Shown in pieces: positions 1 to 64,000 of a stretch of DNA of 64,000 bases. The translations under genes were made by a program, and so were the position numbers. How positions within the stretch are numbered: the stretch's first letter is position 1; every line of letters begins with the position of its first letter. The notes beneath the pieces are model-generated. The model ran no database searches and had not been told where the DNA came from. It saw only the letters and a program-made list of their open reading frames with translations. The stretch is from a virus, in IMG/VR virus record IMGVR_UViG_3300025000_002059, positions 23,960 through 87,959 of that record, one strand, 5' to 3'.

Positions 1-1
1 T

Positions 2-322
2 ACTGTAAATATTGCAGATTTATTAAATGCTAGTTGGGGATCTGCAACAAAAATCGGGACAGTGACATTAGGATCAACATTCGTCACAGAATTAAAAGTT
101 GGAACGACAGGATTAAGTGGCAGACATACATTATATCTAACCAATGATTCATCACGTTTATTTTATGTCAAGAATACAACCAATTTGAATTCATCGGATG
201 GGTTATTGGTCAACTCAGGTGTGGCTGCAACTATAAAATTAGATCCGGATCAGAATCAAAAAGTATATGGTATTACATTTACTGGATCGGCATCAATTAA
301 AGTCATGGAGATGAAGAATTGA
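2..322 (+). CDS. Virion structural protein, 5'-truncated by the window edge
   Basis: Frame is open from position 2; Thr/Gly/Ser-rich beta-type composition; tail-gene context. Confidence 0.6.
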   Translation, partial: TVNIADLLNASWGSATKIGTVTLGSTFVTELKVGTTGLSGRHTLYLTNDSSRLFYVKNTTNLNSSDGLLVNSGVAATIKLDPDQNQKVYGITFTGSASIKVMEMKN

Positions 323-344
323 TAAAGGAAGGAGATGGTTAATT

Positions 345-830
345 ATGGTCTTTGAACTAAATCAATTCAGAGAAACACCTTATGACCTTCAATTTGTGTT
401 TGTTGGAAAAATGTATCAATGGCAATATAATACAACGTTTGGATCTGGCGTTACTAATTATCAAATTCATACTAGCTCAAACGTATTAACACACCTAACC
501 AATAGAACAATCCGAACAGCAAGTACGAGTATTAATATCCAATTTATTGAATTACCAGTATTTGTATCTACTGGTACAACACTCTTGCCAGCTTATGATG
601 TTAACAGGATATCGGCAACGACTCCAACGCTTGCAATTTATAGTAATCCAAGTGCAACAAGTGGTACTGTTATTGAAAATATTGATCTTATTGCAGGCGA
701 GAAATGGAACCAAGTCGCTACTGAATTTATCTTGAATCAGGGAGCCGATTACCTTATCCGGGTCAGTAATACTGCATTAACGGCACAAAGTGTTGATTTT
801 AATTATGTTTGGTACGAATCGAGTAATTAA
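345..830 (+). CDS. Virion/tail-associated protein, paralog 1 of 3
   Basis: Strong RBS; shares FRETPY.LQF.FVGK N-terminus and WYES.N C-terminus with 855 and 1402. Confidence 0.7.
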   Translation: MVFELNQFRETPYDLQFVFVGKMYQWQYNTTFGSGVTNYQIHTSSNVLTHLTNRTIRTASTSINIQFIELPVFVSTGTTLLPAYDVNRISATTPTLAIYSNPSATSGTVIENIDLIAGEKWNQVATEFILNQGADYLIRVSNTALTAQSVDFNYVWYESSN

Positions 831-854
831 AAAGAGAGGGGATGCTTAAAAAAG

Positions 855-1349
855 ATGATCGCTCCATCAATGGAACTTAGATCTTTTCGGGATACACCTC
901 TTAATACTCAAAAAATATTTGAATCTGAAGTATTTAAGACAACTTATAGATTTACAACAGGCGGTGATATCGAATATGAGTTAATAACTGCTGCAAGTAA
1001 AGATGTTCATATCACAAATATGATTATTACAGCAGAGTCAAGTGTCACGACATTTTTGCTTGTCGAAAATGGGGCTGCTGTAGATGGGACAACAGTCGGT
1101 ATACCAACTATTTATAACACAGATAGAACTTCGGCAACTACCAATGGATCGAGAATCCTTGCAGCACCAACGACCGGGGCTGGAACTATTTTAATTGACG
1201 CTAATTTAATATCGTTTGATTCTTGGGAGAATGATTGGCCGGAACTTATACTTCCCAGAAATACAAAGTATGTTCTTAAGTATGTTCATACCGGAGTACA
1301 GGCGGCTTCCGTGACAACATCTTTAGTGTGGTATGAAACCGACATGTGA
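855..1349 (+). CDS. Virion/tail-associated protein, paralog 2 of 3
   Basis: FRDTP, N.DRTS, ELIL and VWYETD motifs shared with neighbours. Confidence 0.7.
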   Translation: MIAPSMELRSFRDTPLNTQKIFESEVFKTTYRFTTGGDIEYELITAASKDVHITNMIITAESSVTTFLLVENGAAVDGTTVGIPTIYNTDRTSATTNGSRILAAPTTGAGTILIDANLISFDSWENDWPELILPRNTKYVLKYVHTGVQAASVTTSLVWYETDM

Positions 1350-1401
1350 AAACTTCTTTCATAAGAAAGGGGAGAGGGGAGAGGGGAGCTGAGATAAAAC
1401 T

Positions 1402-1896
1402 TTGATTAATCCTATGATATTAAAAACATTTAGGGAAACGCCTTATAATTTACAATTTATTTTTGTCGGTAAGTATTTTAAGTTTCAACAAAAACTCACA
1501 GTTGCTCCTGTAACTAGAGTAAATATCGAAATCAAGACTGGGGCTACTCAAATTGTTCATTTTTTAGAAAGAAATGTGAGGATTATATCTTCCGTGTCAA
1601 CTGTCTCAGTCGGATATGAACTTTACGAAAATTCTACTACCACAACTGTTGCAAGTTACCCCATATTTAATGTGGATAGAACATCATCAAATGTATCGAC
1701 AGTTAGTATCGCAACATGCACATTTACTGCCATAGGTAACAATTTAGAAGCATATGTAATTAGGAATGGGCAGGCTCATCAAAGATCGAAGGAATTGATT
1801 TTAAAACCTAGTACAACATACATGATATCTTTTGTTACTGCCGCATCCACGGCACAAATTGATATCAATTATATTTGGTATGAATCTGATAATTAA
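1402..1896 (+). CDS. Virion/tail-associated protein, paralog 3 of 3
   Basis: FRETPYNLQFIFVGK ... IWYESDN. Confidence 0.7.
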   Translation: MINPMILKTFRETPYNLQFIFVGKYFKFQQKLTVAPVTRVNIEIKTGATQIVHFLERNVRIISSVSTVSVGYELYENSTTTTVASYPIFNVDRTSSNVSTVSIATCTFTAIGNNLEAYVIRNGQAHQRSKELILKPSTTYMISFVTAASTAQIDINYIWYESDN

Positions 1897-1922
1897 AAAT
1901 TAAAAGTAAAGGAGTTTTCAAA

Positions 1923-2420
1923 ATGGCAAACACAGTATTTAACACATTTAAAAAGTTTTCAGTTGGTTCGTCAAGTGGAGCATTTAAAAAAATCACGTTA
2001 CTCACGGATACGATTAAAGTAGCATTGGTAACTTCTGGTTATTCTGTTGATCCAGATGATAATCTTTTTTCAGATGGCACCACTTCAGATGCAGCATCCT
2101 ATGAATTTAATAATTCGACTGGTGGGTATGCCGGGGGTATTGGCGGATCAACAGGTAGGAAAACGTTAGCATCTAAAACTATGACGCAAGACAACACCAA
2201 TAATCGAGCTGTATTTGATGCCGCAGATATAACTTGGACATCCATTAATGCTGGTACTGCTGGAGCAGCAATTTTGATCAGGGAAGGTGGAGCTGGGACA
2301 ACTACGAGCGATACCGGAACAACTATGATTTGTTACATTGATAGTGGATTCCCTGTTGTGACCAATGGTGGGGATTTAACTATTAGTTGGTCAACGGCAG
2401 GGATCGTTGATTTGACTTAG
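1923..2420 (+). CDS. Phage structural (tail) protein
   Basis: DTIKVALVTS ... FDAADITW ... TNGGDLTISW pattern common in phage tail modules. Confidence 0.7.
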   Translation: MANTVFNTFKKFSVGSSSGAFKKITLLTDTIKVALVTSGYSVDPDDNLFSDGTTSDAASYEFNNSTGGYAGGIGGSTGRKTLASKTMTQDNTNNRAVFDAADITWTSINAGTAGAAILIREGGAGTTTSDTGTTMICYIDSGFPVVTNGGDLTISWSTAGIVDLT

Positions 2421-2477
2421 TTCTATTATTTAAAGCTATACCCACAAGAACTCATCGCCGATTATAACCGACAAAAA

Positions 2478-2505
2478 AGAACCGTGGAATTATTTCCACG
2501 GTTCT
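2478..2505. terminator. Hairpin / probable terminator
   Basis: AGAACCGTGGAA-ttat-TTCCACGGTTCT inverted repeat with an upstream A-run. Confidence 0.5.
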
Positions 2506-2548
2506 AAGTATGCATAAATTGAAAAAATCCTTGAGAGAAGTTGATTAA

Positions 2549-2896
2549 ATGCTTTATTTCTCTATGTCTGAAATGATAGGCAAATCATCTTCAGAGTTCA
2601 ATGAAATAGTTGAGAATCTTATGCCTGATTCATATATCGTCTTTGAACATACTGGATGCTATATGTGTAAAGGGTGTGATTTCTGTACGGTGAGTTCTCC
2701 ATCTACGTCTATAGTGATGAGAAAATCAGAATGGAGATTAGTTTCAAAAAATATGTTCAATACTGAAGCGGAAGCTCAGGAGTATAGTGATCTTACTTCT
2801 AATGCAACACCTATGTTTACCTGTAATTCATTCACGTTTATAAGATCAGGAAGCACAGAAATTCTTAATTGTGTTTCGATTTGGATGAAAAATTAA
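2549..2896 (+). CDS. Hypothetical protein
   Basis: 115-aa ORF with a weak RBS. Confidence 0.35.
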   Translation: MLYFSMSEMIGKSSSEFNEIVENLMPDSYIVFEHTGCYMCKGCDFCTVSSPSTSIVMRKSEWRLVSKNMFNTEAEAQEYSDLTSNATPMFTCNSFTFIRSGSTEILNCVSIWMKN

Positions 2897-2944
2897 AACT
2901 CCATCCACCTTCCCAAAATATTGAAGAAAGGAGGTAATTCCTTT

Positions 2945-4555
2945 ATGAGCGATTTTCCTTTCGGAACTTATTTAGGATATAAATTCAATGGAGCTAATAG
3001 TTATGCACAGGTACCAGATAATGTAGCAATAGATCCAACTACTTACATTACAATTGAATGTCGATTTGCGCTTACCGTTCCTCTTCCATCACAAAGTTTT
3101 AATGCTGTTGAACTTGTACAAAAGATGGATGTTACAGTTACCACCAAAACTGGGTATGCAGTTTATTTAACAAAAGGCGGATCGTTAGTTTTTCTTCTCA
3201 AGGAATCAAATGATAGCACCTATAGGCAATTAGTATTTAGTGTTGGAACTACTTTCGATGATTTAAGATTACATGTTGTCACTTGTGTATACGATGGTTC
3301 CCATATCATAGCATATACCGATGGAGTCTTTGGGAGTCAAGTCGTTGCAACGGGATCAATCCAACAGGATACTGGTCAAAGTCTTAATATTGGTGGATTT
3401 AGAATAGGAACCAGTCCACCAAATACGAATTTCTTTAACGGTTTTATTGATGAAGTAAGAATATGGGATACGGCTAGGACACCAACGGAAATTAGTGATA
3501 ATGCTTGGAATCAACTTACTGGTGCTGAATCTGGACTAGTTGGGTATTGGAAATTTAATGAAAATAGCGGTACAGTGGCAACGGATTCATCGCCATCGGG
3601 AAATGATGGAACACTTTCCAACACTAAGCGATTAGCCTTAAATTATACTCCAGCAGTTGATGCTAATTTTTCAGCACAAAATCCTACATTAATTTTTGAT
3701 CAGATCGTTTCACCAACTGCATCTGTATCAACTTTTATAGCTTCCAATCCTACATTAATTTTTGATCAGACTGTTTCGCCAACTGCATCAGTCGCAACTT
3801 TTTCTGCTCAAGATCCAATAATTAAAGAAACGATTCAGGCAAGTCCTGCATCGGCAACATTCTCCATCCCAAACGCAACGATAATTGCCGGAGCTGTTAC
3901 GATTCAGGCAAGTCCTGCATCGGCAACATTCTCCATCCCAAACGCAACGATAATTGCCGGAGCTGTTACGATTCAGGCAAATCCTGCCTTTGCAGCTTTT
4001 ACGGCAAATTCAATTAAGGTAAATCTTGTTATCGAACCTAGCCCTTCAATAATAAATTTCGTCGTTGGAACTCCAACGATTAGATTAACTCAGCAAGCAA
4101 TGCCAAGTGTCATAACTTTAGCGTTACCACCACCGACTATCACAGTGGGAGCAGTAACGGTTCAAGCTACCCCAGCAGTAGCTACTTTTTCAGCCAATGC
4201 TATAACAACAACACTCACCATAAGCACTACCCCAGCAGTAGCTACTTTTTCAGCTAATTCACCAACTATCACAGTGGGAGTAGTAACGGTTCAAGCTACC
4301 CCAGCAGTAGCTACTTTTTCAGCTAATTCACCAACTATCACAGTGGGAGCAGTAACGGTTCAAGCTACCCCAGCAGTAGCGCTATTTACATTGCCAACTC
4401 CAACTATATTAATGGATCAAATAGTATTTCCTGATCCAGCGATAGCAACATTTAGTATTCCAACTCCCACAGTATTTGTTGTTAGAATTACGATCAGTTT
4501 CGGAGTTAAGATATTTAATGAGATCAATTACCATGTCATTATCGAAAATAGTTGA
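2945..4555 (+). CDS. LamG/concanavalin-like domain tail fibre or adhesin with a C-terminal 23-aa repeat stalk
   Basis: LamG motifs (FFNGFIDEVRIW, GLVGYWKFNE); RBS AAGGAGG before ATG 2945; tandem TIQASPASATFSIPNATIIAGAV repeats. Confidence 0.8.
   Translation: MSDFPFGTYLGYKFNGANSYAQVPDNVAIDPTTYITIECRFALTVPLPSQSFNAVELVQKMDVTVTTKTGYAVYLTKGGSLVFLLKESNDSTYRQLVFSVGTTFDDLRLHVVTCVYDGSHIIAYTDGVFGSQVVATGSIQQDTGQSLNIGGFRIGTSPPNTNFFNGFIDEVRIWDTARTPTEISDNAWNQLTGAESGLVGYWKFNENSGTVATDSSPSGNDGTLSNTKRLALNYTPAVDANFSAQNPTLIFDQIVSPTASVSTFIASNPTLIFDQTVSPTASVATFSAQDPIIKETIQASPASATFSIPNATIIAGAVTIQASPASATFSIPNATIIAGAVTIQANPAFAAFTANSIKVNLVIEPSPSIINFVVGTPTIRLTQQAMPSVITLALPPPTITVGAVTVQATPAVATFSANAITTTLTISTTPAVATFSANSPTITVGVVTVQATPAVATFSANSPTITVGAVTVQATPAVALFTLPTPTILMDQIVFPDPAIATFSIPTPTVFVVRITISFGVKIFNEINYHVIIENS
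3830..4380 (+). repeat. 69-bp (23-codon) intragenic tandem repeats
   Basis: Exact 69-bp duplication near 3830-3967; near-exact copies of a second unit at 4140-4380. Confidence 0.85.
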
Positions 4556-4567
4556 GGTGATGAAAAT

Positions 4568-4864
4568 ATGAAAGTGGGGGACGTGGGAGCACTCTTGATT
4601 TTCACGATTACTGATCCATCGGATACAGTCGTTGATCTAACAGGAGCAACAACGATTTCGTTATGTATCTATAATGGGCAATCGGTATCGAGTAATCCGA
4701 TGATGTTTTATAATGCCACAGGGGGACAATTATCATATCTTGTGGTCGCTGGGGATCTTCCCACGACTGGTGTTTATAAATTTGAAGTTCATGTAGGATT
4801 TGCGGGAGGTAGTGAATTTACATCGAGCAGAACATTTGATGTTGTGCAGCCAACTCTTTGTTAA
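4568..4864 (+). CDS. BppU N-terminal-like baseplate protein
   Basis: VDLTGAT ... G.LSY ... GDL.T.GVYKFEV motif. Confidence 0.6.
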   Translation: MKVGDVGALLIFTITDPSDTVVDLTGATTISLCIYNGQSVSSNPMMFYNATGGQLSYLVVAGDLPTTGVYKFEVHVGFAGGSEFTSSRTFDVVQPTLC

Positions 4865-4891
4865 AAAAAAAGAGAAGGAGGAAGATGTTCT

Positions 4892-5173
4892 ATGGATATC
4901 ATTATTAATGCTAATGATTGGCAGCTTATTATATTTTTTGTCCCAATCATTGTGGCATTAACAGAAGTTTTCAAGAAAATGGGATTGGATAAAAAATATT
5001 TTCCGGTTTCAAATATCATCTTAGGGATATTGGCAGCCTATTTCTTCGTTCCCACTGGCGAACAGGATATAGCATTAGCCGTTCTGATAGGAATAATAAT
5101 CGGATTATCGGCTAGTGGCCTATATTCAAGTGGAAAATCTACCATTGAGGAAGTCAAAAATGGCAAAAGTTAA
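4892..5173 (+). CDS. Holin
   Basis: Three hydrophobic segments; GLSASGLYS motif; basic C-terminus; end of tail operon. Confidence 0.85.
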   Translation: MDIIINANDWQLIIFFVPIIVALTEVFKKMGLDKKYFPVSNIILGILAAYFFVPTGEQDIALAVLIGIIIGLSASGLYSSGKSTIEEVKNGKS

Positions 5174-5198
5174 AGGCGGCATTTAGCCGCCTTTTTTA
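5173..5198. terminator. Intrinsic terminator between convergent genes
   Basis: AAAGGCGGC-attta-GCCGCCTTTTTT. Confidence 0.85.
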
Positions 5199-5213
5199 TT
5201 TTTCAATGTTAAT

Positions 5214-5477
5214 TTATTCATTTGCTGCAGCGACTATATGGAATTGACGATTGGTAAAATATTGTTCTATTTTTTCATCACTAGTAGACATTTTTGATTC
5301 CATTCTCGAAAGGGTAAAACTTGTCTTATCATGATCAGCTTTATTAACCTCAGTCAAGTGCTCTAGAGTCTTCAATATTTGGGTATTTTCTTTAACTTGG
5401 GATTCCAAACTATCGAACCGGGAATTCATTTTTTCAAATTGAGCTAAGACCAGTTCCTGAAACTTTTCATTATCCAT
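5214..5477 (-). CDS. Small coiled-coil protein, MDNEKFQ paralog 3
   Basis: RBS AGGAGGATAAAA and N-terminus shared with two neighbours. Confidence 0.75.
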   Translation of the reverse strand: MDNEKFQELVLAQFEKMNSRFDSLESQVKENTQILKTLEHLTEVNKADHDKTSFTLSRMESKMSTSDEKIEQYFTNRQFHIVAAANE

Positions 5478-5504
5478 TTTTTATCCTCCTGATTTGTTAC
5501 AGCT

Positions 5505-5783
5505 TCAAAATGCAGATATGGATCTTTGTTTGCGTTTTACAATTAAATCCACGACATCATTCTCGTTATCTATTAATTGTTTAGTCCGCAAAGCAATTAT
5601 ATCAATATTTCTATCAACATTATCAAATCTAATATCATGATCGATTTGTTTTTCCTTTATGATACATAGATCATTTTCCATCTTCTCAAAGCGCTGGTCC
5701 ATCTTTTTTTCCATCTTCTCAAAGCGCTGGTCAATCTTCTCAAATTGCTTTAAGACTAAATCCTGAAATTTTTCATTATCCAT
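5505..5783 (-). CDS. Small coiled-coil protein, MDNEKFQ paralog 2
   Basis: Heptad DQRFEKME repeats. Confidence 0.75.
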   Translation of the reverse strand: MDNEKFQDLVLKQFEKIDQRFEKMEKKMDQRFEKMENDLCIIKEKQIDHDIRFDNVDRNIDIIALRTKQLIDNENDVVDLIVKRKQRSISAF

Positions 5784-5821
5784 TTTTTTATCCTCCTATA
5801 ATTTGATTTAGCTGCCTTTTT

Positions 5822-6118
5822 TTATTCCCCTTCCATGACAAGAGAGAATTTTTTCTTAGAAAAATAATTTGTAACATCATCCTTGTTAGGTTCTCTTTGT
5901 AATCCTCTAATCTGAATAGCAACGAGTTCAATTTCGTCATGATGTTGCCTAGCGTGTTTGTCGAGTTTATCTAACTGATAAGAATTTGCAGAAAATTGTT
6001 GCTGTATTTCTCCGAAATGCCTTACTACTATTTCCTGAAATTTTTCATTACTTTCCAGTTTTTTATCAATTTTATCAAGCCTTTCAAGAATCAGTTCCTG
6101 AAATTTTTCATTATCCAT
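5822..6118 (-). CDS. Small coiled-coil protein, MDNEKFQ paralog 1
   Basis: Internal NEKFQE duplication; strong RBS. Confidence 0.75.
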   Translation of the reverse strand: MDNEKFQELILERLDKIDKKLESNEKFQEIVVRHFGEIQQQFSANSYQLDKLDKHARQHHDEIELVAIQIRGLQREPNKDDVTNYFSKKKFSLVMEGE

Positions 6119-6157
6119 CTTTTATCCTCCTATACTTTGTCCAATTATTATAGCATA

Positions 6158-6248
6158 TTGAAGCGGGATATGTTGACCATGTGTGTTCCATATGCACTGC
6201 ATTAGCCACGTCTACACACTCCGTCATTTTTCATATCCCGCGCTTCAA
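6158..6248 (-). ncRNA. Candidate ~90-nt structured sRNA
   Basis: Ends pair (TTGAAGC-GGGATATG / CATATCCCG-CGCTTCAA); inner TGAC/GTCA and GTGTGT/ACACAC stems; begins right after a sigA-type promoter copy. Confidence 0.4.
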
Positions 6249-6252
6249 CTAT

Positions 6253-6294
6253 ATACAGTTTAACATTATTCTATGAATTATGCAATACATATAT
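6253..6294 (-). promoter_or_regulatory. Repeated early promoter cassette, copy 1
   Basis: Minus strand TTGCAT-17 bp-TAAACT with upstream TG; homologous to six other copies. Confidence 0.7.
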
Positions 6295-6668
6295 CAAGTA
6301 CAATTACTTCCATTACGAGCTTTAAAATTACTTGATATCATCCCAATTCTTGCCCGGCTAATTTCCTGAGCAGCAGCATCAATTTTAGTTATCATTTCTT
6401 CTCCCCTATTAATTTTAAGGCCACAGATTCTACAGTAATTTGCACCGGGACCGTGTTCTTCATTTCGGCACCGTGGGCATTCATGCACCAGCATGAAGGT
6501 ACCTTCATTTATTTCTTTGTTCATATTGGTAAGGCGAGCAGCGATCCTTCTGTATAATTCCAACTTTTCCTGCAGCCCAGCCAGTAATGATTCATCCGGG
6601 GAGAAGGATATCTTAAATTCCAAATCTTCAATATAGGTTAGATAACGAGCGATATCAACTTTCAGCAT
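6294..6668 (-). CDS. Hypothetical protein with Zn-ribbon
   Basis: CPRC ... CRICG. Confidence 0.55.
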   Translation of the reverse strand: MLKVDIARYLTYIEDLEFKISFSPDESLLAGLQEKLELYRRIAARLTNMNKEINEGTFMLVHECPRCRNEEHGPGANYCRICGLKINRGEEMITKIDAAAQEISRARIGMISSNFKARNGSNCT

Positions 6669-6693
6669 CTAAAATATCCCTCTACCTTTCAGA

Positions 6694-6894
6694 TTAATAG
6701 ACTTTCATAATCCGGTACTTTTTATTGAATTTTATCAAGTCCCAGCTTTCGCTCTTTTCGCCGATCTTTAATGTTTGATTGTCATCATTGAATCCCAGAA
6801 CTGGTTTAGTCCAGACTAAATCATGGTGATTATTTATTGCGTAAACTTCAAATTCAATCTTTAATGTTTTACGATTAACGGCTAATTCCATCAT
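6694..6894 (-). CDS. Hypothetical protein
   Basis: ORF in the leftward operon; AGGAG upstream. Confidence 0.5.
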   Translation of the reverse strand: MMELAVNRKTLKIEFEVYAINNHHDLVWTKPVLGFNDDNQTLKIGEKSESWDLIKFNKKYRIMKVY

Positions 6895-7296
6895 TTGCGA
6901 GCCATCTCCTTATTCATTCCAATCTTCATCGATTTCGTTTTCATCACAATAATCGGTGTATTCATTTTTTATATCTTCCCAAACGGTAGAAATGTCTTCC
7001 TCCGAATGACCACGAACAATCATATTTTCTCTCATAAGTTGATACGGATAATAGTTATTCTCGATTCGCCATTCCCTGAATCCCATTTTGTTTTCCTCCG
7101 TTCGTCATATACTTATTCGCTGATTGCATCAATCCGGATGAAGTTATCTTTATCTTGGAGTTTTGCGATGAATTTATCCAGCGCAGCCCGCGTTTTGAAT
7201 TCCTTTTCTTTTCCGACCATTTGATCTTTGCGATTTATTTCAATCCATTTTATAGCTAACATTTTTCATTCCTGCCTTTCGTCCTGTCCCCTTCGA

Positions 7297-7343
7297 CATC
7301 TGTATATTAACATTATTCTATGATTTATGCAATACATATATCA
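7297..7343 (-). promoter_or_regulatory. Repeated early promoter cassette, copy 2
   Basis: CATCTGTATATTAACATTATTCTATGATTTATGCAATACATATATCA on the + strand. Confidence 0.7.
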
Positions 7344-7430
7344 TTTAGTAATGATCTATTTTTTGGCTATTAATCTTTTTGTGCTTAAAAGCGGAGCGCC
7401 TGTGGTTCAGGAAGCTCCGCCTTATTTTGT

Positions 7431-8282
7431 TTAGCATGCTTTGATTTTTGCCATTTCGTCTGCGAGGATCCAGAGTGCCCGGTTTAGTTTTACATTGCCA
7501 TCTATGGAGTTTACAGCCCTTGTCGTTGCCCTTCTTCCACTTGCGGACCGTCCACTTTGTCCACCACGAATTAGATTCTCTTGCACCACGTTAAACTTTG
7601 TCCATAAGTCTGATTGCCTATCTTCTTGGCGCTTTATTGCTAGTAACTGATTGGGAAGGATTGGTGCGCTACTTTCTCGCCATTGTCCTTCTTCGACTTC
7701 ATCCTTGTCATATTTTAAGGCTAATGAAGCTTTAGCAAAGGCTTCCTGCTCTTTTACGCTCATAGGTATTTGCTTCATTCTTTCCATGCTTTCATTCGCT
7801 AGATCGAATTCATTCATGATACGGAAAGCACCTTCTACAACATTATCAACGATATTTCCCTTATGGAGAACTCTGATATCCTCTACAATATCGCCAGTGA
7901 TCATTCCGTTTGAGCAAATGTGGCGGATCATTCCGGATACCATTCTGTAGCTACTTGTTCCATCGTGTGAATTAATCAATACAATTTCATTCGATTCAGT
8001 CCTTGTGATTCCATCCATTTTACGGAACCGCATTAGATGCTTAGTAAATTCCGCCTTACCCTCGATTCTGCTTCTTCCCTGTGCTACAGCGAAGGGGAAA
8101 AATCCTTCTTTTCTAAGACCTTCTACGACTTCGATTGTGGGAATGTAAGTGTACCGTGCGGACCTTGATTCATGTTTTTCTACTGCGAAGATCGATGGCG
8201 CTACTCTGAAAAGTTGTTCATTGTCCATTGGTCTGTCCATTGTGATAATTCCTGCTCCACCCATTCTGGTTTGTATTGTCAT
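7431..8282 (-). CDS. DUF932 family protein (plasmid leading-region type)
   Basis: HESRSARYTYIPT, NSHDGTSSY, CSNG and DLW.KFNVVQENL motifs. Confidence 0.9.
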   Translation of the reverse strand: MTIQTRMGGAGIITMDRPMDNEQLFRVAPSIFAVEKHESRSARYTYIPTIEVVEGLRKEGFFPFAVAQGRSRIEGKAEFTKHLMRFRKMDGITRTESNEIVLINSHDGTSSYRMVSGMIRHICSNGMITGDIVEDIRVLHKGNIVDNVVEGAFRIMNEFDLANESMERMKQIPMSVKEQEAFAKASLALKYDKDEVEEGQWRESSAPILPNQLLAIKRQEDRQSDLWTKFNVVQENLIRGGQSGRSASGRRATTRAVNSIDGNVKLNRALWILADEMAKIKAC

Positions 8283-8384
8283 TTTATTTTCCTCCTATTT
8301 ATTTATATATTTTACTTTTTTTTCAACACCACATCTGTAGTATACCATAATTGTTGACATTGTCAACAGTATTATAAAAAAAGT

Positions 8385-8639
8385 TTACAATCCAATTTTG
8401 GCCAAAATCAAATTTTCATAATCCGGACCATCTCCGGCACAAATAAAGGACTTCTTCTGGTAGAAATTATCCTTCAGCCAATAGATTTTCTTCTGGACCT
8501 CCCAACTAATATCGTTGTTCCCCGCCATGATCGCGAAAGCTTTATCAAAAGAATTTTTTGCAGCTATCTTATTATCATTTCGCATATGTCTGGATGAATT
8601 ATTCAAGGCCCGGATTATCAAGATTTCATTTTTGTTCAT
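8385..8639 (-). CDS. Hypothetical protein
   Basis: ORF with GAGG RBS. Confidence 0.55.
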   Translation of the reverse strand: MNKNEILIIRALNNSSRHMRNDNKIAAKNSFDKAFAIMAGNNDISWEVQKKIYWLKDNFYQKKSFICAGDGPDYENLILAKIGL

Positions 8640-8662
8640 TTCAATCTACCTCGCTTTTGTTT

Positions 8663-8824
8663 TTATTTTCGCGACTTCGAATTTTTTCCCATTTCATATG
8701 CTTTTTCCAGCATTTCTTTGAGTGTCCATATCGATATTTCATGGAAATCAAAGCTATCGGAATTTCTAGTTTCTAAGGTTTCAATTCCAGCAATTTTTGC
8801 GATTTCTAATAATTTATTTTCCAT
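8663..8824 (-). CDS. DUF6900-like small protein
   Basis: IETLETRNSDSFDFHEISIW..KEMLEKAYEMG; start moved to ATG 8824 after the RBS, because the upstream extension is promoter sequence. Confidence 0.7.
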   Translation of the reverse strand: MENKLLEIAKIAGIETLETRNSDSFDFHEISIWTLKEMLEKAYEMGKNSKSRK

Positions 8825-8858
8825 TTTTTTATTTCCCTCGCTTTTTGTTTTTTCTTGA

Positions 8859-8908
8859 CCACATGTGTATATTAACTCTAAAACATGATTATTGCAATAC
8901 ATATATCA
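8859..8908 (-). promoter_or_regulatory. Repeated early promoter cassette, copy 3
   Basis: CCACATGTGTATATTAACTCTAAAACATGATTATTGCAATACATATATCA. Confidence 0.7.
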
Positions 8909-8969
8909 TGTTAATACTCATCCATATGTTGTCAATCGCAACATGGAGAAAAAGAAAACAAAGAGATAT

Positions 8970-9203
8970 TTACTCTTTGTTTCCTTTGGCGCTGGTGGAG
9001 CCGTTTAATGATAACCACTGGAGGATTTGATTCTTAGTCCAGAATGGACGTTTACCAACATGGGTGGCGGGCTTTGGCAGCTTCCCGCGTTCTAGGTAGA
9101 CTGATACTTTTCGACGGTCCCAGCCGATGAGTAGCCCGACTTCCGTGGTGCCCAATAGTTCAGGTAGTGCAGAAACTTCTTCCATGATTTTATCTTCGTT
9201 CAT
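8970..9203 (-). CDS. Small HTH DNA-binding protein (excisionase/AlpA-like)
   Basis: LLGTTEVGLLIGWDRRKV...RGKLPKP...RPFW. Confidence 0.7.
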   Translation of the reverse strand: MNEDKIMEEVSALPELLGTTEVGLLIGWDRRKVSVYLERGKLPKPATHVGKRPFWTKNQILQWLSLNGSTSAKGNKE

Positions 9204-9212
9204 TTATATCCC

Positions 9213-9455
9213 TCATTTAAATTTTATAAGATTTTTATCTTTCAAGGCAGAAACGATACGTTCACATTTTTCCTCGGTCGATAAACAGCATTCAAGATAA
9301 ATTCCTATCTTTTGAAACTTCCAAAGATTTGCCCGGATTCGGTCAAGAAATTGATCGAGTGAAGCGAATTGTTCTGGGTCGAATGTGTTCTCCCAATAGG
9401 TTGTCATGATATCTATGGCTGGGGTGCCTTGCTCAAATTCAAGTGTTTCATCCAT
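9213..9455 (-). CDS. Hypothetical protein
   Basis: ORF with RBS. Confidence 0.55.
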   Translation of the reverse strand: MDETLEFEQGTPAIDIMTTYWENTFDPEQFASLDQFLDRIRANLWKFQKIGIYLECCLSTEEKCERIVSALKDKNLIKFK

Positions 9456-9546
9456 TTCAAAATACCTTCTTTCTACTTCATAAGCTTAACATTTTTGTCG
9501 CGTTTGTCAACATGGAAAGAATGGGAAGGGTGAGCCAGAAGCCCGC

Positions 9547-10431
9547 CTAAGCGGGTCTTCTGCCACTCCGGAAGGAACTATCCCCTTCAAGGTTTTTCAT
9601 CAAGTGGAGCCGCGCTGTGGCGAACTCTGGGCCAATCATCCCTAGACGGAGCAGCCAGCATCTGAATGAATATTTGGCATTTTCAGTTTGGCTTTTGCTG
9701 GCCTTGCTGGACTTTTGGCAGATTGCCTGAGCAGATACTGCGAGACAAAACTGAATATAAGATTTGATTTTTCCAGCATGGAGTGTTGCGTTGAAATAGC
9801 GGAACTCGACAGTCGAAGCATACCAGACATTGTGGAGATTTAGGCCATGATACCGAGTTGAATTATAATGGCCGGATGAATGTGTTCCTTCATACCAGAT
9901 ATTGCCGAGTGTTTCTAGGTCGTTGGGTTTGATTTGATTAATGCCATTTACCAGATTTTGTTCAACTGGCTTACAATAGGAGATTTTACGATTGTAGTTT
10001 ACGCCAAAAGCTTCGAATATGAGGTCTTCTTTTGAGTAGACGATGTTTATAAGATTGCGGAGCGTTTTAGCATTGTGGGCATCTTTGCCAACATGGATAT
10101 GAATTCCGCATGAATTATTTACGACTGCGCCACCTTTGCGAAGGAGACGAACAATTTCTTGTAGGGTTTCGATATCGCCATAGTTCAGGATTGGAGTAAC
10201 TAATTCGCAAGAATAATCCCGGCTGGCTGCTGCGCCACTTTTCAGCATTGTGGCGATTGAGCCATCGGAGACAATTTTCCATGTTCGACCTGAGTTATCG
10301 CGGGCATTCGTTCCCATCGTTCCATTTCCAAAATATTGACCAATTATATTAGCTGCCTGCTGGCGTGTGATTCCGGTAAATTCAATTTCAACTCCAAATG
10401 TTTGATTTTTAATTACTGCTAAATTTTCCAT
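9547..10431 (-). CDS. Putative amidoligase (COOH-NH2 ligase type 2)
   Basis: FGVEIE, DGSI, ELVTPIL, SCGIHIHV, RYHGLNL and TVEFR motifs; start ATG 10431 after GGGAGTG. Confidence 0.9.
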   Translation of the reverse strand: MENLAVIKNQTFGVEIEFTGITRQQAANIIGQYFGNGTMGTNARDNSGRTWKIVSDGSIATMLKSGAAASRDYSCELVTPILNYGDIETLQEIVRLLRKGGAVVNNSCGIHIHVGKDAHNAKTLRNLINIVYSKEDLIFEAFGVNYNRKISYCKPVEQNLVNGINQIKPNDLETLGNIWYEGTHSSGHYNSTRYHGLNLHNVWYASTVEFRYFNATLHAGKIKSYIQFCLAVSAQAICQKSSKASKSQTENAKYSFRCWLLRLGMIGPEFATARLHLMKNLEGDSSFRSGRRPA

Positions 10432-10471
10432 TTTTATGTCCACTCCCTGCTGTTTTTTGTTGTGTGCCTTG

Positions 10472-10521
10472 CCACATCTGTATATTAACTCTAAAACATG
10501 ATTTATGCAATACATAAATCA
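10472..10521 (-). promoter_or_regulatory. Repeated early promoter cassette, copy 4
   Basis: Near-identical to copy 3. Confidence 0.7.
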
Positions 10522-10605
10522 AAGTAGTGTGCATCCAATTTGTTGCAAAAAAAGAAGGCTTTTTCAGCCTTCAGATGGAATACCCTATTTTGATTTATTT
10601 ATTTT

Positions 10606-11169
10606 CTACAGTGATTCGTAAGCTTTCATTTGAAGATTATATTCAAACTGGACCATCTGGAAGTCATTGTCCCACTTGGAGATTGCCCTGACCAGAGTAT
10701 CATGTTTAACTTTTGAGTCAATCTTGATCCCCTTCAGCGCAACGTAAGCTTTTGTCTGAAGATCAGTTTCAAACTTAATCATCTGGTAGTCAGTACCCCA
10801 TTTTCCTGTTGCGGCACTCTTGATAACAGCTGTAACATTATTTGCATCCATTTCTGATACAGGATTAGTGTATGTCGGGGATGATTCTGCTACTGGGGCC
10901 GGGTCCGGAGCCGGAACTGGAGCCGGAACTGGAGTAGGAGCCGGAACTGGAGTAGGAGCCGGAGTAGGAGCCGGAGCATTGTCTACAACTTTTGTTTCGT
11001 TATTCGGTGTCTTTGTTTCCTGATTTTCATTGGAACCAATCGATATCAAAGTTAGGAGACAAATAAATAATACACCAAGTGCCTGTTTCCTGTTTTTTAT
11101 TTTATAGAATTTACCTCGAATTAAGGATACCATACCAACTATGAATGTTATTACTGCTAAAAATCCCAT
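10606..11169 (-). CDS. Membrane-anchored protein with Pro/Ala linker and duplicated C-terminal motif
   Basis: Two N-terminal TM segments; (PA/PT/PV)n linker; KW..D.QM..FE...Q.KAY repeated twice. Confidence 0.7.
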   Translation of the reverse strand: MGFLAVITFIVGMVSLIRGKFYKIKNRKQALGVLFICLLTLISIGSNENQETKTPNNETKVVDNAPAPTPAPTPVPAPTPVPAPVPAPDPAPVAESSPTYTNPVSEMDANNVTAVIKSAATGKWGTDYQMIKFETDLQTKAYVALKGIKIDSKVKHDTLVRAISKWDNDFQMVQFEYNLQMKAYESL

Positions 11170-11236
11170 TATTTTTTCCCCCTTAAATTTTTACTCTTTT
11201 ATCTTCCATTATCTTTTCTCATTTTAGCCCACTTTC

Positions 11237-11509
11237 TCAATTACGATACCTATAAATTTCATACGATTCTCCCACGGCATCACACATTTTCTGAAGTTCA
11301 TCCCTTGTGACTTTCACTTGAAATATCCCTCGTCTTTTATGAAGTCCCGGCAATTGATCCCGCCATACTTTTCCTCTTCGCAAGCAGCGCTGCAGCCGTA
11401 CTGGTATCCCCAGAGACATCCGGAGCACTTCGGGACCAGATGATATTTCTTCGAACTTTTTACCAATTTCATATTTACCATTTCCTTTCATAGTTGCCAT
11501 TGTCAACAT
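11237..11509 (-). CDS. Hypothetical protein (start uncertain)
   Basis: ORF downstream of promoter copy 5. Confidence 0.4.
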   Translation of the reverse strand: MLTMATMKGNGKYEIGKKFEEISSGPEVLRMSLGIPVRLQRCLRRGKVWRDQLPGLHKRRGIFQVKVTRDELQKMCDAVGESYEIYRYRN

Positions 11510-11551
11510 GTGGGCACAAATATTGAATATTTCAGTTTGTTTTCCCTTCGT

Positions 11552-11592
11552 CCACATTTACAGTTTAGCTCTAAATAATGAATGTTGCAACA
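11552..11592 (-). promoter_or_regulatory. Repeated early promoter cassette, copy 5
   Basis: CCACATTTACAGTTTAGCTCTAAATAATGAATGTTGCAACA. Confidence 0.6.
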
Positions 11593-11645
11593 CGTTTTTC
11601 ATAGTAGTTTGCATCCAATTTGTTGCATTTTGATTCTCAAATTTC

Positions 11646-11846
11646 TCAACCCCACATTCCACATGATGAATTGAATCTTTCCTCGGCTTCCTCTAGTGTT
11701 TCAGCCCCATACTTTCCCCAATAATAACCAATTTCATTCATAGATTCAGCACATACAAGATAAGGGTAATTACCTTCTACTTGGAATATATATTTTTTGC
11801 ATTTTCCCTCGACTTCTTCTTTAATTATTTTCATCTTATTTTCCAC
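11646..11846 (-). CDS. Hypothetical protein
   Basis: ORF in the early operon. Confidence 0.5.
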   Translation of the reverse strand: MENKMKIIKEEVEGKCKKYIFQVEGNYPYLVCAESMNEIGYYWGKYGAETLEEAEERFNSSCGMWG

Positions 11847-11854
11847 CTTTCTAA

Positions 11855-12067
11855 TTAAAACAAATTTTGATGTTCTTTAAGGATGGCATTCATTTCTGAC
11901 TTGATCTTGAATAATTTTATTTCGTTGGCATTGAAGGAAGCAACGTCCCCAGAATATCTAGCCATGAATCCTTTGAGTGAGGGTTTCGCGCTGCCCATTT
12001 CCTTTTTGTAGCTTTTGCCAACCAAGGCCCTATATTTTGCGATTCTTTCTAAATCGAATTTATCCAT
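11855..12067 (-). CDS. Hypothetical protein (MDKFDLERIAKY...)
   Basis: Start at ATG after GGAGG. Confidence 0.55.
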   Translation of the reverse strand: MDKFDLERIAKYRALVGKSYKKEMGSAKPSLKGFMARYSGDVASFNANEIKLFKIKSEMNAILKEHQNLF

Positions 12068-12069
12068 TT

Positions 12070-12237
12070 TTACATTTCCTCCTTTACTTCTTCGCAAGAA
12101 ATTATTTTGTAACCAGAAGATCCAGCGCATGGCTTTCTGCAAATGAAACCAACTTCAAACTTGACTGATGTTGTTTCGGTGTAGAGTTTTCCCTTAAGGG
12201 TTCCACTTGTAAATTCTCTCGTTACGATATATTTCAT
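12070..12237 (-). CDS. Hypothetical protein (MKYIVTREF...)
   Basis: Start after AGGTGG; upstream extension lies in the leader. Confidence 0.5.
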   Translation of the reverse strand: MKYIVTREFTSGTLKGKLYTETTSVKFEVGFICRKPCAGSSGYKIISCEEVKEEM

Positions 12238-12278
12238 TTTTTTATTTACCACCTTTGCGTTTTTTTGTTTTCCCTTGT

Positions 12279-12322
12279 CCACATCTGTATATTAACATTA
12301 TTATATGAATTACGCAATACAT
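12279..12322 (-). promoter_or_regulatory. Repeated early promoter cassette, copy 6
   Basis: CCACATCTGTATATTAACATTATTATATGAATTACGCAATACAT. Confidence 0.7.
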
Positions 12323-12465
12323 TATTCAATAATAATAAGACTTAAATTCTTCCATATAAAAAGGGTCTTTTGTAATTTATTGTTGGTTAAGTGACAACTA
12401 AAAGAACCCGTTGATCTACATTCAACGGGTTAAATACATAAAATCCTTAAGTGAGAAACTAAAAA

Positions 12466-12672
12466 TTATTGTTTTGTCCGATTATTGATTCTGTTTAAAT
12501 GTTTTTCATGTAAGCCATTTCCAAAACCATTATTCTCATCTTTCCAAGTGTACCAGAACCCATGTTCAGTATTTTTTATCCCCATAATAACATGTGTTGT
12601 TACGTGACCTCCTGCCCAATTAGCATTCACAGTTTCTCCAATTTTATATTTTGCCGTTTTATTATTATCCAT
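12466..12672 (-). CDS. Hypothetical SH3-like small protein
   Basis: AKYKIGETV motif; coupled to the GGCT gene. Confidence 0.5.
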   Translation of the reverse strand: MDNNKTAKYKIGETVNANWAGGHVTTHVIMGIKNTEHGFWYTWKDENNGFGNGLHEKHLNRINNRTKQ

Positions 12673-13180
12673 TTACTTTCTCTCCTTCACGTTCCCAAGC
12701 TTGGAACCAAGAATTTATGGATCGCTCGGAAGCGCCAACACAAAGCAGCGTTTCCTTCAAGCCATCGAGACGGATACCAAAATCTTTATAGCCTTGGACA
12801 ATGGAGTTTAAGTAGCTGGCACCGATCGGATCCACCTTCATCCCTTTCTTTACAATCCAGTAGGTTATAGCTCGCCGGGCATGACCATTCTCGTCAACGA
12901 CTTCCACGATTCCCCGGTCATAAAGTCGCGGGTAGCCTTCATACTTATCAAGCGCCTTCAGGCATTCCGGTGTGATTAACCAAAGCCCACCTTCCACGCC
13001 AAGAGTAGCGGAACCTTGCTCCGGGAAGATAGTAGCTACTCCACCAAGGAAGCCAAGCTCGGCACCTCCTAGCGAAGCTGAACAGAGTTTCCTTGCAGCC
13101 GGGCAGCGCTTCTTCATTTGAGCGACATTAAGGTTTGATCCATAACTAAAGTAAAGCATATTATCTTTGGATATTTTCAT
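12665..13180 (-). CDS. Gamma-glutamylcyclotransferase (AIG2-like) family protein
   Basis: YFSYGSNLN..QM..RCP, LDKYEGYP.LY. Confidence 0.9.
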   Translation of the reverse strand: MKISKDNMLYFSYGSNLNVAQMKKRCPAARKLCSASLGGAELGFLGGVATIFPEQGSATLGVEGGLWLITPECLKALDKYEGYPRLYDRGIVEVVDENGHARRAITYWIVKKGMKVDPIGASYLNSIVQGYKDFGIRLDGLKETLLCVGASERSINSWFQAWEREGEKVNG

Positions 13181-13203
13181 TTTTATTTACCAACTTTCTT
13201 AAT

Positions 13204-13458
13204 TTATATTTCCTGAATCCAATCCATATCATCGAAGCTTGTGAATCCGCCAGCCTTTAGGATTTCCTGCAGCGCCTTTTTCCCGCCAACTGGGATATAA
13301 GGAATGAAGGTTTCGTCGCTTTCAAATTTAAGATAGCCCAGTCTTGGAACAAAGAATGCAAAGCCTTTTGAGATTTCAGTGTATCCTCCCGGACAAGTAA
13401 ACTTTTTGCCTTTCACGTTGACTATTTGGATTGTATTTTTAATTTCTGCTGTTGTCAT
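13204..13458 (-). CDS. Hypothetical protein
   Basis: ORF after promoter copy 7; RBS AGGTGG. Confidence 0.55.
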   Translation of the reverse strand: MTTAEIKNTIQIVNVKGKKFTCPGGYTEISKGFAFFVPRLGYLKFESDETFIPYIPVGGKKALQEILKAGGFTSFDDMDWIQEI

Positions 13459-13493
13459 TTTCAATTTCCACCTTTCAGCTTGTTTTCCCCTTG

Positions 13494-13542
13494 CCACATT
13501 TACAGTTTAACTCTGAATGATGATTATTGCAATACATATATC
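13494..13542 (-). promoter_or_regulatory. Repeated early promoter cassette, copy 7
   Basis: CCACATTTACAGTTTAACTCTGAATGATGATTATTGCAATACATATATCA. Confidence 0.7.
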
Positions 13543-13621
13543 AAATAAAATATTATCCAATTATGAACATTGCCGTACTAGATGTAGTACGATATAATAG
13601 AAGCAGGGGAGGGACAACAAC

Positions 13622-13861
13622 ATGAGGATTTGCATTGATAATACGGATGTTGAGTACAACCTTACCATTGGAAAGGAATACGAGGGAATTGATGACGATG
13701 GGCAATTAGTTAATGTCATAGACGATACAGGATTCATGGAGACTTATGTCGTAGAACGATTTGAGAAAAAGGGAAAGAACGATTTTATAAAAGGGGATGT
13801 TAAAAATAGAAATCACAGAAAAACACCTGAGAACAGTTTGCAAAATAGGACAAGAACATGA
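13622..13861 (+). CDS. Hypothetical protein
   Basis: TTGCCG..TATAAT promoter and GGGAGG RBS upstream. Confidence 0.55.
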   Translation: MRICIDNTDVEYNLTIGKEYEGIDDDGQLVNVIDDTGFMETYVVERFEKKGKNDFIKGDVKNRNHRKTPENSLQNRTRT

Positions 13862-14015
13862 CTGTTGCCGATATCTTGTAGTCGGATCGAAAGGATTTGA
13901 GTGTGTTAAACACACCAGAATAGCAACGGAGCTAGACTATCGGGTAAGAGAAAACAAAATGGTCGCTCAAGGTGATAATTGCGTAGGCTATATAATCGTA
14001 GGAGGTGATCAATAA
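13797..14015 (+). CDS. Cys-rich hypothetical protein
   Basis: CKIGQ..DCCRYL..G..GFEC. Confidence 0.55.
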   Translation: MLKIEITEKHLRTVCKIGQEHDCCRYLVVGSKGFECVKHTRIATELDYRVRENKMVAQGDNCVGYIIVGGDQ

Positions 14016-14017
14016 AT

Positions 14018-14278
14018 ATGAAAGTAATACCGATATCAAGAGCGAGAGATAACATCTACCAAATCGTAGAAGAAGCCGTGAAGTTTAGCGAGCCAGTCGA
14101 AATCAGCTCGAAGAAAGGTGATGTGGTTATAGTTTCAAAAGCGGACTGGGGAAGCATTCAGGAAACTTTATACTTGATGTCATTTCCAAAGCTGTGGCAG
14201 GACATCGTGGATGCTCACAATACACCACTAGACGAACTTTTCACCTTGGAGGACTTGGGATGGAATTTGGATGAGTAA
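14018..14278 (+). CDS. yefM: Phd/YefM antitoxin
   Basis: ISRARDNIYQIV...PVEI...W.SIQETLYL. Confidence 0.9.
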   Translation: MKVIPISRARDNIYQIVEEAVKFSEPVEISSKKGDVVIVSKADWGSIQETLYLMSFPKLWQDIVDAHNTPLDELFTLEDLGWNLDE

Positions 14279-14528
14279 CTATGAAGTAAGATTCAGCAAC
14301 AGAGCAAAAAAAGATGCTCTAAAATTAGAGCAATCCAATCTTGACGATAAAGCTAAGGAGTTAGTAAAAATAATTAAAAGTAACCCCTACCAAAACCCGC
14401 CACCGTTTGAAAAGCTGGCAGGCGGGGATTATTCTAGAAGAATTAATATTCAGCATCGCTTAGTTTATTATGTTTTGAGGGAAGAACGAATAATTGTTGT
14501 GACATCGATGTGGACGCATTATGAATGA
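14271..14528 (+). CDS. yoeB: Txe/YoeB toxin
   Basis: NPYQNPPPFEKL, YSRRINIQHRLVY, MWTHYE. Confidence 0.92.
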   Translation: MSNYEVRFSNRAKKDALKLEQSNLDDKAKELVKIIKSNPYQNPPPFEKLAGGDYSRRINIQHRLVYYVLREERIIVVTSMWTHYE

Positions 14529-14543
14529 AAGAAGGATTAAGGA

Positions 14544-15017
14544 ATGAATAGACACCAGCTAGAAAAAATATACGAGGTCAATGGTCTAAAAGATTACAAG
14601 CTAAAGCACCCCACGGACCTGATAAGGACCCATGGGATTGATTATATTGCGGTCGACGGATTCGACCGACTCGACGAAGCGAACAAGCTTTTATATGCAG
14701 AGTTTATCGTTAATTTTTTTAACTGTTTGGGCATGGAGAGCCGGGCAACGCTGGTGCCCAAGGGTATCTACTACGTCGAGGACGTGGACTTTTCAGTCAA
14801 AGAAAACCCGGATGACGAATACCGCATTGCGTCAGGTGGCCGCGTGATGGCCATCGATCGCAACGGACTTAAAACAGTGCACCGCACATGGACTGACCCA
14901 GACTACGCACACCTTGACGCGACAGAGAGCAAGCCTAAACAATACCTTAGATTCGAGTATGAGAACGAAGGCCGGGAAGTATGGCAGCATATTATAGATC
15001 CCAAAACGTGGTACTAA
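14544..15017 (+). CDS. Hypothetical protein
   Basis: 157-aa ORF with RBS. Confidence 0.6.
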   Translation: MNRHQLEKIYEVNGLKDYKLKHPTDLIRTHGIDYIAVDGFDRLDEANKLLYAEFIVNFFNCLGMESRATLVPKGIYYVEDVDFSVKENPDDEYRIASGGRVMAIDRNGLKTVHRTWTDPDYAHLDATESKPKQYLRFEYENEGREVWQHIIDPKTWY

Positions 15018-15022
15018 AACAA

Positions 15023-15067
15023 AAAAAGCATTCCTGCGCCATTCAATCGGCTAAGGAATGCTTTTTT
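15023..15067. terminator. Bidirectional terminator
   Basis: AAAAAAGCATTCCT ... AGGAATGCTTTTTT. Confidence 0.75.
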
Positions 15068-15340
15068 AATGGAAAAGACTAGGTATATTATTACCAACTA
15101 CTTGTCCGAAACATGTGATATAATGGCGGAAAGAAGAATAAAGCGAAAACCTCCAAGGACGGTAATCCTTGAAGGCTTTCTGGTCGAAGCATTGCCACCA
15201 GCAACGCTAAGATTTCAATATGGGAAATTGATACTTTTATTATATCATTTCATGGTACAAAGTATCAAGGTAAATATTTGGAATTTTAAGCTGTCTGGCG
15301 AATGCGTTAGATAGCTTTTTATATTTGGAGGAAAGATGAG

Positions 15341-15616
15341 ATGTTGATGAAAATATCCAAGGATCAAAATTTAAGCATAGAAGCAAAGGGATTATATTTA
15401 TATTTCTATTCATTTACGAAAAGTGGTCATGATGAATTTCCTTATGTAGGAGAGATACTTGAGGATTTAGGGATAAGCAAAACTAGATATTATAAGCATT
15501 TAAAATTATTGATTAATTCAGGGTATTTGAGACTAGGGCAAGATAAATTATCTGGAAAATATATAAGTAATTTTTATGAAGTTGTAATGAAGTATTCATT
15601 GGAGGGTAACAGATAA
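15341..15616 (+). CDS. Winged-HTH protein (replication-initiator N-terminal type)
   Basis: LSIEAKGLYLY...FP....I.EDLGISKTRYYKHLKLL...GYL. Confidence 0.7.
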   Translation: MLMKISKDQNLSIEAKGLYLYFYSFTKSGHDEFPYVGEILEDLGISKTRYYKHLKLLINSGYLRLGQDKLSGKYISNFYEVVMKYSLEGNR

Positions 15617-16008
15617 TGTTTAGATTACCCAAACCGCAGAAAAATTATACAGAGGTGCCCAATGTAGTTTTTGATTTAGTAATTCCAAATATAACAAATC
15701 TTTCTGCATTGAAATGTTATCTTATTCTCATAAGAAAAACTTGGGGATGGGGTAAAATTGGTGATTGGATTTCAATGTCGCAAATAGTTAAATTAACAAA
15801 ACTTGCACGGTCTAGTGCTGTTGTAGGAATGAAATGGTTAGAAGATAATGGATACATCTGGTCAGCAAAAGCTGGAATTCCGGGAAAAGAAAAAATTATG
15901 TATTTCTTGTGTTCAGAGGAAAATGAACTCATGGAAAGATCAGTTAAAGAAGGAATAATAAAGCCGGATAAATTATTTGAGCTTATGATGAAAGAACGAA
16001 AAGAATGA
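15616..16008 (+). CDS. Replication protein, lambda O-like N-terminal HTH
   Basis: NYTEVPN.VFD, LIRKTWGW.K..DWISMSQI. Confidence 0.75.
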   Translation: MFRLPKPQKNYTEVPNVVFDLVIPNITNLSALKCYLILIRKTWGWGKIGDWISMSQIVKLTKLARSSAVVGMKWLEDNGYIWSAKAGIPGKEKIMYFLCSEENELMERSVKEGIIKPDKLFELMMKERKE

Positions 16009-16009
16009 G

Positions 16010-16096
16010 TTATCCACAACCAGTCCGGAATTCGGATAGGTATACTTATCCACAACCAGTCCGAATTCAATACCCCCCCAGTCCGGAATTCGGACA
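16010..16096 (+). promoter_or_regulatory. Putative replication origin: two perfect DnaA boxes plus three iterons
   Basis: TTATCCACA at 16010 and 16046; CCAGTCCG(G)AATTC(GGA) three times, immediately after the rep gene. Confidence 0.7.
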
Positions 16097-16164
16097 CACA
16101 AAAGAAACCTATACAAGGTTTATACATCCTAATAATAATGAGAAAAAACTAAGGAGAAAAATTA

Positions 16165-16554
16165 ATGGAACCATACACAAAGGAAATGATCACATGGGCA
16201 CGGCACTTGGATGTGGTCAAGCTGAGAAAGAGAATCGGATACTTGCCCGGATACGTTGTGCTTAGGCTATACCAAAACTTAACTGAAGATGAGAAGGAAG
16301 AAGTGAGAATCAATGTAGGTTTCTCCAAGGACCGCAAGCGATTTTACATAAGAGTAATCGAGAGAGGTGTTAAACTTTCAGAAGTTGGTGACGGAAGGGG
16401 AAGGATGGCAAAAACATTCTGTCTTCAGGCGATAAGGCGTCAATTTGGAGATGAGATCATCGGAGAGTACAAACTGCTCGAAGAAGCCGGATTTGACGAT
16501 GATAAAATCCTAGCTTTTGAAAAAATAGAAGAGTCGGAATTAGACGAAATATAG
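16165..16554 (+). CDS. Hypothetical protein
   Basis: AAGGAG RBS. Confidence 0.55.
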   Translation: MEPYTKEMITWARHLDVVKLRKRIGYLPGYVVLRLYQNLTEDEKEEVRINVGFSKDRKRFYIRVIERGVKLSEVGDGRGRMAKTFCLQAIRRQFGDEIIGEYKLLEEAGFDDDKILAFEKIEESELDEI

Positions 16555-16640
16555 GAGATAATGAAAATAATTTCCGTTGATGAAAATTCTTACACATGGT
16601 ATACTAGGACAAGATACAGAATTGAAAGGAAGTTGAATTA

Positions 16641-17045
16641 ATGTCAAAATTTGAAGGCTTGGATAGTTTGTTCGAATTAATTAGTAATTCAATAACAGAT
16701 TCGCAGTATGACAAGGTGACAATCGGTAAGATTTCAGAAAATCTTAGGGTTCGATTTGCTAAGATGGGCAAGGAAAAAGAAATGATCGCAAGGGAAATGA
16801 AGACTAGAAAAGAAATACTCGAAGCGGAAATGGAGCTGAAACTATTCAAGGAATTCAGTGAACGAATAGAAGCGCACAGTGACGAAAAGGATGCTTGCTG
16901 GCTGGCGGCATCTAGGGAACTAAATATTCCAGAGGAAGGACGTTATTCTTGTAATTTCAAAGACGGAACGATTAGCGAGAAAGTGACCAAAAAAGATGTG
17001 CCAGATAATCCATTCACGAATCCAAATAAGAAGAAAAGATGGTAA
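16641..17045 (+). CDS. Hypothetical coiled-coil protein
   Basis: Promoter TTGATG..TATACT and RBS upstream. Confidence 0.6.
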   Translation: MSKFEGLDSLFELISNSITDSQYDKVTIGKISENLRVRFAKMGKEKEMIAREMKTRKEILEAEMELKLFKEFSERIEAHSDEKDACWLAASRELNIPEEGRYSCNFKDGTISEKVTKKDVPDNPFTNPNKKKRW

Positions 17046-17048
17046 AAC

Positions 17049-17246
17049 ATGATCAATATGATGCTTGCGAGAAGAAGGAGTAAGCTAACCCAGAAGCAAC
17101 TAGCTAAAAAAGTGGGGATAAGCAACATCCAAATAAGCCGATTCGAGACTGGAATATCGAGTCCAAAAGCGGATTTGCTACAGAAAATAGCGGTTGAGCT
17201 TGGAGTTAGTCTGGATTACCTAATGCAAGGGAGAAATGAAGAATGA
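17049..17246 (+). CDS. XRE-family HTH regulator
   Basis: LTQKQLAKKVGIS..QISRFETG. Confidence 0.9.
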   Translation: MINMMLARRRSKLTQKQLAKKVGISNIQISRFETGISSPKADLLQKIAVELGVSLDYLMQGRNEE

Positions 17247-17542
17247 TGCTAGTTAATGGAACTCCGGCTATTGCAGATATTAAGAGTCAGTGTTCAATTA
17301 TTCCCGGATTTGAATTTAACTACATCGCTTACAAGGGGAAAGTATTGTGGAGCACGGTATCGGCATCGCTTGATGATTATTTCATTTATCTTTATGACGG
17401 ACCAAATTATAAAAATGGGTGGGATCCATATACGGTAGCCTGCGTAGATGAACACGGTGATCTGTTTTACTACGGTCGCTGGACGAAATTAAAAAATGCA
17501 CTTGCATGGCTTGCGGATCCAAACATGCCAGAAAGGGACTAA
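17243..17542 (+). CDS. Hypothetical protein
   Basis: Translationally coupled ORF. Confidence 0.55.
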   Translation: MMLVNGTPAIADIKSQCSIIPGFEFNYIAYKGKVLWSTVSASLDDYFIYLYDGPNYKNGWDPYTVACVDEHGDLFYYGRWTKLKNALAWLADPNMPERD

Positions 17543-17547
17543 AGCAA

Positions 17548-18309
17548 TTGGAGACACTAGCGGTAATAAACCAAAAGGGCGGCGTAGCCAAAACTACAAC
17601 GAGCGTGAATATGGCGGCCATAATAGCCGCCATGGGATTCAAGACATTACTTATTGATGTGGATCCGCAAGCTAATCTTTCCCAATCCTTGGGCATTGTT
17701 GCCTTTGATATGGGAACACCTAATCTTTTCGAGGATCCGAAAATAACACTTAGCAAGTGCGTTAATGAAACAAGCATAACGAAATTATCCATTATTCCAT
17801 CGGACCTATCACTAGCACAAGTTGAATGGGAACTTTTGAAAACATTTAAAGGCACCAATACTTCTATTCTGCGAGACAAGATCAAGGCAAGTGAGGAAGA
17901 ATTTGATTATTGCATTATCGACTGCCCGCCAAGCTTAGGAATTTTCAGCCTTAATGCGCTCATTGCAGCGGACCGTGTGCTTATCCCGGTTGGTCTTGAT
18001 CCGTTCGGATTGATTGGAATAAAGTATCTAGTGAGCACGATCACTGATATCAGAATGAGTATAAACAAGCATCTCAAAATTCTGGGCATTGCACGGACCA
18101 TGTGGGATATGCGGCAGAGACTTGGACGAGAAATCAGCGAAAGTATGGAAAAGGATTATCCGGGAAAAGTCCTTGAGACGATTATAAAAATGAATGTAAG
18201 CGTCAAGGAAAGTGCTGTTGCCCAAATGCCACTGGTCATTTATGAGCCAAATGCTCCGGCTGCGCTGCAATACATTCAATTAACGAATGAAGTGTTACAG
18301 AGATGGTGA
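17548..18309 (+). CDS. parA: ParA/Soj partition ATPase
   Basis: NQKGGVAKTT deviant Walker A, DVDPQANL, IIDCPPSLG; TTG start after AAGGG. Confidence 0.93.
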   Translation: METLAVINQKGGVAKTTTSVNMAAIIAAMGFKTLLIDVDPQANLSQSLGIVAFDMGTPNLFEDPKITLSKCVNETSITKLSIIPSDLSLAQVEWELLKTFKGTNTSILRDKIKASEEEFDYCIIDCPPSLGIFSLNALIAADRVLIPVGLDPFGLIGIKYLVSTITDIRMSINKHLKILGIARTMWDMRQRLGREISESMEKDYPGKVLETIIKMNVSVKESAVAQMPLVIYEPNAPAALQYIQLTNEVLQRW

Positions 18310-18584
18310 GAAAACAGGGTAGGCCAAATATTCAAGCAATGCTGGAAGGAATCGATCTGGATAATAAGGAAGTACAGGAAGAAAAGCCAGATAAGTCAGA
18401 GGTAGAAGCGATAGCTGAACCGGACTTAAATGAAAAACTAAAGCGATGCTATGTAGTAACAGGATTTCATCTTGAAAAAATAATGCTTCTAAAGACCAAA
18501 AAATACAGAAAATATGATATGAGCGAAATTGTCTGTATGGCGATTGATTCATTTTTTGAAAAAGAAATGAACGGAGAGAAGTAA
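18303..18584 (+). CDS. Small putative centromere-binding adaptor (type Ib ParB/RHH-like)
   Basis: Overlaps the parA stop; acidic flexible N-terminus; C-terminal MSEIV..AIDSFF RHH-like helix. Confidence 0.55.
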   Translation: MVRKQGRPNIQAMLEGIDLDNKEVQEEKPDKSEVEAIAEPDLNEKLKRCYVVTGFHLEKIMLLKTKKYRKYDMSEIVCMAIDSFFEKEMNGEK

Positions 18585-18590
18585 TACAAT

Positions 18591-19349
18591 ATGATTGAAG
18601 AAATAGATGACCAAATATTTACCATGACAAGTGATCTCTCGGATGAAGAACTGGTCGATTTTGCAGCTGGGATATTTAAGAGCAATTGGAAAACATCATA
18701 CGATTACCAGAAAACGGATCCTATTATATTTCAAAGCTTGCCGATCGATGGGAAAATACTTAAGCATACCGATTTTTTGTCTTCGGCTGTTTATATATCA
18801 GAACTAACACAAAAGGCATTATCCTATAGATGGAATGAGATAGGAGGTCTAGCCGGGAAAGAACTGAAGGAGTGGGATGCCAATGGCGGCCTTTGTATTT
18901 ATCTATCCATTTTGCATTTTTGTTTACTGCTGGAAAGCAAAGCCGTAAAAGAGAATGAACTATGCTTAGTCCAAGGATTTTATAGGCATCCAACACACGG
19001 AATACTCAGTATATTCTCAAATCTGGGAACTCAATGCGGAGTTCATGCCTTTATAAGCGTTCAGGGAGCGGTTGTTGATTTTTCGATACAGCAAGAAGCA
19101 TCAACGTTCGAATTTGGAGAAAAAGAATTCATTATTGGCGATATCCCAGATGAGATGGAGATGGTCGGCTGGACAGAAGGAAAGCATTTAGTCAAGCAAT
19201 ATGCGCGTGAGATAGCCCGGAGCAGCGGACTTAATTATTTTGAATGGATTGAACAGCACAAAATCAATTCATATAAACTTGCAAGCAAAGAACTTAACAA
19301 AGAGCTTGTAAGGCTTAAAAGATTATATAAAAGTTTGGAGGATGAATGA
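18591..19349 (+). CDS. Hypothetical protein, possible transglutaminase/papain-like Cys-His-Asp fold
   Basis: GGLCIYLS ... GVHAFISVQGAVVDFS; directly upstream of the Tas-like gene. Confidence 0.5.
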   Translation: MIEEIDDQIFTMTSDLSDEELVDFAAGIFKSNWKTSYDYQKTDPIIFQSLPIDGKILKHTDFLSSAVYISELTQKALSYRWNEIGGLAGKELKEWDANGGLCIYLSILHFCLLLESKAVKENELCLVQGFYRHPTHGILSIFSNLGTQCGVHAFISVQGAVVDFSIQQEASTFEFGEKEFIIGDIPDEMEMVGWTEGKHLVKQYAREIARSSGLNYFEWIEQHKINSYKLASKELNKELVRLKRLYKSLEDE

Positions 19350-19352
19350 GCG

Positions 19353-20408
19353 ATGGCTAGGAAAAAGAATGAAGAAGAAGTCACCCTAACCAATCAGGAA
19401 ATGATTCAAAAAGAAGAGCGCCATAGAAAAGATTTAGAAAATAAACTAAAGGCATCGGAAGCATCAGCGGAAGATCAGAAACAATTTACTCCCTTGGTCA
19501 AACTTACTAAGGATTTAAGAAGCGCAAGCCGGACATTGAATCCACAAGAAGCCCGGTATCTAGTGGACAGGTACTACCAAATCCAACAATACCGGACCAG
19601 CGCCAAGAATCAGATTAGAGCATCGGAAAGCGAAGAACCAAATGAAGTTATTGTCTGGTTTGCAGAGAACTTTGAGGAACTGGAGAAGAACATAAAAAAG
19701 GCGCTGGATGCTTATACGAGTAGTCATCCGGTCGGAGCTTGGGCCAAATCGGTGATCGGCGTAGGTCCGACATTCGCAGCCGGGCTTCTAGCGCACATTG
19801 ATGCGAAGAAAGCACCAACAGCCGGAGCCGTGTGGAGTTACGCAGGATATAATCCAAGTGTTGAATGGTTAAAAGGTCAGAAGCGTCCATGGAATGCTGA
19901 TTTAAAAAAACTATGTTATCTCATAGGTGAATCATTTGTAAAGGTTTCCAATAATCCTAAAGATATCTATGGTAAATTATATCGCCAAAGAAAAGATCAG
20001 GAGATAGCGAAGAATATAGCGGGAGAATTTGCGGAACAAGCAATATCAAAGCTGGAGAAATTCAAGATAGGTAAAGATACTGATGCTTACATATGGTATG
20101 CAGGATGTCTGACTGAAGATAAAGCCAGAGCAATTCTTCTGGGTGAAAAATCCGGATCAGCCAAAAGTCTAGCGGGAGAAAAGGATTCTGGGATTCGTAT
20201 GCTTCCACCAGCACATATCAACGAGCGGTCCAAGCGATATGCTGTTAAAATATTCCTAGCCCATTTTCATGAGGTCTTATTTGAATATGAATTTGGGACC
20301 AAGCCACCAAATCCATATGCTATCTCAATCCTGGGACATGCACATAAGCTGGAAGTTCCAAACTATGAAGTATTTAAAAAAGCGATGGAAGAAGATCCGT
20401 CACTATAG
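19353..20408 (+). CDS. IS110/Nop-domain RNA-binding protein lacking a nuclease domain (TIGR-associated TasA-like)
   Basis: Coiled coil (LVDRYYQIQQYRTSAKNQIR), then SVIGVGPTFAAGLL..I, VWSYAGYNP, WNADLKKLCYLIGESFVK and HINERSKRYAVKIFL; no DEDD/RuvC N-terminus; abuts a repeat array. Confidence 0.85.
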   Translation: MARKKNEEEVTLTNQEMIQKEERHRKDLENKLKASEASAEDQKQFTPLVKLTKDLRSASRTLNPQEARYLVDRYYQIQQYRTSAKNQIRASESEEPNEVIVWFAENFEELEKNIKKALDAYTSSHPVGAWAKSVIGVGPTFAAGLLAHIDAKKAPTAGAVWSYAGYNPSVEWLKGQKRPWNADLKKLCYLIGESFVKVSNNPKDIYGKLYRQRKDQEIAKNIAGEFAEQAISKLEKFKIGKDTDAYIWYAGCLTEDKARAILLGEKSGSAKSLAGEKDSGIRMLPPAHINERSKRYAVKIFLAHFHEVLFEYEFGTKPPNPYAISILGHAHKLEVPNYEVFKKAMEEDPSL

Positions 20409-22292
20409 CCAAGTTACTTTGATTTTAAACAAAGCCATTGAGCGAACCATCAGACAAGAGAGTATCAACAATAGAAGAGTGAGCCAACAAGCGTGAGCTA
20501 ATTGCATCCCATAAAAGCGAGCCACTAACCATGAATTATGCAACGAAAGAAAGCGAGCCATAGCAACAGATTACCCCATCTCGACGAGAGCGAGCCAATG
20601 GTCTATGAAAGCAGAATTGACCATCAAACAAGAGTGAACCGTGTGCAAAGATTGTATCAATTAGGAGAAGTGAGTCATTAGATTAGAATAGCACCATATC
20701 CGCAAAGCGAGCCGTTAGATCAGAAATTTATTTTATTCATTCCCATTGAGTGAGCCAAGAGCCAAGGTATACGAAAGCACCAACAACAACGAGCGAGTCA
20801 TCCGATATGAAATTAGATACAAATGCGTTGAGCGATCCAAAATGAATTGTAGCGAAACAAAGCGAACCATGGGTATGGAGAAATACCATTTATCTCCGAG
20901 TGAACCAAAAAATTAGAATAAATCGCCAAAGTAGAGTGAGCCATATGAAATAGATTAAATCACACTCTAAGAGCGAGCCAAGCTAACTTAATATAAAATG
21001 AACGAACCAGAATGCTTGATTGGGACAAAAATAACGAGTGAGCCACTAAAGGGAATTATAATATTTAATCAAAAAATGCAATGAGCGAAACAAAATATTT
21101 TGATCGAACCATTATAAAGGAGATATTCCGGGGATAACGAGTGAGTCATGCAGGAAAGCGTGATGGGATGTTGGCTTAGAAGCAGCCATGGCTGGAAGGC
21201 TGATTGCTTTATGCAATCCATCTAAGGAGTGGGGCGATGGCTATTTGTGACTTGATTGTTTTTCCACATTATTAGCAATCTGAACCCGATGAGGGAAAAT
21301 GAATGTGGTAGTGTTACGATGATACCGATGCATTTGTAGTGACAAGGTAACATAAAAGCTGCAAATGAAGGAAAGCGTATAGCTTGGGAGTTGCTTTAGA
21401 GTTACACTTGGTTATCCCTTTTGGCGTAATAGCACACCATCACATGAGTCATGCGGAATGATTGAACGAAATAGTGAGTGAACCATCAATAATGACCGGA
21501 ACATTGTGTCAGAGTGAGCCACGATATAAGAATAGCAACATTAATAGTTGGAGCGAACCAATCAAGCCGAAAATTAACATTCCCTATGAGTGAGTCAGGT
21601 ATATTTATGAAAAATATGAACGAGTCGAAGGAAGTAAGGGTACCAATCTCATAGAGCGAGCCATAAGGAATAATGGCAACATCACAGGAAAGCGAACCAC
21701 TAATAGCGAGTTACATCATTATACGAGAGTGAACCGTCAGAAGCGAAACTAAGTATCATATATTCAGAGTGAATCGGGATATTGGAGAGCACCACACATA
21801 CTGAGTGAATCAGGACTATGGAAAGCAGCAGATAAGCCGAGTGAGCCGAATAATGGGATAGCACCACGCTGGTTAAGCGAGCCATTGAAGGAAATAGGAT
21901 CAGAAATGCAGAGCGAGCCGCAGGATGTAAAAGCACAATAAAAAGAGAGCGAGCCAGACCAACCGAAAGCAGTATTGAGCGAGAGCGAGCCAGAGGAAAA
22001 AGATTAATTCATTGCAGGACAACGAGCCATAACTACAGATTAACGACAAGATTATAAGAGCGAACCAAAATCACGCTTAAATAAAATTGAAACATTAGCG
22101 AGTGAGTCATAGGACTTGATTGAATCACCCCATCGGAGCGATCCATATTAAGCGAGAATAACCAGCGTAGGTTGAGTGAGCCAAATGGAAGCGAGAGTAC
22201 CAATTGCATAGAGTGAGCCAGAACTGGTGATTAAAATCATTAATGCGAGAGCGAACCATGGCAAGAGAGGACCACAAATATAGAGTGATTCA
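20407..22292 (+). repeat. TIGR-type dual-spacer guide-RNA array 1 (~43 units), interrupted by a structured RNA
   Basis: ~36-nt period: edge AG(T/C)GA(G/A)CCA, 9-nt spacer, loop e.g. AGAG(T/C)ACCA, 9-nt spacer. Confidence 0.9.
21160..21443 (+). ncRNA. Structured RNA mimicking the 23S rRNA L11-binding domain (H43/H44), with two inserted helical domains
   Basis: GGATGTTGGCTTAGAAGCAGCCAT ... CATCTAAGGAGT ... GCGTAATAGCACAC, closed by GTGATGG/CCATCAC; flanked by TGAGTCATGC direct repeats. Confidence 0.75.
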
Positions 22293-22309
22293 AAAGCGAG
22301 GAATTATCG

Positions 22310-22594
22310 ATGAGAGATTTAATCAGTTATGATGAGATGCTAGAAAACAAGGATAAGCTAAAAACCATATTCCTCGATTTCAAGGCACGGTATTATGCTT
22401 TGGGCAAGAAGCAGAATGGAAAATTTAAAACGAGTGATCTTGACCGATTAATCCGGGAGACGATCGCAGAATTAAAAGGCAAAGAAAAACTTATTGCCGA
22501 AGGATTTCTGGAATTCGTGCTGGGATTTTTATTCAACAGCTCGTGGGATTCTACGAAGGCTTTTAATTCTGTAGATAAAATGTTTAACTGGTAG
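22310..22594 (+). CDS. Hypothetical protein (cargo between arrays 1 and 2)
   Basis: GAGG RBS right after the final edge repeat. Confidence 0.6.
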   Translation: MRDLISYDEMLENKDKLKTIFLDFKARYYALGKKQNGKFKTSDLDRLIRETIAELKGKEKLIAEGFLEFVLGFLFNSSWDSTKAFNSVDKMFNW

Positions 22595-22601
22595 ATAAAT
22601 T

Positions 22602-23030
22602 TAGCCAAAACAGATGATAGTATCACGGCATCCAAGCGAACCATTGACTATCGCCGGAAAGCGAGCCAATTCACACGACTAAAAACAAGATACTGAAGCG
22701 AACCAGAGGAAAAGACTATTTCATTACAGGAAAGTGAGCCGGACCAATTGATAAATACATTAAATGAGAGTGAGCCACGGTTAGGGACAATTTCAATTAT
22801 TAGAAGCGAGTCAAACAGATAAGATTTCCATTTAAAGAGAGCGATCCATTTCAGATGACAGTAACAGCCTTTACGAGTGAGCCAGAAAATAGGATAGCAT
22901 CATTATGCGAAAGCGAGCCAAGTGCATGAAGATATAAACCATTAAACGAGATCGAACCAGTAGACAAGGAAAGTATCATGATCATAAAGTGAGCCAAACA
23001 CCATGATTAGTAACATTATGGACAAGCGGA
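22602..23030 (+). repeat. TIGR-type array 2 (~12 units)
   Basis: Same edge/loop periodicity as array 1. Confidence 0.88.
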
Positions 23031-23057
23031 CTAATACACCCTTGGGAGGTGGAACGA

Positions 23058-23495
23058 TTGGACCACGAAATATCATACCCAGAAAAGAAATGTCCCGGAT
23101 GCGGAAATGATAATCTACTGGATGGACCGCGAGGTGGACTATCTCAAAATGTCTTATGCCCGGAATGCCAAAGAGAATGGAACTATGGACCATTTGGGTA
23201 TGAAGAAATCAGCCCGGCACGAACATACTTATACCGAGTTGTGTCTCCAAAACTTGATCTGCGGATCATCCCAGTAGGATGCAAGCCGGGATGCTGTGGG
23301 GAAACATATCCATGCATTGATGAGGTAGCCATGATTATAGAACAGGGCAATCTTGCCTTTATGATTCACGGCGAGCACGTTAAGGAGCAGTTAGAGAAAC
23401 TAGAATACAGAATTGATGTAACGAGTCATAACAACATACCGATTGGAATGTATATATCTGAAAAGGGATCAAAAAGCGTGTACGAAAGATTTTAG
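23058..23495 (+). CDS. Zn-ribbon hypothetical protein (cargo between arrays 2 and 3)
   Basis: CPGC...GPRGGLSQNVLCPEC; GGAGGT RBS and TTG start. Confidence 0.6.
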   Translation: MDHEISYPEKKCPGCGNDNLLDGPRGGLSQNVLCPECQREWNYGPFGYEEISPARTYLYRVVSPKLDLRIIPVGCKPGCCGETYPCIDEVAMIIEQGNLAFMIHGEHVKEQLEKLEYRIDVTSHNNIPIGMYISEKGSKSVYERF

Positions 23496-23712
23496 CCAGC
23501 ACATGAGAAAATCCAGAGATCGTGAGCGAATCAATTGATGAAAAAAGCAACATTACTCCGGAGTGAACCGATTGAAATGATGATCCATTGACCAAGAGTG
23601 AGCCAATATCTATGAGCCACCCAATTTAAAGTAGCGAGCCATCCCAAAGGATTTTTCAATTCCACGGAAGCGAGCCATTATAAGGCGATATTTCAGTCCA
23701 CGGGAGCGATCC
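23494..23712 (+). repeat. TIGR-type array 3 (~6 units)
   Basis: Begins at TAGCCA, overlapping the upstream stop codon. Confidence 0.88.
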
Positions 23713-23752
23713 AATTCACCAGTCTAATATTTCTTGGAGTGAAAATATTTTT

Positions 23753-24127
23753 ATGGATAGACTGCGAAATGAGCGAAAGGCCAACGGTTTATGTGCTCAA
23801 TGTGGAACTAAACTTGATAGGATTGGGAGATATTGCAAAAAATGCAATACTTCAGGGAATATTAATAAGCACAAACGTTGCCTAAAGCTTTATGCAATCG
23901 GTTTATGTACTACTTGCGCTGAGCCATTAGACAGAGATGGTTGGTTTTGCTCAAGGTGTGCAAACAACTTAAAACTTAGGGCAAGAGTTAGAGACACAGA
24001 AAGAAGATTAAAAGGATTATGCGTTCAGTGTGGCGCTTGGGCAGATGGGTATTCCTATTGCCAACGCTGCAGGGATATGAGGATGGAGAGATATCACTCA
24101 AAGAAAAGGTCCATTCACCAAGAGTGA
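23753..24127 (+). CDS. Multi-Zn-finger protein (three GLCxxC...CxxC repeats), cargo between arrays 3 and 4
   Basis: Repeated GLC..C.......YC..C. Confidence 0.7.
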   Translation: MDRLRNERKANGLCAQCGTKLDRIGRYCKKCNTSGNINKHKRCLKLYAIGLCTTCAEPLDRDGWFCSRCANNLKLRARVRDTERRLKGLCVQCGAWADGYSYCQRCRDMRMERYHSKKRSIHQE

Positions 24128-24349
24128 GTGAGCCAATATTGGATTTTTACATTAGAGAAAGAGCGAATCAAACAGATATTATTTTTCAGATACCAAGAGT
24201 GAGCCAATTATGATGACAGAAACAACCCAAGAAAGCGAGTCAATGAATACGAACTTTATCAACAGATATGAAGCGAGCCATAACAATGAAGTATAACCAT
24301 CATCCAAGAGCGAGCCTAAGCAATTGATCACCCCACACTCACTGAGCGA
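24108..24349 (+). repeat. TIGR-type array 4 (~6-7 units)
   Basis: Same periodicity; first unit overlaps the 3' end of the Zn-finger gene. Confidence 0.85.
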
Positions 24350-24692
24350 TTGAAGGAGTAAAATAAAATGGATGCCCTACTATTCCTGATGGCTTTAGGG
24401 AATTTCATAGCATTTCATAGAGCAATGAACGAGCGCGAACTTAACCTTACATATTTATTTTCAGCTCTAGTATTCTTCATGCTACTTATAATTTAAGGAG
24501 GTGATGATACTTGGGATGGCTAAAAACGAAAACTCATAGAGATGGGAGCGTAAGTTATTTCAGCGACCAAGAAAATAAATGGATTGAGTATGTTAGGGAA
24601 ATCCCCCAGAAGGAATTAAGTAAGATGACAAAGGAAGAGCAGCAGAGAATGCTCAAATTCTTAAGTAAACACAACTGAATGGAAGAAGGTAT

Positions 24693-24971
24693 TTGATGGC
24701 GAAATACTTCAGACATGAAAACGGAATTACCGTCAGCGAATTTCAAATGTTAATCATTTTCTTAAACCGGAGCTGCGATTATCAGATTGCACTCCGGATC
24801 GTTCGTGATGAATTAAGCGCCAAGAAGGAAAAGAATCGATACTGGATTGTTGGCCATGAGCAAGCATGGAATTATTTTCATATAAATTTAAGCGAATCAT
24901 TGAAGAGAAGAAACATCGGCAGTATGGATGAATTACTGGAGAGCGCAAAAGAAAACTTAAGGAAGCGATAA
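24693..24971 (+). CDS. Hypothetical protein
   Basis: ORF with RBS. Confidence 0.5.
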   Translation: MMAKYFRHENGITVSEFQMLIIFLNRSCDYQIALRIVRDELSAKKEKNRYWIVGHEQAWNYFHINLSESLKRRNIGSMDELLESAKENLRKR

Positions 24972-24985
24972 GGAGAAAGATAAAA

Positions 24986-25330
24986 ATGTTTTTTAAGCTT
25001 TGCAATCATAGAGAAATTGATCCAGATGAAAGACTTAGTGTTATTATTGGAAGTGGATCGGATGATGAATTTGAAACTCACAATCCTTTAAATTTATTTG
25101 GGGCAATTATTAATGATTATGATCCGGATTCAGGTGTTCCGATTATTCCTCTTGTCGTTGGACAAATTAGTCCGGGAATGTTGATGTCTTATCTATCGGC
25201 CATGACAACAATTGCTGTCGAGATGTTAAAGGATACAGATATACCGAGAGAAGTATTAAAGGAATTATTGCAAAGAGCTGTTGATGAAGGACTGAATGGA
25301 AAAATTGTTCCGTGCAAGTGCCAGAACTAG
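24986..25330 (+). CDS. Hypothetical protein
   Basis: AAGGAG RBS. Confidence 0.55.
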   Translation: MFFKLCNHREIDPDERLSVIIGSGSDDEFETHNPLNLFGAIINDYDPDSGVPIIPLVVGQISPGMLMSYLSAMTTIAVEMLKDTDIPREVLKELLQRAVDEGLNGKIVPCKCQN

Positions 25331-25521
25331 CCGATAGAGATATCGGCTTTTATTTTGTTCAAATATGAATGTAACAAAATATGTGAATTGTTACATTGGG
25401 GGCTTAAACATGGATGTGGCAAGGATGGTAATAATTGAATGTAACTTAGGGCGTAGAAATGATACATGGAATGTAGTATAATGAAGGACAAGCTTAATAA
25501 AAAGAGAGGAATTAAAAATTC

Positions 25522-26064
25522 ATGAATGTTCAACCAATTAGAGATATTTCCAAAATAGAAGAATTAAAAAATGAACTCCTTAAGATCAGTTACCGAGATT
25601 ATATGATTTTCTCATTTGGAATAAATACTGGATTAAGAATAAGTGATATCTTGAAGTTAAAAGTAAATGATATTAAGGGCAAAAGCCATGTTTCTATCAA
25701 GGAACAAAAAACGGGCAAAACAAAAAAGTTTAAAATACAAAGTCAATTTAAACCGGAAGTTGATAGGTACATACATGGAATGAAAATGACTAATTATTTA
25801 TTTAGAAGTAGAAAAGGAGTAAATAAACCAATTAGTAGGATTCAGTATTATAGGGTGTTAAGGAACGCTGCTGCGCCAATTGGGATTACAGAAATTGGAA
25901 CACATACATTGAGAAAAACATTTGGATATTTTCATTATAAGAAAAACAAGGATGTTGCTATGCTGCAAGAAATATTTAATCATTCTGGACCGAGTGTGAC
26001 CTTGAGATATATAGGGATAAACCAAGAGGAAATAGATGAGTCGATGGAAGGTATGTATTTATGA
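25522..26064 (+). CDS. Short tyrosine recombinase (catalytic domain only)
   Basis: NTGLRISDIL, HTLRKTFGY, FNHS...TLRYIG; no arm-binding domain. Confidence 0.92.
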   Translation: MNVQPIRDISKIEELKNELLKISYRDYMIFSFGINTGLRISDILKLKVNDIKGKSHVSIKEQKTGKTKKFKIQSQFKPEVDRYIHGMKMTNYLFRSRKGVNKPISRIQYYRVLRNAAAPIGITEIGTHTLRKTFGYFHYKKNKDVAMLQEIFNHSGPSVTLRYIGINQEEIDESMEGMYL

Positions 26065-26381
26065 AGGAGGATATTATGAGAAATTTATGGATACCAACAG
26101 CGATAGGAAAACCTACCAATGCAAAAGTTGTTAGGGGACGTGAAAATGTTCCTGCTGGGGATAATTTTGCGTGGTGGAGTTGTCATTTTGAGTATAGAAG
26201 TAAGGATATATGTGAAGCATTTATATTTGAACAATTACAAGAGAAATATAGTCTTGGATTCGGACAACAAGAATTATGGAATATTATTGAACGTGATTAT
26301 ACTGCTGAAGAAGTCTATGTTAAAAATGTAAATCATCCTAATTATAACGAAGAATCAGATGATATCGTATTTGAAGATTAA
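26061..26381 (+). CDS. Hypothetical protein
   Basis: Coupled ORF. Confidence 0.5.
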   Translation: MKEDIMRNLWIPTAIGKPTNAKVVRGRENVPAGDNFAWWSCHFEYRSKDICEAFIFEQLQEKYSLGFGQQELWNIIERDYTAEEVYVKNVNHPNYNEESDDIVFED

Positions 26382-26405
26382 GACACATTAGGAGATGAGA
26401 TAAAT

Positions 26406-26627
26406 ATGCAAAACAGAATCAAGCCGGAGCTAGATAGATTACGGAGCACTTGGTGTGATCTTCCGGATTATATCTACACAGAAAAATATGAACAAGCACT
26501 AACGGAATGGATCATGAAACATGTGGCCAACGGCAGAACGGATATTGAAACACTTATCCTGTATGCGCTGCATCACGAAACCGGGGATAAGCTGCCTTAC
26601 TTTCCATTCGATCGAACAGAGGTGTAG
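26406..26627 (+). CDS. Hypothetical protein
   Basis: AGGAG RBS. Confidence 0.5.
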   Translation: MQNRIKPELDRLRSTWCDLPDYIYTEKYEQALTEWIMKHVANGRTDIETLILYALHHETGDKLPYFPFDRTEV

Positions 26628-26630
26628 CAC

Positions 26631-27053
26631 TTGGAAACCATGTATCAAGCAATTAAGAGAACGCGCGAAAAATACAGGGACTGTGAAATCGAAGTGGATC
26701 CGATCTATAAAGAGCACACCATAAATCGCGTTTATCCAAAAGGATGCTTCGAGAAAAGCTGGGAATACATTTCAATGAAAATTCATTTACCAGAAGTTAA
26801 ATTAATCCATGGTTCCTGCTTGGCTATTGATCGGATCCGGATCCATCATGCATGGATAGAGATCGGGCCTGACATTTTATTTGAGGGTGTATTCCAGAGA
26901 TTCTACGATCGCGAGAAATATTATGTCGCTAGAAGCTTGATTAAGCATTTTGAGTATGATTTTGCTGAGACAATGAAATGGTCTTTGGAATCCAAACACA
27001 AAGGACCATGGCAATTCCCGGAGCAGGAATCATGCTTTGATTTTTTATTATAA
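26631..27053 (+). CDS. Hypothetical protein, possible transglutaminase-like fold
   Basis: GCFEKS ... HHAWIE. Confidence 0.5.
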   Translation: METMYQAIKRTREKYRDCEIEVDPIYKEHTINRVYPKGCFEKSWEYISMKIHLPEVKLIHGSCLAIDRIRIHHAWIEIGPDILFEGVFQRFYDREKYYVARSLIKHFEYDFAETMKWSLESKHKGPWQFPEQESCFDFLL

Positions 27054-27064
27054 CAGGGGAGGAA

Positions 27065-27268
27065 ATGAAGATGGAAAAGGGCGATTATATCAAGACACCT
27101 AGATTTTTGACAGTAAAAATTGCAGATGTATTTGAGGACATTAAAACAGCTAGGGAGCAGGGTTATAAAGAACCGACTTATTACGACGATGAAAATTATG
27201 AAATCTCAGGAAAACATATCGGAACTAACAGGATGATTTTTGCAGCAATAAAAAAACCCGGCAAATAA
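27065..27268 (+). CDS. Hypothetical phage protein
   Basis: GGGAGG RBS. Confidence 0.55.
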   Translation: MKMEKGDYIKTPRFLTVKIADVFEDIKTAREQGYKEPTYYDDENYEISGKHIGTNRMIFAAIKKPGK

Positions 27269-28018
27269 TCACCGAGTCAGAACGTCCCTATATTTACCGC
27301 TGATATTATCTTCCAGTCCACATTTATTGCAATCTCCAATTTTCAGGGATTTTATATTATCAAATAATATTTTAGGATTATCTCTCACTGTCCCGATCTG
27401 GAAGCATTCGTCAGTTTCACCAATATGAACCCCACCGTTAATATCTATGGAAGGTATACAAAATTTTTGAAGTTTAAATTCATAAAATTCCATAAGATCT
27501 TGAAAACTTGTAATGTGTCCAGATCGTATGATACTCCGCGCATTAAAGCATTTTGGGTAAGTAATTTTAATTTCCATATCATCCATACACAGGTTATTTG
27601 TTACTGCTCTGCCGATTGGAAATAAATGATTTATTTCAGTTATATAGCATAGATTCTCATGTTCGATCACTGGGACACCTTGAGGATAGAACCTTTTATC
27701 ATTCGTAATCTGGATCATGATGCCCAAGCTGAGTATTTCTTTTGCATACTGTTTATTGTGTAGAAACATGCCATTACTTGCTATTATCAATAATTCTGGA
27801 CGTTCCATTTTTCTTTTTAACAATTCAACTATCTCGATGAACTGCGGGTGCTCGCTTGGTTCGCCACCAGTCAGAAGAATCATTTTTGCACCTGTTTTTG
27901 GAATAAACTTAAGAGAATCCCGGAAATTATCAAAATCCATATGTTTCCCGTTCGGGGAAGCATTATCAAAACAATGCGTACAGTTCATATTGCATTTATT
28001 GGTTATTCGTAGAATCAA
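27269..28018 (-). CDS. Radical SAM protein
   Basis: CNMNCTHC, LTGGEP, SNG motifs. Confidence 0.9.
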   Translation of the reverse strand: MILRITNKCNMNCTHCFDNASPNGKHMDFDNFRDSLKFIPKTGAKMILLTGGEPSEHPQFIEIVELLKRKMERPELLIIASNGMFLHNKQYAKEILSLGIMIQITNDKRFYPQGVPVIEHENLCYITEINHLFPIGRAVTNNLCMDDMEIKITYPKCFNARSIIRSGHITSFQDLMEFYEFKLQKFCIPSIDINGGVHIGETDECFQIGTVRDNPKILFDNIKSLKIGDCNKCGLEDNISGKYRDVLTR

Positions 28019-28324
28019 TTAAGGAACCTCCTTTTATTATTAATAAGTCCTAGCTAAAAAAATAGCTAGGACTTTATTTCGACATTCTAACAGAATTTAT
28101 TAATCTTACAAACTGGGACAAAGAGGAATATAATAGGAGTACACTTCGTCAGCCTTCGAGAATAAAACGTAGGAGGTATTGCCCATTGGGAACGGAAATA
28201 ACAGTAAATGAATTACGAATTATGTTATCTGATAGCGAGCTAATGAAAGACCTTCCAATCTCAAAAGAAATGATCGATTTCATAGTTGAGCTGATAAAAA
28301 ATAAAGCGGAGATGGAATCTACGA

Positions 28325-28687
28325 CTACTTAGATGATTTGATTTTGGTTAAGACGGAGATGTACTCGATGAGTGTATCTACCGTTTTTTTATCAATTGTG
28401 TCATTGGGCCTTACTAGACCAGATTCCCGCAGCTTAATCAAGAGATAGTCAATAGCTTCTTCTTCCTGCCTGAATCCAGAAACACCCATAAGGTAATCAA
28501 CTGATACTTTGAACAGTTTAGCGATCTTACTTACCATATCCAGACTTGGTTCTCTTGATCCGGCTTCCCAGTGACCGACCGCACCTTTTGAAACTCCTAG
28601 CACCTTCGCTAAGTCCGGCTGCGTTATGTCCGATTCTCGCCGGAGCGCCTTTAAGCGTTTCATAAAATATGTATTACGATTTTCCAC
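28325..28687 (-). CDS. CI-like XRE repressor
   Basis: ITQPDLAKVLGVSKGAVGHWEAG.REP; divergent from a cro-like gene. Confidence 0.85.
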   Translation of the reverse strand: MENRNTYFMKRLKALRRESDITQPDLAKVLGVSKGAVGHWEAGSREPSLDMVSKIAKLFKVSVDYLMGVSGFRQEEEAIDYLLIKLRESGLVRPNDTIDKKTVDTLIEYISVLTKIKSSK

Positions 28688-28943
28688 TGTTCTCTTCTGC
28701 CTTTCCGTTTTTAATTTCTATGTGAGTTTCTTACAGAATAGAAGAACTATTCTTCGTTATTATATGACAAAAATAGAAATAGGACAAGACTACTAATAGG
28801 ACTAATTTACTATAAATTATAGGTAATATTTCCTATTAATGTTATTTAAGTATACATTCTGTATTCTTATCTGGTCGATAAACGTCATATTTGGTTGATA
28901 TTCTTCCATTTTGGTGGTATAATCACATTAAGGAGGTGAGGAA

Positions 28944-29216
28944 ATGCTTATAAACGAACAAGAGTTCAAGGCGCGAATCGAGTATGCAAGAGCATTATCA
29001 AACTACAGTAAGACGGAATTAGCAAGCAAAATCAACATGCCGCCAAGCACATTTAGGCGCAAAATGGATAAGCCATCACGATTAACGCTCGAAGAATTTT
29101 TTATTCTGACGGAAGCGCTACCAAACGGAGTTTTAATTGAATATCTCAAAGAAGAAATAGGAATTAAGGCATTAAAAAAAGTCCCCAAAAAAGGGACTAG
29201 AAAAGAAGTTTCATAA
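28944..29216 (+). CDS. Cro-like HTH regulator
   Basis: SKTELASKINMPPSTFRRK; TGGTATAAT promoter and AAGGAGGTGA RBS. Confidence 0.75.
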   Translation: MLINEQEFKARIEYARALSNYSKTELASKINMPPSTFRRKMDKPSRLTLEEFFILTEALPNGVLIEYLKEEIGIKALKKVPKKGTRKEVS

Positions 29217-29286
29217 AATTATTATATCACAGCATGTCCAGCATGGTTAAAGAGAAGTAATGAGAAATTTATGGGAGGATAATATA

Positions 29287-30237
29287 ATGGCGGCAATTTC
29301 ATTGGCATCAACTAGGAACATGACGAGAGAGCAATGGTTGGAGGTCCGGAAACTTGGGATTGGTGGCTCGGACGTTTCTGCTATCGCCGGAATGAATCGA
29401 TGGAAAAGCCCAATCGAGGTCTGGATGGAAAAGACCGGGCAACTTGAATCTAAAGAACTTGGCGAAGCGGCCTATTGGGGAACCATGCTCGAAGATGTTG
29501 TGGCAAGAGAATACGCAAAGAGATCTGGGCTCAGAGTACAGAAGCGAAATGCGATTCTCCAGCATCCAAAGCACACCTTCATGCTTGCTAACGTCGACCG
29601 GATAATTCACGACAAGGATCGCGGACGTGGAATCCTTGAATGTAAAACGACGAACGAGTACAAAAAAGGAGAATGGGAAGAAGAAAAAATTCCCGAAGAA
29701 TACGCGATTCAGGTCCATCATTACCTAGCCGTTACCGGATTACAATTTGCTAGAATTGCGGTCCTGATCGGGGGGAACAAATTCGAGATTAAAGATATCG
29801 AGCGGGATGAAGAGATCATTGATTATCTGGTGAAGATCGAGAGCGACTTCTGGCAGATGGTCCAGAGCAATACCCCGCCAGAGATGGACGGATCAAACTC
29901 AGCCACAGAACTTTTAAAATACCTTTACCCGAACTCTAACCAATCATCAATTGAACTTCCACAAGCCGGAAGCATGGTCGAAGAATTCCTGATGCTGCAA
30001 GAAATGGAGAAGACCATAGGCACCAAGAAGGATTCAATCGCCAATCAAATTAAACAAATGATGGGAGAGAATGAGACAGCCTACACGCTCACCCACAAGA
30101 TCGGATGGAAATCATTAATCACCAACAGATTTGATACTAACAGATTTAAAACAGCGCACAAAGACTTGTACAAAGAATTTGTGAACGAGACACCATCGCG
30201 AAGATTCACAGTCGGAGATATTAAAAAATTGAAATAG
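29287..30237 (+). CDS. YqaJ-like viral recombinase exonuclease
   Basis: WLEVRKLGIGGSD, LANVDR, LECKT, QVHHYL. Confidence 0.95.
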   Translation: MAAISLASTRNMTREQWLEVRKLGIGGSDVSAIAGMNRWKSPIEVWMEKTGQLESKELGEAAYWGTMLEDVVAREYAKRSGLRVQKRNAILQHPKHTFMLANVDRIIHDKDRGRGILECKTTNEYKKGEWEEEKIPEEYAIQVHHYLAVTGLQFARIAVLIGGNKFEIKDIERDEEIIDYLVKIESDFWQMVQSNTPPEMDGSNSATELLKYLYPNSNQSSIELPQAGSMVEEFLMLQEMEKTIGTKKDSIANQIKQMMGENETAYTLTHKIGWKSLITNRFDTNRFKTAHKDLYKEFVNETPSRRFTVGDIKKLK

Positions 30238-30250
30238 GGGGATTTGAGCA

Positions 30251-31192
30251 ATGGCAGGATTGAAAGGAAAACTAGCCGATAAGGCAAATGGGACCAGTGT
30301 GGTAAAGAAGGAACTACCAAAGGCAACATTCAGTAACTTCCTAGCCCAAGATGGGGTAAAGGCGAAGATCAACCAGATCGTCGGCGGTAAAGACGGTCAG
30401 AGATTCATCACAGCGATTCTTTCAGCGGTCAGCACGAACCCGTTACTCGCCGACTGCGACCATGGAACCATACTAAGCTGCGCATTGCTGGGAGAGAGCC
30501 TAAAGCTTTCACCCAGCCCGCAACTTGGGCAATACTACATGGTGCCATTTGACGATAATAAGAATAATAGAAAAACAGCCCAGTTTATAATTGGGTATAA
30601 GGGCATGGTGCAACTTGCCGTGCGATCTGGATACTACAAGAAAATAAATGTTATCGCCATTAAAGAGGGAGAATTACAGCACTTCGATCCACTCAATGAA
30701 GAAATTTCCTGCCTTTTGATTGATGATGAGGATGCCCGCGAACGAGCCAAGACCATCGGATACTACGCGATGTTCGAATACATGAATGGATTTAGGAAAG
30801 TCATGTACTGGAGCAAGGCTAAGATGGAGGCCCATGCACTACAATACTCAGCCGGATTCCGAGCGGACCGGAAGAAGGGAAACTCATACACCTTCTGGAG
30901 TAAAGACTTTGATGGGATGGCCTTTAAAACAATGTTGAGACAACTCTTGTCCAAATGGGGTATAATGTCAATAGACTTACAGACAGCCTACGAAAGAGAC
31001 ATGGGGACTATAAGAGAAGATGGGACCGTCGAATTTGTGGATAACGTAGAGGACATAGAATCAAACGAGACAAAGCCAGAACAGCAGCAAGAGCAGGCGG
31101 ACCAAGCAGGGCAGCCGGAGACAGGGCAGGATGGGCAGCAGGCGGAACAACCGGATATTAGCCGGGAGCAGGACCAGACACCCGCAGAGTAA
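30251..31192 (+). CDS. recT: RecT-family single-strand annealing protein
   Basis: LSPSPQLGQYYMVP, AQFIIGYKGMVQLAVRSG, W..DFD.MA.KT. Confidence 0.93.
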   Translation: MAGLKGKLADKANGTSVVKKELPKATFSNFLAQDGVKAKINQIVGGKDGQRFITAILSAVSTNPLLADCDHGTILSCALLGESLKLSPSPQLGQYYMVPFDDNKNNRKTAQFIIGYKGMVQLAVRSGYYKKINVIAIKEGELQHFDPLNEEISCLLIDDEDARERAKTIGYYAMFEYMNGFRKVMYWSKAKMEAHALQYSAGFRADRKKGNSYTFWSKDFDGMAFKTMLRQLLSKWGIMSIDLQTAYERDMGTIREDGTVEFVDNVEDIESNETKPEQQQEQADQAGQPETGQDGQQAEQPDISREQDQTPAE

Positions 31193-31480
31193 GGAGATCG
31201 AGAAATGTTCATGACCGTAGATATTATCCTTCAGGAGTTGGAGATCAGGATCAATAAATTGAAAGAATTCGAAACTGAAGCTTTAGAAATAAAAGATGTT
31301 GATCTTTACCGATTCACTAAGACAAGGCGGACCGAGTATGAATCATTCAAAAACTGGATAGAAGCGAGGAATAATTAATTAAAAAAAGAAAAATGCCCAT
31401 TAGATTTATAAATTAAATCCTTGGGCATTTTTTGTATTATAATTCTAATTGGACAAAGTTAAGAAGGGCGGGCCAAAGGA

Positions 31481-31810
31481 ATGAAACAAAAATGCGATCC
31501 ACATAAATGTATTGGAAATTTTGAATGTGAAAAATGCCCAGCTAGATGGACACCGAAGGATCCGGACTGTAAAGATTCGTTAATGTATAACTGTGATAAT
31601 TATAAATCTTGTGATGAGTGTTATGGTAATAAACCTAATACTTGGCCGCGCAAGGATAATATTAACATATTACTTAACTTATCAACCAAAGAAAAGGTTA
31701 TGGCATTTGATTCGATGGTTAAAAGATACGTTTCGGCAAAAAATCACCTTGATATGGAAATTTGGATAGCGAATGTGCTTAGTTTTTACATCAAGAAATA
31801 CTTAAAATAG
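31481..31810 (+). CDS. Cys-rich hypothetical protein
   Basis: ORF with upstream promoter. Confidence 0.5.
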   Translation: MKQKCDPHKCIGNFECEKCPARWTPKDPDCKDSLMYNCDNYKSCDECYGNKPNTWPRKDNINILLNLSTKEKVMAFDSMVKRYVSAKNHLDMEIWIANVLSFYIKKYLK

Positions 31811-31815
31811 AAACT

Positions 31816-31998
31816 TTATTGAAGAGATTTCATTCTTACATAATCAGAGGGATTTGTTTTTTCAAGACTTGCACGTTCAGTAATTAATTCCCACTCTTTA
31901 TCGCTAAACCGGATGGGATGTGTAAGGCGAGGTTCATTAACTCTTTTACGACCAGCGCCAATCCGTCTACCACCGCGAGTTTTTAGAGTTTCAGACAT
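31816..31998 (-). CDS. Small DNA-binding protein (RHH-like)
   Basis: RGGRRIGAGRK, IRFSDKEW..I...A......SDYVR. Confidence 0.65.
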   Translation of the reverse strand: MSETLKTRGGRRIGAGRKRVNEPRLTHPIRFSDKEWELITERASLEKTNPSDYVRMKSLQ

Positions 31999-32114
31999 AA
32001 TGTTGTCCCTCCCTTTTTATGTTTATTGTAATGCATAATTCAACATAAAGCAAGAGACAAAATAAGGTGCCCAGATGGCAAGTCTAGGCACCAGAGAAAA
32101 AGGAGGAATGAGCA

Positions 32115-32648
32115 ATGACTATAAAAGTACCACGGCAATGGCTTTGTATGGGGAAAACTCAGATATTGAATAATATGTTTGAGCCGATTCAAAATAGACC
32201 AGATGCGGTCCTAAAACCATATGGCGGGCTTTGGGTATCTCCATATGTACGGAATGGGAAATATAAAAGTCACTGGCACGAATGGTGTGAACAGAATAAA
32301 TTTATGACAAGCACCGAAGGAACGATAATAAGACTCCAAGATAATCTAAATGTCTATATAATAAATTCGCAAATTGACTTAATGAAACTTATAGAAGAAG
32401 TTGGAGAATATAATCCATTTCTGGGATTAGGCTTTGAGCCATGGAAAACGATAGATTTTGAAGAAGCAGCCAAACGATATGATCTGATTTATTTAACAAG
32501 GCAAGGATTAAATTGCACTAGACTTCCATTTATGAATCAGAAATTTAACTTATATACATGGGATGTATCTTGCGCGATTTTATTTCATTTTGGGTGCATA
32601 AAAGGGCAATTCCCTACGAAGGTACGCGCTCCTGAAGAGTTAGACTAA
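32115..32648 (+). CDS. Hypothetical phage protein
   Basis: KP.GGLW.SP ... IDFE ... WDV; AGGAGG RBS. Confidence 0.65.
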   Translation: MTIKVPRQWLCMGKTQILNNMFEPIQNRPDAVLKPYGGLWVSPYVRNGKYKSHWHEWCEQNKFMTSTEGTIIRLQDNLNVYIINSQIDLMKLIEEVGEYNPFLGLGFEPWKTIDFEEAAKRYDLIYLTRQGLNCTRLPFMNQKFNLYTWDVSCAILFHFGCIKGQFPTKVRAPEELD

Positions 32649-33666
32649 TCTCAAAATCACTTTCTTGGCCTTCAACAAATAATTCCAAGCGCGTGAAAAG
32701 AGATTTAATCTGGTCTGCTCTATAAATATTTTTAAGAGATATTCTGAGTAATTCAATTTCAGGTTTTTTGACTTCAACCAAAGTTAATTGACTTGGAGGA
32801 ATTTCTTCTTGATCCATCTTATCAACTACTTCCTCTTTTTTCACTATTGCATTTTCATTGCTTGGTGGAACTAGGGGAACCACTTTCTTTACACGTTCCT
32901 TGTATTTACGTTTAGGAGGTGTAGTTTCTGAATTAGCAGCAGCACCTTGGCCTTCAGCAGAGTCAGCAGCTGCTTTATCATTATCCCTTTTCGTCTGTGC
33001 TTGATTCAGTCTATTGTCTCTAAAATTACGCAATACATCTAAAGCATCATCACCAACTAAAATTTGCTTTCCTTTCCGGGCAACTTTAAAATTCCATGAT
33101 AGTTCTGATAATTGAGCGGGAGCACAATCAAGACCTTTGAGTATTTCAGTCGTTGTATGAAGTCTCCTTAATTCAGCGTAGATCTTTTGACCTTCTTTAT
33201 ATTCAATAGCGTTGAGTTCGGAGACTTTTATCCATTCTCCATATTGTATCCTTTTCATCCAATCCAAATTAAAAATACAAGATAATTCTAATATTTGCTC
33301 TAAAGAACAGTCTAATGCATTTTGTAATTCAACTATGTCATATATTTTCCTGAGTTCATTATAAACTTGAGCACCATCTTGAATAGGTAATTCTTTAAGT
33401 TCATCAATCGTAATTTGTTCTCTACTTTTTACCTTCTCCATTAATTCCAACAATTTCATCTCCCTTAGAGTTGTGATAAAACAAGGACCAGCACCCATAA
33501 TTAATCGTCTTTGAAATTTATCAGGTTCCTGTTCGGATGGCATTTTGACGGATTCATGTTTACGGAGCCGGGCGGCCCTACCGTGAATACCATTTCCAGT
33601 CTTTTTCTTTTCCCTGACATCCTGATTAAAAATCCATTCAACATCTTCGTTATAGATCCCAATCAC
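32614..33666 (-). CDS. Hypothetical protein with internal duplication
   Basis: 350-aa ORF; GAQVYNELRK / GQKIYAELRR repeat. Confidence 0.6.
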   Translation of the reverse strand: MIGIYNEDVEWIFNQDVREKKKTGNGIHGRAARLRKHESVKMPSEQEPDKFQRRLIMGAGPCFITTLREMKLLELMEKVKSREQITIDELKELPIQDGAQVYNELRKIYDIVELQNALDCSLEQILELSCIFNLDWMKRIQYGEWIKVSELNAIEYKEGQKIYAELRRLHTTTEILKGLDCAPAQLSELSWNFKVARKGKQILVGDDALDVLRNFRDNRLNQAQTKRDNDKAAADSAEGQGAAANSETTPPKRKYKERVKKVVPLVPPSNENAIVKKEEVVDKMDQEEIPPSQLTLVEVKKPEIELLRISLKNIYRADQIKSLFTRLELFVEGQESDFEISLTLQERVPS

Positions 33667-33823
33667 ATCCTGTCAAATTCGACATTTCATTTCTTACATT
33701 TTAAATATACTTCAATTTATAGACCATGTCCACATTTTGTATATTTCATAATATGACAAATTATTTTGTTTTATTTTTATGCTATACTTGGGACAAGTTT
33801 ATTTATATTTGAGGTGGTTATGA

Positions 33824-34030
33824 ATGGCTTTGACACTTTGGTCCGGCAGAGGAACATGGGAAGGCTGGAAAATACGGAAGCAATATCAAGGCTGCAAATT
33901 TGGAGAGTCCGTCCTTGTGGATCCCGATGGAGTGCCATACAGTCCCAGCGATATACTAGCGAGCAGAAATTCTGCAAATCTTTCTGAAAAAGAGAAAATT
34001 AATAAAAGCAATAAATCGATAAAGGAATAA
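33824..34030 (+). CDS. Small phage protein (DUF3653-like)
   Basis: LVDPDGVPYSPSDI; GAGGTGG RBS; TGCTATACT promoter. Confidence 0.5.
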   Translation: MALTLWSGRGTWEGWKIRKQYQGCKFGESVLVDPDGVPYSPSDILASRNSANLSEKEKINKSNKSIKE

Positions 34031-34458
34031 ATCCATAAATCCATATAAGAATATATCGATACATCCATAAAGGAATATTTGCTGAAGATTCTATTTAATA
34101 GACAGAATGAAAGAATTGGATTTTGTTTATAAGTTTAGGATTTTATGTAAATATTCCATTTTTTAGTGATTGCGTATCGATATCCATATATCAATATATC
34201 CATATATCCATACGGAGCATAATTATCGTAAGAATCAATTCCTGATCGCGACGAGTAGCCTAACATTTTCTGTCAAATTGTCTAAGAGTGTATTCCTATC
34301 CATATATCAATACATCCATATATCAATACAAGAGGGACTTATGGACCAAATATGTAATTTAATGGATTCTTTCAAATTGTAGGCAAACAGAATATTCTCA
34401 AATCTATACATCAATAAATCCATATTTCCATAAATCAATATATCGATAAATCAATACA
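34010..34458. repeat. Four clusters of 8-bp tandem repeats ATC(C/A/G)ATA(T/A/C); centromere (parS)-like
   Basis: Clusters near 34010-34068, 34176-34212, 34297-34330 and 34406-34458. Confidence 0.65.
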
Positions 34459-34750
34459 GACCATTTTCGTGAGATCACGAAAATGATAAAAATATAACCA
34501 TATAAGTTATAAACGGCAATTATAACTCATACGGTTATATTTTCGATTTTATGGATATTTATGGAAATTATCAGGGGTAATAATTAGAACATCGCTGGCA
34601 GACTTCCTCATCAAAATTTTCCCGGTAACAGAATTTATCTTGGTTATATCGACAAACGAGAAAAAATTCTTTTCCAGTTAAGCAGAGTGGGGATCCGCAG
34701 CCAAGCGGAAAATCATCGCACCCATCGCACATTTCATTTTCACATCCCTA

Positions 34751-34759
34751 TGCTATAAT
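34751..34759 (+). promoter_or_regulatory. Extended -10 promoter for array 5
   Basis: TGCTATAAT about 20 nt upstream of the first AGCCA. Confidence 0.6.
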
Positions 34760-34779
34760 AATTACATAGGACAAGTATA

Positions 34780-37116
34780 AGCCATGAACTGCGATTAAAT
34801 CAATTATTGTAAGCGAGCCAAGAATAGAGATTTTACAGAATTTTGAGCGAGTCAACTAGGTAGATTTTTTCAAATGTCCAAAGCGAACCAAAGCGCTTGA
34901 GAGCGCCAAAATTGGCAAGTGAACCATCAGTAGCAATAGTGCCAAACTATCAGAGTGAGCCAAAGTATTTGAGTTAAAATCATAAAAAGGTAAGTGAGTC
35001 ATCGAACCAGATTATAAACATTGAAGAATAGCGAACCATTTTTGATTAAGAGAGTGAGTCAAAGTTTCCGATCGTACCTAAGTAAGGGAGCGAGTCCAAA
35101 GGTTTTTCAGTGTACCAGAAAGAGGGAGCGAGTCATACCAAACAGAAAAAAGAACGAACCACGAACATAGACTTATTCATTTTACGAGAGTGAGCTAATA
35201 ATGCCGATAGCAACAAAAACAGTGAACGAGCCAAGAATACTGAGAGTACCATATTTCGAGAGCGAGCCAGTAAGATGGGTATTTCCAAAAAAGAGAAGCG
35301 AGCCAAGAACTCTGATATCCCAGACCAAGCAAGCGAGTCAAGGTTTCCGACCATACCCAAACGTAAGGGATCGAGTCAAGGTTTCCGAGTGCACCGAAAT
35401 TAGGGATCGAGACATGATAGCTGATTTAATCGTAAATAATGATCGTTTCAATCCACGCACCAGAAATGAGGTGCGACAATAAATATAAGTGAGCCAGCTG
35501 CATTGAGATTACCAATGTAGAGAAGCGAACCAACGAATGTGATTAGTTTACAATTGAAGAGTGAACCACACGATAAGATGTCACCGTATGTTTGGAGTGA
35601 GCCAAAGAATTAAAAAAACATTATATGCAAGCGAACCAAAAACCTTAGACAATATCAAACCCCAAGAGTGAGTCAAGCTTTCCGAGAGGTCCAGAACGGA
35701 TGAACGAATCATGTTTCGTGAGAGCACCAGAAACATGGAGTGAGCCAAGAACACTGAGATACCAATTGCGAGAGAGCGAGCCAATAACTACGATCGATCA
35801 CTGAAAAGAAGCGAACCAGTGTTGCTGGATTTGAGCAAAGTCTCTGAGTGAGTCATGGAGACAGGATAAGATCCAAATATGTCATGACTTTCTATTAGTC
35901 GTGTGGGATTGAAACATAGCTGCTAAACGAGCCAAAATATAGAATAGCAACATTAATAGTGGAGCGAACCATGGCGAATGATAATGACAATTTCCATTGA
36001 GTGAACCATTAGGAATGAGAGAACCAGTTAAATGAGTGAACCATGTATCGTGAAAAATTTCAAGCGTTACGAGTGAGCCAACAGAGTTAATCATTACAAT
36101 TGTTCAGAGCGAATCATTAAACTTGATTGTATCAGAGGTTAGAAGTGAATCAATGGGACGGAGAGTACCACAAACCATTAGTGAGCCATTCAATCGGAGA
36201 GCACCGTAAAGAACGAATCATAAGCGGCGAAAGAATCAGAACCTCGAAGTGAACCATGTATTGTGATATTTCATAATCTGTGAAGTGAGCCATCATTAGG
36301 GATTGTTTCAATTATTAGGAGTGAACCACTTTTTGTGAGAAACACAGCGATATAAGGGTGAGCCAAGAACACCGACAGTCAACAAAGCCACAAAGCGAAC
36401 CAATGTTGGAGAGAGCACCGTGCCATTCGAGTGAACCGATGTCGCACCATTTTTAAACAGAGCGAGCCAATGACGATGGAGAGCACCATGATCACGGAGC
36501 GAACCACCATTAGGGATAGTAACATATTTTTGGAGTGAGCCGAGGATACTGACATTTAAACCAGATGGAAAGAGTGAGCCAAAGTATCCGAATACAACAA
36601 CCTTCTAGAGCGAGTCACCCCACAAGAGCACACCCATGTCCGTTAAGCGATCCATCAAGGCATAGAGCACCATCAAGCATGAGTGAATCGACATTCGTGA
36701 GATACCCAATACTTGTGAGTGAGCCAGCATATCTGAATATTTCAATAGTCGTGAGTGAGCCACTGCCGCAAGATAATACCATGTCCATAGAGCGATCCAC
36801 TACGCAAGATAGCACCACAACTGTAGAGTGAACCATCGGGGAGAATTAATCATCGGTTAGAAGTGAGTCATTAAACTTGATAGCACCATATCCGCAAATC
36901 GAGCCAATCATGCTGAATATTTCAATGAGCCAGAGTGATCCAATTATTTAGATCGAATCAATAAATCTGAGTGACCAAAAATGAACAAAGAAGTCTTACA
37001 ATATGGCAACATATGTGATAATGTATGGATAAGCCAACGCTGCTGGCGAACTTGACTAGAGTACCAGATGCCAGCAAAACGAGTCGACAATGATGAGTGA
37101 CCAACAATAATGAGCG
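34780..37116 (+). repeat. TIGR-type array 5, stand-alone (~60 units, degenerate 3' end)
   Basis: Same edge/loop repeats, e.g. AGCCA AGAATACTG AGAGTACCA TATTTCGAG AGCG. Confidence 0.9.
35445..35477 (-). CRISPR. Solitary type I-C CRISPR repeat embedded in array 5
   Basis: Minus strand GTCGCACCTCATTTCTGGTGCGTGGATTGAAAC; single copy; no cas genes in window. Confidence 0.75.
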
Positions 37117-37325
37117 TAAAAATTGAACAAAAAAATGACCTTCGCGGAGTTTGCACCTCCCGAAAGTCGTGGCTAAAGACCAAACTCTTTAGACTTGAAA
37201 TTTAAATCTAAGGACGGAACCCTTAGACTTAAGTACTTAATTTGGATTAAGTATAACAAAGGATACTCAACGAATCAAGGGGGACAAGGGTAGTATCATT
37301 TGTAATATTTTCAAATAAAAGTAAA

Positions 37326-37362
37326 GTCGGGTCAGTATCTTTAGCTGGCCCGGCTTTTTTTG
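37326..37362 (+). terminator. Intrinsic terminator downstream of array 5
   Basis: GTCGGGTCAG ... CTGGCCCGGC followed by a T-run. Confidence 0.65.
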
Positions 37363-37475
37363 TTTCCCAAAAATTACAAGGTGAAAGAATTGGAGGGACA
37401 ATAGTTTTCTATCTATCGAGCGTCCGTCAGATTGTATATAATTTAGTTACTCACCTAAAAAATGGGGGGAGAGTC

Positions 37476-37724
37476 ATGGAGGTTTCAGTAAGAGCCAAAG
37501 AAATATATAAATTTATCGAAAATTTTAATGGCCACCCAATTTTTATAGACATCATGACCATCGATCTGGGAGATAGGGGGACGGTTAGGTTTGCATTGTG
37601 TGAATTAATAGATGTTGGATCCGTAAAACCTGTAAGGGCTAAAAATAAATTTGATAATATTTACCAAGTCGAGTATCACATTATCAATAACAATGATCCA
37701 ACAAGTGAATCATTCTGGAAATAA
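37476..37724 (+). CDS. Hypothetical winged-helix-like protein
   Basis: RBS; 82 aa. Confidence 0.5.
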   Translation: MEVSVRAKEIYKFIENFNGHPIFIDIMTIDLGDRGTVRFALCELIDVGSVKPVRAKNKFDNIYQVEYHIINNNDPTSESFWK

Positions 37725-37742
37725 ATATGGGGAGGGGAATTT

Positions 37743-38084
37743 ATGATTAATGAATTGGAATTACTTTCAAAGAAAGAATTTTTAGAATTGGATATCGAAG
37801 ATTTTAAATCATTATGGAGGGAACTAAAGGGTGAGATCTTGGATAAGAGGGACTTATATCAAAGATGCGATCCAGAGAAGTATGAAAGAGAATTGCATAT
37901 TCTCCAATCCGTATTAAAGGCAATGGATCTAGCTGTGTCAGTTAAGATAACTGAAAGAAGAATAAAGGATAAAGTTTGCCAGTTTTGCAGAAATACAGAA
38001 CTTGACACCAGAGGATATGGTACCTTGTGTACAAATTGTTTTAATGAGTATGAAGAGAGAATGGGCAGGAGGATTGTAAAATGA
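37743..38084 (+). CDS. Hypothetical protein with C-terminal Zn finger
   Basis: CQFC...LCTNC. Confidence 0.55.
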   Translation: MINELELLSKKEFLELDIEDFKSLWRELKGEILDKRDLYQRCDPEKYERELHILQSVLKAMDLAVSVKITERRIKDKVCQFCRNTELDTRGYGTLCTNCFNEYEERMGRRIVK

Positions 38085-38911
38085 ATGATGTCACTTCAAC
38101 ATTTCGACCAGCAGTATTTCCGGCAGACATAATGTATGACGAAAATCTTACCTCAAGTCAGAGACTAATACTGATTGTTTTATTCACTTACACGAACGCA
38201 CATACTAATACAGCTTTTCCAAGTTATCAAACGATAGCCGAACGGTCTGGATTTGAAAGGAGGACATGTATAAAATTAGTCGATGAATTAATAACTAAGG
38301 GATACATCGAAAAGCAAGAAAATTACACAAAAACAAAAGGTGGAAAACCTAATCAGACATCAAATTTATACACGCTACACTTTAAGGAGAGACAAGTAGG
38401 TAGTGATTTTAAATCACTAGGGGGTAGTGATTTAAAATCACTAGGGGTAGTGAACGACGATCACCGGGGTAGTGATTTAAAATCACCCAAACTATCCATA
38501 GGAACTATCCATTGTGATCTTAATAATAATGATGAGGAAAAAATCGAAAACGAAGACTTTAAAAAATCGGTTCATCTCTGGGAAAATATCATGGGTAATG
38601 CAATTTCAGGAGTCGAAAATGATTATATCGACGAATGGATATCACAATTTAATATGCCATTCGAAATGGTGAAGGAAGCAGTTGATCGCATGATTGCGTT
38701 GAATATAAGACCAAGGAATATCAGATATGTCGATTCAATAACAAGAGGATGGCATAAGTCCGGGATCAAAACATTACAAGCGGCAAAAGAGGAAGTTCTT
38801 GATCGTGAAGCTAGTAAATTAAAAAAGAGACAAGGGAATAAGCCATTAAAACAGGGAGAGCAGAAGCCAGTAGAGCCATCTAGCTCAAAATACGATAAGT
38901 TTTACCTTTAA
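38081..38911 (+). CDS. Phage replication initiator (HTH_36 plus DnaD/DnaB_2 domain)
   Basis: AFPSYQTIAERSG, YVDSITRGW...GIKTL, SKYDKFYL; internal iterons. Confidence 0.88.
   Translation: MNDVTSTFRPAVFPADIMYDENLTSSQRLILIVLFTYTNAHTNTAFPSYQTIAERSGFERRTCIKLVDELITKGYIEKQENYTKTKGGKPNQTSNLYTLHFKERQVGSDFKSLGGSDLKSLGVVNDDHRGSDLKSPKLSIGTIHCDLNNNDEEKIENEDFKKSVHLWENIMGNAISGVENDYIDEWISQFNMPFEMVKEAVDRMIALNIRPRNIRYVDSITRGWHKSGIKTLQAAKEEVLDREASKLKKRQGNKPLKQGEQKPVEPSSSKYDKFYL
38397..38487 (+). repeat. Four ~23-bp palindromic iterons (lytic origin)
   Basis: GGGGTAGTGATTTAAAATCAC(T/C) repeats inside the initiator gene. Confidence 0.8.
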
Positions 38912-38931
38912 ACGAAGGGCCGTGATTAGCA

Positions 38932-39702
38932 TTGACTAACGGTTTTGAACGAATCATTGAGAACTTAAGACTAAAGCATGAAGCATTTAAGGCAAGCAAT
39001 ACACAGCCCATGGAGCCGATAAACTACGAGTGCTCGATTTGTGAGGACCGGGAAATCGTTTTGATCGAGCAGGAAGATGGTTCAGTTTCAGCACGAAACT
39101 GTCAATGCAAAGCACAGAAGATCCAGCGACGAATGTTCAAAGCATCGGGACTGACCGAAGAACAAGCTTTGATGACGATAGATGACTATAACGTTTCACC
39201 AGATACCATGAAGATGTACCAGATGACGAAAAATTATTTATGCGGACAATCATGGCGGGAAGGCAAAGGATTTGCACTGGTCGGAAGTGTGGGAGCAGGC
39301 AAGACGATGCTGGCACAGATCATCGCAAGCGAGATCATGCGCGACATGAAGACCGTGATCTTTATCCCAACGACAAGCCTGATGGCTGAACTTTTGGCAG
39401 CCCAATTTTCAAATGACAAATCAGAATTTGAGCAGCGTATAGACAAGTTAATCAAAGCTGATGTTGTTATTTTTGACGATATAGGAAAAGAGAAACCTAC
39501 GGAATGGGTCCAGAATCAATATTTTAGAATCATCGACGGTCGCTACAACAACCGGAGAGCAACCGGATATACATCGAATTATGATTTTGATCGATTAGCA
39601 GATCGGTTTTCTGAATTTGGGGATGCGATCATATCCCGGATCATAGCGATGACGCGAGATTATGTAGTCAATGTTAAGGCCAAGGATTACAGATTGAAAT
39701 AA
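38932..39702 (+). CDS. DnaC/IstB-like helicase loader ATPase
   Basis: CSIC..CQC Zn site, GSVGAGKT, FDDIGKE, TSN. Confidence 0.92.
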   Translation: MTNGFERIIENLRLKHEAFKASNTQPMEPINYECSICEDREIVLIEQEDGSVSARNCQCKAQKIQRRMFKASGLTEEQALMTIDDYNVSPDTMKMYQMTKNYLCGQSWREGKGFALVGSVGAGKTMLAQIIASEIMRDMKTVIFIPTTSLMAELLAAQFSNDKSEFEQRIDKLIKADVVIFDDIGKEKPTEWVQNQYFRIIDGRYNNRRATGYTSNYDFDRLADRFSEFGDAIISRIIAMTRDYVVNVKAKDYRLK

Positions 39703-39989
39703 GGGAGCGGATCACATGTCAGAAATTGAACAAAAAAAAGCCAGCACACACTAATAATGTACTGACAAAGGGAAGAAAAACGACAGACCACGATACCATC
39801 AACAATATTCAGTCATATATGGGATTCCGCAATGCCATATAGACAAGCATAATGATACCAATAATTTGAAATTTTGTCCAACTAAAAATATTCCATTTGT
39901 AGTAATATAAAGGTAGGACAAAATAATAAATTCTAAGGGCACATATTAACGGTACAAGCGTTCAGGATTAATGATTAGGGGGAAAGGTA

Positions 39990-40298
39990 ATGAGGACATT
40001 CATTGAGAACAAAGAGCGGGCAGACATGGATATTATTGTCGACTCATTTATTCATGACTTAAACATCTACGAGATGACATCCATGCCGATCATTACGATT
40101 TATAACAATATCACGAAAGACTATCCCGGAAAATTTGTAGCACGATTATTCATGATTGAACCGGGCGAAATTAAATACACAAGATATATTATGTTGTCAG
40201 ATGATTTATCCAAGATATGGAAAGAAATCCCGCCAAATATGACTAGGATGCTGCCGCACCCGAAAGATGATCCAGTGGTTCTTGAGACATGGCTATAA
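39990..40298 (+). CDS. Hypothetical phage protein
   Basis: DYPGKFVARLF ... DDPVVLETWL. Confidence 0.65.
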   Translation: MRTFIENKERADMDIIVDSFIHDLNIYEMTSMPIITIYNNITKDYPGKFVARLFMIEPGEIKYTRYIMLSDDLSKIWKEIPPNMTRMLPHPKDDPVVLETWL

Positions 40299-40319
40299 TT
40301 AGCGAAGCTACAGGAAGGG

Positions 40320-40826
40320 ATGGATGCAATGGATCTTATCGCAGAAAAGGAAATACTCCGGAGAGCTATTCTTGATTATGGAAAAGTACCGCAAAAGATA
40401 AAAGCGATCGAGGAATTAGCCGAACTCATACATGCTTTATCCATTGGTAACCCCAAAATGATAGCAGAAGAAATGGCAGATGTGTCTATCATGCTTGAGC
40501 AATTGAAGCTGATTTATAATAATGCTGCGGAAGTTGAAGGTTATCGTTCGGAACGGGCAAAGAAAGCAACAAGGAAAACAAAGCCGCCGATCGAAGAGTT
40601 ATCGAAATTAATCCAAGTGATAGCCAAGAATAATGACTTATGCCTTGTAGCAGAAAAAATAGCAGATACCTATTTGATGATTGAAATATTGAAAACTACC
40701 TATCACAATGCTAAGAAAGTGGAAGGATATCGTAAGTACAAGCTCGAACGGCTAAATTATCGGCTACTCAATTTGGAATCGCAAATTGAGAATGAGGGGG
40801 GAGAATGCATTGGAGCGAATGGATAG
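40320..40826 (+). CDS. MazG-like nucleotide pyrophosphohydrolase (duplicated motif)
   Basis: EELAELI...EEMADV.IML.QL, repeated in degenerate form. Confidence 0.65.
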   Translation: MDAMDLIAEKEILRRAILDYGKVPQKIKAIEELAELIHALSIGNPKMIAEEMADVSIMLEQLKLIYNNAAEVEGYRSERAKKATRKTKPPIEELSKLIQVIAKNNDLCLVAEKIADTYLMIEILKTTYHNAKKVEGYRKYKLERLNYRLLNLESQIENEGGECIGANG

Positions 40827-41103
40827 AGATAAGGAGATACGAGAAATGAAGAAAAAAATTAATCTTCAGCTTTTATTATCAATTATCGTAACCATTAGTC
40901 TAGGACATTTAATACCTATGGACTTCAAAGTGGTCTACGGATTTTGTGCTGGAATTGGAGTAGGGGTGTTTTTGTTCCCAAGATTGCTAGAAGCACGGAT
41001 AAGGGATGACATCAATAAGATGTGGCGGCGCAGTAATGACAACGAATGGAAAATATGGATAACAGATCACCATGATGACTCTAAGGAGATCAAGGATGTT
41101 TAA
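40819..41103 (+). CDS. Membrane protein
   Basis: Two hydrophobic helices. Confidence 0.5.
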   Translation: MDRDKEIREMKKKINLQLLLSIIVTISLGHLIPMDFKVVYGFCAGIGVGVFLFPRLLEARIRDDINKMWRRSNDNEWKIWITDHHDDSKEIKDV

Positions 41104-41398
41104 TATTGTGGAGTTAGATTCTCCTTTAAGGGGAACTAGGGCTTTTCGTGTGGGGGGATGCACCATCATGGTTGGGGTAGAGATGGGGTTGTGGCATTTA
41201 TCGATATCACACCCAGATAAATATCCAGATTGGGATATTATAAAATTCGTGCGATATTCCTTCTGTCCCAAGAACATAACGATGGCAATGCTACTTCCTC
41301 CGCCGGAAAATTATGTAAATGTCCATAAAAATTGCTTCCATCTTTGGGAAGTACAAGATGATCGAGGCAAGAAGAAATCAAGGATCCTAATTCCATAA
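41096..41398 (+). CDS. Conserved phage protein
   Basis: WHLSIS...PDW...P..NYVNVH.NCFHLW. Confidence 0.65.
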   Translation: MFNIVELDSPLRGTRAFRVGGCTIMVGVEMGLWHLSISHPDKYPDWDIIKFVRYSFCPKNITMAMLLPPPENYVNVHKNCFHLWEVQDDRGKKKSRILIP

Positions 41399-41604
41399 TG
41401 GGCGGGGCGATGATCGGAGAGTGCCCGGTCTGTCAAGATATTATCTGGGAGAGCGATGACTGGGTATTGGATAAATTCTACATGAAGCACCGGGAATGCG
41501 ATTCTGCTTTAATGGAGGATGTGGCACTCAAGCTTTCAAGGCTATCTCGGGAGCAGAAAATAAGAATGCTAATTTTCCTTGAATCAATCACGGAAGAAGA
41601 ATAA
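41398..41604 (+). CDS. Hypothetical Zn-binding protein
   Basis: CPVC...H.EC. Confidence 0.5.
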   Translation: MGGAMIGECPVCQDIIWESDDWVLDKFYMKHRECDSALMEDVALKLSRLSREQKIRMLIFLESITEEE

Positions 41605-41744
41605 GGAATAAAAGAATACGCACAGGAACAAAACGAAAGAAATGCCAAGGTGTAATTTTTATTTCAAAATCATTCTTACAGATTGTAGTAGTTTTGTATT
41701 GATTTATTGATAGGAATAAAGGAATACGCTGGGGGTGAGGGGCG

Positions 41745-42107
41745 ATGGCAAAAAAAACTGTGATCTGCCCATCAGAAGAACGAGAACAATTTGTCGTGGT
41801 GCAATGGATGGAACTTAAAAGAATCACATTTATACATGTTCCGAATGAAGGGAAAAGGAGCAGATTAGCCGGAGCAAAACTGAAAGCGCAGGGACTTAAG
41901 CCGGGGTTTCCAGACTTACTTATTTTTGATATTCCACCAAAACGTCCGGGATACCGGGGAGTCGCAATCGAGATGAAAAAACTTGATGGCCGGGCAACGG
42001 ATATGCAGAAGGAATGGCTGAAAAAATTAAGGGAGCTGGGATGGTTTGCCTTGGTATGCGAGGGAGCAGATAAGGCAATCAAGGCGCTGGAAGAATTGGG
42101 ATTTTAA
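41745..42107 (+). CDS. VRR-NUC nuclease / Holliday junction resolvase-like
   Basis: HVPNEGKR, GLKPGFPDL, IEMK, Q.EWL. Confidence 0.9.
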   Translation: MAKKTVICPSEEREQFVVVQWMELKRITFIHVPNEGKRSRLAGAKLKAQGLKPGFPDLLIFDIPPKRPGYRGVAIEMKKLDGRATDMQKEWLKKLRELGWFALVCEGADKAIKALEELGF

Positions 42108-42351
42108 TTAAAAGGAGATGAGGAATAGGTGTATGGAGATTGATAAGAAGTGTGGCAATTGCGGACATCTTCTCCCATTGAAGGGAACCGTAGCGGAAAA
42201 AATGTGGCAGGCAGAACTCACTAAGGGTGTTTGTGAATGTAATGGAAAGCAAATGAATGGATCGCTTTTGGCAGGATGTACATTATGGTGCGATAGAACT
42301 GTGCCAAGAAACAAACCCTAAAACTATGGATAGCTAGGGGAGGGATAAAAA

Positions 42352-43194
42352 TTGATAAAGATTTGTCTTGATCCGGGCCACTGCTCTTATGGAAGTGATT
42401 ATGGAGCGGAGGGCAATAATCTAAAGGAATCGGACTTAACGCTAGATATCGCCTTGAAACTCCGGGACATTTTAGTAGGACGGAATTTTGATGTTATGTT
42501 GACAAGAGAGGGAGACTTGGTTAAGGGGCTACAGGAAGGTTATACCTTAAATGAATCCTTACAGAGACGATGTGATATCGCAAATGCTTTCCAAGCGAAC
42601 ATCTTTATTTCTATACACATTAACAGTGTTGATATTACTAGCCCAAGCGGTGTGGAAATTCTTGTGGCTGGCTTTGGTGGTGAAGCTCAAAAAATAGCTG
42701 AAAAGATACTTCCATATTTGGTCGGAATGGGACTAAAAAATAGACATGTAAAAACCCAGAATGTCTATGTTTTACAAGATGGACACACGGCAATGCCCGC
42801 AATCCTAACGGAAAACGGATTCATAAGCAATGCCCAAGATGCGGCGAGATTAGCGAACCCGACATTTCGTCAGAAGATAGCCATTGCTCATGCAGAAGGA
42901 ATCATAGAATATTTTGATCAGGGAGGAAGCGACATGTTGAAAATTGCCATACTTAAATTTACCAAAAATGATGATTGGGCGGCTGAAGATGTCGATGCCA
43001 AGCATGGAGGGATCGCCAACTTCACCCGTTATGGCACAGACAAGATTATTCCATCAGAAGCACTTCAGGCGGAACAACTAATTGTAATTGGGGGACCAAC
43101 AACCGGGCACAAGAATGAGATTCTTCTTTCAGGTAAAGACAAATATGAAACGGCTGCAAAGGTCGATGTATATTTAAAAACTGGTCAACACTAG
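42352..43194 (+). CDS. N-acetylmuramoyl-L-alanine amidase (Amidase_3) endolysin
   Basis: LDPGH, E.DL.L, FISIHIN, AILTENGFI; C-terminal LSGKDKYETA cell-wall-binding-like repeat. Confidence 0.93.
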   Translation: MIKICLDPGHCSYGSDYGAEGNNLKESDLTLDIALKLRDILVGRNFDVMLTREGDLVKGLQEGYTLNESLQRRCDIANAFQANIFISIHINSVDITSPSGVEILVAGFGGEAQKIAEKILPYLVGMGLKNRHVKTQNVYVLQDGHTAMPAILTENGFISNAQDAARLANPTFRQKIAIAHAEGIIEYFDQGGSDMLKIAILKFTKNDDWAAEDVDAKHGGIANFTRYGTDKIIPSEALQAEQLIVIGGPTTGHKNEILLSGKDKYETAAKVDVYLKTGQH

Positions 43195-43217
43195 AAAATT
43201 TTAACACATTGCCATGG

Positions 43218-43244
43218 CAGGCTGAGAATAAAGCCTGTTTTTTT
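43218..43244 (+). terminator. Intrinsic terminator
   Basis: CAGGCT...AGCCTG followed by a T-run. Confidence 0.65.
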
Positions 43245-43390
43245 ATTTGGAAGTTATTAACATGTTATCTACAGATTGTGGATAAGTAGTTAATTTATGA
43301 ACACTATAATGTAATTAGGGATACTAAGTGACAGAAAGATAAATATAGGATAAAATAGGACAAGGAATTAAATGGAAGGAGTTCAGGAGA

Positions 43391-44758
43391 ATGAATGAGC
43401 AGCTCAAGGTCCAATATATCCCGATTGAGGAACTGAAAAATTGGGATGAAAATCCTAGAATTAACGACGAGGCAGCTGGAAAACTCACAAAACTAATCGA
43501 GGTTCATGGATTCATAAATCCGGTAATTGTCACTCCGGACATGAAAGTTAGAGCGGGACACACCAGAATAAAAGCAGCTAAATTAATGGGCATCAAAAAA
43601 GTTCCAGCCATGATCGTCGAGTTTGATTCCGAAGAGCAAGCGCAAGCATTCTCCTTGGCGGATAATAAAGCTGGGGAATGGGCAGAATGGGACTTCAAGA
43701 AATTAGTGGATATTTTACTTAGGCTTGATGTTGGCGATTTCGATATGGATATTACAGGATTCCAAATGGATGAAATAGAGGACATGGTTAATAAGTTTGG
43801 AGAACGTCCCATAAGTGAAGAAGAAGAATTCGATGCCGAAGAAGAAGTCGATAAAATAGAGTCAGCCTTCACATTACCGGGAGACATCTGGACAATTGGG
43901 AAGCACAGACTTATATGCGGCGATGCAACGAAACTATCCGATATCAAGACACTGGTCGGAAAGCAGGACATAAGCTTAGTTATTACGGATCCGCCATACA
44001 ATGTAAATTATGTGGGCAAAGTTGGATCAATTATGAATGATAATATGGGCAACGATAAGTTCTATGAATTCTTATTGGATTCTTTTAAAAACATGGAATG
44101 GGCGCTGCAAAAGGGATCGCCATTTTATATATTTCATGCCGATTCCGAAGGTTTAACATTCAGAAAAGCGCTGCAGGATTCCGGACTTATCCTTCATCAA
44201 GTTTTAGTGTGGGTAAAAAACACCTTCGTCATGGGACACAACGACTATCACTGGCAGCACGAACCAATTATTTATGGATGGAAAGAAGGAGCGGCACACC
44301 CATGGCACGGATTTAGGGACAAAGCAACCGTGATAGATGACGGAGTTATTGACATCGAAGTTATGAAAAAGGCTGAGTTATTAGATTTTGTAAAAGAAAT
44401 GATAGATAAGATTGATACGACTGTGCTCCGGGAAAATAAGCCCGGACGCAATGCCGATCACCCGACCATGAAACCACTTCCACTGATACGGAAATTGATG
44501 CTTAATTCATCACGAGTCCACCAAGCAGTTTTCGATCCATTTCTGGGGAGCGGATCAACACTCATAGCATCCGAACAATTAGAGCGGATTTGCCTTGGTT
44601 CAGAACTTGATCCAAAATACTGCGATGTGATAGTAAAGCGATATATAAAATTTAAGAGCAGGGATACGAGAGGAATAAAACTAATGAGAAATGGGAAAGG
44701 GATAGATCTGGATATAATCTTAAACAATTGGTGCAATGAGCTGGCGGCAGATGAATAA
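43391..44758 (+). CDS. ParB-N domain plus N4/N6 DNA methyltransferase
   Basis: NPRIN/AGHTR ParB-N; TDPPYN, HPTMKP, DPFLGSGST. Confidence 0.93.
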   Translation: MNEQLKVQYIPIEELKNWDENPRINDEAAGKLTKLIEVHGFINPVIVTPDMKVRAGHTRIKAAKLMGIKKVPAMIVEFDSEEQAQAFSLADNKAGEWAEWDFKKLVDILLRLDVGDFDMDITGFQMDEIEDMVNKFGERPISEEEEFDAEEEVDKIESAFTLPGDIWTIGKHRLICGDATKLSDIKTLVGKQDISLVITDPPYNVNYVGKVGSIMNDNMGNDKFYEFLLDSFKNMEWALQKGSPFYIFHADSEGLTFRKALQDSGLILHQVLVWVKNTFVMGHNDYHWQHEPIIYGWKEGAAHPWHGFRDKATVIDDGVIDIEVMKKAELLDFVKEMIDKIDTTVLRENKPGRNADHPTMKPLPLIRKLMLNSSRVHQAVFDPFLGSGSTLIASEQLERICLGSELDPKYCDVIVKRYIKFKSRDTRGIKLMRNGKGIDLDIILNNWCNELAADE

Positions 44759-44784
44759 ATAATCGGGAAGGGGGGAATGCCGCG

Positions 44785-45198
44785 ATGGGTTCAATAGAAA
44801 ACGAATATGAAGATCTTCATGAACTCAAAGCGCAAATCGAAGTTCTTAAATCAGAATTAGTCTCCCTTGAAGAAACAGGAATATCTGCGATGCGCTTAGA
44901 TAAAGTTGGAACAAGCTATAATATTTCAAAGCCAACAGAAACAGATGCCTTGGGAGTCATTGAGAAGAGATCCTTTATTCAGCGAAAAATTATTGTCATG
45001 CAACAACGTGTTGAGATATTGGAAAATGCACTTAAGGCATTAACACCCTATGAATTTGAAATTATCACTAGAAAAATCATCGATAACGAACCATTTTATA
45101 GAATTTGTGGTGATTTAAAGGTAAGCGAGCGAAATGCAAGACGCACAAAAGCCCGCGCATTACAAAAGCTGGAACGCACGATTTATAATCAAAAATAA
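44785..45198 (+). CDS. ArpU/RinA-like late transcriptional activator
   Basis: Coiled coil plus C-terminal sigma-4-like HTH; position before terS. Confidence 0.75.
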   Translation: MGSIENEYEDLHELKAQIEVLKSELVSLEETGISAMRLDKVGTSYNISKPTETDALGVIEKRSFIQRKIIVMQQRVEILENALKALTPYEFEIITRKIIDNEPFYRICGDLKVSERNARRTKARALQKLERTIYNQK

Positions 45199-45281
45199 GG
45201 TTTGTCATGGTTTTGTCCGGTTTTTGGCAGGGTTTTGGCAGGCTTCTGCCTGTTTACAGTCTGTATGAAACATGTTATATT
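45199..45281 (+). promoter_or_regulatory. Late promoter with phased activator-binding repeats
   Basis: GGTTT(T)(T)G(T/G)C four times at 10-12 bp spacing; TTTACA-17-TATATT. Confidence 0.55.
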
Positions 45282-45355
45282 TAAGATGGAATAAATAGAC
45301 AAGACTACAAAACGGCTACTTTTAGCCGTTTTTTTATGTTCCAAAATAGGGCGAG

Positions 45356-45850
45356 GTGTTAAATATGCCCAAAGAAGTAGGAAGACCAGTCAAAATCAAT
45401 CCGACAATACAGGCAGAGCTTGTCAAAATGATTCAAGCTGGGAATTACATGGAAACAGCGGCAGCATTTGTGGGCATTTCTATTTCAACAATGAGAGATT
45501 GGATTAGAAGGGGAGAGCGGGAAGCACAAAGATTCATAGATGATCCGAAAGCGCGACCGATAAAATCAGAAACACCATTTATGGAATTTTCGGCAGCTAT
45601 TAAAAAAGCCCAAGCTGCAGCGGAAATCCGGGACGTGATTATAATCGGCGATGCAGCGCGAGAATCATGGCAAGCGGCAGCATGGCGGCTAGAACGAAAA
45701 TACCCGGAAAAGTGGGGCAGAAAAGATCGCCATGAAGTAAGTGGTCCTTCTGGTGGGCCAGTTCAAATAGAGGAAATCAGAGAAAAGCTATTCCGGAAGT
45801 TCAGTGACATAAAGCCGGAACCAGAACAAAAACAAGAAGGGACTGATTGA
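45356..45850 (+). CDS. terS: Terminase small subunit
   Basis: GRPVK, HTH, WQAAAWRLERKYPEKWGR, EVSGPSGGPVQI. Confidence 0.8.
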   Translation: MLNMPKEVGRPVKINPTIQAELVKMIQAGNYMETAAAFVGISISTMRDWIRRGEREAQRFIDDPKARPIKSETPFMEFSAAIKKAQAAAEIRDVIIIGDAARESWQAAAWRLERKYPEKWGRKDRHEVSGPSGGPVQIEEIREKLFRKFSDIKPEPEQKQEGTD

Positions 45851-45851
45851 A

Positions 45852-46055
45852 CTGAATCCAATTATTGAAAACAACTTCAAGTATCATGCGCCAAAAGACG
45901 GACAACCAGAAATGTATGTAGAGATTAGAGAAAAGGCAAAAGAGTTTGCTTATTTGATTGATCGACTGTGTCCAGTGTGCCGGGAAAGATCCACGGCTAT
46001 GACGAAGCTGGAAGAATCCGTGATGTGGGCCAATGCAGCAATAGCGAGGGAATAG
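45852..46055 (+). CDS. Acb2/Tad1-like hairpin anti-defence protein (not in ORF track; CTG start)
   Basis: Manual translation (M)NPIIENNFKYHAPKDGQPEMYVEIREKAKEFAYLIDRLCPVCRERSTAMTKLEESVMWANAAIARE; GAAGGGA RBS. Confidence 0.7.
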   Translation: MNPIIENNFKYHAPKDGQPEMYVEIREKAKEFAYLIDRLCPVCRERSTAMTKLEESVMWANAAIARE

Positions 46056-46083
46056 AGATGGATGGAGATTAGAGGGGGAGCAG

Positions 46084-46875
46084 TCAGGTGCCATTGATTC
46101 TTAGTTGTTCGCGCAATAATTGAAGTTCTTTCCTATCTGTCATATGATCCCTCACATTATCTCCTTGTGTTCCTAGTCTTAGATTATCGGGATCATTATT
46201 TAACTTATCTCCGTCACGATGCCTAACGACAATTCCCGGTTGTATCGCTTTAGTTCCATATTTTTGTAATGCAATTAAGCGATGTTCATAATAATAATTT
46301 CTGTGAATCTTTAGATGTTTTTTAGCCAATTCTCGAAGTTCTGGTGTGAGATTATCTTTATGAATTTCTCTGTATCCATTTGTAATCATAATGCCATTAT
46401 TTTTTTTTGGATGTTCCTGATATTTTTTAGAACAAGACATACATTTAGTATTTAAGTCATGTCTTAACGATTGAACATTTTTCCATCGTTCCTCACCGCA
46501 ATGAGGACAATAGGATAATATGCAATGTAATCTTTTCTTTCCAATTTCATAAAGATACATTCCCTGCCTACGATAATTAACAATTATCATCTTTTTGTGA
46601 TCATCAAATTCCCCTATGAAACAATATTTGGTTCTTGGGAGATGACGATGTTCAGAGCAGTATGTCTTGCGTTCTCTGACGGAATTAGAAAATACTGATT
46701 TATGAATATATCTTCCAAATCCACAATAAGGGCAGATAGCCCAAAGTTTATTTCCTTTAGTAAGTGAAAAATCAAAAAGTTGTTCAGATTGCATATTAAA
46801 AATGATATCCATATTAAATTCTTCAACAATATAGTGTTGAGTATTTTTTTTAAACATTAAATTAATCCTTTCCAC
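46084..46875 (-). CDS. HNH homing endonuclease
   Basis: YEHRLI...VVRHRDGDKLNN.PDNL; Zn ribbons; antiparallel AT-rich insertion. Confidence 0.85.
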   Translation of the reverse strand: MERINLMFKKNTQHYIVEEFNMDIIFNMQSEQLFDFSLTKGNKLWAICPYCGFGRYIHKSVFSNSVRERKTYCSEHRHLPRTKYCFIGEFDDHKKMIIVNYRRQGMYLYEIGKKRLHCILSYCPHCGEERWKNVQSLRHDLNTKCMSCSKKYQEHPKKNNGIMITNGYREIHKDNLTPELRELAKKHLKIHRNYYYEHRLIALQKYGTKAIQPGIVVRHRDGDKLNNDPDNLRLGTQGDNVRDHMTDRKELQLLREQLRINGT

Positions 46876-46941
46876 CGAATACTTAAGTATACCATACGAT
46901 ATAATTAAGTATTAGTGGAAATAAAAGGAGTTAATAAATTG

Positions 46942-47898
46942 ATGATCGCAGATAAGACGATTTTAATCACAGGTGGTACAGGAACTTTTGGTCAAAAATA
47001 TACAGAATGGCTAATAAAACATAAGGGAGTAAAACGAATTATTATATTTTCTAGAGATGAATTAAAGCAACATGATATGAAACAAAAATTTAAAGATGAG
47101 CGAATACGTTATTTTATAGGTGATGTAAGAAATCAAAATCGATTAGAAAGGGCATTCAATGAAGTAGATATTGTAATTCATGCTGCAGCACTAAAGCAAG
47201 TCCCAGCTTGCGAGTATAATCCTTGGGAAGCAGTCCAAACAAATGTAATCGGAACACAGAATATAATCGAGGCATCTATTAATAAAAAAGTTAGTAGATG
47301 TCTTTTGCTCAGTACAGATAAAAGCTGCATGGCTTCAAACACATATGGAAAAACAAAAGCTCTAGCCGAATCTTTATTTATAAACGGCAATGCATATGCG
47401 AGCGGGACCAAGACCAGATTCAGTTGTGTTCGTTATGGAAACGTTACCGGATCGCGGGGAAGCATAATCCCTTTGATGGAAAAGCTTCGGGACAGCGGAC
47501 AGCCGATCACTATCACCGATGATCGGATGACAAGATTCTGGCTGGAACCTGAAAGGGCATGTGAAATAGTTTCGTCAGCAATTCAGATGATGTATGGCGG
47601 GGAAATATTTATACCCAAAATACCCAGTGTTCGAATTTTAGATTTGAAGCAGGCTATAGCGCCAGAGTCAGAGATTAAATTTATTGGGATCCGGGAAGGC
47701 GAAAAACTGCATGAGTCCTTAATAAGCGAGCAGGAAGCACCGATGACGATCGATGCCGGGGAGTTCTATGTTATAGAAAGCCCGCAAGATTGGTTCCAGA
47801 GAGGACGCATAAAAGGAATTCATTTTGAAAAGGAAAGATATGTAAGTAATGAAAATGAAAACTTTCTTAGCATTGAAGAAATTCAGGCTGGGATTTAG
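46942..47898 (+). CDS. pseB: UDP-GlcNAc 4,6-dehydratase (inverting)
   Basis: GGTGTFG, FSRDELKQ, HAAALKQVPACEYNP, RYGNV.GSRGS, GIREGEKLHE. Confidence 0.9.
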   Translation: MIADKTILITGGTGTFGQKYTEWLIKHKGVKRIIIFSRDELKQHDMKQKFKDERIRYFIGDVRNQNRLERAFNEVDIVIHAAALKQVPACEYNPWEAVQTNVIGTQNIIEASINKKVSRCLLLSTDKSCMASNTYGKTKALAESLFINGNAYASGTKTRFSCVRYGNVTGSRGSIIPLMEKLRDSGQPITITDDRMTRFWLEPERACEIVSSAIQMMYGGEIFIPKIPSVRILDLKQAIAPESEIKFIGIREGEKLHESLISEQEAPMTIDAGEFYVIESPQDWFQRGRIKGIHFEKERYVSNENENFLSIEEIQAGI

Positions 47899-48257
47899 TC
47901 AACCGAGCTGAGAGCACCATGAGAAGCGAACGAACCATGGAACAAGAAAAAAGCGTTATGTAGAAGTGAGCCAAATTTAAAGAGTGTACCAATGAACATG
48001 AACGAACCAAAAGGTCGGACTGAAACAATTCAAAAGAGTGAGCTATCTTGAATGGATTGAGACATTGAATGGGAGCGAACCAAAATCATTAAAAAATCAT
48101 GTTTAGTGAGTGAGCCAAACGAATGGAGAGCACCGCATTATAAGAGCGAACCATATAGATGGAGAATCCCAAATAGCAAGAAGTGAGCCAATACTCCTGA
48201 GAGTACCACATTCCGAGAGCGAGCCATGACGATGAGATAAACATTAGAAGGTGAGCG
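47897..48257 (+). repeat. TIGR-type array 6 (10 units) between pseB and the ParB-MT-A70 gene
   Basis: e.g. AGTGAGCCA ATACTCCTG AGAGTACCA CATTCCGAG AGCGAGCCA. Confidence 0.9.
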
Positions 48258-48258
48258 T

Positions 48259-49464
48259 TTGATTTTGAATCAAATTATAATTGATGAAGAATTTAAAGGT
48301 TTGTGCCCGGCGCTTTCAGCAGAAGAGCGGAAGCAACTGGAGAAAAACATCATCGAGGAAGGATGCCGGGATGCCTTAGTAATCTGGAAAAACATAATCA
48401 TTGATGGGCATAATCGATATGAAATTTGTATTCGAAATTCTATTGAATATAAGACGGTCGAAATGGATTTTCCAGATAGGGAATCAGTAATTGATTGGAT
48501 AATTAATAATCAATTAGGGAGAAGGAATTTAACGAAGGAAGCCCAGAGCTATTTAAGAGGTTTGCAATATTCGAGGGAAAAGAAGAAACCGGGAGCACCC
48601 GAAGGAAACAAAAATGCAGAAAAACAAATAGATAATAATTTATCAATTGTTTCTGGTAATTCCACTGCTCAAAGACTAGCGGAACAACACAATGTCACCC
48701 ATCAAACGATAAAAAATGATGAAAAATATGCCAAAGCAATCGATACCATAACCGAGGAATTAGGCGAAGATGTAAAGGAAAAAATACTTAGCCATGAAAT
48801 TAATGTTACCAAGAAAGACATAGCACAACTAGCAAAGTGGGAATCGGAACAACGACAAAAAGTTATTGCCATGATCGTAAAACAAGAAGCAAAAGGTGTC
48901 AGGGATGCGATTATTAGACTAAATAAAGAAAAAGCCAAGGCATTAAATGAGACGCCAATCGCCACACCTAAAGGAAAATATAAAGTCATAGAAATTGATC
49001 CACCATGGAAAATGAATGGAGAAGAAGCAAAATCACAAGTTATGCAATATCCACTAATGGACATGGAAGAACTTAAAAAATTAAAAAGTGTTATTGATGA
49101 GATGGCAGACGAAAACTGTCATCTTTATTTATGGGCAATAAATCCCATGCTACCCGAAGCTTTTGAACTTATGGAAGTATGGGGTTTTAAATATAAAACA
49201 TGTATTACATGGATTAAATCTAATGGATTTGGGACTGGTCATTATTTTAGAGGACAGACCGAGCATGTTTTATTTGGTATAAGAGGAAAATTAAATACTT
49301 TGGAAAATGATCAAGCAAACTATTTAGAAGCACCAAGAACAAAACATTCAGAAAAACCGGAAAAATTTTATGAAATAGTTGAACGAATGTCTCCTGAACC
49401 AAGGATTCGTTTATTTGCAAGAGCACAGAGAGATGGCTGGGTGTCATGGGGGAATGAGATATGA
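48259..49464 (+). CDS. ParB-like N-domain plus MT-A70 adenine methyltransferase
   Basis: IIDGHNRYEIC, NQLGRRNL; IDPPW, HLYLW, HSEKP. Confidence 0.9.
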   Translation: MILNQIIIDEEFKGLCPALSAEERKQLEKNIIEEGCRDALVIWKNIIIDGHNRYEICIRNSIEYKTVEMDFPDRESVIDWIINNQLGRRNLTKEAQSYLRGLQYSREKKKPGAPEGNKNAEKQIDNNLSIVSGNSTAQRLAEQHNVTHQTIKNDEKYAKAIDTITEELGEDVKEKILSHEINVTKKDIAQLAKWESEQRQKVIAMIVKQEAKGVRDAIIRLNKEKAKALNETPIATPKGKYKVIEIDPPWKMNGEEAKSQVMQYPLMDMEELKKLKSVIDEMADENCHLYLWAINPMLPEAFELMEVWGFKYKTCITWIKSNGFGTGHYFRGQTEHVLFGIRGKLNTLENDQANYLEAPRTKHSEKPEKFYEIVERMSPEPRIRLFARAQRDGWVSWGNEI

Positions 49465-49829
49465 CGATTGAAAATCGAGATGCATATATGAATAATATAT
49501 GGGATTGGAAAATTCTTGATGGATGCTTTGGGAGTACTAGTATAAAACCAATGGATATAGATGGTCATGTTGAAAGAAAAGGAAAGCATTTATTTATAGA
49601 GACAAAGTCTCCCAATGTTCCTGTAAAAACTGGGCAATGGCTTTCGTTTAAGAGTCTTGTTGAAAATCATGGTTTTATGGGAATAATCGTTTGGGGATCT
49701 AAAGATGTGCCAGAAGAAATGCAGGTTTTGTATCCGAATAAACCTGTTGAAGAATCGCAAAAACGAAAAGCTGATATCATTGATCTTCGGAGAGTTGTAT
49801 CGTGGTGGTTCGATAAAGTTGATAATTAA
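49461..49829 (+). CDS. PD-(D/E)XK-like hypothetical nuclease
   Basis: DIDG..ERKG..LFIETK......GQ. Confidence 0.5.
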   Translation: MTIENRDAYMNNIWDWKILDGCFGSTSIKPMDIDGHVERKGKHLFIETKSPNVPVKTGQWLSFKSLVENHGFMGIIVWGSKDVPEEMQVLYPNKPVEESQKRKADIIDLRRVVSWWFDKVDN

Positions 49830-49844
49830 GAAGGGGAGAGGAAC

Positions 49845-50927
49845 ATGATTCCCTATGCAAGACACAAACTGCAGGCCGAAGACATGATGGAAGTCTTAAG
49901 AATACTTCAAAGTCCAAGCATCACCCAAGGACCGATGATCGAATGGTTTGAGGATGTATTCAGGAAATCGGTCGGAGCGAACTATGCCATAGCGGTAACG
50001 AGCGGGACCGCAGCACTTCATGCGGCACTCATGGCAGCCGAGATCGGACCGGGCGATGAAGTAATAGTGCCATCAATGACCTTTGTCGCAACGGCAAACG
50101 CTGTCAGATACCTTAATGCAATTCCAGTATTCGCAGACGTTGACGAAGAAACGCTGCTTATTAATTACCAAGATGTCGAGTCAAAAATAACCCAAAAGAC
50201 AAAAGCAATTATAACGATGGATTATGCTGGGCAGCCAGCAGATTATGATGAATTCAGAGAACTAGCTGACAGGTACCATTTAATATTAATAGCTGATGCC
50301 TGCCATTCACTGGGAGCAACATATAAAGACGAAAAGGTAGGAACGCTGGCCGATTTGAATTGCTTTAGCTTACACGCCACCAAGCTTATAACGAGTGGTG
50401 AAGGTGGAGTCATAACAACACCTTATAAAAAATATTACGACCGGATGCGAGCATTTAGAGATCATGGAAGAGTTAATGGTGAGATGCAGTATCTGGGATT
50501 TAATTATAGAATGACAAACTTTCAAGCTGGCCTATGTATTCACCAGATCGAACGAATAGAAAGTCTTGTAGAGAAGAGACAAGAACTAGCCAATATTTAT
50601 GAAGATGCACTAAAAGATTTAGACATTAGATTATTAAAACAGAAGGAAGACAGAATAAGTGCCCGGCACATATTTGTAATTAAGACAGATTTTCAGAAAG
50701 AATTTATAGTCAAGTTATCCGATTATGGAATCGGAACTCAAATTCATTATAAGCCAGTCAATCTACAACCGTTTTATAATAGTCCGGGATCGACACCGAT
50801 CGCAGAAAACATGTGGACAAAGATGATTACAATCCCACTTTATACGGAATTGAGTGATGAAGAACAAATAACTGTTATAAGAGCGCTCCATACTGCAGAT
50901 GCCAAACATAAGAAAGAAGATAGATAG
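49845..50927 (+). CDS. pseC: PseC/DegT-family sugar aminotransferase
   Basis: MIPYARH, SGTAALH, DACHSLGA, FSLHATK.ITSGEGG. Confidence 0.85.
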   Translation: MIPYARHKLQAEDMMEVLRILQSPSITQGPMIEWFEDVFRKSVGANYAIAVTSGTAALHAALMAAEIGPGDEVIVPSMTFVATANAVRYLNAIPVFADVDEETLLINYQDVESKITQKTKAIITMDYAGQPADYDEFRELADRYHLILIADACHSLGATYKDEKVGTLADLNCFSLHATKLITSGEGGVITTPYKKYYDRMRAFRDHGRVNGEMQYLGFNYRMTNFQAGLCIHQIERIESLVEKRQELANIYEDALKDLDIRLLKQKEDRISARHIFVIKTDFQKEFIVKLSDYGIGTQIHYKPVNLQPFYNSPGSTPIAENMWTKMITIPLYTELSDEEQITVIRALHTADAKHKKEDR

Positions 50928-50970
50928 AACGAGCAAATCGTTCTCTTTTTGTTTGGAGGGGGAATTTAAT

Positions 50971-51552
50971 ATGGCAAAGATGACGGAAGAACAACAGAAG
51001 TTGGTAGAAGATAACATAAATCTAGCCCGGTACATGGCAATAAAATGGGTTAAACAAGGAGTTAGAAATTTTGAATACGATGAAATATTTTCGATGTTTT
51101 CATATGCGCTTTGTAAGGCAGCAAAGAGCTATGATTCGTTGAGAGGTGCGAGTTTTGCAACTTATGCTGCACGGTGTATGGATAACGAAATCAAAATGGG
51201 ATTCAGGAAAAAAGGTAGAAACGGCGGAGAAGATTCACAAACGAATTTTGAAGATCCGATCCATGTTGATACTGAAGGAAATCCTTTAACATTGAATGAT
51301 GTTTTCGCTAATAATGATCACATGGAATACGACAAAGTCATAGATACAATGTACGCGAAGGAAGCATTTAAGATATTGCGACCAAGAGAAGTTCAAATCT
51401 TGAAAAAGAAATTCTTTGAAGACACAACCCAGCGGGAAACAGCGAACAGTATGAATATTTCCCAGTCATACGTCAGCCGATTAGAGAAAAGAATTCTTAG
51501 AAAATTACATGACTGGGATAAAGATTTAAATAAAACACAGGAAGTATCCTGA
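50971..51552 (+). CDS. Sporulation-type sigma factor (SigE/SigK-like, no pro-peptide)
   Basis: FATYAARCMDNEI.M, D.EGN.LTL.D, TQRE.A....ISQSYVSRLEKRIL. Confidence 0.88.
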   Translation: MAKMTEEQQKLVEDNINLARYMAIKWVKQGVRNFEYDEIFSMFSYALCKAAKSYDSLRGASFATYAARCMDNEIKMGFRKKGRNGGEDSQTNFEDPIHVDTEGNPLTLNDVFANNDHMEYDKVIDTMYAKEAFKILRPREVQILKKKFFEDTTQRETANSMNISQSYVSRLEKRILRKLHDWDKDLNKTQEVS

Positions 51553-51577
51553 AATATTTAGCGGGGGTAAAATTCAT

Positions 51578-52651
51578 TTGAAGATTATAAGTGATCTAAA
51601 AAAGACGATTTCAATTGCCCATAAAAAAATCGGAGAGAATAGTCCGGTTTTCATTGTTGCAGAAACTGGTGTAACAGCGAACGGATCCGTAGACATTGCC
51701 AAGGCATTGATCGACGAAGCAAAACTGGCCGGAGCCGATGCTGTTAAATTTCAGACAATCGACTGCGACGATTTCATGAGCGATAAAAGCGTGATGTACA
51801 AATATGAGACAACGGACGGTCCCAAGGAAGAGAATATGTACGAGATGCTAAAGAAGCATCAATTCACTCCACAGGAACTGATCGAGATCAGCGACTACGC
51901 AAAGGAACGAGACATCATATTCTATTTGTCTGTAGATTCTATCCGGAGCGTTGACTGGGCAGAAGCAGCCGGATCAGCAGCCTACAAAATCGGATCATGG
52001 GACTTAAGGAATTATCCACTAATCGAAAAAGTCATAAGCACTGGAAAATCTATACAGATTGATTTAGGACCGGTTATTATTGGAGAAATTACCCAATTAG
52101 TTGACTATCTGGACGAGCGGGGAGCCAAGGAAGCCGTGCTCGTTTATTGCAGCCACGCCAGTGAAATAGAGAACTTAAACTTGCAGAGCATAACATACCT
52201 AAGTGAAGCGCTGGGAATTCCAATGGGATACTCAGCGGACACCCGGAACATCATACCAGATGTTATAGCCGTTACTTTAGGTGTAAAATTCATCGAGAAA
52301 AGATTGACGATCAGCCGCAACAATCCGGGTCACCATCACATAAAAGCGCTTGAGCCTATAGAATTCAGGGAATGGGTCCAAGCGATCAGAAAAGCAGAAA
52401 AAGCACTAGGAAAAAAACAACTCAAGCCATCGATTGAAGACTTGCGCGGGAAGAGTTCATACTTCACCAGCATCGTAGCAACCAGAGACATAATAGAGAA
52501 TGAGACGATAACTAAGGATATGCTGTGTGCCAAACGACCGGGAACCGGGATATCGCCATTATATATTGACCAAATGATCGGCAGGAAGACAAAGCGATTG
52601 ATCAAGGAAAATGAAGTCATCCAGTGGGAGGATTGGGGAGCTTTTGCATGA
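51578..52651 (+). CDS. NeuB/PseI-family nonulosonic acid synthase 1 (SAF domain)
   Basis: FIVAE.G, GADAVKFQ, KIGS, KRPGTGI; several catalytic-site motifs are divergent. Confidence 0.85.
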   Translation: MKIISDLKKTISIAHKKIGENSPVFIVAETGVTANGSVDIAKALIDEAKLAGADAVKFQTIDCDDFMSDKSVMYKYETTDGPKEENMYEMLKKHQFTPQELIEISDYAKERDIIFYLSVDSIRSVDWAEAAGSAAYKIGSWDLRNYPLIEKVISTGKSIQIDLGPVIIGEITQLVDYLDERGAKEAVLVYCSHASEIENLNLQSITYLSEALGIPMGYSADTRNIIPDVIAVTLGVKFIEKRLTISRNNPGHHHIKALEPIEFREWVQAIRKAEKALGKKQLKPSIEDLRGKSSYFTSIVATRDIIENETITKDMLCAKRPGTGISPLYIDQMIGRKTKRLIKENEVIQWEDWGAFA

Positions 52652-53679
52652 TTATCGACATTGACGGAAAAGTGATAAGCAAACGATACCCGCCTTTTTT
52701 GATCGCTGAAACAGGCTTGAACCATAATGGAAAGATTGACCTAGTCTATCGCATGATTGCTGTAGCGAAAGCAGCCGGAGTCGATGCAATAAAATTCCAA
52801 ACTTATAAAACTGACGAATTCTGTAACCGAGATTCGGAACTTTATGAAATATTCAAGGAATGCGAGCTTAGGCAGGATGACTGGGAGTCCATCAAGAAAA
52901 TGTGTGATGACCTCAAAATCACATTCCTTTCAACGCCACAAAATTATTCTGACTTAGAAATACTTTTGAAGCTGGGTATGAAGGCGATAAAGATAGGGGC
53001 GGACGATCTAAATAATATCCCATTAATCCGGCAGTATGCCCAGAGCAGACTACCGATTATTTTATCGTGTGGCATGGCTTACGGAGTCGAGATAGAAGGG
53101 GCCATTAATACCATCAATAGAGATTATCAAAATTACCCAATTATTTTATTACATTGCACATCACTATATCCGGCAGAAGCAAGAGATGTAAGCATCAAAA
53201 AGCTAGGGACCATCGCCAGATCATATCCAAATTGCATAACGGGTTATTCAGATCACACGGTCGGAAACACTGCAGCCGTGATGGCTGTCGCGCTAGGAGC
53301 GAAAGTATTCGAGACGCACTTCACGCTAGACAATGAAATGTTGGGTCCGGATCATAAATTCAGTAAAAATCCGAACGATCTGAAAGATTGGGTCAAGGCA
53401 ATCCGGCAAGCACACATGATGCTGGGACAGCCAGAACTAAAGCCAACCGAGAAGGAACACGAAATGCGGCGTATGGCTAGGCGCAGCTTAACAGCACTAG
53501 AAGATATAGAAAAGGACGAAATATTCACCAAACAGAATGTTGGGCTTAGGAGGCCGGGGACAGGAATTCCGCCAGCTTCCCTGAGCATTTATATCGGGGC
53601 AACGGCAAGTAGAAAAATACATGCTGGGGAGCAATTACAGAGAGACGATATTATTCATTCCAGAGAGAAGGAGGAATAA
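52648..53679 (+). CDS. neuB: NeuB/PseI-family nonulosonic acid synthase 2
   Basis: AETGLNHNG, LHCTSLYP, GYSDHT, HFTLD, RRPGTGI. Confidence 0.9.
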   Translation: MIIDIDGKVISKRYPPFLIAETGLNHNGKIDLVYRMIAVAKAAGVDAIKFQTYKTDEFCNRDSELYEIFKECELRQDDWESIKKMCDDLKITFLSTPQNYSDLEILLKLGMKAIKIGADDLNNIPLIRQYAQSRLPIILSCGMAYGVEIEGAINTINRDYQNYPIILLHCTSLYPAEARDVSIKKLGTIARSYPNCITGYSDHTVGNTAAVMAVALGAKVFETHFTLDNEMLGPDHKFSKNPNDLKDWVKAIRQAHMMLGQPELKPTEKEHEMRRMARRSLTALEDIEKDEIFTKQNVGLRRPGTGIPPASLSIYIGATASRKIHAGEQLQRDDIIHSREKEE

Positions 53680-53683
53680 GGGA

Positions 53684-53989
53684 ATGGAAGAAACTATTGG
53701 TTTTGGTTCGGAATTGGGGAATGAAGTATTAAAGAGGTTAAATAATAAACGGAAAATTAATGACTATTGCCTTAATATGGCAGTATCTAAATGCCAAGTT
53801 TCTCTGGCTAAATTCGATTTAATGGAGCATACGGTACGAAATATGATCGGAATGATGCAGGAGAAAGTAGAGAGTGAAAATTCGATGGAAGAAGGAACGT
53901 TTATATACATGACCAAGAGCGAGAAGACAACTGAAGATGAAATTCTAATAACATTAACAGCTGAAGTGTATATCTTGGATGTGAGTTAA
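53684..53989 (+). CDS. Hypothetical protein
   Basis: Start after GGAGG. Confidence 0.5.
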   Translation: MEETIGFGSELGNEVLKRLNNKRKINDYCLNMAVSKCQVSLAKFDLMEHTVRNMIGMMQEKVESENSMEEGTFIYMTKSEKTTEDEILITLTAEVYILDVS

Positions 53990-54442
53990 ATGGGGAGTTC
54001 GAAAATACTAGAGATGCAGTTATACGCACTCCTAAAGCTGACGAAGAACGATTTTCATCCATTGGTCATTGTTACCGGGGAACCAGAGATAGGTGAGAAC
54101 GTTTATATCGGAGCACTATCGGAGATTAATGCCAAAGATTGCAAAGTAAAAATCGGAAAAAACTGTGATATAGCATCCTTTGTGGCGATCAATGCAGCCG
54201 ATTCACACAAAGAATGCATTGGACTAGCAAAGAAGAATGAGCGGAAAAATATCACGATTGGAAGCAACGTATTCATTGGTTCTCATTCCGTTATTAAGGG
54301 AGGCGCTAAGATCGGGCACCATTCAGTGATCGCAGCCGGGACCATTGTCGATGAATGCAAAATACCTCCCTATTCCCTAGTATGCGGAAATCCAATGGTG
54401 GTAAAGGAAGGCTATTATGAAAAAAATAAGAATTCCCCATAA
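53990..54442 (+). CDS. Left-handed beta-helix acyltransferase
   Basis: Hexapeptide repeats IG.NV.IG; IPPYSLVCGNP. Confidence 0.85.
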   Translation: MGSSKILEMQLYALLKLTKNDFHPLVIVTGEPEIGENVYIGALSEINAKDCKVKIGKNCDIASFVAINAADSHKECIGLAKKNERKNITIGSNVFIGSHSVIKGGAKIGHHSVIAAGTIVDECKIPPYSLVCGNPMVVKEGYYEKNKNSP

Positions 54443-55388
54443 TAGACCAACATTGGGAAAAGAAGAAGTCCGGGCAGCAGCCCGCATTATTGATTCAGGA
54501 TGGATCGCGCAAGGATGGGAAGTACAAGGATTCGAGAAGGATTTATGTGAATTCCTTAATCTTCCATACGGTCATGCGATTATGGTGAGCTCCGGTACCG
54601 CAGCACTATATATCGCCATAAAACACATTCGACTTCAAAATATATCATATCCAATTTATTCATGTTCATCCGTTCGAAACGCTATTATTATGGCAAATTG
54701 CATCCCAATAGCCGAAGACCTGAAAACGATCAATAACTCAGATATTGTTGTCCATACATTCGGAATCCCGGAAACGAGGGATAGTCGAACGAACTATATC
54801 GAGGATGCAGCACAGGCATTAGGCGCGAAAATAGAGAATCAGTTCGTCGGAACGATTGGAACCTATGGAGTGTTTTCATTTTCAGCGACAAAGATTATAA
54901 CGAGCGGTGGGCAAGGCGGAGCTATCGTATCGAGAAACAAGGCAATCATTGATGATATAAGGGATTATCGTCAATTTGATATGCGCAAAGACATGAAAGC
55001 CCGGTTCAACTTTCAAATGACCGACATTAATGCGGCGATCGGGCGTGTGCAATTAAGAAAGCTTAAATTCTTCTTGGAGCGGAGAGAAGAGATATTCAAG
55101 AAATATCAGGACGCAGGATTTAATTTATTACAGAGCAGGGATGCAGCCAAGACGGATGTCAGGTATCGAGCGATTCTAAAGACGGACAAAGCCGAACAGA
55201 TCATAGAAGCATTAGCCGAGCAGGGAATCAGAGCAATTATTCCCATAGAGGAAAGCGAACTGCTAGGTGAAAAGGAACAATTTCCAAAGGCCCTTCAGAA
55301 AACGAAGGGCACACTATCATTACCAATATATCCAACACTAAGTAACAAGGAAGTTGAATTAATCATATCGGTGGTGCAAAAATATTGA
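54417..55388 (+). CDS. DegT/DnrJ/EryC1/StrS aminotransferase
   Basis: SSGTAAL, IEDAAQALG, FSATK.ITSGGQGG, SLPIYP. Confidence 0.88.
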   Translation: MKKIRIPHNRPTLGKEEVRAAARIIDSGWIAQGWEVQGFEKDLCEFLNLPYGHAIMVSSGTAALYIAIKHIRLQNISYPIYSCSSVRNAIIMANCIPIAEDLKTINNSDIVVHTFGIPETRDSRTNYIEDAAQALGAKIENQFVGTIGTYGVFSFSATKIITSGGQGGAIVSRNKAIIDDIRDYRQFDMRKDMKARFNFQMTDINAAIGRVQLRKLKFFLERREEIFKKYQDAGFNLLQSRDAAKTDVRYRAILKTDKAEQIIEALAEQGIRAIIPIEESELLGEKEQFPKALQKTKGTLSLPIYPTLSNKEVELIISVVQKY

Positions 55389-56113
55389 AGGTATTGAGTG
55401 CTCATCAACCCACATACTTGCCATATCTTGGACTATTCCATAAGGTAGCATTGGCAGATGAATTTATTCATTTTGATCAAGTCCAATATTGCAGCAGGGA
55501 TTGGATTAATAGAAACAGGATTAAAATTAATGGAGGTGGATTCTTGTGGCTTACAGTGCCAGTATTGAAGTCTGGGCACCGGGAGAAGACGATCGCTGAA
55601 ATGGAGATTAACAACAGTATGCGATGGAGAGATAAACATTGGAAATCTATTTATCTAGCCTATAAAAAATCAAAATATTTCAAGGACTACGCTGATTTCT
55701 TCCGGGAGACTTATCAGATCGAATGGAAATACATCGCGGACTTAAACAAGCACATCTTTAATTGGTTTCTTCAAGTGTTCGAGATCAAAACAAAGATAAG
55801 AGAAGCCAGTGAATTTAATTTTCAAGGAGCCAAGAGCGATCTGGTTCTTGATATGTGCAAGAAAAGAAAAGCAGATCTTTATATTTTCGGATCGGAAGGA
55901 AGAAGCTACGCTGACATTTCATCATTTGAGCGGGCGGATATAAAGCCGTACTTCCAAAAATATGAATACCCAGCGTATTCACAGCTTCATGGTGAGTTTA
56001 TTCCTTATATGAGCGGGATAGATTTAATCTTTAACGAAGGACCAAATGCAAAATATATATTTATGCAAGGAAATGACACAAGAGAAAATATGTGTGGGGG
56101 AATTAGATGCTAA
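55385..56113 (+). CDS. WbqC-like protein
   Basis: HQPTYLPYLGLF, NRNRIK, WLTVPV, Y.Q....FIP.MS.IDLIFN.G. Confidence 0.9.
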   Translation: MKVLSAHQPTYLPYLGLFHKVALADEFIHFDQVQYCSRDWINRNRIKINGGGFLWLTVPVLKSGHREKTIAEMEINNSMRWRDKHWKSIYLAYKKSKYFKDYADFFRETYQIEWKYIADLNKHIFNWFLQVFEIKTKIREASEFNFQGAKSDLVLDMCKKRKADLYIFGSEGRSYADISSFERADIKPYFQKYEYPAYSQLHGEFIPYMSGIDLIFNEGPNAKYIFMQGNDTRENMCGGIRC

Positions 56114-56790
56114 AGTTATTCAAAGAATGTCCCATACCAGAGAAGGAAATCATGTCAAACCTTAATCTTTTTATCAAACGTCAACAATTAACAAGAGTCA
56201 TGTTCATGTACGAGTTATACAAAAAAATCCTGCCATTGCACGGAAATATCATTGAATTTGGAGTTCGATGGGGGCAAGACTTAGTGCTTTTCGAGTGCTT
56301 CAGGGGAATGCTCGAACCATTCAATTATACAAGAAAGATCATCGGATTTGATACGTTCGCAGGATTTCCCAGTGTGACAGAAAATGATCCACATGCCAAA
56401 ATTGGTGATATGGGAGTTACCGAAGGTTATGAAATTTACCTTGATAATTTACTCGATCAGCACGAAAAGGAAAGCCCAATAAGCCAGATCCGGAAACACA
56501 GTCTGGTCAAAGGAGATGTTGTTCAGACGCTTCCTCGATATTTCCATGAACATCAGGAAACGATTATAGCGCTTGCTTACTTTGATTTTGATATCTATGA
56601 GCCTACCAGAATAGCCTTAGAGTTCTGTAAAGATCGACTAATGAAAGGATCAGTCATCGCGTTTGATGAAGCCAATAACGAAAACTGGCCGGGAGAAACG
56701 CTGGCGATTCGTGGTGCTCTTGGAATTGAGAATATTAAACTTGAACGATTCCCATGGTGTCCAACGATGAGTTATATGGTGGTGGAATGA
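56107..56790 (+). CDS. TylF/NovP-like O-methyltransferase
   Basis: EFGVRWG, GFDTF.GFP, D.DIYEPT, FDE. Confidence 0.8.
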   Translation: MLKLFKECPIPEKEIMSNLNLFIKRQQLTRVMFMYELYKKILPLHGNIIEFGVRWGQDLVLFECFRGMLEPFNYTRKIIGFDTFAGFPSVTENDPHAKIGDMGVTEGYEIYLDNLLDQHEKESPISQIRKHSLVKGDVVQTLPRYFHEHQETIIALAYFDFDIYEPTRIALEFCKDRLMKGSVIAFDEANNENWPGETLAIRGALGIENIKLERFPWCPTMSYMVVE

Positions 56791-57476
56791 TGTTTTCAAA
56801 GGAATGGGAAAACAGATTCAGCCAAGGGAAAAGCCAGTCGACATTTCCATGGACGGACCTAATCAGATATGCGAACAAATTCGGAAAGCCAAGATGGGGA
56901 AATAAAGTCTTGGAACTTGGACCGGGGATAGGGGCAAACATACCATTCTTTCTAGGAAGGGGTATGGATTACTACGCAATCGAGGGAAGCGAATCAGCAG
57001 TAAGATCAATTTTATCCAGATATCCTGAACTTGAAGACAAAGTAATCGTCGGAGACTTTACGCAAAGTCTCTTTTTTGATGGGAAATTTAACATGATCGT
57101 CGATCGAAGTTCAGTCACCCACAACGATACAAAGAGCATTCAGAATACGCTAAAATTGGCAGCAGAAAAACTGGAAGACGATGGACGGTTTATAGGGATT
57201 GATTGGTTTTCATGGGACCACAACGAACGCAGGACCGGGAAAGTTAAAGTGGATGATCCATATACTTATGTTTTTGATTCGGGAAAATTTGAGGAATGTG
57301 GAAGTGTTCATTTCAGTACAGGTGAGCATATCTTTAAACTCTTCAAAGATGCAGGAATGATGTTAGAAATGCTTGAGCACAAGACCATACATCCAAGTAC
57401 CATCGTGAGAAATAAAGTGTCTAGCACTCAAGAAGGAGAAGCGACATGGAATCTATCCGCAAGGAGAAAATTATGA
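56787..57476 (+). CDS. Class I SAM-dependent methyltransferase
   Basis: VLELGPGIGAN, VGDF, DRSSVTHN. Confidence 0.85.
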   Translation: MMFSKEWENRFSQGKSQSTFPWTDLIRYANKFGKPRWGNKVLELGPGIGANIPFFLGRGMDYYAIEGSESAVRSILSRYPELEDKVIVGDFTQSLFFDGKFNMIVDRSSVTHNDTKSIQNTLKLAAEKLEDDGRFIGIDWFSWDHNERRTGKVKVDDPYTYVFDSGKFEECGSVHFSTGEHIFKLFKDAGMMLEMLEHKTIHPSTIVRNKVSSTQEGEATWNLSARRKL

Positions 57477-57730
57477 AAAACTTTAGATTAGGTAGATTTG
57501 AAATTCCAAGAGATGTAATGCTTGATACAACAGAAATTGCTATCGCAATCACAAATGGAATGCTTATCATTCGTGCGGAAATGATGTTCAATACTGATTC
57601 TGTAGAGTATACGGCGATATCACCCATGTTTGATGAGATAGAGAATGGAACAATACCTCCAAGCTATGAGATCATCGTGGAAAAGAAGGATGATGAAATC
57701 AAAGTCAAAGCAATAAGGAAAAGTCCATGA
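57473..57730 (+). CDS. Hypothetical phage protein
   Basis: AAGGAG RBS; SPMFDEI..G...P.Y. Confidence 0.55.
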   Translation: MKNFRLGRFEIPRDVMLDTTEIAIAITNGMLIIRAEMMFNTDSVEYTAISPMFDEIENGTIPPSYEIIVEKKDDEIKVKAIRKSP

Positions 57731-58428
57731 AGACATTAGCGATTATCCCGGCTAGAAGTGGATCAAAGAGACTGGTTCAGAAAAATATGAGAGAAATTAA
57801 TGGGCAGAGTTTACTGGCCCATGCAATTGATACTGCTATCCAAAGCGATGTGTTCTCAGAAATCGTTGTATCGAGCGATTCGAAAGATATATTGGAGAGC
57901 GTCCAACACTTTAATAAAATCGTTTACCATCTTAGGCCACCGAGTCTGAGTGGAGACACGGCTAAACTGAAGACGCTTGTCAGATATCTCATGGAACTTT
58001 ATGCAGCTGAAGAAAACAAGTTCGATATTGTCGCATTGATTATACCGACTTCACCACTTCGGAGATCCGAAGATTTGAGAACGGCAGCGGCACTCATGCG
58101 AAAGAACTATGACAAAATCAATGGAGTCATGAGTGTAGTAAACATGGATCACCCACCGCAGCATACTTTCAGAATTGATTATCAGGGATACATTCAGGCG
58201 ATGTACCCAGAATTCATGGACACGCAATCCCAATTCTTAGAGCAGACATACATACACGATGGCACAATTATCTTCGTAAAGACAGAAAGCTTTCTGAAAT
58301 ATGAAGATTTTTATATGCCAAATGTGATGCCTTATTATATCAATCCGGAAAGATCCATTGACATAAACACTGAATTTGATTTAAAAATAGCTGAATTTTT
58401 AATGGGGGGAAGGAAAAGTGGGAGATAA
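57727..58428 (+). CDS. neuA: Acylneuraminate cytidylyltransferase (NeuA/PseF)
   Basis: IIPARSGSKRL..KN, PTSPLR, SIDINT..D. Confidence 0.92.
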   Translation: MKTLAIIPARSGSKRLVQKNMREINGQSLLAHAIDTAIQSDVFSEIVVSSDSKDILESVQHFNKIVYHLRPPSLSGDTAKLKTLVRYLMELYAAEENKFDIVALIIPTSPLRRSEDLRTAAALMRKNYDKINGVMSVVNMDHPPQHTFRIDYQGYIQAMYPEFMDTQSQFLEQTYIHDGTIIFVKTESFLKYEDFYMPNVMPYYINPERSIDINTEFDLKIAEFLMGGRKSGR

Positions 58429-58648
58429 GTGGGATCGAAAGACCGGATTCTGCTGTGCAACATGTGCATTCTATGCGCCTAAGACTTTAGAGATCGGACG
58501 ATGCCGAAGAAACGCACCAACGATGAATGGCTATCCTGTTGTTTATGCAAACCACGATTGGTGTGGGGACCACAAACTAGACACCAATCCCAGTAGGGTA
58601 AGATTTGAAGAACAGCAGAAGGAAGTTCAGCCAGAATATAATATTTGA
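58418..58648 (+). CDS. Small Cys-rich phage protein
   Basis: CATC.FY...GRCRR.AP...YPVV...DWCGDH. Confidence 0.6.
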   Translation: MGDKWDRKTGFCCATCAFYAPKTLEIGRCRRNAPTMNGYPVVYANHDWCGDHKLDTNPSRVRFEEQQKEVQPEYNI

Positions 58649-58668
58649 GTCTGGAAAGAAGTGGATAT

Positions 58669-59373
58669 ATGAGCAATATTCTAATTGTAGCTGCGCATCC
58701 AGACGACGAAATATTAGGATGCGGCGGAATGATGGCTAGGGTTACGCGTTCTGATTCTCAAAGAGTATCAGTCGGATATTTGAGTTACGGACTGACATCG
58801 CGCCAAGAATCAGAAACACTAGCCGAATTCGAGAAGGAAAAAGTTAAGGACCGATCACGAAATGCCATGGAAGCATTGACCGGAATATCAAAACAGGAAA
58901 TGAGAAAGCATCTTAAATTTGCCAATTTTCCAGACAATAAATTTGATACAGTGCCACTTCTTGACATAGTAAAGCAAATTGAGAAGTGGATACAGGAAAT
59001 AAAACCAGATATTATATTCACGCATTCGCAGAAGGATCTAAATATTGACCATTGTCTAACGCACCGAGCGGTCCTCACGGCAACACGACCAATTAAGGGA
59101 AACCACAGTGTCAAGACGATTTATTCTTTTTCAATTCCATCGAGCACAGAGTGGACATTTGGGGCATTCGGAGTATTCGCTCCAAATATCTTTGTAGACA
59201 TTACCGGAATGACAGCAGCTAAAGCTAAAGCATTAAAATGCTACGATACAGAGATTAGACAATTTCCACATCCACGATCGGAAGAATATATGCATTTCCA
59301 AGCTTTTTATATGGGTTCGATCGTTGGAATGGATGAAGCAGAAGGATATGAAATGGTTAGAGGGTTTATTTAA
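58669..59373 (+). CDS. PIG-L/LmbE family deacetylase
   Basis: AAHPDDEILGCGG, DLNIDH. Confidence 0.9.
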   Translation: MSNILIVAAHPDDEILGCGGMMARVTRSDSQRVSVGYLSYGLTSRQESETLAEFEKEKVKDRSRNAMEALTGISKQEMRKHLKFANFPDNKFDTVPLLDIVKQIEKWIQEIKPDIIFTHSQKDLNIDHCLTHRAVLTATRPIKGNHSVKTIYSFSIPSSTEWTFGAFGVFAPNIFVDITGMTAAKAKALKCYDTEIRQFPHPRSEEYMHFQAFYMGSIVGMDEAEGYEMVRGFI

Positions 59374-59515
59374 AAATTTAGTGGGGGCGGTTCTAAAGGA
59401 TCCACGAATAGCTTCCGCACTAGTTGGATTCTTGAGTGACGCTAGGGGGACTGCAGCGCAATAAGCCGGGCAGAGATGCGCACATTAAATCTTCTCAATT
59501 TGTGGAGATGAAATT

Positions 59516-60847
59516 TTGAGAAAATTAGTAGAGAAACTTAGATTGTTGAGTAGCAGGCAGAAAGAAGAGATTATAAAGAAATTATCAGACGAAGAAATCC
59601 TTGCTCTTTATTATGATTGGGAAGGAGTGTGGTCAAGACCTAGTCAAGTTGAGCCAGCTGGAGACTGGACATACTGGTTGATTCTTGCTGGTAGGGGATG
59701 GGGAAAGACCAAAACAGCAGCAGAATGGATTAGAAAAAGGGTTTGCACATTAGAGTCAAAACACATCGCACTCGTAGCACCAAGGGCATCGGACATTAGG
59801 GACATCATGATAGAGGGACCAAGCGGAATCCTTAATGTATTTCCACCAAATCAAAGACCAAACTATGAGCCATCAAAAAGAAAGATCACATTCCATACCG
59901 GGGCAGTAGCCATAACATACTCCGGAGATGAGCCGGACCAATTGCGGGGACCAAATGTGGATACAGCATGGGTCGATGAATTAGCCAGTATCCCAAAACA
60001 AGAGCAAGTCCTAGATATGATTGCTTTCTGTTTGAGGATTGGTGTTAACCCAAGGTGTGTGATAACCACTACGCCAAGACCAACGAGAACGATCAAACGA
60101 TTAATCCGGGAAGATAATACTTGCATAACGAGAGGGTCCACCTTTGAAAACAGAGATAACTTATCGACTGTTTTTTTTAGTTCAATCATTGAACGCTATA
60201 AAAATACTAGGATTGGAAAGCAAGAATTATATGGAGAAATTCTAGATGACAATCCAAAGGCTTTATGGAAAGAGAAAATAATCGAGGAATCACGAGTTAT
60301 AAAGCATCCGGAATTAAGAAGGATTGTAATCGGAGTCGATCCAGCCGCCACAGCTAATAAAAATTCTGATGAAACAGGAATTATCGCGGTTGGAAAAGGG
60401 AATGATGGTCATTTTTATATCTTGGATGATAAGTCATTGAAGGACAGTCCAGCCGGATGGGGGAAGGCTGTCGTTTCTGTTTATTATAAATACAAGGCAG
60501 ATAGAGTCATAGGTGAAGTCAATCAAGGCGGGGATATGGTCGAATATGTGCTCAAGACCATCGATAGATATGTGAGTTTCAAAGCAATCCATGCGTCAAG
60601 GGGAAAAAAGTTAAGAGCGGAGCCAATAGCAGCACTTTATGAGCAGCATAAATGCCATCATGTAGGTACATTTCCGGACCTCGAAACTCAAATGACAAAC
60701 TGGGATCCGGAGAATGATGTAGAGTCACCTGATCGAGTCGATGCTTTGTGTTGGGCTATCTGGGAACTAATGGACGGTCCCAAGAAACTAAGCAAATACA
60801 ATCCATCTGGAATCGAGGACTTTAAACGAGAGAGTCCTCATATTTAA
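59516..60847 (+). CDS. terL: Terminase large subunit
   Basis: AGRGWGKT, LRGP, WVDE, TTTP, GVDPA, SPDRVDA. Confidence 0.95.
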   Translation: MRKLVEKLRLLSSRQKEEIIKKLSDEEILALYYDWEGVWSRPSQVEPAGDWTYWLILAGRGWGKTKTAAEWIRKRVCTLESKHIALVAPRASDIRDIMIEGPSGILNVFPPNQRPNYEPSKRKITFHTGAVAITYSGDEPDQLRGPNVDTAWVDELASIPKQEQVLDMIAFCLRIGVNPRCVITTTPRPTRTIKRLIREDNTCITRGSTFENRDNLSTVFFSSIIERYKNTRIGKQELYGEILDDNPKALWKEKIIEESRVIKHPELRRIVIGVDPAATANKNSDETGIIAVGKGNDGHFYILDDKSLKDSPAGWGKAVVSVYYKYKADRVIGEVNQGGDMVEYVLKTIDRYVSFKAIHASRGKKLRAEPIAALYEQHKCHHVGTFPDLETQMTNWDPENDVESPDRVDALCWAIWELMDGPKKLSKYNPSGIEDFKRESPHI

Positions 60848-60891
60848 ATTTTGGGCAAAATTGAAAATGATTTACAAAAGGAGTTGAGGTA

Positions 60892-61101
60892 ATGGATAAG
60901 CTATTAGAACACTGGCAAGCCATGGCGGTTATAGTACTTGAGGAAAGACAGATAGAAAAAGAGTGTTTGCGAACCAACATTAAGATTGATGTTGTCAAGC
61001 GGATAGCCGATTCAACGTCATGGTCCTTAAGGAAATCATTTGAATTTTGCCTTCGCGAGAAGGAGGGAAATCAAAGATGGCCCTGCCAAATGATCCTTTA
61101 A
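60892..61101 (+). CDS. Hypothetical protein
   Basis: GAGGT RBS. Confidence 0.45.
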   Translation: MDKLLEHWQAMAVIVLEERQIEKECLRTNIKIDVVKRIADSTSWSLRKSFEFCLREKEGNQRWPCQMIL

Positions 61102-62402
61102 ACAAAAACGTAGGTAATCAGAAGATCACGCCACAGATCGCCACAAGGGAACTTGGCCGGACAGGACTTATTGAATATGATGGCTATGTTTATGAAGAAC
61201 AATTAAGGCAGTTATCCAGCTTTGACGTAAGGGTCCGAGTTTACCGGGAAATGTCTGAAAACGATAGTGTTATCGGAGCAATTTTATTTGTCATTGATAT
61301 GCTTATTAGACAGGTAACATGGCGGGTTCAGGCCGGGGGTGGAACTCCAGAGGATGAAGAAGCAAAGAAATTTCTGGAAAGTTGTTTACAGGATATGTCC
61401 TCGACATGGGAAGATACCATATCGGAGATCATGTCCTTTTTAGTTTATGGGTTTTCATACCATGAAATCGTTTACAAAAGGCGGCTGGGAGAAAATAAAG
61501 ATCCAACTAAGAATAGTCGTTTTAATGATGGCCGGATAGGATGGAGAAAAATACCTATCAGAGCACAAGAAACTCTATGGCGCTGGCTATTTGATGATGA
61601 AGGCGGCATTCATGGGATGGTTCAGCTTCCACCACCGGATTATAGAATAAGAACCATACCCATTGAAAAAGCTTTATTATTCAGAACAGCCATCCATAAA
61701 AATAACCCAGAAGGACGATCAATCTTAAGAATTGCCTATCGCACATGGTATATAAAAAAGCGAATAGAAACATTTGAAGCCATCGGAATTGAGCGGGAAT
61801 TGGCCGGATATCCAGTGGTTTATGTTCCGGTTGAATGGACGGACATTAATGCAACACAAGGTGAAAAAGATGCTTATGCCCAAATGAAAAAGCTCGTTAC
61901 CAACATAAGACGCGATGAACAAGAAGGTGCCGTTCTTCCTGCGATTTATGATGAGCAAAATAATCAGTTGGTGCGCTTGGAACTTTTAACGAGCGGCGGT
62001 CGAAGGAACTTTGATACAAGCCAAATTATAACAAGACTAGATCAACGACTTGCCATGACTGTTATGGCAGATTTCATACTTTTGGGGACAGCAACACCGA
62101 ATGGTAGCTTTGCACTGAGTGCAGATAAGACGCGACTCTTCAGTATGGCATTGGGAACATGGCTGGATTCAATAGCCGCAACCTTCAATCGCTATGCAAT
62201 CCCAAGACTATTCTCACTCAATAATTTCAAGTTAGAGAAACTTCCAACATTGGAACATGCCGATATTGATAATCCAGACCTTAAGGATCTTGGAGAGTAT
62301 CTTGGTAAGCTGGCAGGGGCCGGAGCTCCTTTATTCCCAGATGAGGACCTAGAAGATTATCTCAGGGAAGTCGCTGGGATGCCACTTACTAAAAAGGAAT
62401 GA
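61077..62402 (+). CDS. Portal protein (DUF935-like)
   Basis: Follows terL; YGFSYHEIVYK, NPEGRSILR, GSFALS. Confidence 0.85.
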   Translation: MALPNDPLNKNVGNQKITPQIATRELGRTGLIEYDGYVYEEQLRQLSSFDVRVRVYREMSENDSVIGAILFVIDMLIRQVTWRVQAGGGTPEDEEAKKFLESCLQDMSSTWEDTISEIMSFLVYGFSYHEIVYKRRLGENKDPTKNSRFNDGRIGWRKIPIRAQETLWRWLFDDEGGIHGMVQLPPPDYRIRTIPIEKALLFRTAIHKNNPEGRSILRIAYRTWYIKKRIETFEAIGIERELAGYPVVYVPVEWTDINATQGEKDAYAQMKKLVTNIRRDEQEGAVLPAIYDEQNNQLVRLELLTSGGRRNFDTSQIITRLDQRLAMTVMADFILLGTATPNGSFALSADKTRLFSMALGTWLDSIAATFNRYAIPRLFSLNNFKLEKLPTLEHADIDNPDLKDLGEYLGKLAGAGAPLFPDEDLEDYLREVAGMPLTKKE

Positions 62403-63325
62403 CGGTCATGTTTATATTTAGAGAGCCGAAAATTATCGAGATTTACAAAGAGCGAGCAGAAGATATTGAATGGAGATCATTGCATGGGATAGCGGATCAG
62501 GCAAAGCCGGAGATGATCGAAGCATTCCAAAAAGCCGTAGAGCGGACCAAAGCCGATATGAATCTTACTGAATTAGAGCAAGCAATGCTGATAGCTAATG
62601 TGGAAATTGCTCTTAATACTATTCCGTGGGAAACATTTATTTCTGAACTTGCCAGTATAGGGATAATTTATAAGACTATCTTTGATAGGGCGGGAAATAA
62701 ATCAATCGATTATCTGCCGGATGATATAGAACTTAAGGCAAGTTTTAATACTTTAAATCCTAAATCCTTGGATTATATTAAAGATCACACAGGGGAATTA
62801 ATTGTGGAAATAACTGAGCAAACCCAATTAGCAGTAAGAGCAATAATCAATGATGCGTTTATTGAAGGGTTACATCCTTATCAGTCCGCAAGGGAAATCA
62901 AAAAAATTGTTGGACTTACTGAGCGCCAAGCAAAAGCGGTCAACAATCTCCGAAAGAGTTTGATTATCCAGAAATTATCAGACAAAGTTATCGAACAAAG
63001 AACGAAGGCGTATGCTCGCAGATTGCTTATTTACAGATCAAATAATATTGCGAGAACCGAGACAATCAATGCAGCAAATAGAGGGCAACAAGCGCTATGG
63101 GAACAAACTGAGGAACAAGGATTAATTAATAGGGCAACGGCAAGACGCAAATGGATTACAACACCAGATGATCGTTTGTGTCAGTGGTGTAAGTCATTGG
63201 ATGGAAAAATAGTGGGGTTAGGTGAAGAATTTGGAACACCAATCATTTCAGGGATCAATTATACAGCGCTCACACCAACCTTACATCCGAGTTGTAGGTG
63301 TGCACTTGGCCTAGTTTTTATCTAA
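62399..63325 (+). CDS. Head morphogenesis protein (SPP1 gp7 / Mu gpF)
   Basis: IARTET..A.N.G, W.T..DDR.C..C, HPSCRC. Confidence 0.9.
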   Translation: MTVMFIFREPKIIEIYKERAEDIEWRSLHGIADQAKPEMIEAFQKAVERTKADMNLTELEQAMLIANVEIALNTIPWETFISELASIGIIYKTIFDRAGNKSIDYLPDDIELKASFNTLNPKSLDYIKDHTGELIVEITEQTQLAVRAIINDAFIEGLHPYQSAREIKKIVGLTERQAKAVNNLRKSLIIQKLSDKVIEQRTKAYARRLLIYRSNNIARTETINAANRGQQALWEQTEEQGLINRATARRKWITTPDDRLCQWCKSLDGKIVGLGEEFGTPIISGINYTALTPTLHPSCRCALGLVFI

Positions 63326-63365
63326 AATTAAAAAACCATATTTATTTTAGGGGGGTAAAATTTTT

Positions 63366-63641
63366 ATGGGAACACAGGACCATATTCTAAAAAGAACGAT
63401 TGCTGAAGCTCATTATATCATCGAGAATCGAGCAACCATACGTGAAACGGCAGCAGCTTTCAATGTTAGTAAGAGCACCGTCCACAGAGACGTTAAAAAA
63501 TTTCTAGAGGAATTAGATCTTAATTTATATGGTAAAGTTATCCATATTATAGACATCAATCTTTCAGAGCGACATATGCGAGGTGGGGAAGCAAACAAGC
63601 AGAAGTCGATTGAGCGTCATGCAAAGGCCGTTAATCGATGA
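63366..63641 (+). CDS. spoIIID: Stage III sporulation protein D homolog
   Basis: YIIE..ATIRETA..F.VSKSTVH.D ... N.SERH.RGGEA.K.K. Confidence 0.92.
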   Translation: MGTQDHILKRTIAEAHYIIENRATIRETAAAFNVSKSTVHRDVKKFLEELDLNLYGKVIHIIDINLSERHMRGGEANKQKSIERHAKAVNR

Positions 63642-63994
63642 AGTATCCGCCAATTATTGCAGTGGATTTCGATGGGACGATTACCAAGGAAAATGACTTT
63701 CCAAACTTAGGTGAACTTATGCCGGGGGCTAAAGAAGTCATAAACGAATTACATTCATACGGATGCATTATCATTTTATGGACCTGTAGAACTGACAGTT
63801 ATCTTGAACAAGCCATAAACTATTGCAACCAATGTGGAATTCATATTGACTATGCGAATCAGAACTATCCATCCATTCAGGGATATGCATACCCCAAAAT
63901 ATATGCCGATTATTATATCGATGATCTAAATATCGGGGGATTCCCCGGATGGCACAATGTCCGAGAAACCATATTCCAACGAGAGGGGTTTTGA
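63638..63994 (+). CDS. HAD-superfamily hydrolase (BT0820-like)
   Basis: IAVDFDGTI, ILWTCR, KIYADYYIDD. Confidence 0.88.
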   Translation: MKYPPIIAVDFDGTITKENDFPNLGELMPGAKEVINELHSYGCIIILWTCRTDSYLEQAINYCNQCGIHIDYANQNYPSIQGYAYPKIYADYYIDDLNIGGFPGWHNVRETIFQREGF

Positions 63995-64000
63995 TGGGCA

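Follow-up and report, generated by a model that had tools for sequence, protein, structure and literature searches.

TIGR-Tas systems were first described in 2025 (Faure 2025, Science, PMC12045711), and the phage locus analysed here is a TIGR-TasA, an already known kind of system (Faure 2025; Xu 2026). It resembles FpTIGR of Flavonifractor plautii (PMC12045711), which is also phage-carried and combines a Tas protein with the Nop domain alone with an array that lies directly downstream, opens with a truncated edge repeat and closes both repeats with a CCA box C. Two other nuclease-less Tas proteins have been studied experimentally: MbTasA shows RNA-guided binding of target DNA in EMSA and represses transcription (bioRxiv 10.64898/2026.09.09.750476), and PlTasA binds target DNA by EMSA and cryo-EM (bioRxiv 10.64898/2026.08.11.744272). 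Unlike these two, the TasA described here uses dual-repeat guides and keeps the loop. Compared with published dual-repeat TIGR-TasA systems, the present locus stands apart in its size: its eight arrays extend over 28 kb and together hold ~130 units. Published arrays hold 'most often 5 to 15' units, and the mean for dual-repeat arrays is ~16 (65,635 tigRNAs in 4,126 arrays, Xu 2026). It further differs in a loop interior that is almost free, in the frequent occurrence of 35- and 37-nt units, and in an extra N-terminal helix of ~45 residues in the protein.

The best structural matches to this TasA are SpTasH of Salicola phage CGphi29 (PDB 9w03, 9w04 and 21kl) and TaTasR (9mty). All three share the coiled coil and the Nop domain, and the terminal pairs of the TaTasR tigRNA are the same as those found here. 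SpTasH and TaTasR, however, have an HNH or RuvC nuclease domain at the N-terminus and cleave both strands of the DNA, whereas a helix alone occupies that place in TasA. The bridge-RNA recombinases of the IS110 family (IS621, 8wt6; ISCro4, 9t56) possess a related RNA-binding Nop-like domain, but the present locus lacks a DEDD/RuvC-like domain and transposon ends, and holds many-guide arrays instead of a single bridge RNA. Nuclease-free CRISPR systems (type IV and type V-M; cited in PMC12045711) are likewise borne by mobile elements and interfere in a guided, non-cutting manner; their proteins are unrelated, however, they read one strand by means of one long spacer, and they depend on a PAM.

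The window, a 64,000-nt stretch covering positions 23,960 to 87,959 of IMG/VR record IMGVR_UViG_3300025000_002059, comes from a tailed phage of groundwater and sediment. Its genome of ~82 kb consists of 81.6 kb of unique sequence and a 6,356-bp terminal repeat, which together make up the 87,959-bp record. GenBank holds no phage close to this one at the DNA level, and no tRNA genes were found in the window. Leads to the host come from a 50%-identical TasA in a Eubacterium MAG, from the nearest clusters of the upstream protein orf252, which are mostly from Bacillota, and from a type I-C-like CRISPR repeat. The features of the locus are collected in Table 1.

Table 1. Genes, arrays and RNA elements of the TIGR-TasA locus, in coordinates of the window.
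Feature	Position	Strand	Basis or remarks
ParA-type partition ATPase	17506..18309	+	Pfam AAA_31 1.5e-50, CbiA/ParA 6e-21
orf252, 252-aa protein directly upstream of tasA	18591..19349	+	stop 3 nt before tasA start
tasA, 351-aa nuclease-less TIGR-associated protein	19353..20408	+	profile and structure-model matches
TIGR array 1	20407..21148	+	21 full edge repeats, 20441-21148
Structured RNA, ~300 nt, between arrays 1 and 2	21150..21450	+	sibling conservation, predicted pairs
TIGR array 2	21477..22292	+	20 edge repeats (<=1 mismatch, to 22258), plus degenerate ones
TIGR array 3	22635..22996	+	11 edge repeats
TIGR array 4	23525..23713	+	6 edge repeats
TIGR array 5	24127..24317	+	6 edge repeats
Terminator-like hairpin with T run	25329..25348	+	consensus scan only
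TIGR array 6	34812..35340	+	18 edge repeats; 14 kb from tasA
TIGR array 7 (largest)	35488..36942	+	39 edge repeats
Terminator-like hairpin, 14-bp	37323-37357		after array 7
TIGR array 8	47925..48226	+	11 edge repeats; 27 kb from tasA

The TasA protein matches PHROG 4285 (5e-48), and a search of PDB sequences with the family profile recovered TasR (9mty, 1.7e-24), TasH (3.6e-14) and IS621 (8e-6). Its AlphaFold2 model (pLDDT 85) comprises an N-terminal helix (~1-45), a coiled coil (~64-123), a Nop domain, and a C-terminal loop containing Y322 and H329. When this model was submitted to Foldseek, the best 10 matches were all TasH or TasR. VIA-align gave Z-scores of 17.1-18.8 to TasH/TasR over 193-225 residues at 21-26% identity; the scores were ~12 for IS621 and ISCro4 and did not exceed 7.3 for other folds. 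The structural alignments begin at residue ~64 of TasH and residue ~112 of TasR, past their nuclease domains, and residues 1-60 of TasA are modeled as one helix and a linker. No HNH or RuvC nuclease domain is present, and no Pfam nuclease profile matches the protein. By its predicted structure, TasA is a member of the Tas family with a coiled coil and a Nop fold, of the TasA subtype without a nuclease. The IS110/Nop relationship of the original prediction is thus placed more precisely, on the Tas Nop fold (Z 17-19, against 12 for IS110), and its reading of the protein as devoid of RuvC/DEDD and HNH domains is borne out by both Pfam and structure comparison.

Sequence conservation in the family agrees with this assignment. 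TasA is 50-57% identical to the bulk of its family, which counts more than 3,000 proteins, shares invariant motifs and lacks a DEDD domain. In a 29-sequence alignment the invariant columns include G136, G138, P139, A143, G144, W161 and G165, and the motifs GVGPTFAAGLL and VWSYAGYNP, which had been quoted from the sequence as signs of an RNA-binding core, fall on such columns. Furthermore, Y322 and H329 align with Y289 and H296 of SpTasH, the residues that process pre-tigRNA (PMC13421893), and the two members of each pair stand 7 residues apart. H329 is invariant among the 29 homologues and Y322 is found in at least 90%, which supports retention of a Tyr/His tigRNA-processing pair with a putative catalytic role. 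An assignment of TasA to the IS110-family transposases was rejected: Pfam Transposase_20 gives only a partial match at residues 132-171 (17.6 bits, below the 21.3 cut-off), DEDD_Tnp_IS110 gives none, the DEDD domain is absent, and the structural alignment with IS621 is limited to residues 125-320 of the latter.

The tasA stop codon (TAG, 20406-20408) overlaps AGCCA (20407-20411), the 3' part of a truncated edge repeat, and the gene therefore runs directly into array 1, as first noticed in the bare sequence. An opening unit of 38 nt leads from the truncated repeat to the first complete edge repeat (20441). Scanning the window for AGYGARCCA with at most one mismatch returned 151 edge repeats on the + strand and 9 on the - strand; 132 of the 151 fall in eight same-strand clusters, and the remainder of the 87,959-bp record contains no further array. 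The original prediction of 130-140 units in six arrays was accurate in its total of about 130, but the clusters number eight. The sequence TGCTATAAT lies at 34751-34759, upstream of array 6. Array 8 is flanked by a sugar epimerase-like gene on one side and a ParB-N/methyltransferase gene on the other. A 94-aa ORF upstream of array 3 occurs in this phage alone when compared with its siblings.

The predicted ~36-nt period holds: the edge-to-edge spacing is 36 nt in 47 cases, 37 nt in 25 and 35 nt in 7. About one third of the units are 35 or 37 nt long, which we counted against the TIGR reading. To resolve the unit position by position, logos were built from the 47 36-nt units of this genome and from 206 units of five phages. 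They display the expected alternation of conserved and variable blocks: the edge repeat at positions 1-9, a variable block at 10-17, 'GA' at 18-19 (G in 40 and A in 44 of the 47 units), weak conservation at 20-25, 'CA' at 26-27, a second variable block at 28-35, and G or A at 36. The variable 9-mers described earlier are accordingly real as blocks but amount to 8 nt plus a conserved G, or to 9 nt plus G in many of the 37-nt units. Likewise, the looser loop repeat does end in CA, but conservation is confined to its first base and its last two bases.

In both kinds of repeat the initial A is preceded by G or R and the end is CA, extended to CCA in the edge repeat. From the sequence, the (G)A start can be recognized as a box D-like anchor and the (C)CA end as a box C-like one. 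The former reads GA, where TaTasR has UG, a second point counted against the TIGR reading; according to PMC12045711 (section 8), the box D motif may diverge provided that the edge and loop repeats do so jointly. With edge and loop repeats, two spacers, a unit of ~36 nt and a position next to a tas gene, the arrays have the composition of dual-repeat arrays. No covariation was found between the two spacers, A and B, of a unit.

The edge repeats themselves covary between neighboring units. Across the five phages, base 6 of one edge repeat and base 3 of the next form 121 C-G, 209 U-A, 23 U-G and 2 C-A combinations (Fisher p = 4e-68), and the association is not significant at lags -1, 0, 2 and 3. 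The phage studied here contributes 40 C-G, 36 U-A, 4 U-G and 0 C-A to these totals. A second pair is found between base 7 and base 2 of the next repeat, with 208 G-C, 80 G-U, 14 A-U and 9 A-C. The TasR cryo-EM structure contains two terminal tigRNA pairs that are the same as these covarying pairs (PMC12045711, section 8), and the covarying positions are, on sequence grounds, the terminal pair of the processed 36-nt tigRNA. With bases 6 and 7 paired to bases 3 and 2, respectively, of the following repeat, the functional RNA would be one unit with its ends taken from neighboring edge repeats. It follows that processing must cut every edge repeat between its bases 3 and 6. Together with the Nop fold and the Tyr/His pair, this covariation at the unit ends supports the identification of the locus as TIGR-TasA made in the original prediction.

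A structured RNA of ~300 nt is embedded between arrays 1 and 2, flanked on both sides by the edge-like repeats GAGTCATGCRGAA. Three of its blocks resemble the GTPase-associated centre of 23S rRNA, and 26 nt of the window (21164-21189) are 100% identical to E. coli 23S rRNA. The element is conserved, likewise between arrays, in the sibling phages G002 (91%) and G003 (80%), with compensatory changes in 10 of the 78 predicted pairs. Neither the window nor the insert at 21.1-21.5 kb has a match in Rfam, and the insert folded alone has z = -1.2.

Upstream, the genes are ordered HTH-ParA-orf93-orf252-tasA in a block that is conserved in four of four sibling phages, with the exception of orf252 in G003. 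The ParA gene is the first large gene of this block and provides context outside the TIGR system proper. The orf252 protein matches no Pfam or PHROG family, and falls only into unnamed, mostly Bacillota clusters of a protein atlas. It is 51-56% identical to its sibling counterparts and adjoins tasA in three of the four. It is not recognisable as a ParB. Promoter and terminator calls are consensus matches whose frequency is no higher than in shuffled sequence, and with this qualification the hairpin at 25 kb is the first strong + strand candidate 3' of tasA and arrays 1-5.

In all four sibling phages arrays follow tasA, and each genome has 77-112 edge repeats grouped into 5-8 clusters. The same edge repeat occurs in relatives whose TasA is 39-54% identical. 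Among the five phages, 127 pairs of units differ at no more than 3 of 18 spacer positions, against 5.4 in mispaired controls. To measure selection on the guides, orthologous units were picked on one spacer and divergence was scored on the other. The per-site difference was 0.11-0.21 for the other spacer and 0.41-0.44 for the loop interior (Wilcoxon p = 5e-9), so that spacers change 3-4 times slower than the loop interior between siblings. This slower change argues that the guides are under purifying selection, and the guide set appears to be largely inherited and kept by selection. The higher conservation of the spacers than of the loop interior further suggests that the guides are selected against stable targets, and argues against a model of fast, CRISPR-like turnover. 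Shared and unique units are interspersed and show no polarity along the arrays. In one guide family, spacers A and B have been swapped between sibling phages, a single event that fits the published symmetric roles of the two spacers. None of the papers searched reports that TIGR spacers are conserved.

The original prediction proposed that spacer A joined to the reverse complement of spacer B be searched against sequence databases. We searched both this geometry, A+rc(B), which is favoured by the 8-nt 3' overhang and the 'C-5' rule, and rc(A)+B, which fits one sentence of PMC12045711; neither led to a natural target in the phage, its siblings or public collections, a third point counted against the TIGR reading. 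The 18-mer of a guide common to all five phages has 2 IMG/VR matches in either geometry, and its 72 matches in metagenome contigs were set aside as chance-level, being scattered over ~30 unrelated contexts, mostly abundant marine or gut genes. The 16-mers of the swapped guide family matched once in one geometry and 21 times in the second. Of the latter matches, eleven lie on viral contigs of 4-24 kb that are homologous to one another; no other guide matches these contigs, and the matches too were attributed to chance.

These searches bear on what the guides are for. If they regulated the phage's own genes through sites in its own genome, as a timing or lysogeny switch, one could point to the repression of transcription by TasA proteins (bioRxiv 10.64898/2026.09.09.750476), to the presence of arrays in several transcription units, early and late, and to the conservation of guides among siblings. 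Yet in both geometries the own 88-kb genome lacks any site that one of the 87-92 parsed guides would match with 0 or 1 mismatch, and at 2-3 mismatches the number of matches equals that of mispaired controls. Neither the search of 375 guides against the five phage genomes with 8/9-nt spacers and gaps of 0-2, nor a geometry-free search, in which the two halves had to fall within 30 nt of each other whatever their orientation, produced an excess. The lack of own-genome targets argues against control of the phage's own genes, which we regard as very improbable. The guides might instead be aimed at alleles of sibling phages, with the phage's own copies escaping through silent changes. Exact 16-mers in the rc(A)+B geometry were indeed observed 2 times in sibling genomes, where 0.22 were expected (shuffle test, p = 0.025): two G002 guides match 16 of 16 positions at sites present only in G003 or only in G004. 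However, the A+B same-strand geometry, a control that should not work, gives an equal or larger excess (3 observed versus 0.21 expected), and 1-mismatch matches are not enriched (7 vs 11). Homologues of the two sites are missing from the other phages, and as targets the sites are unproven. In addition, every known sibling carries the TIGR system itself, and guides are conserved rather than divergent between siblings. The test has low power because IMG/VR holds only four whole relatives, and targeting of siblings seems clearly unlikely.

An explanation without guides would take the repeats as centromere or iteron DNA sites for the ParA module and the Nop-like protein as a decayed IS110 transposase. 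The first arrays do lie 2 kb downstream of parA, and the below-threshold Transposase_20 match points in the same direction. This is nevertheless extremely improbable, given that the repeats keep to one strand (151 vs 9), that the Watson-Crick and G-U covariation of neighboring edge repeats is a constraint on RNA and not on DNA, that the protein belongs to a large family with invariant motifs and no DEDD domain, and that further arrays lie 14 and 27 kb away from parA. The preferred reading is a dual-repeat TIGR-TasA system whose targets are probably outside this phage lineage, on the host chromosome or on other elements that share the host.

By homology with characterized Tas proteins, the arrays would be transcribed as long precursors, with arrays 1-5 co-transcribed with the ParA-orf252-tasA block and arrays 6-8 expressed from their own or neighboring promoters. 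No RNA data set was found to contain the locus. A TasA dimer would bind the box motifs of edge and loop repeats, and Tyr322 and His329 would cut the precursor into ~36-nt tigRNAs. Each tigRNA could then guide the dimer to 16-18 bp of DNA, presumably with no PAM needed, and its spacers A and B would pair there with opposite strands. Having no nuclease, the complex would stay on the DNA and block transcription or replication, and we infer that the system performs programmable DNA binding without cutting. Taken as a whole, a dual-repeat TIGR-TasA system of a tailed phage that works in this manner on outside targets is a reading we hold with high confidence. A further-reaching proposal, speculative and on balance doubtful, is that the ~130 guides form an inherited, multiplexed 'CRISPRi-like' programme of takeover or exclusion, directed at many conserved sites of the host or of co-resident elements, with the 23S-like RNA released as array cargo. 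The guides would then not be a fast-turnover adaptive memory, and Tas processing sites on either side of the 300-nt RNA may release it.

As a whole, the locus adds no new kind of system but provides a useful case for guide number, covariation and spacer conservation. With 132 units here and 77-112 in each sibling, the guide set is among the largest so far. Covariation among the units of one array reveals the terminal pairing of the tigRNA and its predicted processing window without an experiment. Furthermore, the conservation of the guides narrows the search for their targets to the host, or to elements living in the same host.

The tasA reading frame is preceded by a ribosome-binding site (GGAGGA, 9 nt upstream of the ATG), and its stop codon TAG (20406-20408) falls within AGCCA, the closing bases of an edge repeat. 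The gene thus runs into its array as the original prediction had described, with the first full edge repeat at 20441. At the sequence level, Pfam returned only Transposase_20, below threshold, while PHROGs placed the protein in family 4285 (5e-48); more than 3,000 proteins are detectable as members of its family. Searching solved structures with a 29-member profile of that family recovered TasR (PDB 9mty, 1.7e-24), TasH (3.6e-14) and IS621 (8e-6).

Structure prediction agreed with this assignment. The AlphaFold2 model (mean pLDDT 85) found TasH or TasR structures as all of its best ten Foldseek matches, and VIA-align gave Z-scores of 17.1-18.8 over 193-225 residues to TasH/TasR, about 12 to IS110 recombinases and no more than 7.3 to unrelated helical proteins. 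The alignments begin past the HNH domain of TasH and past the RuvC domain of TasR, and a single helix occupies the place of the nuclease domain. The protein is therefore the nuclease-less TasA form, and both the Nop core and the TIGR-TasA architecture that had been proposed are borne out. It does not qualify as an IS110 transposase because the DEDD domain is missing. [quoted passage not shown] A TasA 97% identical to this one, from another assembly in a public collection (P0002), is interrupted precisely at Cys188, within the conserved motif LKKLC|YLIGESF, by a 229-aa intein with Hint domains.

Coordinates of the TIGR-TasA locus and associated features in the window
Feature	Position	Strand	Description
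Block ending in tasA	16641-19349	+	Cro/C1-type HTH, ParA ATPase, 93-aa protein, 252-aa protein without known function
tasA	19353-20408	+	ORF, 351 aa
Arrays 1-5	20.4-24.3 kb	+	Five clusters after tasA; a 300-nt insert and three small ORFs lie among them
Structured RNA	21150-21450	+	About 300 nt, between arrays 1 and 2
94-aa ORF	22310-22594	+	Between arrays
148-aa ORF	23049-23495		
124-aa ORF	23753-24127	+	Between arrays; double zinc ribbon
Arrays 6-7	34.8-36.9 kb	+	Two clusters, AGYGARCCA scan
CRISPR-repeat-like copy	35445-35477	-	In the gap between arrays 6 and 7, on the opposite strand
Array 8	47.9-48.2 kb	+	One cluster, AGYGARCCA scan

Allowing at most one mismatch, AGYGARCCA occurs 151 times on the plus strand of the window and 9 times on the minus strand. 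The 132 copies that fall in clusters agree with the roughly 130-140 units counted by hand in the original prediction, and they form eight clusters rather than six; a scan of the rest of the record found no further cluster. Neighboring edge repeats are spaced by 36 nt (47 cases), 37 nt (25) or 35 nt (7), and the unit logo confirms the anticipated period of alternating conserved and variable blocks: positions 1-9 hold the edge repeat, 10-17 vary, 18-19 are a conserved GA, 20-25 are almost unconstrained, 26-27 read CA, 28-35 vary again, and 36 is either G or A. Edge and loop repeats both open with (G)A and close with (C)CA, as expected of the box D and box C motifs to which the halves of a symmetric dimer bind (PMC12045711).

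Two bases of the edge repeat itself are variable, base 3 being C or T and base 6 being G or A, and within one repeat they are independent (p = 0.45). Across this phage and its four siblings, base 6 is instead tied to base 3 of the repeat that follows 34-38 nt downstream (121 C-G, 209 U-A, 23 U-G and 2 C-A; p = 4e-68), an association that is absent at lags of -1, 0, 2 and 3 repeats. This genome alone gives 40 C-G, 36 U-A, 4 U-G and no C-A. A second, weaker pair links base 7 with base 2 of the next repeat (208 G-C, 80 G-U, 14 A-U, 9 A-C). These are the two antiparallel pairs that join the 5' and 3' ends of the processed tigRNA in the TasR cryo-EM structure (PMC12045711). The covariation therefore indicates that the arrays act as RNA, that the functional unit extends from one edge repeat to the next, and that the processing cut lies between edge-repeat bases 3 and 6. 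With its own closing pair in each unit, the edge "repeat" is a chain of half-sites evolving in step with their neighbors.

The IMG/VR record (87,959 bp, of which the window spans 23960-87959) has an exact direct terminal repeat of 6,356 bp (record positions 1-6356 and 81604-87959, window 57645-64000), and the unique genome is therefore 81,603 bp; genome-wide tallies count sites within the repeat twice. Its genes include a terminase, a portal protein, RecE/RecT-like proteins and several methyltransferases. The sequence is present in public groundwater and sediment metagenome runs from three studies, and GenBank contains no phage with close DNA similarity to it. Four whole relatives are available in IMG/VR (82-88 kb, TasA 77-79% identical), all with tasA followed by arrays (77-112 edge repeats in 5-8 clusters each) and with distant arrays in the same relative places. 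Edge repeats are likewise AGYGARCCA-like near TasA relatives of 39-54% identity.

Gene order is conserved as HTH-ParA-orf93-orf252-tasA-arrays-orf148-orf55-orf92-orf114, with orf252 moved in one sibling. The block ending in tasA contains no ParB-like "TasParB" and hints at a plasmid-like prophage in which partition and TasA are linked. Among the small ORFs between arrays, those of 94 and 124 aa lack a counterpart in any of the four siblings, all of which keep the 148-aa ORF, with its match split in two pieces in siblings G002 and G003. The single copy of GTCGCACCTCATTTCTGGTGCGTGGATTGAAAC, which we take to resemble a type I-C CRISPR repeat, is present in this phage and was found in none of its siblings; it may act as a solitary-repeat anti-CRISPR RNA and offers a lead to the phage's host.

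The structured RNA between arrays 1 and 2 is 100% identical at 21164-21189 to E. coli 23S rRNA, within helix 43 of the GTPase-associated center, and its CATCTAAGGAG and GGCGTAATAGCACAC are similar to the two rRNA blocks that follow. GTGATGG/CCATCAC closes the element, which is kept between arrays in G002 (91%) and G003 (80%), shows 10 compensatory pairs, is lacking in G001 and G004, and has no match in Rfam. Since edge-like repeats GAGTCATGCRGAA flank it, Tas processing might release this RNA.

Comparison of 375 parsed units yielded 127 pairs with at most three differences over 18 spacer bases, and for about 31% of the units in this phage a sibling has a counterpart this similar; units with and without one are intermixed, with no polarity. 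To avoid circular reasoning, orthologous units were picked on one spacer only and the remainder measured. The other spacer showed 0.21 differences per site (0.11 after removing chance pairs) against 0.44 (0.41) in the loop interior (Wilcoxon p = 5e-9), and change per position was 0.06-0.26 in spacers and 0.28-0.53 in the loop interior. Spacers are thus the constrained part of the unit, and the guides would therefore serve stable targets.

Some units have been duplicated and have diverged within the genome. The guide family combining NNGTTAGGG with ATTATTAGR (window 22769 and 36284; G002:82587; G003:14169) has its spacers A and B exchanged in two of the five phages. Either order would address the same DNA site, and the exchange agrees with published work in which swapped tigRNAs remained functional. 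Whole units also set environmental variants apart: in a sediment variant (run X5), 39 additional bases follow 35146, a place where the window contains a truncated 26-nt unit (35127-35152), and groundwater runs contain several other joints skipping whole units. The stretch missing at 35146 is bounded by the short direct repeat AAACAG, which points to loss of whole units by recombination between short repeats.

Guide matches did not exceed chance in the phage's own genome, which argues against self-regulation, nor in the sibling genomes; guides aimed at rival relatives therefore gain no robust support in this lineage, although four relatives make a weak test. The suggested spacer-pair search of phage and metagenome collections, run in part with two guide families against IMG/VR and the JGI metagenomes, likewise gave nothing above chance. 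The conserved guides fit best with targets common to all five phages, namely the host or elements sharing that host.

In the mechanism we propose, tasA would be translated from the ParA-orf93-orf252-tasA block, with arrays 1-5 probably on the same long transcript, ending at a putative hairpin at 25329. TGCTATAAT lies at 34751, upstream of array 6, and a strong hairpin follows array 7 at 37323. By analogy with other Tas proteins (PMC12045711; PMC13421893; bioRxiv 10.64898/2026.09.09.750476, 10.64898/2026.08.11.744272), TasA dimers would bind the precursor at the box motifs and cut it with Y322 and H329, each keeping one unit of about 36 nt. The complex would then open a 16-18 bp DNA site, its two spacers pairing with opposite strands, and, having no nuclease, would stay on the DNA and block transcription or replication.

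All sequence-testable defining features of dual-repeat TIGR-TasA are present, and the locus is a member of this published class. Its differences from published examples are of degree: about 130 guides in eight dispersed arrays, loops flexible in length and sequence, an additional N-terminal helix in TasA, a box D of GA where TaTasR has UG, and a ParA module in place of the ParB-like partner in the systems of Faure et al. The value of the locus lies in the covariation, the evidence that the guides are under selection, and the rRNA-like RNA embedded among the arrays.

Follow-up and report, generated by a model that had tools for sequence, protein, structure and literature searches.

A groundwater phage genome of ~88 kb, which carries TIGR-TasA, a known kind of RNA-guided system, raises the question why blocks of guide units alternate with small genes downstream of its tas gene. 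The window analyzed here comprises 64,000 nucleotides of that genome (IMG/VR record IMGVR_UViG_3300025000_002059, positions 23,960 to 87,959). An earlier note on this DNA had proposed two answers: either guide cassettes are embedded in a polycistronic mRNA and their processing also segments the message, or the edge repeats act as recombination sites for gene capture in an integron-like way. Overall, this interpretation was partly supported.

The tas gene and its interrupted array

Gene tasA (19353..20408, + strand) encodes a nuclease-less Nop-domain TIGR-associated protein of 351 aa. A phmmer search against the PDB matched its product to 9mty (1.4e-12, query residues 25-216) and to TasH (21kl, 7.1e-8); the Pfam family Transposase_20 reached 17.6 bits, which is under its cutoff. 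Neither an HNH nor a RuvC family was found in Pfam at E ≤ 0.1, and the alignment revealed no counterpart of the N-terminal HNH region of SpTasH beyond low similarity. Residues Y322 and H329 of Tas, located 7 residues apart, align with Y289/H296 of SpTasH and are invariant in an alignment of four sequences; the SpTasH pair is described as responsible for metal-independent pre-tigRNA processing and as conserved in dual-repeat systems (PMC13421893; 10.64898/2026.09.09.750476). Because of the Nop-domain match, the 36-nt units with two repeats, the Tyr/His pair, and the lack of any nuclease family in these searches, the system is assigned to dual-repeat TIGR-TasA, a kind published in 2025. As in the systems described by Faure et al. 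(2025, PMC12045711), a Nop-domain Tas without nuclease is combined with 10-nt repeats and 8-nt spacers on a phage, and the array ends carry 5'- and 3'-truncated edges. A ParA-type ATPase gene (17506..18309, + strand; Pfam AAA_31 1.5e-50, CbiA 6.3e-21) lies upstream in the same gene string and is kept upstream of tas in all four relatives. Directly upstream of tas, an ORF of 252 aa (18591..19349, + strand), conserved in the relatives and without match in Pfam or PHROG, corresponds by position only to the published TasParB; tasParB-tasA operons are described in Faure et al. (2025, PMC12045711).

The edge pattern GAGYGARCCA, counted with at most one mismatch, occurred 120 times, 119 of these on the + strand, as compared to 8.7 expected from shuffles; none of 100 shuffles attained 120. 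Inter-edge segments (n = 140) were mostly 30-45 nt long (127 segments), with 105 of 35-37 nt and 73 of exactly 36 nt, and the unit consensus reads RCCA-N8-GA-N6-CA-N8-GAGYGA. About 63 guide units of 36 nt are located downstream of tasA on the same strand, in five blocks, with three small genes and a structured RNA of 280 nt between them. The order given by the earlier note, with all parts on the + strand, was confirmed by ORF and array coordinates: tas, array 1, ORF 22310, array 2, a Zn-ribbon ORF, array 3, a Zn-finger ORF, array 4, and small ORFs. Array 1 was indeed the first after tas, but it proved not to be continuous; a 280-nt non-repeat element separates 20408-21148 (20 segments) from 21446-22292 (array 1b, 23 segments, with GAGTGA followed by TTCA at its 3' end). 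ORF 22310 (22310..22594, 94 aa) precedes array 2 (22602..23028, or from 22604 without the TA of TAGCCA; 12 segments). The ORF with an N-terminal Zn-ribbon (23058..23495, alternative GTG start at 23049) precedes array 3 (23495..23742), the last of whose 7 units ends in GGAGTGA 10 nt upstream of an ATG. Zn-finger ORF 23753 (23753..24127) encodes a double zinc-ribbon protein of 124 aa (Pfam DZR 4.4e-8, 33.6 bits at a cutoff of 27.3) and is followed by array 4 (24110..24349, of which 24132-24349 lies outside the ORF), consisting of a half-unit in the ORF end and 6 further units; its GAGCGA end lies 18 nt before the ATG at 24368. Four small ORFs of 42, 55, 92, and 114 aa (24368..25330) come after the array in all relatives. 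This form of the locus is real and not an assembly artefact, as contigs from a second study span the Zn-ribbon ORF, array 3, and the Zn-finger ORF with 0 differences (X5 record 16, 23119-23899).

Two further arrays are found on the + strand. A large stand-alone array (34751..37357; units at 34781-36974, 60 segments) has, unlike the tas-locus array, TGCTATAAT at 34751 and a 14-bp terminator (37323-37357); its promoter and array start are conserved in all four relatives. The third array (47896..48257, 11 segments) is located between a Polysacc_synt_2 gene, the stop TAG of which lies within TAGTCA, and an MT-A70 gene starting at 48259; the four relatives also have an array directly after the homologue of the upstream gene (stop at 47898). 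Truncated edge repeats occur at all block ends; a terminator directly follows the stand-alone array only, and the tas-locus blocks run straight into genes. Compared with Faure et al. (2025, PMC12045711), the tas-proximal array thus differs in having no terminator of its own, and ~127 units in three loci stand against a number given there as "most often 5 to 15". Interruption of an array by a structured RNA and three protein genes other than tas was not encountered in the passages of that study consulted here; its supplements (figs S4, S14, table S1) may show such loci. Surveys expecting a compact array beside tas will arrive at too few guides and overlook the genes and RNAs embedded between them.

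Among the inserted elements, the structured RNA-like element (21162..21441, + strand) inside array 1 is flanked by a 10-bp direct repeat, TGAGTCATGC, at 21142-21151 and 21445-21454. Over 280 nt it is 90.7% and 79.8% identical to its counterparts in relatives G002 and G003, compensatory changes are visible, its 3' 20-mer was found in 36 IMG/VR contigs, and no Rfam match was obtained at E ≤ 1. ORF 22310, for which the searches returned no family match, has three full-length homologues (84-97% identity), and a 95% homologue occupies the same place in contig L077. Homologues of the Zn-ribbon ORF exist in all four relatives, there outside the array and after the homologue of the ORF starting at 24368. 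Five homologues of ORF 23753 have conserved Cys pairs; a homologue of 94% identity (P0004) has a different C-terminal tail.

Stop codons and array ends

The earlier note had stated that arrays begin with half an edge repeat which in three cases includes the upstream stop codon, and these three cases hold. In TAGCCA at 20406-20411, the tas stop overlaps with the 5'-truncated edge repeat that opens the first unit, TAGCCA at 23493 includes the stop TAG of the Zn-ribbon ORF, and TAGTCA at 47896 includes that of a 327-aa ORF. The Zn-ribbon stop shows the same TAGCCA fusion in L077. ORF 22310 lacks such a fusion, as its stop TAG at 22592 lies 10 nt before a separate TAGCCA at 22602 which opens array 2. 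The arrays were also correctly described as ending with the other half of the repeat just before the next gene: GAGTGA at 22283-22288, AAGCGG at ~23023-23028, GAGTGA at 23737-23742, GAGCGA at 24344-24349, and GTGAGCG at ~48251-48257 are followed by the next start 10-29 nt downstream, with an SD-like purine run between or overlapping. The last codons of ORF 23753, claimed to be an array unit, amount to half a unit. These 6 codons, TCC ATT CAC CAA GAG TGA (24110-24127), with the TGA of GAGTGA as stop, agree at 17 of 18 bases with 23584-23601, the second half of a unit, and GCCAATAT follows directly after both.

The position of the tas stop relative to the first unit was compared for 10 tas genes with a downstream array; the survey was made without G004, in which the tas ORF is truncated, and L006, in which no array was found. 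Stop and unit overlap or abut in six (window, G003, L005, L007, L008, and L010), the stop lies 1-3 nt from a full edge in two (G001 and L011), and the distance is 17-21 nt in the remaining two (G002 and L009). As shown by the last two and by ORF 22310, stop fusion is not universal. Furthermore, TAG or TAA is present at or before RCCA in 14 of 17 array starts in five genomes, including all five promoter-driven arrays, where no ORF of at least 35 aa ends at this triplet. Hence, the triplet may be a feature of the array start and not of translation.

Variation of the array among relatives

Class 1-type integrons consist of a string of small same-strand genes with repeated elements between them and one upstream promoter, and their cargo varies among relatives. 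The tas locus likewise has small same-strand genes separated by repeats, a putative single promoter upstream, and a cargo which varies among relatives. It was compared with four related phages (G001-G004) and one closer metagenome contig (L077). G001 and G004 have one unbroken array after tas with 33 and 37 edge repeats, respectively; G002 has an array and the RNA element; and the array of G003 contains, besides the RNA element, a gene block of 9.8 kb and a C-terminal 32-codon remnant of ORF 22310. A tree of 17 proteins groups the window with G003. Matches between units of arrays 1b, 2, and 4 and those of the single array of G002 are collinear and continue past both insertion points. In L077 (85-98% nucleotide identity), arrays 3 and 4 adjoin each other, and the Zn-finger gene lies downstream of both with its tail at full length. 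This gene thus precedes array 4 in the window but comes after that array in this variant, which stems from the same kind of sample. Two array 4 units, at 24203 and 24277, recur unchanged in L077. Contigs of run X3 contain the joints 23713>24173 and 24316>23748, the latter matching the last L077 unit exactly over 32 letters, and the window form is also present in this run. The more distant relatives L005, L007, L009, and L010 have plain single arrays; therefore, the system can work without interleaving. The earlier note had proposed to look for breakpoints exactly at edge repeats. Relatives do differ in which cargo they carry and where, and the breakpoints lie within edge repeats or beside them, but there is no single fixed breakpoint position.

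Integron-like capture, by which a dedicated recombinase would insert and excise gene cassettes at edge repeats, is only weakly supported, and the defining integron parts are missing. In its favor, cargo content and position vary even in one sample, each of the three cargo genes has GAGYGA directly before its left end, edge-containing direct repeats flank the insertions (10 bp for the RNA element, ~26-30 bp for the Zn-finger gene), and a tyrosine recombinase gene is located 1.2 kb downstream. However, this lone nearby recombinase (25522-26064) has 180 aa and a single Phage_integrase domain, and relatives with an uninterrupted array possess it as well. No attC-like structure was revealed at the cargo boundaries when the three junction regions were searched for inverted repeats, the length of the flanking repeats varies, the right end of the Zn-finger insertion lies mid-unit inside the gene's own tail, and the remnant of ORF 22310 in G003 is a truncation and not a clean excision. 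Unlike class 1-type integrons, the locus has no attI or attC inverted repeats and no evident IntI-type integrase, and its repeats are predicted guide RNAs. Capture of this kind is very improbable.

Hardly more probable is that arrays grew into existing intergenic gaps by gain of units beside genes, instead of genes entering the array. The array directly after the homologue of the gene ending at 47898 is present in five of five genomes and looks like a fixed intergenic resident, and the mode of TIGR array expansion is given as not known in Faure et al. (2025, PMC12045711). This explanation conflicts with the collinearity of the tas-locus blocks with one unbroken G002 array, with the loss of the native Zn-finger tail to an array half-unit, and with the truncated gene remnant inside the G003 array. 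The array is best read as a permissive, recombination-prone insertion site in which genes would be gained, lost, and moved. No dedicated capture machinery was evident at the tas locus, and no integron features were found there. The five genomes and the closer variant reveal that, in a collinear array, units turn over, blocks move, and genes are gained and lost, which points to repeat recombination rather than to a dedicated adaptation machine.

Transcription and proposed segmentation of the operon

On the + strand, TGNTATAAT matches at 15116, 28915, and 34751 only; no match lies between 15116 and 28915, although this E. coli-type consensus may not be that of the host. The last match upstream of the tas operon is a candidate extended -10 (TGATATAAT, 15116..15124), a consensus match only. 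A terminator-like hairpin (25329..25348, + strand) with an 8-bp stem followed by TTTATTTT is the only strong (8-pair) one on this strand after tas in the tas operon region. Guide cassettes embedded in a polycistronic mRNA, with putative processing, as the earlier note had suggested, would fit the single strand, the tight junctions, the gap in TGNTATAAT matches, the lone terminator at 25329, and the Y322/H329 pair. As all parts are contained in what appears to be a single transcription unit, guide excision should also cut the mRNA.

We propose a single precursor transcript which begins upstream of parA and runs to the terminator at 25329. TasA would bind each 36-nt unit, and Tyr322/His329 would cut full edge repeats between GAGYGA and RCCA. 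These cuts would release tigRNAs and, as by-product, divide the message: the tas mRNA, the structured RNA, and a distal mRNA would come apart, and each of the three cargo genes would obtain a monocistronic mRNA. At the borders of a block, the outermost unit retains just the half edge that belongs to it; presumably, it would be bound but uncut on its outer side and would remain joined to the neighboring mRNA. Stops and ribosome-binding sites may lie flush against half edges because these outermost units stay on the mRNA. Full edge repeats are reported to be required for unit processing (Faure et al. 2025, PMC12045711); the fate of the terminal half-edge units is therefore a guess.

The cargo genes might instead have their own promoters, with arrays just filling intergenic space and flush junctions reflecting ordinary phage compaction. 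Phage genes often abut or overlap, weak promoter-like matches (9/12) to the E. coli-type consensus occur on the + strand at 22961, 23814, 24153, and 24185, the L071 homologue of the Zn-finger gene works in an ordinary non-array context, and distant relatives have plain arrays. Against this, promoter-like sites are not enriched (25 in 16000-27000 versus 31.9 in shuffles, for an E. coli-type consensus that may not be the host's), the region from 19 to 25.3 kb has no extended -10 of the stand-alone array type, and no terminator separates arrays from genes. Moreover, with its Y/H pair intact, Tas would cleave every transcript that runs through full edge repeats, irrespective of where transcription begins. 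Internal promoters within the tas string may exist, since the host's consensus perhaps differs from the E. coli type, but an arrangement without functional coupling appears unlikely. We regard segmentation of one operon transcript by Tas, within a permissive, recombination-prone array, as probable (roughly 0.65), judging from the sequence.

A wider version of this reading is tentative and rather doubtful. Guide maturation by TasA might double as mRNA processing of its own operon, with half-edge units staying on tas and cargo mRNAs, where they, bound by Tas, could serve as end caps and translational gates; the array, besides storing guides, would serve to express and release small anti-host genes and decoy RNAs, and new cargo would land there because of its repeats. 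The end cap would be a 3' UTR of exactly one guide unit, beginning at the stop codon, and the gate would act where a half edge overlaps the ribosome-binding site. Embedded small structured RNAs are known to set the ends of neighboring RNAs when processed or protein-bound, as in tRNA punctuation of mitochondrial transcripts and snoRNA-ended lncRNAs, and Tas belongs to the box C/D-type Nop-domain proteins. The likeness is an analogy only, and protection of mRNA ends by Tas-bound terminal units is hypothetical. If Tas cutting also shapes neighboring mRNAs, guide biogenesis would be coupled to gene expression in a way not described for CRISPR. Two questions which the TIGR studies cited here appear to leave open become testable on this clade, namely native array expression and maturation, and array change.

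Xu et al. (2026 preprint, 10.64898/2026.09.09.750476) report tigRNAs inside the tas coding sequence and raise the question whether one transcript yields both guides and mRNA. Both studies have in common that guide units overlap coding sequence and that dual-repeat systems possess a Y/H processing loop. The overlap described in that preprint concerns tas itself, mainly in stem-loop systems, whereas in the window the array blocks are interspersed with genes other than tas, and overlap with units is limited to stop codons or a short tail.

Layout of the tas locus and identity of the system

The source record comprises 87,959 bp with direct terminal repeats at its ends; the window corresponds to its bases 23960-87959 and contains every array of the genome. 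An ORF of 351 aa encoding Tas (19353-20408) is followed by repeat blocks and ORFs in alternation, all on the + strand, in the order given by the earlier note. Array 1 is broken in two (20408-21148 and 21446-22292) by a 280-nt non-repeat element. Cargo ORFs are located between the blocks at 22310-22594, 23049/23058-23495 (Zn-ribbon ORF) and 23753-24127 (Zn-finger ORF); arrays 2, 3 and 4 extend over 22604-23028, 23495-23742 and 24132-24349, and four small ORFs follow, again on the + strand. The 10-nt edge repeat GAGYGARCCA was matched 120 times with at most one mismatch, 119 times on the + strand, as compared to 8.7 expected matches. Cutting at the edges yielded 140 segments, 127 of them 30-45 nt, 105 of them 35-37 nt and 73 exactly 36 nt long, with the unit consensus RCCA-N8-GA-N6-CA-N8-GAGYGA.

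TAG stops fused to a half edge, i.e. to one side of the repeat only, had been claimed and are present at 20406, 23493 and 47896; likewise, arrays end with GAGYGA 10-29 nt ahead of the next start codon. ORF 22310 has its own stop 10 nt ahead of another TAGCCA and is not fused like the other stops. The last codons of ORF 23753 had been described as an array unit. The final six codons are indeed array-derived, but they represent a half unit only: 17 of 18 bases equal those at 23584-23601, and GCCAATAT comes next after both copies. An assembly artefact was rejected as an explanation of the gene/array junctions because contigs from two studies bridge them.

Comparison of the 351-aa protein with solved Tas structures revealed matches to 9mty (1.4e-12) and TasH (7.1e-8), and no nuclease domain was found with Pfam. 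Residues Tyr322 and His329, 7 residues apart, align with Tyr289/His296 of SpTasH, which were reported to carry out metal-independent cleavage of pre-tigRNA, the guide RNA precursor (PMC13421893); conservation of these processing residues across dual-repeat systems was described by Xu et al. (preprint, 10.64898/2026.09.09.750476). The array agrees with the dual-repeat TIGR arrays reported by Faure et al. 2025 (PMC12045711), including the 5'- and 3'-truncated edges at array ends, and with the tasParB-tasA operons for which 10-nt repeats were reported there. The window system is TIGR-TasA, a kind published in 2025, and represents a known kind of system in a variant layout. In the region 17506-20408, tasA is preceded by a gene for an ATPase of the ParA type and by ORFs of 93 and 252 aa, as is also the case in 4/4 related phages; the 252-aa ORF occupies the position expected of the published TasParB and is without a Pfam or PHROG match. 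Megablast revealed no close relative among named phage records, and protein-level matches in named phages were distant Tas-like ones only, in Salicola and Mycobacterium phages.

Positions described for TIGR arrays are upstream or downstream of tas, within tas itself, and the interval from tasParB to tasA (literature including PMC12045711 and 10.64898/2026.09.09.750476). A word search of the main texts of Faure et al. (PMC12045711) and of the Xu preprint (10.64898/2026.09.09.750476) did not reveal any statement on further genes within arrays, a sentence on tasParB being the sole match; such loci may already be catalogued. The window locus adds comparative evidence, drawn from sequences, on gene-interleaved TIGR arrays.

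Putative transcription unit and array boundaries

Promoter-like matches between 16000 and 27000 numbered 25 versus 31.9 in shuffled sequences and were therefore not above this level. The sole strong + strand terminator after tas is located at 25329-25348, directly past the last small ORF, and the extended -10 TGNTATAAT occurs on the + strand at 15116, 28915 and 34751 only. Judged by these consensus scans, with an E. coli-type consensus for promoters, the tas-locus blocks look embedded in an operon of about 10 kb. Among the sequencing runs listed for the locus, none was an RNA run. The large stand-alone array carries the TGNTATAAT copy of position 34751 at its head and a 14-bp terminator at 37323, an arrangement corresponding to the canonical published TIGR layout.

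The earlier note had proposed, as one of two alternatives, that guide cassettes are embedded in polycistronic mRNA and that their processing also segments the message. One precursor transcript would extend across the tas locus, and Tas would cut at every full edge, yielding mRNAs which keep one terminal guide unit at each 5' and 3' end. Since full edges are required for unit processing (Faure et al., PMC12045711), the terminal half-edge units, presumably bound by Tas, would stay unreleased on their outer side. The anatomy, the Tyr/His conservation, the lack of detectable internal signals and the comparative pattern are directly established, and processing of a polycistronic message is, at the level of sequence, the best supported of the readings.

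The relation between stop codons and arrays was surveyed for 10 tas genes that have an array downstream; G004 with its truncated tas ORF and L006, for which no array was found, were left out. The tas stop overlapped or abutted the first unit in six cases (window, G003, L005, L007, L008, L010), was positioned 1-3 nt ahead of a full edge in two (G001, L011) and 17-21 nt from the array in the other two (G002, L009). TAG or TAA overlapping or directly 5' of RCCA was found at 14 of 17 array starts in five genomes, including those of all five large arrays driven by a promoter, for which no ORF of at least 35 aa ends at the triplet; only 5 of the 14 triplets also terminate an ORF of this size. From this distribution, the triplet looks like a part of the array-start signature which is used as a stop by abutting genes, and it does not look like a translation-centred device.

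Array content in related phages

Whole genomes of four related IMG/VR phages (G001-G004), with Tas proteins 77-79% identical to that of the window, were compared. A tree from 17 shared proteins (60-85% identity) had the topology (G003, window, (G002, (G001, G004))), and each of the four genomes contains three array loci. Downstream of tas, G001 and G004 carry a single unbroken array with 33 and 37 edge repeats, respectively, and G002 an array with the RNA element of array 1 as its sole interruption. In G003, 8 edge repeats are followed by a 9.8-kb gene block, units, the RNA element, units, an ORF 22310 remnant and further units; the remnant comprises only the last 32 codons of the homologue and has TGG TAG T at its end, where a full edge repeat comes next. 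In Tas relatives at greater distance (39-54% identity), the arrays are single and plain. Window units of array 1b (the second part of array 1), array 2 and array 4 are collinear with the single G002 array and span both insertion points (window/G002 22255/71290; 22702/71399; 22881, 22917, 22956/71868, 71940, 71977; 24203/72050). Among the window and G001-G004, many spacer pairs are shared between phages despite core-protein identities of only 60-85%, and some units are duplicated across arrays of one genome, e.g. 21518/35931, 22774/36289 and 35230/48187. Both observations suggest that targets are conserved and that recombination shuffles units.

All four relatives share the order array, homologue of o24368 (the small ORF following array 4), Zn-ribbon homologue; by this comparison, the Zn-ribbon gene has been relocated in the window and is now found inside the array. 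Elsewhere, this gene is present as two ORFs (G002, G003) or as its C-terminal part only (G001, G004).

A homologue of the Zn-finger gene is absent from all four relatives, and the family also occurs in ordinary non-array surroundings (contig L071). The metagenome contig L077 (3.4 kb; shared parts 85-98% identical to the window at the nucleotide level) has the same tas-distal order as the window through array 3, with the Zn-ribbon gene likewise fused to TAGCCA. In this contig, array 3 runs straight into array 4, and the Zn-finger gene, with a full-length tail, follows both, 7 nt ahead of the o24368 homologue. Homology of the two Zn-finger genes extends from directly after the half edge (~23745) to ~24107, inside the tail, from where an array half-unit replaces the native tail in the window. 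Contigs of sequencing run X3 contain the L077-type joints 23713>24173 and 24316>23748, the latter with 32 intervening letters equal to the last unit of L077; the window form is also found in X3, and both arrangements thus coexist in the sampled population. The single contig joint which skips the Zn-finger gene is weak by itself and was counted since L077 independently has the same arrangement. In L077, the Zn-ribbon homologue (1329-1853) is extended to 174 aa by a duplication of ~29 internal residues.

The earlier note had also considered integron-like gene capture at edge repeats. Cargo content and position do vary, but this reading is supported no further than in treating the array as a hot spot for insertions. 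Breakpoints are found at no single fixed position, no attC-like inverted repeats were found flanking the cargo, and the nearby recombinase (180 aa, single domain) occurs next to unbroken arrays too. Direct repeats of ~6, 10 and 26-30 bp, edge included, flank the insertions and would fit recombination between repeats, or microhomology.

RNA element, cargo genes and other arrays

The structured RNA-like element inside array 1 (21162-21441) is flanked by 10-bp repeats (21142-21151 and 21445-21454). It is 90.7% identical to its G002 and 79.8% to its G003 counterpart, above shared-protein conservation, and compensatory changes are present. A family defined by the conserved strands at its 5' and 3' sides is present on 36 IMG/VR contigs, many of them >100 kb, and often adjoins tRNA genes. 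Rfam gave no match at E<=1 for 19000-26000, and neither tRNA nor tmRNA was found in the window. The element looks like the 23S rRNA region of the L11/GTPase centre carrying a variable insert; a literature search for such a phage mimic found nothing relevant among the papers listed.

Searches of Pfam, PHROGs and ESM Atlas revealed no usable family for ORF 22310 and the Zn-ribbon ORF, and the sole family match of the Zn-finger ORF was the Pfam double zinc-ribbon domain (DZR). ORF 22310 was without relatives in IMG/VR.

The large stand-alone array is interrupted by non-unit sequences at 35445-35477 (- strand) and 35881-35915 (+ strand), which end ATTGAAAC; G003 has a different such sequence after its large array (~15040-15075). 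These presumably resemble single CRISPR repeats. Rfam matches within 34300-37400 were sub-threshold and at chance level only, with no CRISPR repeat family. A conserved ORF of 71-72 aa is found inside the large array of G002 (reverse complement, 81884-82099) and G003 (13508-13726), starting directly past a full edge repeat and AAAGGAG, and is not present in that of the window.

Additionally, spacer pairs were compared with the phage's own genome in four geometries at gaps of 0-10 nt, and no perfect match was found; one-mismatch matches were near the shuffled level, with a small excess (4) at one geometry and gap which did not recur in G001 and G002. The third array (47896-48257, in the region 46915-49464) follows a gene for a sugar dehydratase of the Polysacc_synt_2 type, and a gene for an MT-A70 methyltransferase comes after it. 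A dehydratase homologue likewise precedes the array in 4/4 relatives, and an extra ORF of 87-90 aa follows it in three of the four.

Follow-up and report, generated by a model that had tools for sequence, protein, structure and literature searches.

An RNA resembling the ribosomal GTPase-associated centre, encoded within a phage TIGR-type guide array, belongs to a large phage-associated RNA family

The GTPase-associated centre of 23S rRNA is among the most conserved and best-studied of all RNA domains. What, then, is a copy of it doing in a phage genome, in the middle of an array of guide RNAs? The question is raised by a stretch of 64,000 nucleotides (hereafter the window) from an uncultured phage with an 88-kb genome (IMG/VR record IMGVR_UViG_3300025000_002059). 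Here, an element at 21160-21443 on the + strand carries three 23S rRNA H43/H44 blocks in order. The RNA is ~290 nt long and only ~60 nt of it is rRNA-like, but its two ends fold as a self-closed copy of the 23S rRNA piece that binds uL11 and faces the translation factors.

The three blocks had been proposed from a sequence-only reading of the window. Re-reading of the coordinates places them as claimed, with GGATGTTGGCTTAGAAGCAGCCAT at 21166-21189, CATCTAAGGAGT at 21219-21230 and GCGTAATAGCACAC at 21424-21437 (Table 1). The same reading described a closing helix of the element's own sequence (GTGATGG with CCATCAC), a C-G pair at 1082-1086, a U-A pair at 1090/1101 and two self-folding inserts. 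All of these are borne out, and the inserts show compensatory changes relative to the two closest relatives (loci L019 and L030). Two family features are likewise present: the private closing helix ends in G1055-C1104, and GAGU(1090) is followed by a stem-closed insert, TTTG, GCGTAAYAGC and an A at 1101 (window 21227-21437). As for coding potential, no overlapping ORF exceeds 50 aa. Positions follow the conventional E. coli numbering, from which PMC1919483 departs, and some tertiary contacts are named after PMC1802607 and PMC6239185.

Table 1. Coordinates of the element, its parts and the surrounding array in the window.
Feature	Position	Strand	Remarks
TIGR-type guide array block	20440-24316	+	~36-nt period, interleaved ORFs; hosts the element
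Last full edge repeat 5' of the element, GAGTGAGTCA	21139-21148	+	overlaps direct-repeat copy 1
Direct-repeat copy 1, TGAGTCATGC	21142-21151	+	sequence reading
Closing helix, 5' strand, GTGATGG	21160-21166	+	last G = G1055
H43 mimic, 1056-1078 including the 1067 loop	21167-21189	+	E. coli 23S identity; H43 pairs 94-100% paired
Insert 1, 29 nt, between 1078 and 1079	21190-21218	+	hairpins GGCTGGAAGGCT and GATTGCTTTATGCAATC
CATCTAAGGAGT = 1079-1090	21219-21230	+	3' strand of the H43 base, 1082-1086 C-G pair, GAGU
Insert 2, 189 nt, multi-helix domain	21231-21419	+	GGGG/CCCT closure abuts U1090 and the linker
TTTG linker, insert 2 to H44 tip	21420-21423	+	
H44 tip GCGTAATAGC (1091-1100) and ACAC (1101-1104)	21424-21437	+	A1101 pairs with U1090
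Closing helix, 3' strand, CCATCAC	21437-21443	+	sequence reading, family covariation
Direct-repeat copy 2, TGAGTCATGC	21445-21454	+	partial edge repeat; the array resumes here

The likeness to rRNA is exact over part of the element. In blastn searches against E. coli genomes, 26 nt (query 23-48, window 21164-21189) match annotated 23S rRNA at 100% identity, with matches in 5426 of 5426 genomes. The blocks stand in the same order in E. coli and Staphylococcus 23S rRNA (L175, L176), and in Staphylococcus GAGT lies immediately 5' of GCGTAATAGC. A further locus, L180, has an annotated 23S gene of 2,896 nt, so that its own coordinates are shifted by a few bases. A covariance model (R1), built from 30 other members of the family among which the window's type is absent, matches the element over its full length (positions 1-177 of 177, window 21156-21446, + strand, 85.4 bits, E 1.6e-26), compared with 49.5-58.0 bits for true 23S sites. 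A full-length match at this score is not due to chance.

The element is not part of a ribosomal RNA gene. A full-length 23S gene was rejected because the LSU rRNA model (Rfam RF02541), which as a control matched in 13 of 14 genomes, finds nothing in the 87,959 bp of this one. The element is present once in the genome, which lacks tRNA genes. Searched with Rfam 15, the whole window gave no family match at the gathering score, and the region around the element, with E up to 10, gave only a chance enod40 match (E 4.3). Seven relatives, with E up to 1, returned only tRNAs, weak plastid-UTR models lying over them and an 18-bit LSU match. The large phage ncRNAs of Rfam, such as ROOL, GOLLD and HEARO, had no model match in the window or in the seven relatives at these thresholds. 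The element thus has no prior Rfam family, the point on which the sequence-only reading had made its novelty depend. The literature search found no description of a phage RNA mimicking the GTPase centre, nor any of a self-closed copy that a virus encodes and evolution has maintained. In two TIGR papers searched by term, rRNA is not mentioned; TIGR array catalogues may list the window's array. The family, whose definition rests here on model R1 and alignment A1, is apparently undescribed, having been found in no database or paper.

The element belongs to a large family of RNAs that occurs almost only in phages. Pattern scans identified at least 121 elements of the same architecture in viral contigs, and all listed members carry an insert at the same site, which lies after GAGU (1087-1090) and is succeeded by a UUUG linker. 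By comparison, a scan of 185,579 species, each represented by one genome, yielded only 41 stretches, 25 of them full model matches, several of which sit within dense tRNA arrays. The family spans phages of very different hosts, and its cultured carriers are Xanthomonas phage XacN1, Serratia phage BF, Erwinia pEa_SNUABM phages, Aeromonas phage 4_4572 and Pseudomonas phage Astolliot. The 121 listed elements reduce to 101 distinct ones and to 85 at ~85% identity, with 47 in alignment A1 and 30 in alignment A3. Eleven of the 134 sources scanned hold the 3' block without the 5' block, and eight of these are cut by the end of the locus; L086, L094 and L098, which lack the 5' block despite 800 nt of available sequence, were left out. 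An insert-less, rRNA-like form (L035) was also excluded from the member count.

The family normally resides in tRNA arrays. A tRNA gene lies within 2 kb of 66 of the 121 listed elements, on the same strand every time, and within 300 nt of 55. The window's element also belongs to a same-strand array of small RNA genes, but one of TIGR units instead of tRNAs. Among 50 carrier phage records, none encodes a uL11 domain and none a translational GTPase domain (0/50 each), and no protein family recurs as a neighbour in more than seven loci around the 101 distinct listed elements. Any partner of the RNA must therefore be derived from the host.

The surrounding array was recognised from the description of TIGR arrays by Faure et al. 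2025 (PMC12045711). Within the window, the motif GAGYGARCC occurs 52 times, always on the + strand, against an expectation of 0.85, and a 351-aa protein encoded upstream of the array (19353-20408) matches PDB 9mty_A (E 1.4e-12) and TasH chains (E 7.1e-8). As first proposed, the element lies inside this array; it is on the array's strand, with TIGR units on both sides. It was not accepted as a guide unit itself: the edge repeats that flank it are ~300 nt apart, with no GAGYGARCC between them, and the 36-nt layout of edge repeat-spacer A-loop repeat-spacer B is lacking. The 10-bp direct repeat that had been reported around the element is present at both sites but is weak as evidence of an insertion event, because TGAGTCATGC is the 3' part of the edge repeat plus TGC and no counterpart is seen in the sequences around the homologous elements of L019 and L030. 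No promoter-like or terminator-like site was found on the + strand within 20409-22960. In the window, L019 and L030 alike, the element sits in a TIGR array, and the Tas proteins are 77% identical.

Is the fold itself maintained? Thermodynamic folding of the element gives a z of -1.95 on the + strand and -1.20 on the - strand, and the core is mispaired both by a single-sequence fold and by RNAalifold. Such mispairing is expected of a fold that depends on tertiary contacts, and covariation was used as evidence instead. Across 24 pairs and 47 sequences, 92.4% of cells are paired, a level that none of 500 shuffles reached (71.5% in shuffles), and the covariation score is 0.520 against 0.122 in shuffles and 0.09-0.14 with partners slid. 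Support covers the closing helix, the H43 base, the 1082-1086 tertiary pair and the insert-closing stem. All four Watson-Crick types are seen in the closing helix and at 1058-1080 among the 101 distinct listed members; for example, the closing-helix pair 1051-1108 is AU in 27, UA in 26, GC in 25 and CG in 12 of them. Pairs 1057-1081, 1058-1080 and 1059-1079 are formed in 97-99% of listed members, and the tertiary pair 1082-1086 is UA in 39, CG in 37 and AU in 16 of 100. The first three pairs of the stem that closes insert 2 are 99%, 98% and 91% paired in 100 listed members, with GC, AU, UA and CG all occurring. Analysis of homologs thus finds compensatory pairs across the family, including the tertiary one, and upholds the earlier view of a selected fold rather than a decayed rRNA fragment.

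The sequences were collected by two search patterns, so conservation inside these patterns is biased (only the closing helix, 1057-1058, 1079-1090 and the insert stem are free of this), and it is with this qualification that U1060, G1071, C1072 and A1077 are invariant in the 101 distinct listed members, and that C1072 with the C1092-G1099 pair reads CCG in 101/101. Position 1090-1101 is U-A in 99/100 listed members, compared with a T at 1101 in E. coli and Staphylococcus 23S rRNA. TTTG is found in 99/101 distinct listed members; at its first position, which the search pattern does not cover, 100/101 have T. The H44 loop is strictly kept, and G1093, U1094, A1095 and A1098 are retained even in members caught only through the 5' block. 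Positions 1061, 1067 and 1070 are relaxed, with a non-A at 1067 in 17/101 listed members and a G at A1070 in 14/101. A1070 is termed invariant in rRNA in PMC6239185, and the variation at A1067 and A1070 indicates that the factor-facing loop is less constrained than in ribosomes.

An insert at 1078|1079 is present in 18/100 listed members, and the window's type of insert 2 was found only in the window, L019 (the same as L181) and L030, through one viral and one metagenome scan. An alignment of these three sequences has 12 pairs with compensatory changes over its whole length. For insert 1, RNAalifold of the same three predicts pairs 35-46 and 47-64, and one G-C pair is replaced in compensation by A-U.

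What might such an RNA do? Our leading explanation, held tentatively and at a little below even confidence, is that it is a non-coding RNA gene whose product would act as an off-ribosome mimic of the GTPase centre and capture a host ligand, with uL11 the leading candidate. The two ends of the element rebuild the autonomous GTPase-associated centre from H43, H44 and a private closing helix replacing H42, and two peripheral arms leave this core at fixed points, 1078|1079 and 1090|1091. In other phages, tRNA processing would free the RNA from tRNA arrays. In the window's phage and its two relatives, the RNA would instead be co-transcribed with TIGR guides and would remain as the stretch bounded by the processing sites of two adjoining guide units. 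Closed on itself, the RNA cannot join a ribosome and is proposed to act off it, imitating the GTPase centre and capturing a host molecule that recognises the folded centre, presumably to the benefit of the phage. Host uL11 may be captured alone, or may serve as a platform for factors docking on uL11 and the 1067/1095 cleft. The free pool of uL11 is far smaller than the ribosome-bound one, which counts against the benefit of a uL11 sponge. The relaxed positions 1067 and 1070 of the factor-facing loop also speak against the proposal.

Published contacts bear on this candidate. The GTPase centre is an autonomous folding unit whose tertiary fold is needed for L11 binding, according to PMC6239185. 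In PMC1802607, the L11 C-terminal domain contacts 1058-1060, 1062-1065, 1075-1083 and 1088, and the N-terminal domain and thiostrepton contact 1059-1064, 1068-1070 and 1095-1098. The universal insert site at 1090|1091 falls outside both of these lists, and the site of insert 1, 1078|1079, falls within the strand 1075-1083 of the C-terminal-domain interface. Insert 1 may therefore block uL11 in the window's element, for which a simple uL11 sponge is weakened.

The strict conservation of the H44 loop, the least variable part, is also compatible with a different role, namely a decoy for an enzyme that attacks the GTPase centre. Here, the H43/H44 tip would serve as a pseudo-substrate or tight-binding inhibitor of a toxin of the host or of a competitor, for instance an ADP-ribosyltransferase or nuclease acting on rRNA, and spare the ribosomes that the phage needs. 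The family sits among phage tRNA genes, and phage tRNAs have been reported to counter defences that target tRNAs. No anti-phage system directed against the GTPase centre is known to us. An enzyme of the required kind is exemplified by the bacterial toxin Tre23, which ADP-ribosylates the loop 1095-1098 and blocks EF-G GTPase activity (PMC8661411). However, a toxin that acts catalytically on tens of thousands of ribosomes would call for a very abundant or very tight decoy, and the very different hosts of these phages would require an equally widespread toxin. A decoy role is thus unlikely.

Less probable still is that the RNA titrates RelA or a translational GTPase: with or without uL11, it would mimic the docking site and sequester a low-copy factor, for example to blunt the stringent response. 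A1095 and the 1067/1095 cleft are kept in the window's element, and four of 100 listed members (L007, L053, L076 and L126) contain a sarcin-ricin-loop hairpin inside insert 2, so that hairpin and core together copy the factor-binding site in its two rRNA halves. The hairpin is identical to E. coli 23S rRNA over 13/13 nt in L007 and L126 and 11/11 in L053; L076 has an AGAA loop instead, and the stems differ among the four. The hairpin is absent from the window's element and limited to these four members, A1067 and A1070 vary, and isolated rRNA fragments bind translation factors weakly, all of which count against titration. When the 100 inserts were compared with the E. coli rrn operon (blastn-short), only the sarcin-ricin loop in three of them resembled rRNA, with the rest at chance level. 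Searched with a profile of the four hairpin-bearing members, 23S rRNA yielded the GTPase centre and nothing else, so a wider copy of domain VI is unsupported.

The compact fold, perhaps coated with uL11, could also be a scaffold that stabilises and presents a variable insert as the working part. Insert 2 is larger than the core (median 147.5 nt, maximum 365 nt), structured and of several types. However, the shortest inserts are simple hairpins of 25-40 nt, no motif is common to more than 23/100 listed members, and the unpaired loop and tertiary core nucleotides are conserved beyond the needs of a scaffold, which makes this role doubtful.

Two further explanations have a negligible probability. 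A dead or accidental rRNA fragment, picked up from host DNA or created by chimeric assembly, has real counterparts, such as the true 23S stretch in the Paenibacillus phage Pd_22F record that runs on into downstream 23S sequence, but is refuted by covariation and an architecture recurring in at least 121 viral contigs: the ~60 rRNA-like nt lie within a private covarying helix in a genome without an LSU match, and the element is maintained in three phages whose Tas proteins have diverged to 77% identity. A self-splicing intron in a mini-exon would fit an insert 2 that, family-wide, starts after a U and ends in a G, as group I introns in rRNA genes do, but is rejected because inserts are as short as 25 nt (group I introns have ~200 nt or more), their opening bases pair with those just ahead of TTTG and not with an exon, and the intron family (RF00028) has no match either in the window (E up to 10) or in seven relatives (E up to 1).

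More broadly, it is possible, although we hold this with less confidence than the capture of a host ligand as such, that phages from a wide range of lineages produce a stand-alone replica of the ribosome's factor docking site to disarm a host reader or attacker, with the TIGR array as the platform on which this otherwise unrelated effector RNA is expressed and processed in this clade. The replica would always comprise the uL11/thiostrepton domain and, in some relatives, the sarcin-ricin loop. Candidate host systems are the stringent-response machinery, a translational GTPase and an rRNA-modifying toxin. Capture of uL11, of a factor or of a toxin by the RNA would, if real, be a new viral route into translation control or host defence. 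The family also amounts to a natural experiment on which features of the GTPase centre serve which ligand, with two tolerated insertion points, and the cultured phages that carry members make bench testing possible. In addition, the TIGR context suggests that guide arrays can host passenger RNAs, as tRNA arrays do.

Among known systems, the closest is the 23S GTPase-associated centre itself (H42 tip, H43 and H44; 58-60 nt), with which the element shares its three blocks, their order and helices, the 1082-1086 pair, C1072/C1092-G1099 and the 1067 and 1095 loops. Unlike it, the element stands alone in a genome without rRNA, closed by a helix of free sequence. The family always has an insert and TTTG between 1090 and 1091 and an A, not a U, at 1101. 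H44 is uninterrupted in E. coli and Staphylococcus, whereas in the window 189 nt and TTTG are inserted, and the window's member has a second insert at 1078|1079.

Autoregulatory leaders of ribosomal-protein genes, such as those of L10 and L1, also mimic rRNA sites, acting in cis upstream of these genes. Both are off-ribosome RNAs that copy an rRNA site, although leaders copy key features only, and the phage element resembles a stable-RNA gene, would act in trans and has no ribosomal-protein gene nearby. With TIGR units on both sides, uL11 in 0/50 carriers and no recurrent neighbour, a leader was rejected.

In relation to TIGR-Tas arrays, as described in PMC12045711, the element lies within the array, on the same strand and between edge repeats, but differs from tigRNA guide units in its length (~290 nt) and in lacking their edge-loop-edge layout. 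Finally, the pseudo-ToxI of phage PhiTE is a phage RNA that mimics a host antitoxin RNA and neutralises a host protein (PMC3475682). The element is similarly an imitation made by a phage in RNA, but of a functional centre of the ribosome and with a putative target.

The element in the window belongs to a large family of phage RNAs. The coordinates that the sequence-only reading had assigned to its parts all proved correct on re-reading (see the table), and a blastn search found a 26-nt match of 100% identity, inside annotated 23S rRNA, in every one of 5,426 complete E. coli genomes. The block order that had been described is likewise found in the 23S stretches of E. coli and Staphylococcus; in the latter, GAGT runs into GCGTAATAGCTCAC without a gap. 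Positions follow conventional E. coli numbering, anchored on the 24-mer GGATGTTGGCTTAGAAGCAGCCAT (21166-21189); insert 1 lies between 1078 and 1079, and insert 2 follows GAGU (1087-1090). The 10-bp direct repeat said to flank the element, which is the tail of the edge repeat plus TGC, is present in the window but was not seen in the related contigs L019 (86,734 bp; also L181) or L030 (88,032 bp).

Parts of the element and of its host array in the window
Feature	Positions	Strand	Basis or remark
24-mer GGATGTTGGCTTAGAAGCAGCCAT	21166-21189	+	sequence read
CATCTAAGGAGT	21219-21230	+	sequence read
GCGTAATAGCACAC	21424-21437	+	sequence read
Complementary closing strands GTGATGG / CCATCAC	21160-21166 / 21437-21443	+	sequence read
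Direct repeat TGAGTCATGC, two copies	21142-21151 and 21445-21454	+	sequence read
Repeat, period ~36 nt	20440-24316, near 35000-36800, 48070-48230	+	GAGYGARCC matches
351-aa tas-like protein	19353-20408	+	array starts at its stop codon

A blastn search of 50,697 phage records matched the two ends of the element as separate pieces, with 233-242 nt between them, in intergenic DNA that bears no annotation. The carriers are Xanthomonas phages XacN1 (where a stem-loop and T run lie 3' of the element) and XbC2, Erwinia phage Kaldavass, Serratia phage BF and six Erwinia pEa_SNUABM phages. Members also occur in Aeromonas phage 4_4572 and Pseudomonas phage Astolliot, in both cases immediately 5' of a tRNA-Met gene. 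In IMG/VR, three pattern scans gave 7, 31 and at least 117 loci, and a script run over 134 sources listed at least 121 elements that have a 5' block as well as a 3' block. With 58-398 nt between these blocks, every one of the 121 listed has an insert. Across 185,579 prokaryotic species, with one genome each, only 41 stretches matched, 25 of them as full-length matches (at least 72 bits) to R1, a covariance model of the family. tRNA genes, up to 25 per 8 kb, occur in 16 of the 37 prokaryotic stretches examined, and stretches in such surroundings look like binned phage contigs or prophages. Rfam 15, the check proposed in the sequence-only reading, holds no family that matches the element, and full-text literature searches found no description of such an RNA.

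R1 was built from 30 short members, none with the window's insert type. In the window's genome it matches 21156-21446 end to end (85.4 bits, E 1.6e-26) and nothing else. Its scores at the true 23S sites of E. coli (49.5 bits) and Staphylococcus (58.0 bits) are lower. A match of 57.4 bits near one genome end of the Paenibacillus phage Pd_22F record was rejected as a family member: it is a true 23S stretch, running on for more than 400 nt past the GTPase centre, and either host DNA or an assembly artefact. An 8-kb viral contig (L035, 962-1031) holds an insert-less, rRNA-like copy in which GAGT is followed directly by GCGTAATAGCTCAC. It scores 47.5 bits, as true rRNA does, has no continuing 23S in its flanks, and may have been captured recently or represent a minimal form.

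Judged from its homologs, the element's fold is under selection, as the earlier reading had proposed, with compensatory changes across 101 distinct members. Positions outside the search patterns were counted apart from those inside, where counts are biased. Outside, the closing-helix pair 1051-1108 is AU in 27 members, UA in 26, GC in 25 and CG in 12; 1058-1080 is UA in 46, GC in 25, AU in 22 and CG in 3; 1057-1081 is AU in 81 and CG in 15; and the tertiary pair 1082-1086, paired in 93%, is UA in 39, CG in 37 and AU in 16. Inside, with that bias, U1060, G1071, C1072 and A1077 are invariant, while 1061 is U in 67, A in 23 and G in 10, and 1067 is A in 84, G in 14 and C in 3. At the base of insert 2, its three opening bases are paired with the three preceding the 4-nt TTTG in 99%, 98% and 91% of members, through all pair types. 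In a formal test of 47 aligned sequences and 24 pairs, 92.4% of cells were paired against 71.5% after shuffling (0 of 500 shuffles as high); for covariation, a score of 0.520 compares with 0.122 when shuffled and 0.09-0.14 after sliding partners. Architecturally, H44 contains a three-way junction at which the insert arm, a two-pair H44 tip and the 1087-1090/1101-1102 helix come together, with TTTG as its sole linker.

Insert 2 measures 25-365 nt (median 147.5) in 100 members, 18 of which also have insert 1. Its classes are a CACCCC...GGTAAGG hairpin (23 members), GCRAAATG/GTGATGTG (9), the XacN1 type (5), a sarcin-ricin-loop hairpin (4) and the window's type (3); simple motif classes together account for 41 of the 100. 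The sarcin-ricin hairpin, absent from the window's element, occurs in elements of ~380-390 nt at loci L007, L053, L076 and L126 on differing stems. Its match to E. coli 23S covers 13 nt in L007 and L126 and 11 nt in L053; in L076 it has an AGAA loop instead. L007 and L076 also hold GTACTAATGAA, 11 nt identical near the E. coli 23S 3' end; a profile search found no wider likeness to domain VI in the sarcin-ricin-bearing members. In L050, insert 2 holds another H44-like hairpin, GTGAGGGTTAATAGCTCAC, which shares 11 identical nt with E. coli 23S. In Astolliot (L179, 1015-1341), and in reverse complement at the start of L006, a second, strongly diverged copy lies directly upstream of a canonical member. 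The Astolliot copy (H44-like GGTGTCATAACAC, H43-like GGGCTTAGAAGTAGCC, XacN1-type insert; R1 19.2 bits) suggests a tandem paralogous subfamily.

A tRNA gene lies within 2 kb of 66 of the 121 listed elements and within 300 nt of 55; these tRNA genes all share the strand of the element, which many of them abut. Phage-like tRNA arrays with the element on two MAG contigs (L138, L158) also encode tmRNA genes, and a contig binned as Candidatus Limenecus (L147, 3993-5388) has three R1 matches among tRNA genes in 1.4 kb (94, 45 and 25 bits). Among listed elements, only those of the window, L019 and L030 lie among TIGR repeats. These three have insert 1 and the insert-2 type in common, and 12 pairs stay paired despite changes on both sides; one viral and one metagenome scan found no further relatives of this insert-2 type. 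The Tas proteins of L019 and L030 are 77% identical to the window's. The element follows the tas stop by 276 nt in L019 and ~750 nt in the window, while in L030 it lies ~10.4 kb downstream in a different array block.

Self-closed and unfit for a ribosome, the domain must act as free RNA. The GTPase centre is able to fold on its own, and its tertiary fold is needed for L11 binding (PMC6239185); the nucleotides that build this fold are kept across the family. In our preferred, still tentative reading, the RNA imitates the centre away from the ribosome and captures one of its ligands, most likely uL11. In the contact lists of PMC1802607, the uL11 C-terminal domain touches 1058-1060, 1062-1065, 1075-1083 and 1088, and the N-terminal domain with thiostrepton touches 1059-1064, 1068-1070 and 1095-1098; the universal insertion point (1090|1091) is outside both. 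Against this reading for the window's member, its insert 1 falls inside the 1075-1083 contact strand of those lists, and some members of the family show relaxed conservation at 1067 and 1070. Neither a uL11 nor a translational GTPase domain was found in 50 carrier-phage records, and no neighbouring protein family recurs beside more than 7 of the 101 distinct elements, so any partner must come from the host. An unlikely alternative is a decoy for an enzyme attacking H44; Tre23 ADP-ribosylates 1095-1098 (PMC8661411). Titration of a factor, toward which the sarcin-ricin-bearing relatives point, seems somewhat less probable still, and a scaffold for cargo inserts is improbable.

The window spans bases 23960-87959 of a virus record that is 87,959 bp long and has direct terminal repeats; this genome carries a single copy of the element, and no tRNA genes were found in it. 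GAGYGARCC occurs 52 times in the window (expected: 0.85), always on the + strand; further + strand blocks of the 36-nt repeat occupy 34953-36834 and 48073-48225. Tightly packed on the + strand at 17506-20408 are parA (AAA_31, E 1.5e-50), a 252-aa ORF with no Pfam match and the tas-like gene, an arrangement kept in L181 (identities: ParA 66%, ORF 51%). No ORF of more than 50 aa overlaps the element, and no promoter-like or terminator-like sites were found on the + strand of 20409-22960; the simplest interpretation is that it is co-transcribed with the TIGR array. If the two guide units beside it are then processed within their edge repeats, an RNA of ~300 nt would be left.

PDB matches of the 351-aa protein include chain 9mty_A (an IS110 C-terminal-domain protein; E 1.4e-12) and TasH chains (E 7.1e-8), and its sole Pfam match is a sub-threshold Transposase_20. 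Together with the array it fits published TIGR-Tas systems, in which arrays are cleaved to 36-nt guides with both ends mid-edge-repeat (PMC12045711) and Tas proteins without a nuclease are RNA-guided repressors (bioRxiv 10.64898/2026.09.09.750476). Compared with real 23S rRNA, the element has a private closing helix, 29 nt inserted between 1078 and 1079 and, between 1090 and 1091, an insert of 189 nt together with TTTG. The comparison also confirms two substitutions noted earlier: 1082-1086 is C-G where rRNA has U-A, and 1101 is A where rRNA has U, so that 1090-1101 becomes a U-A pair.
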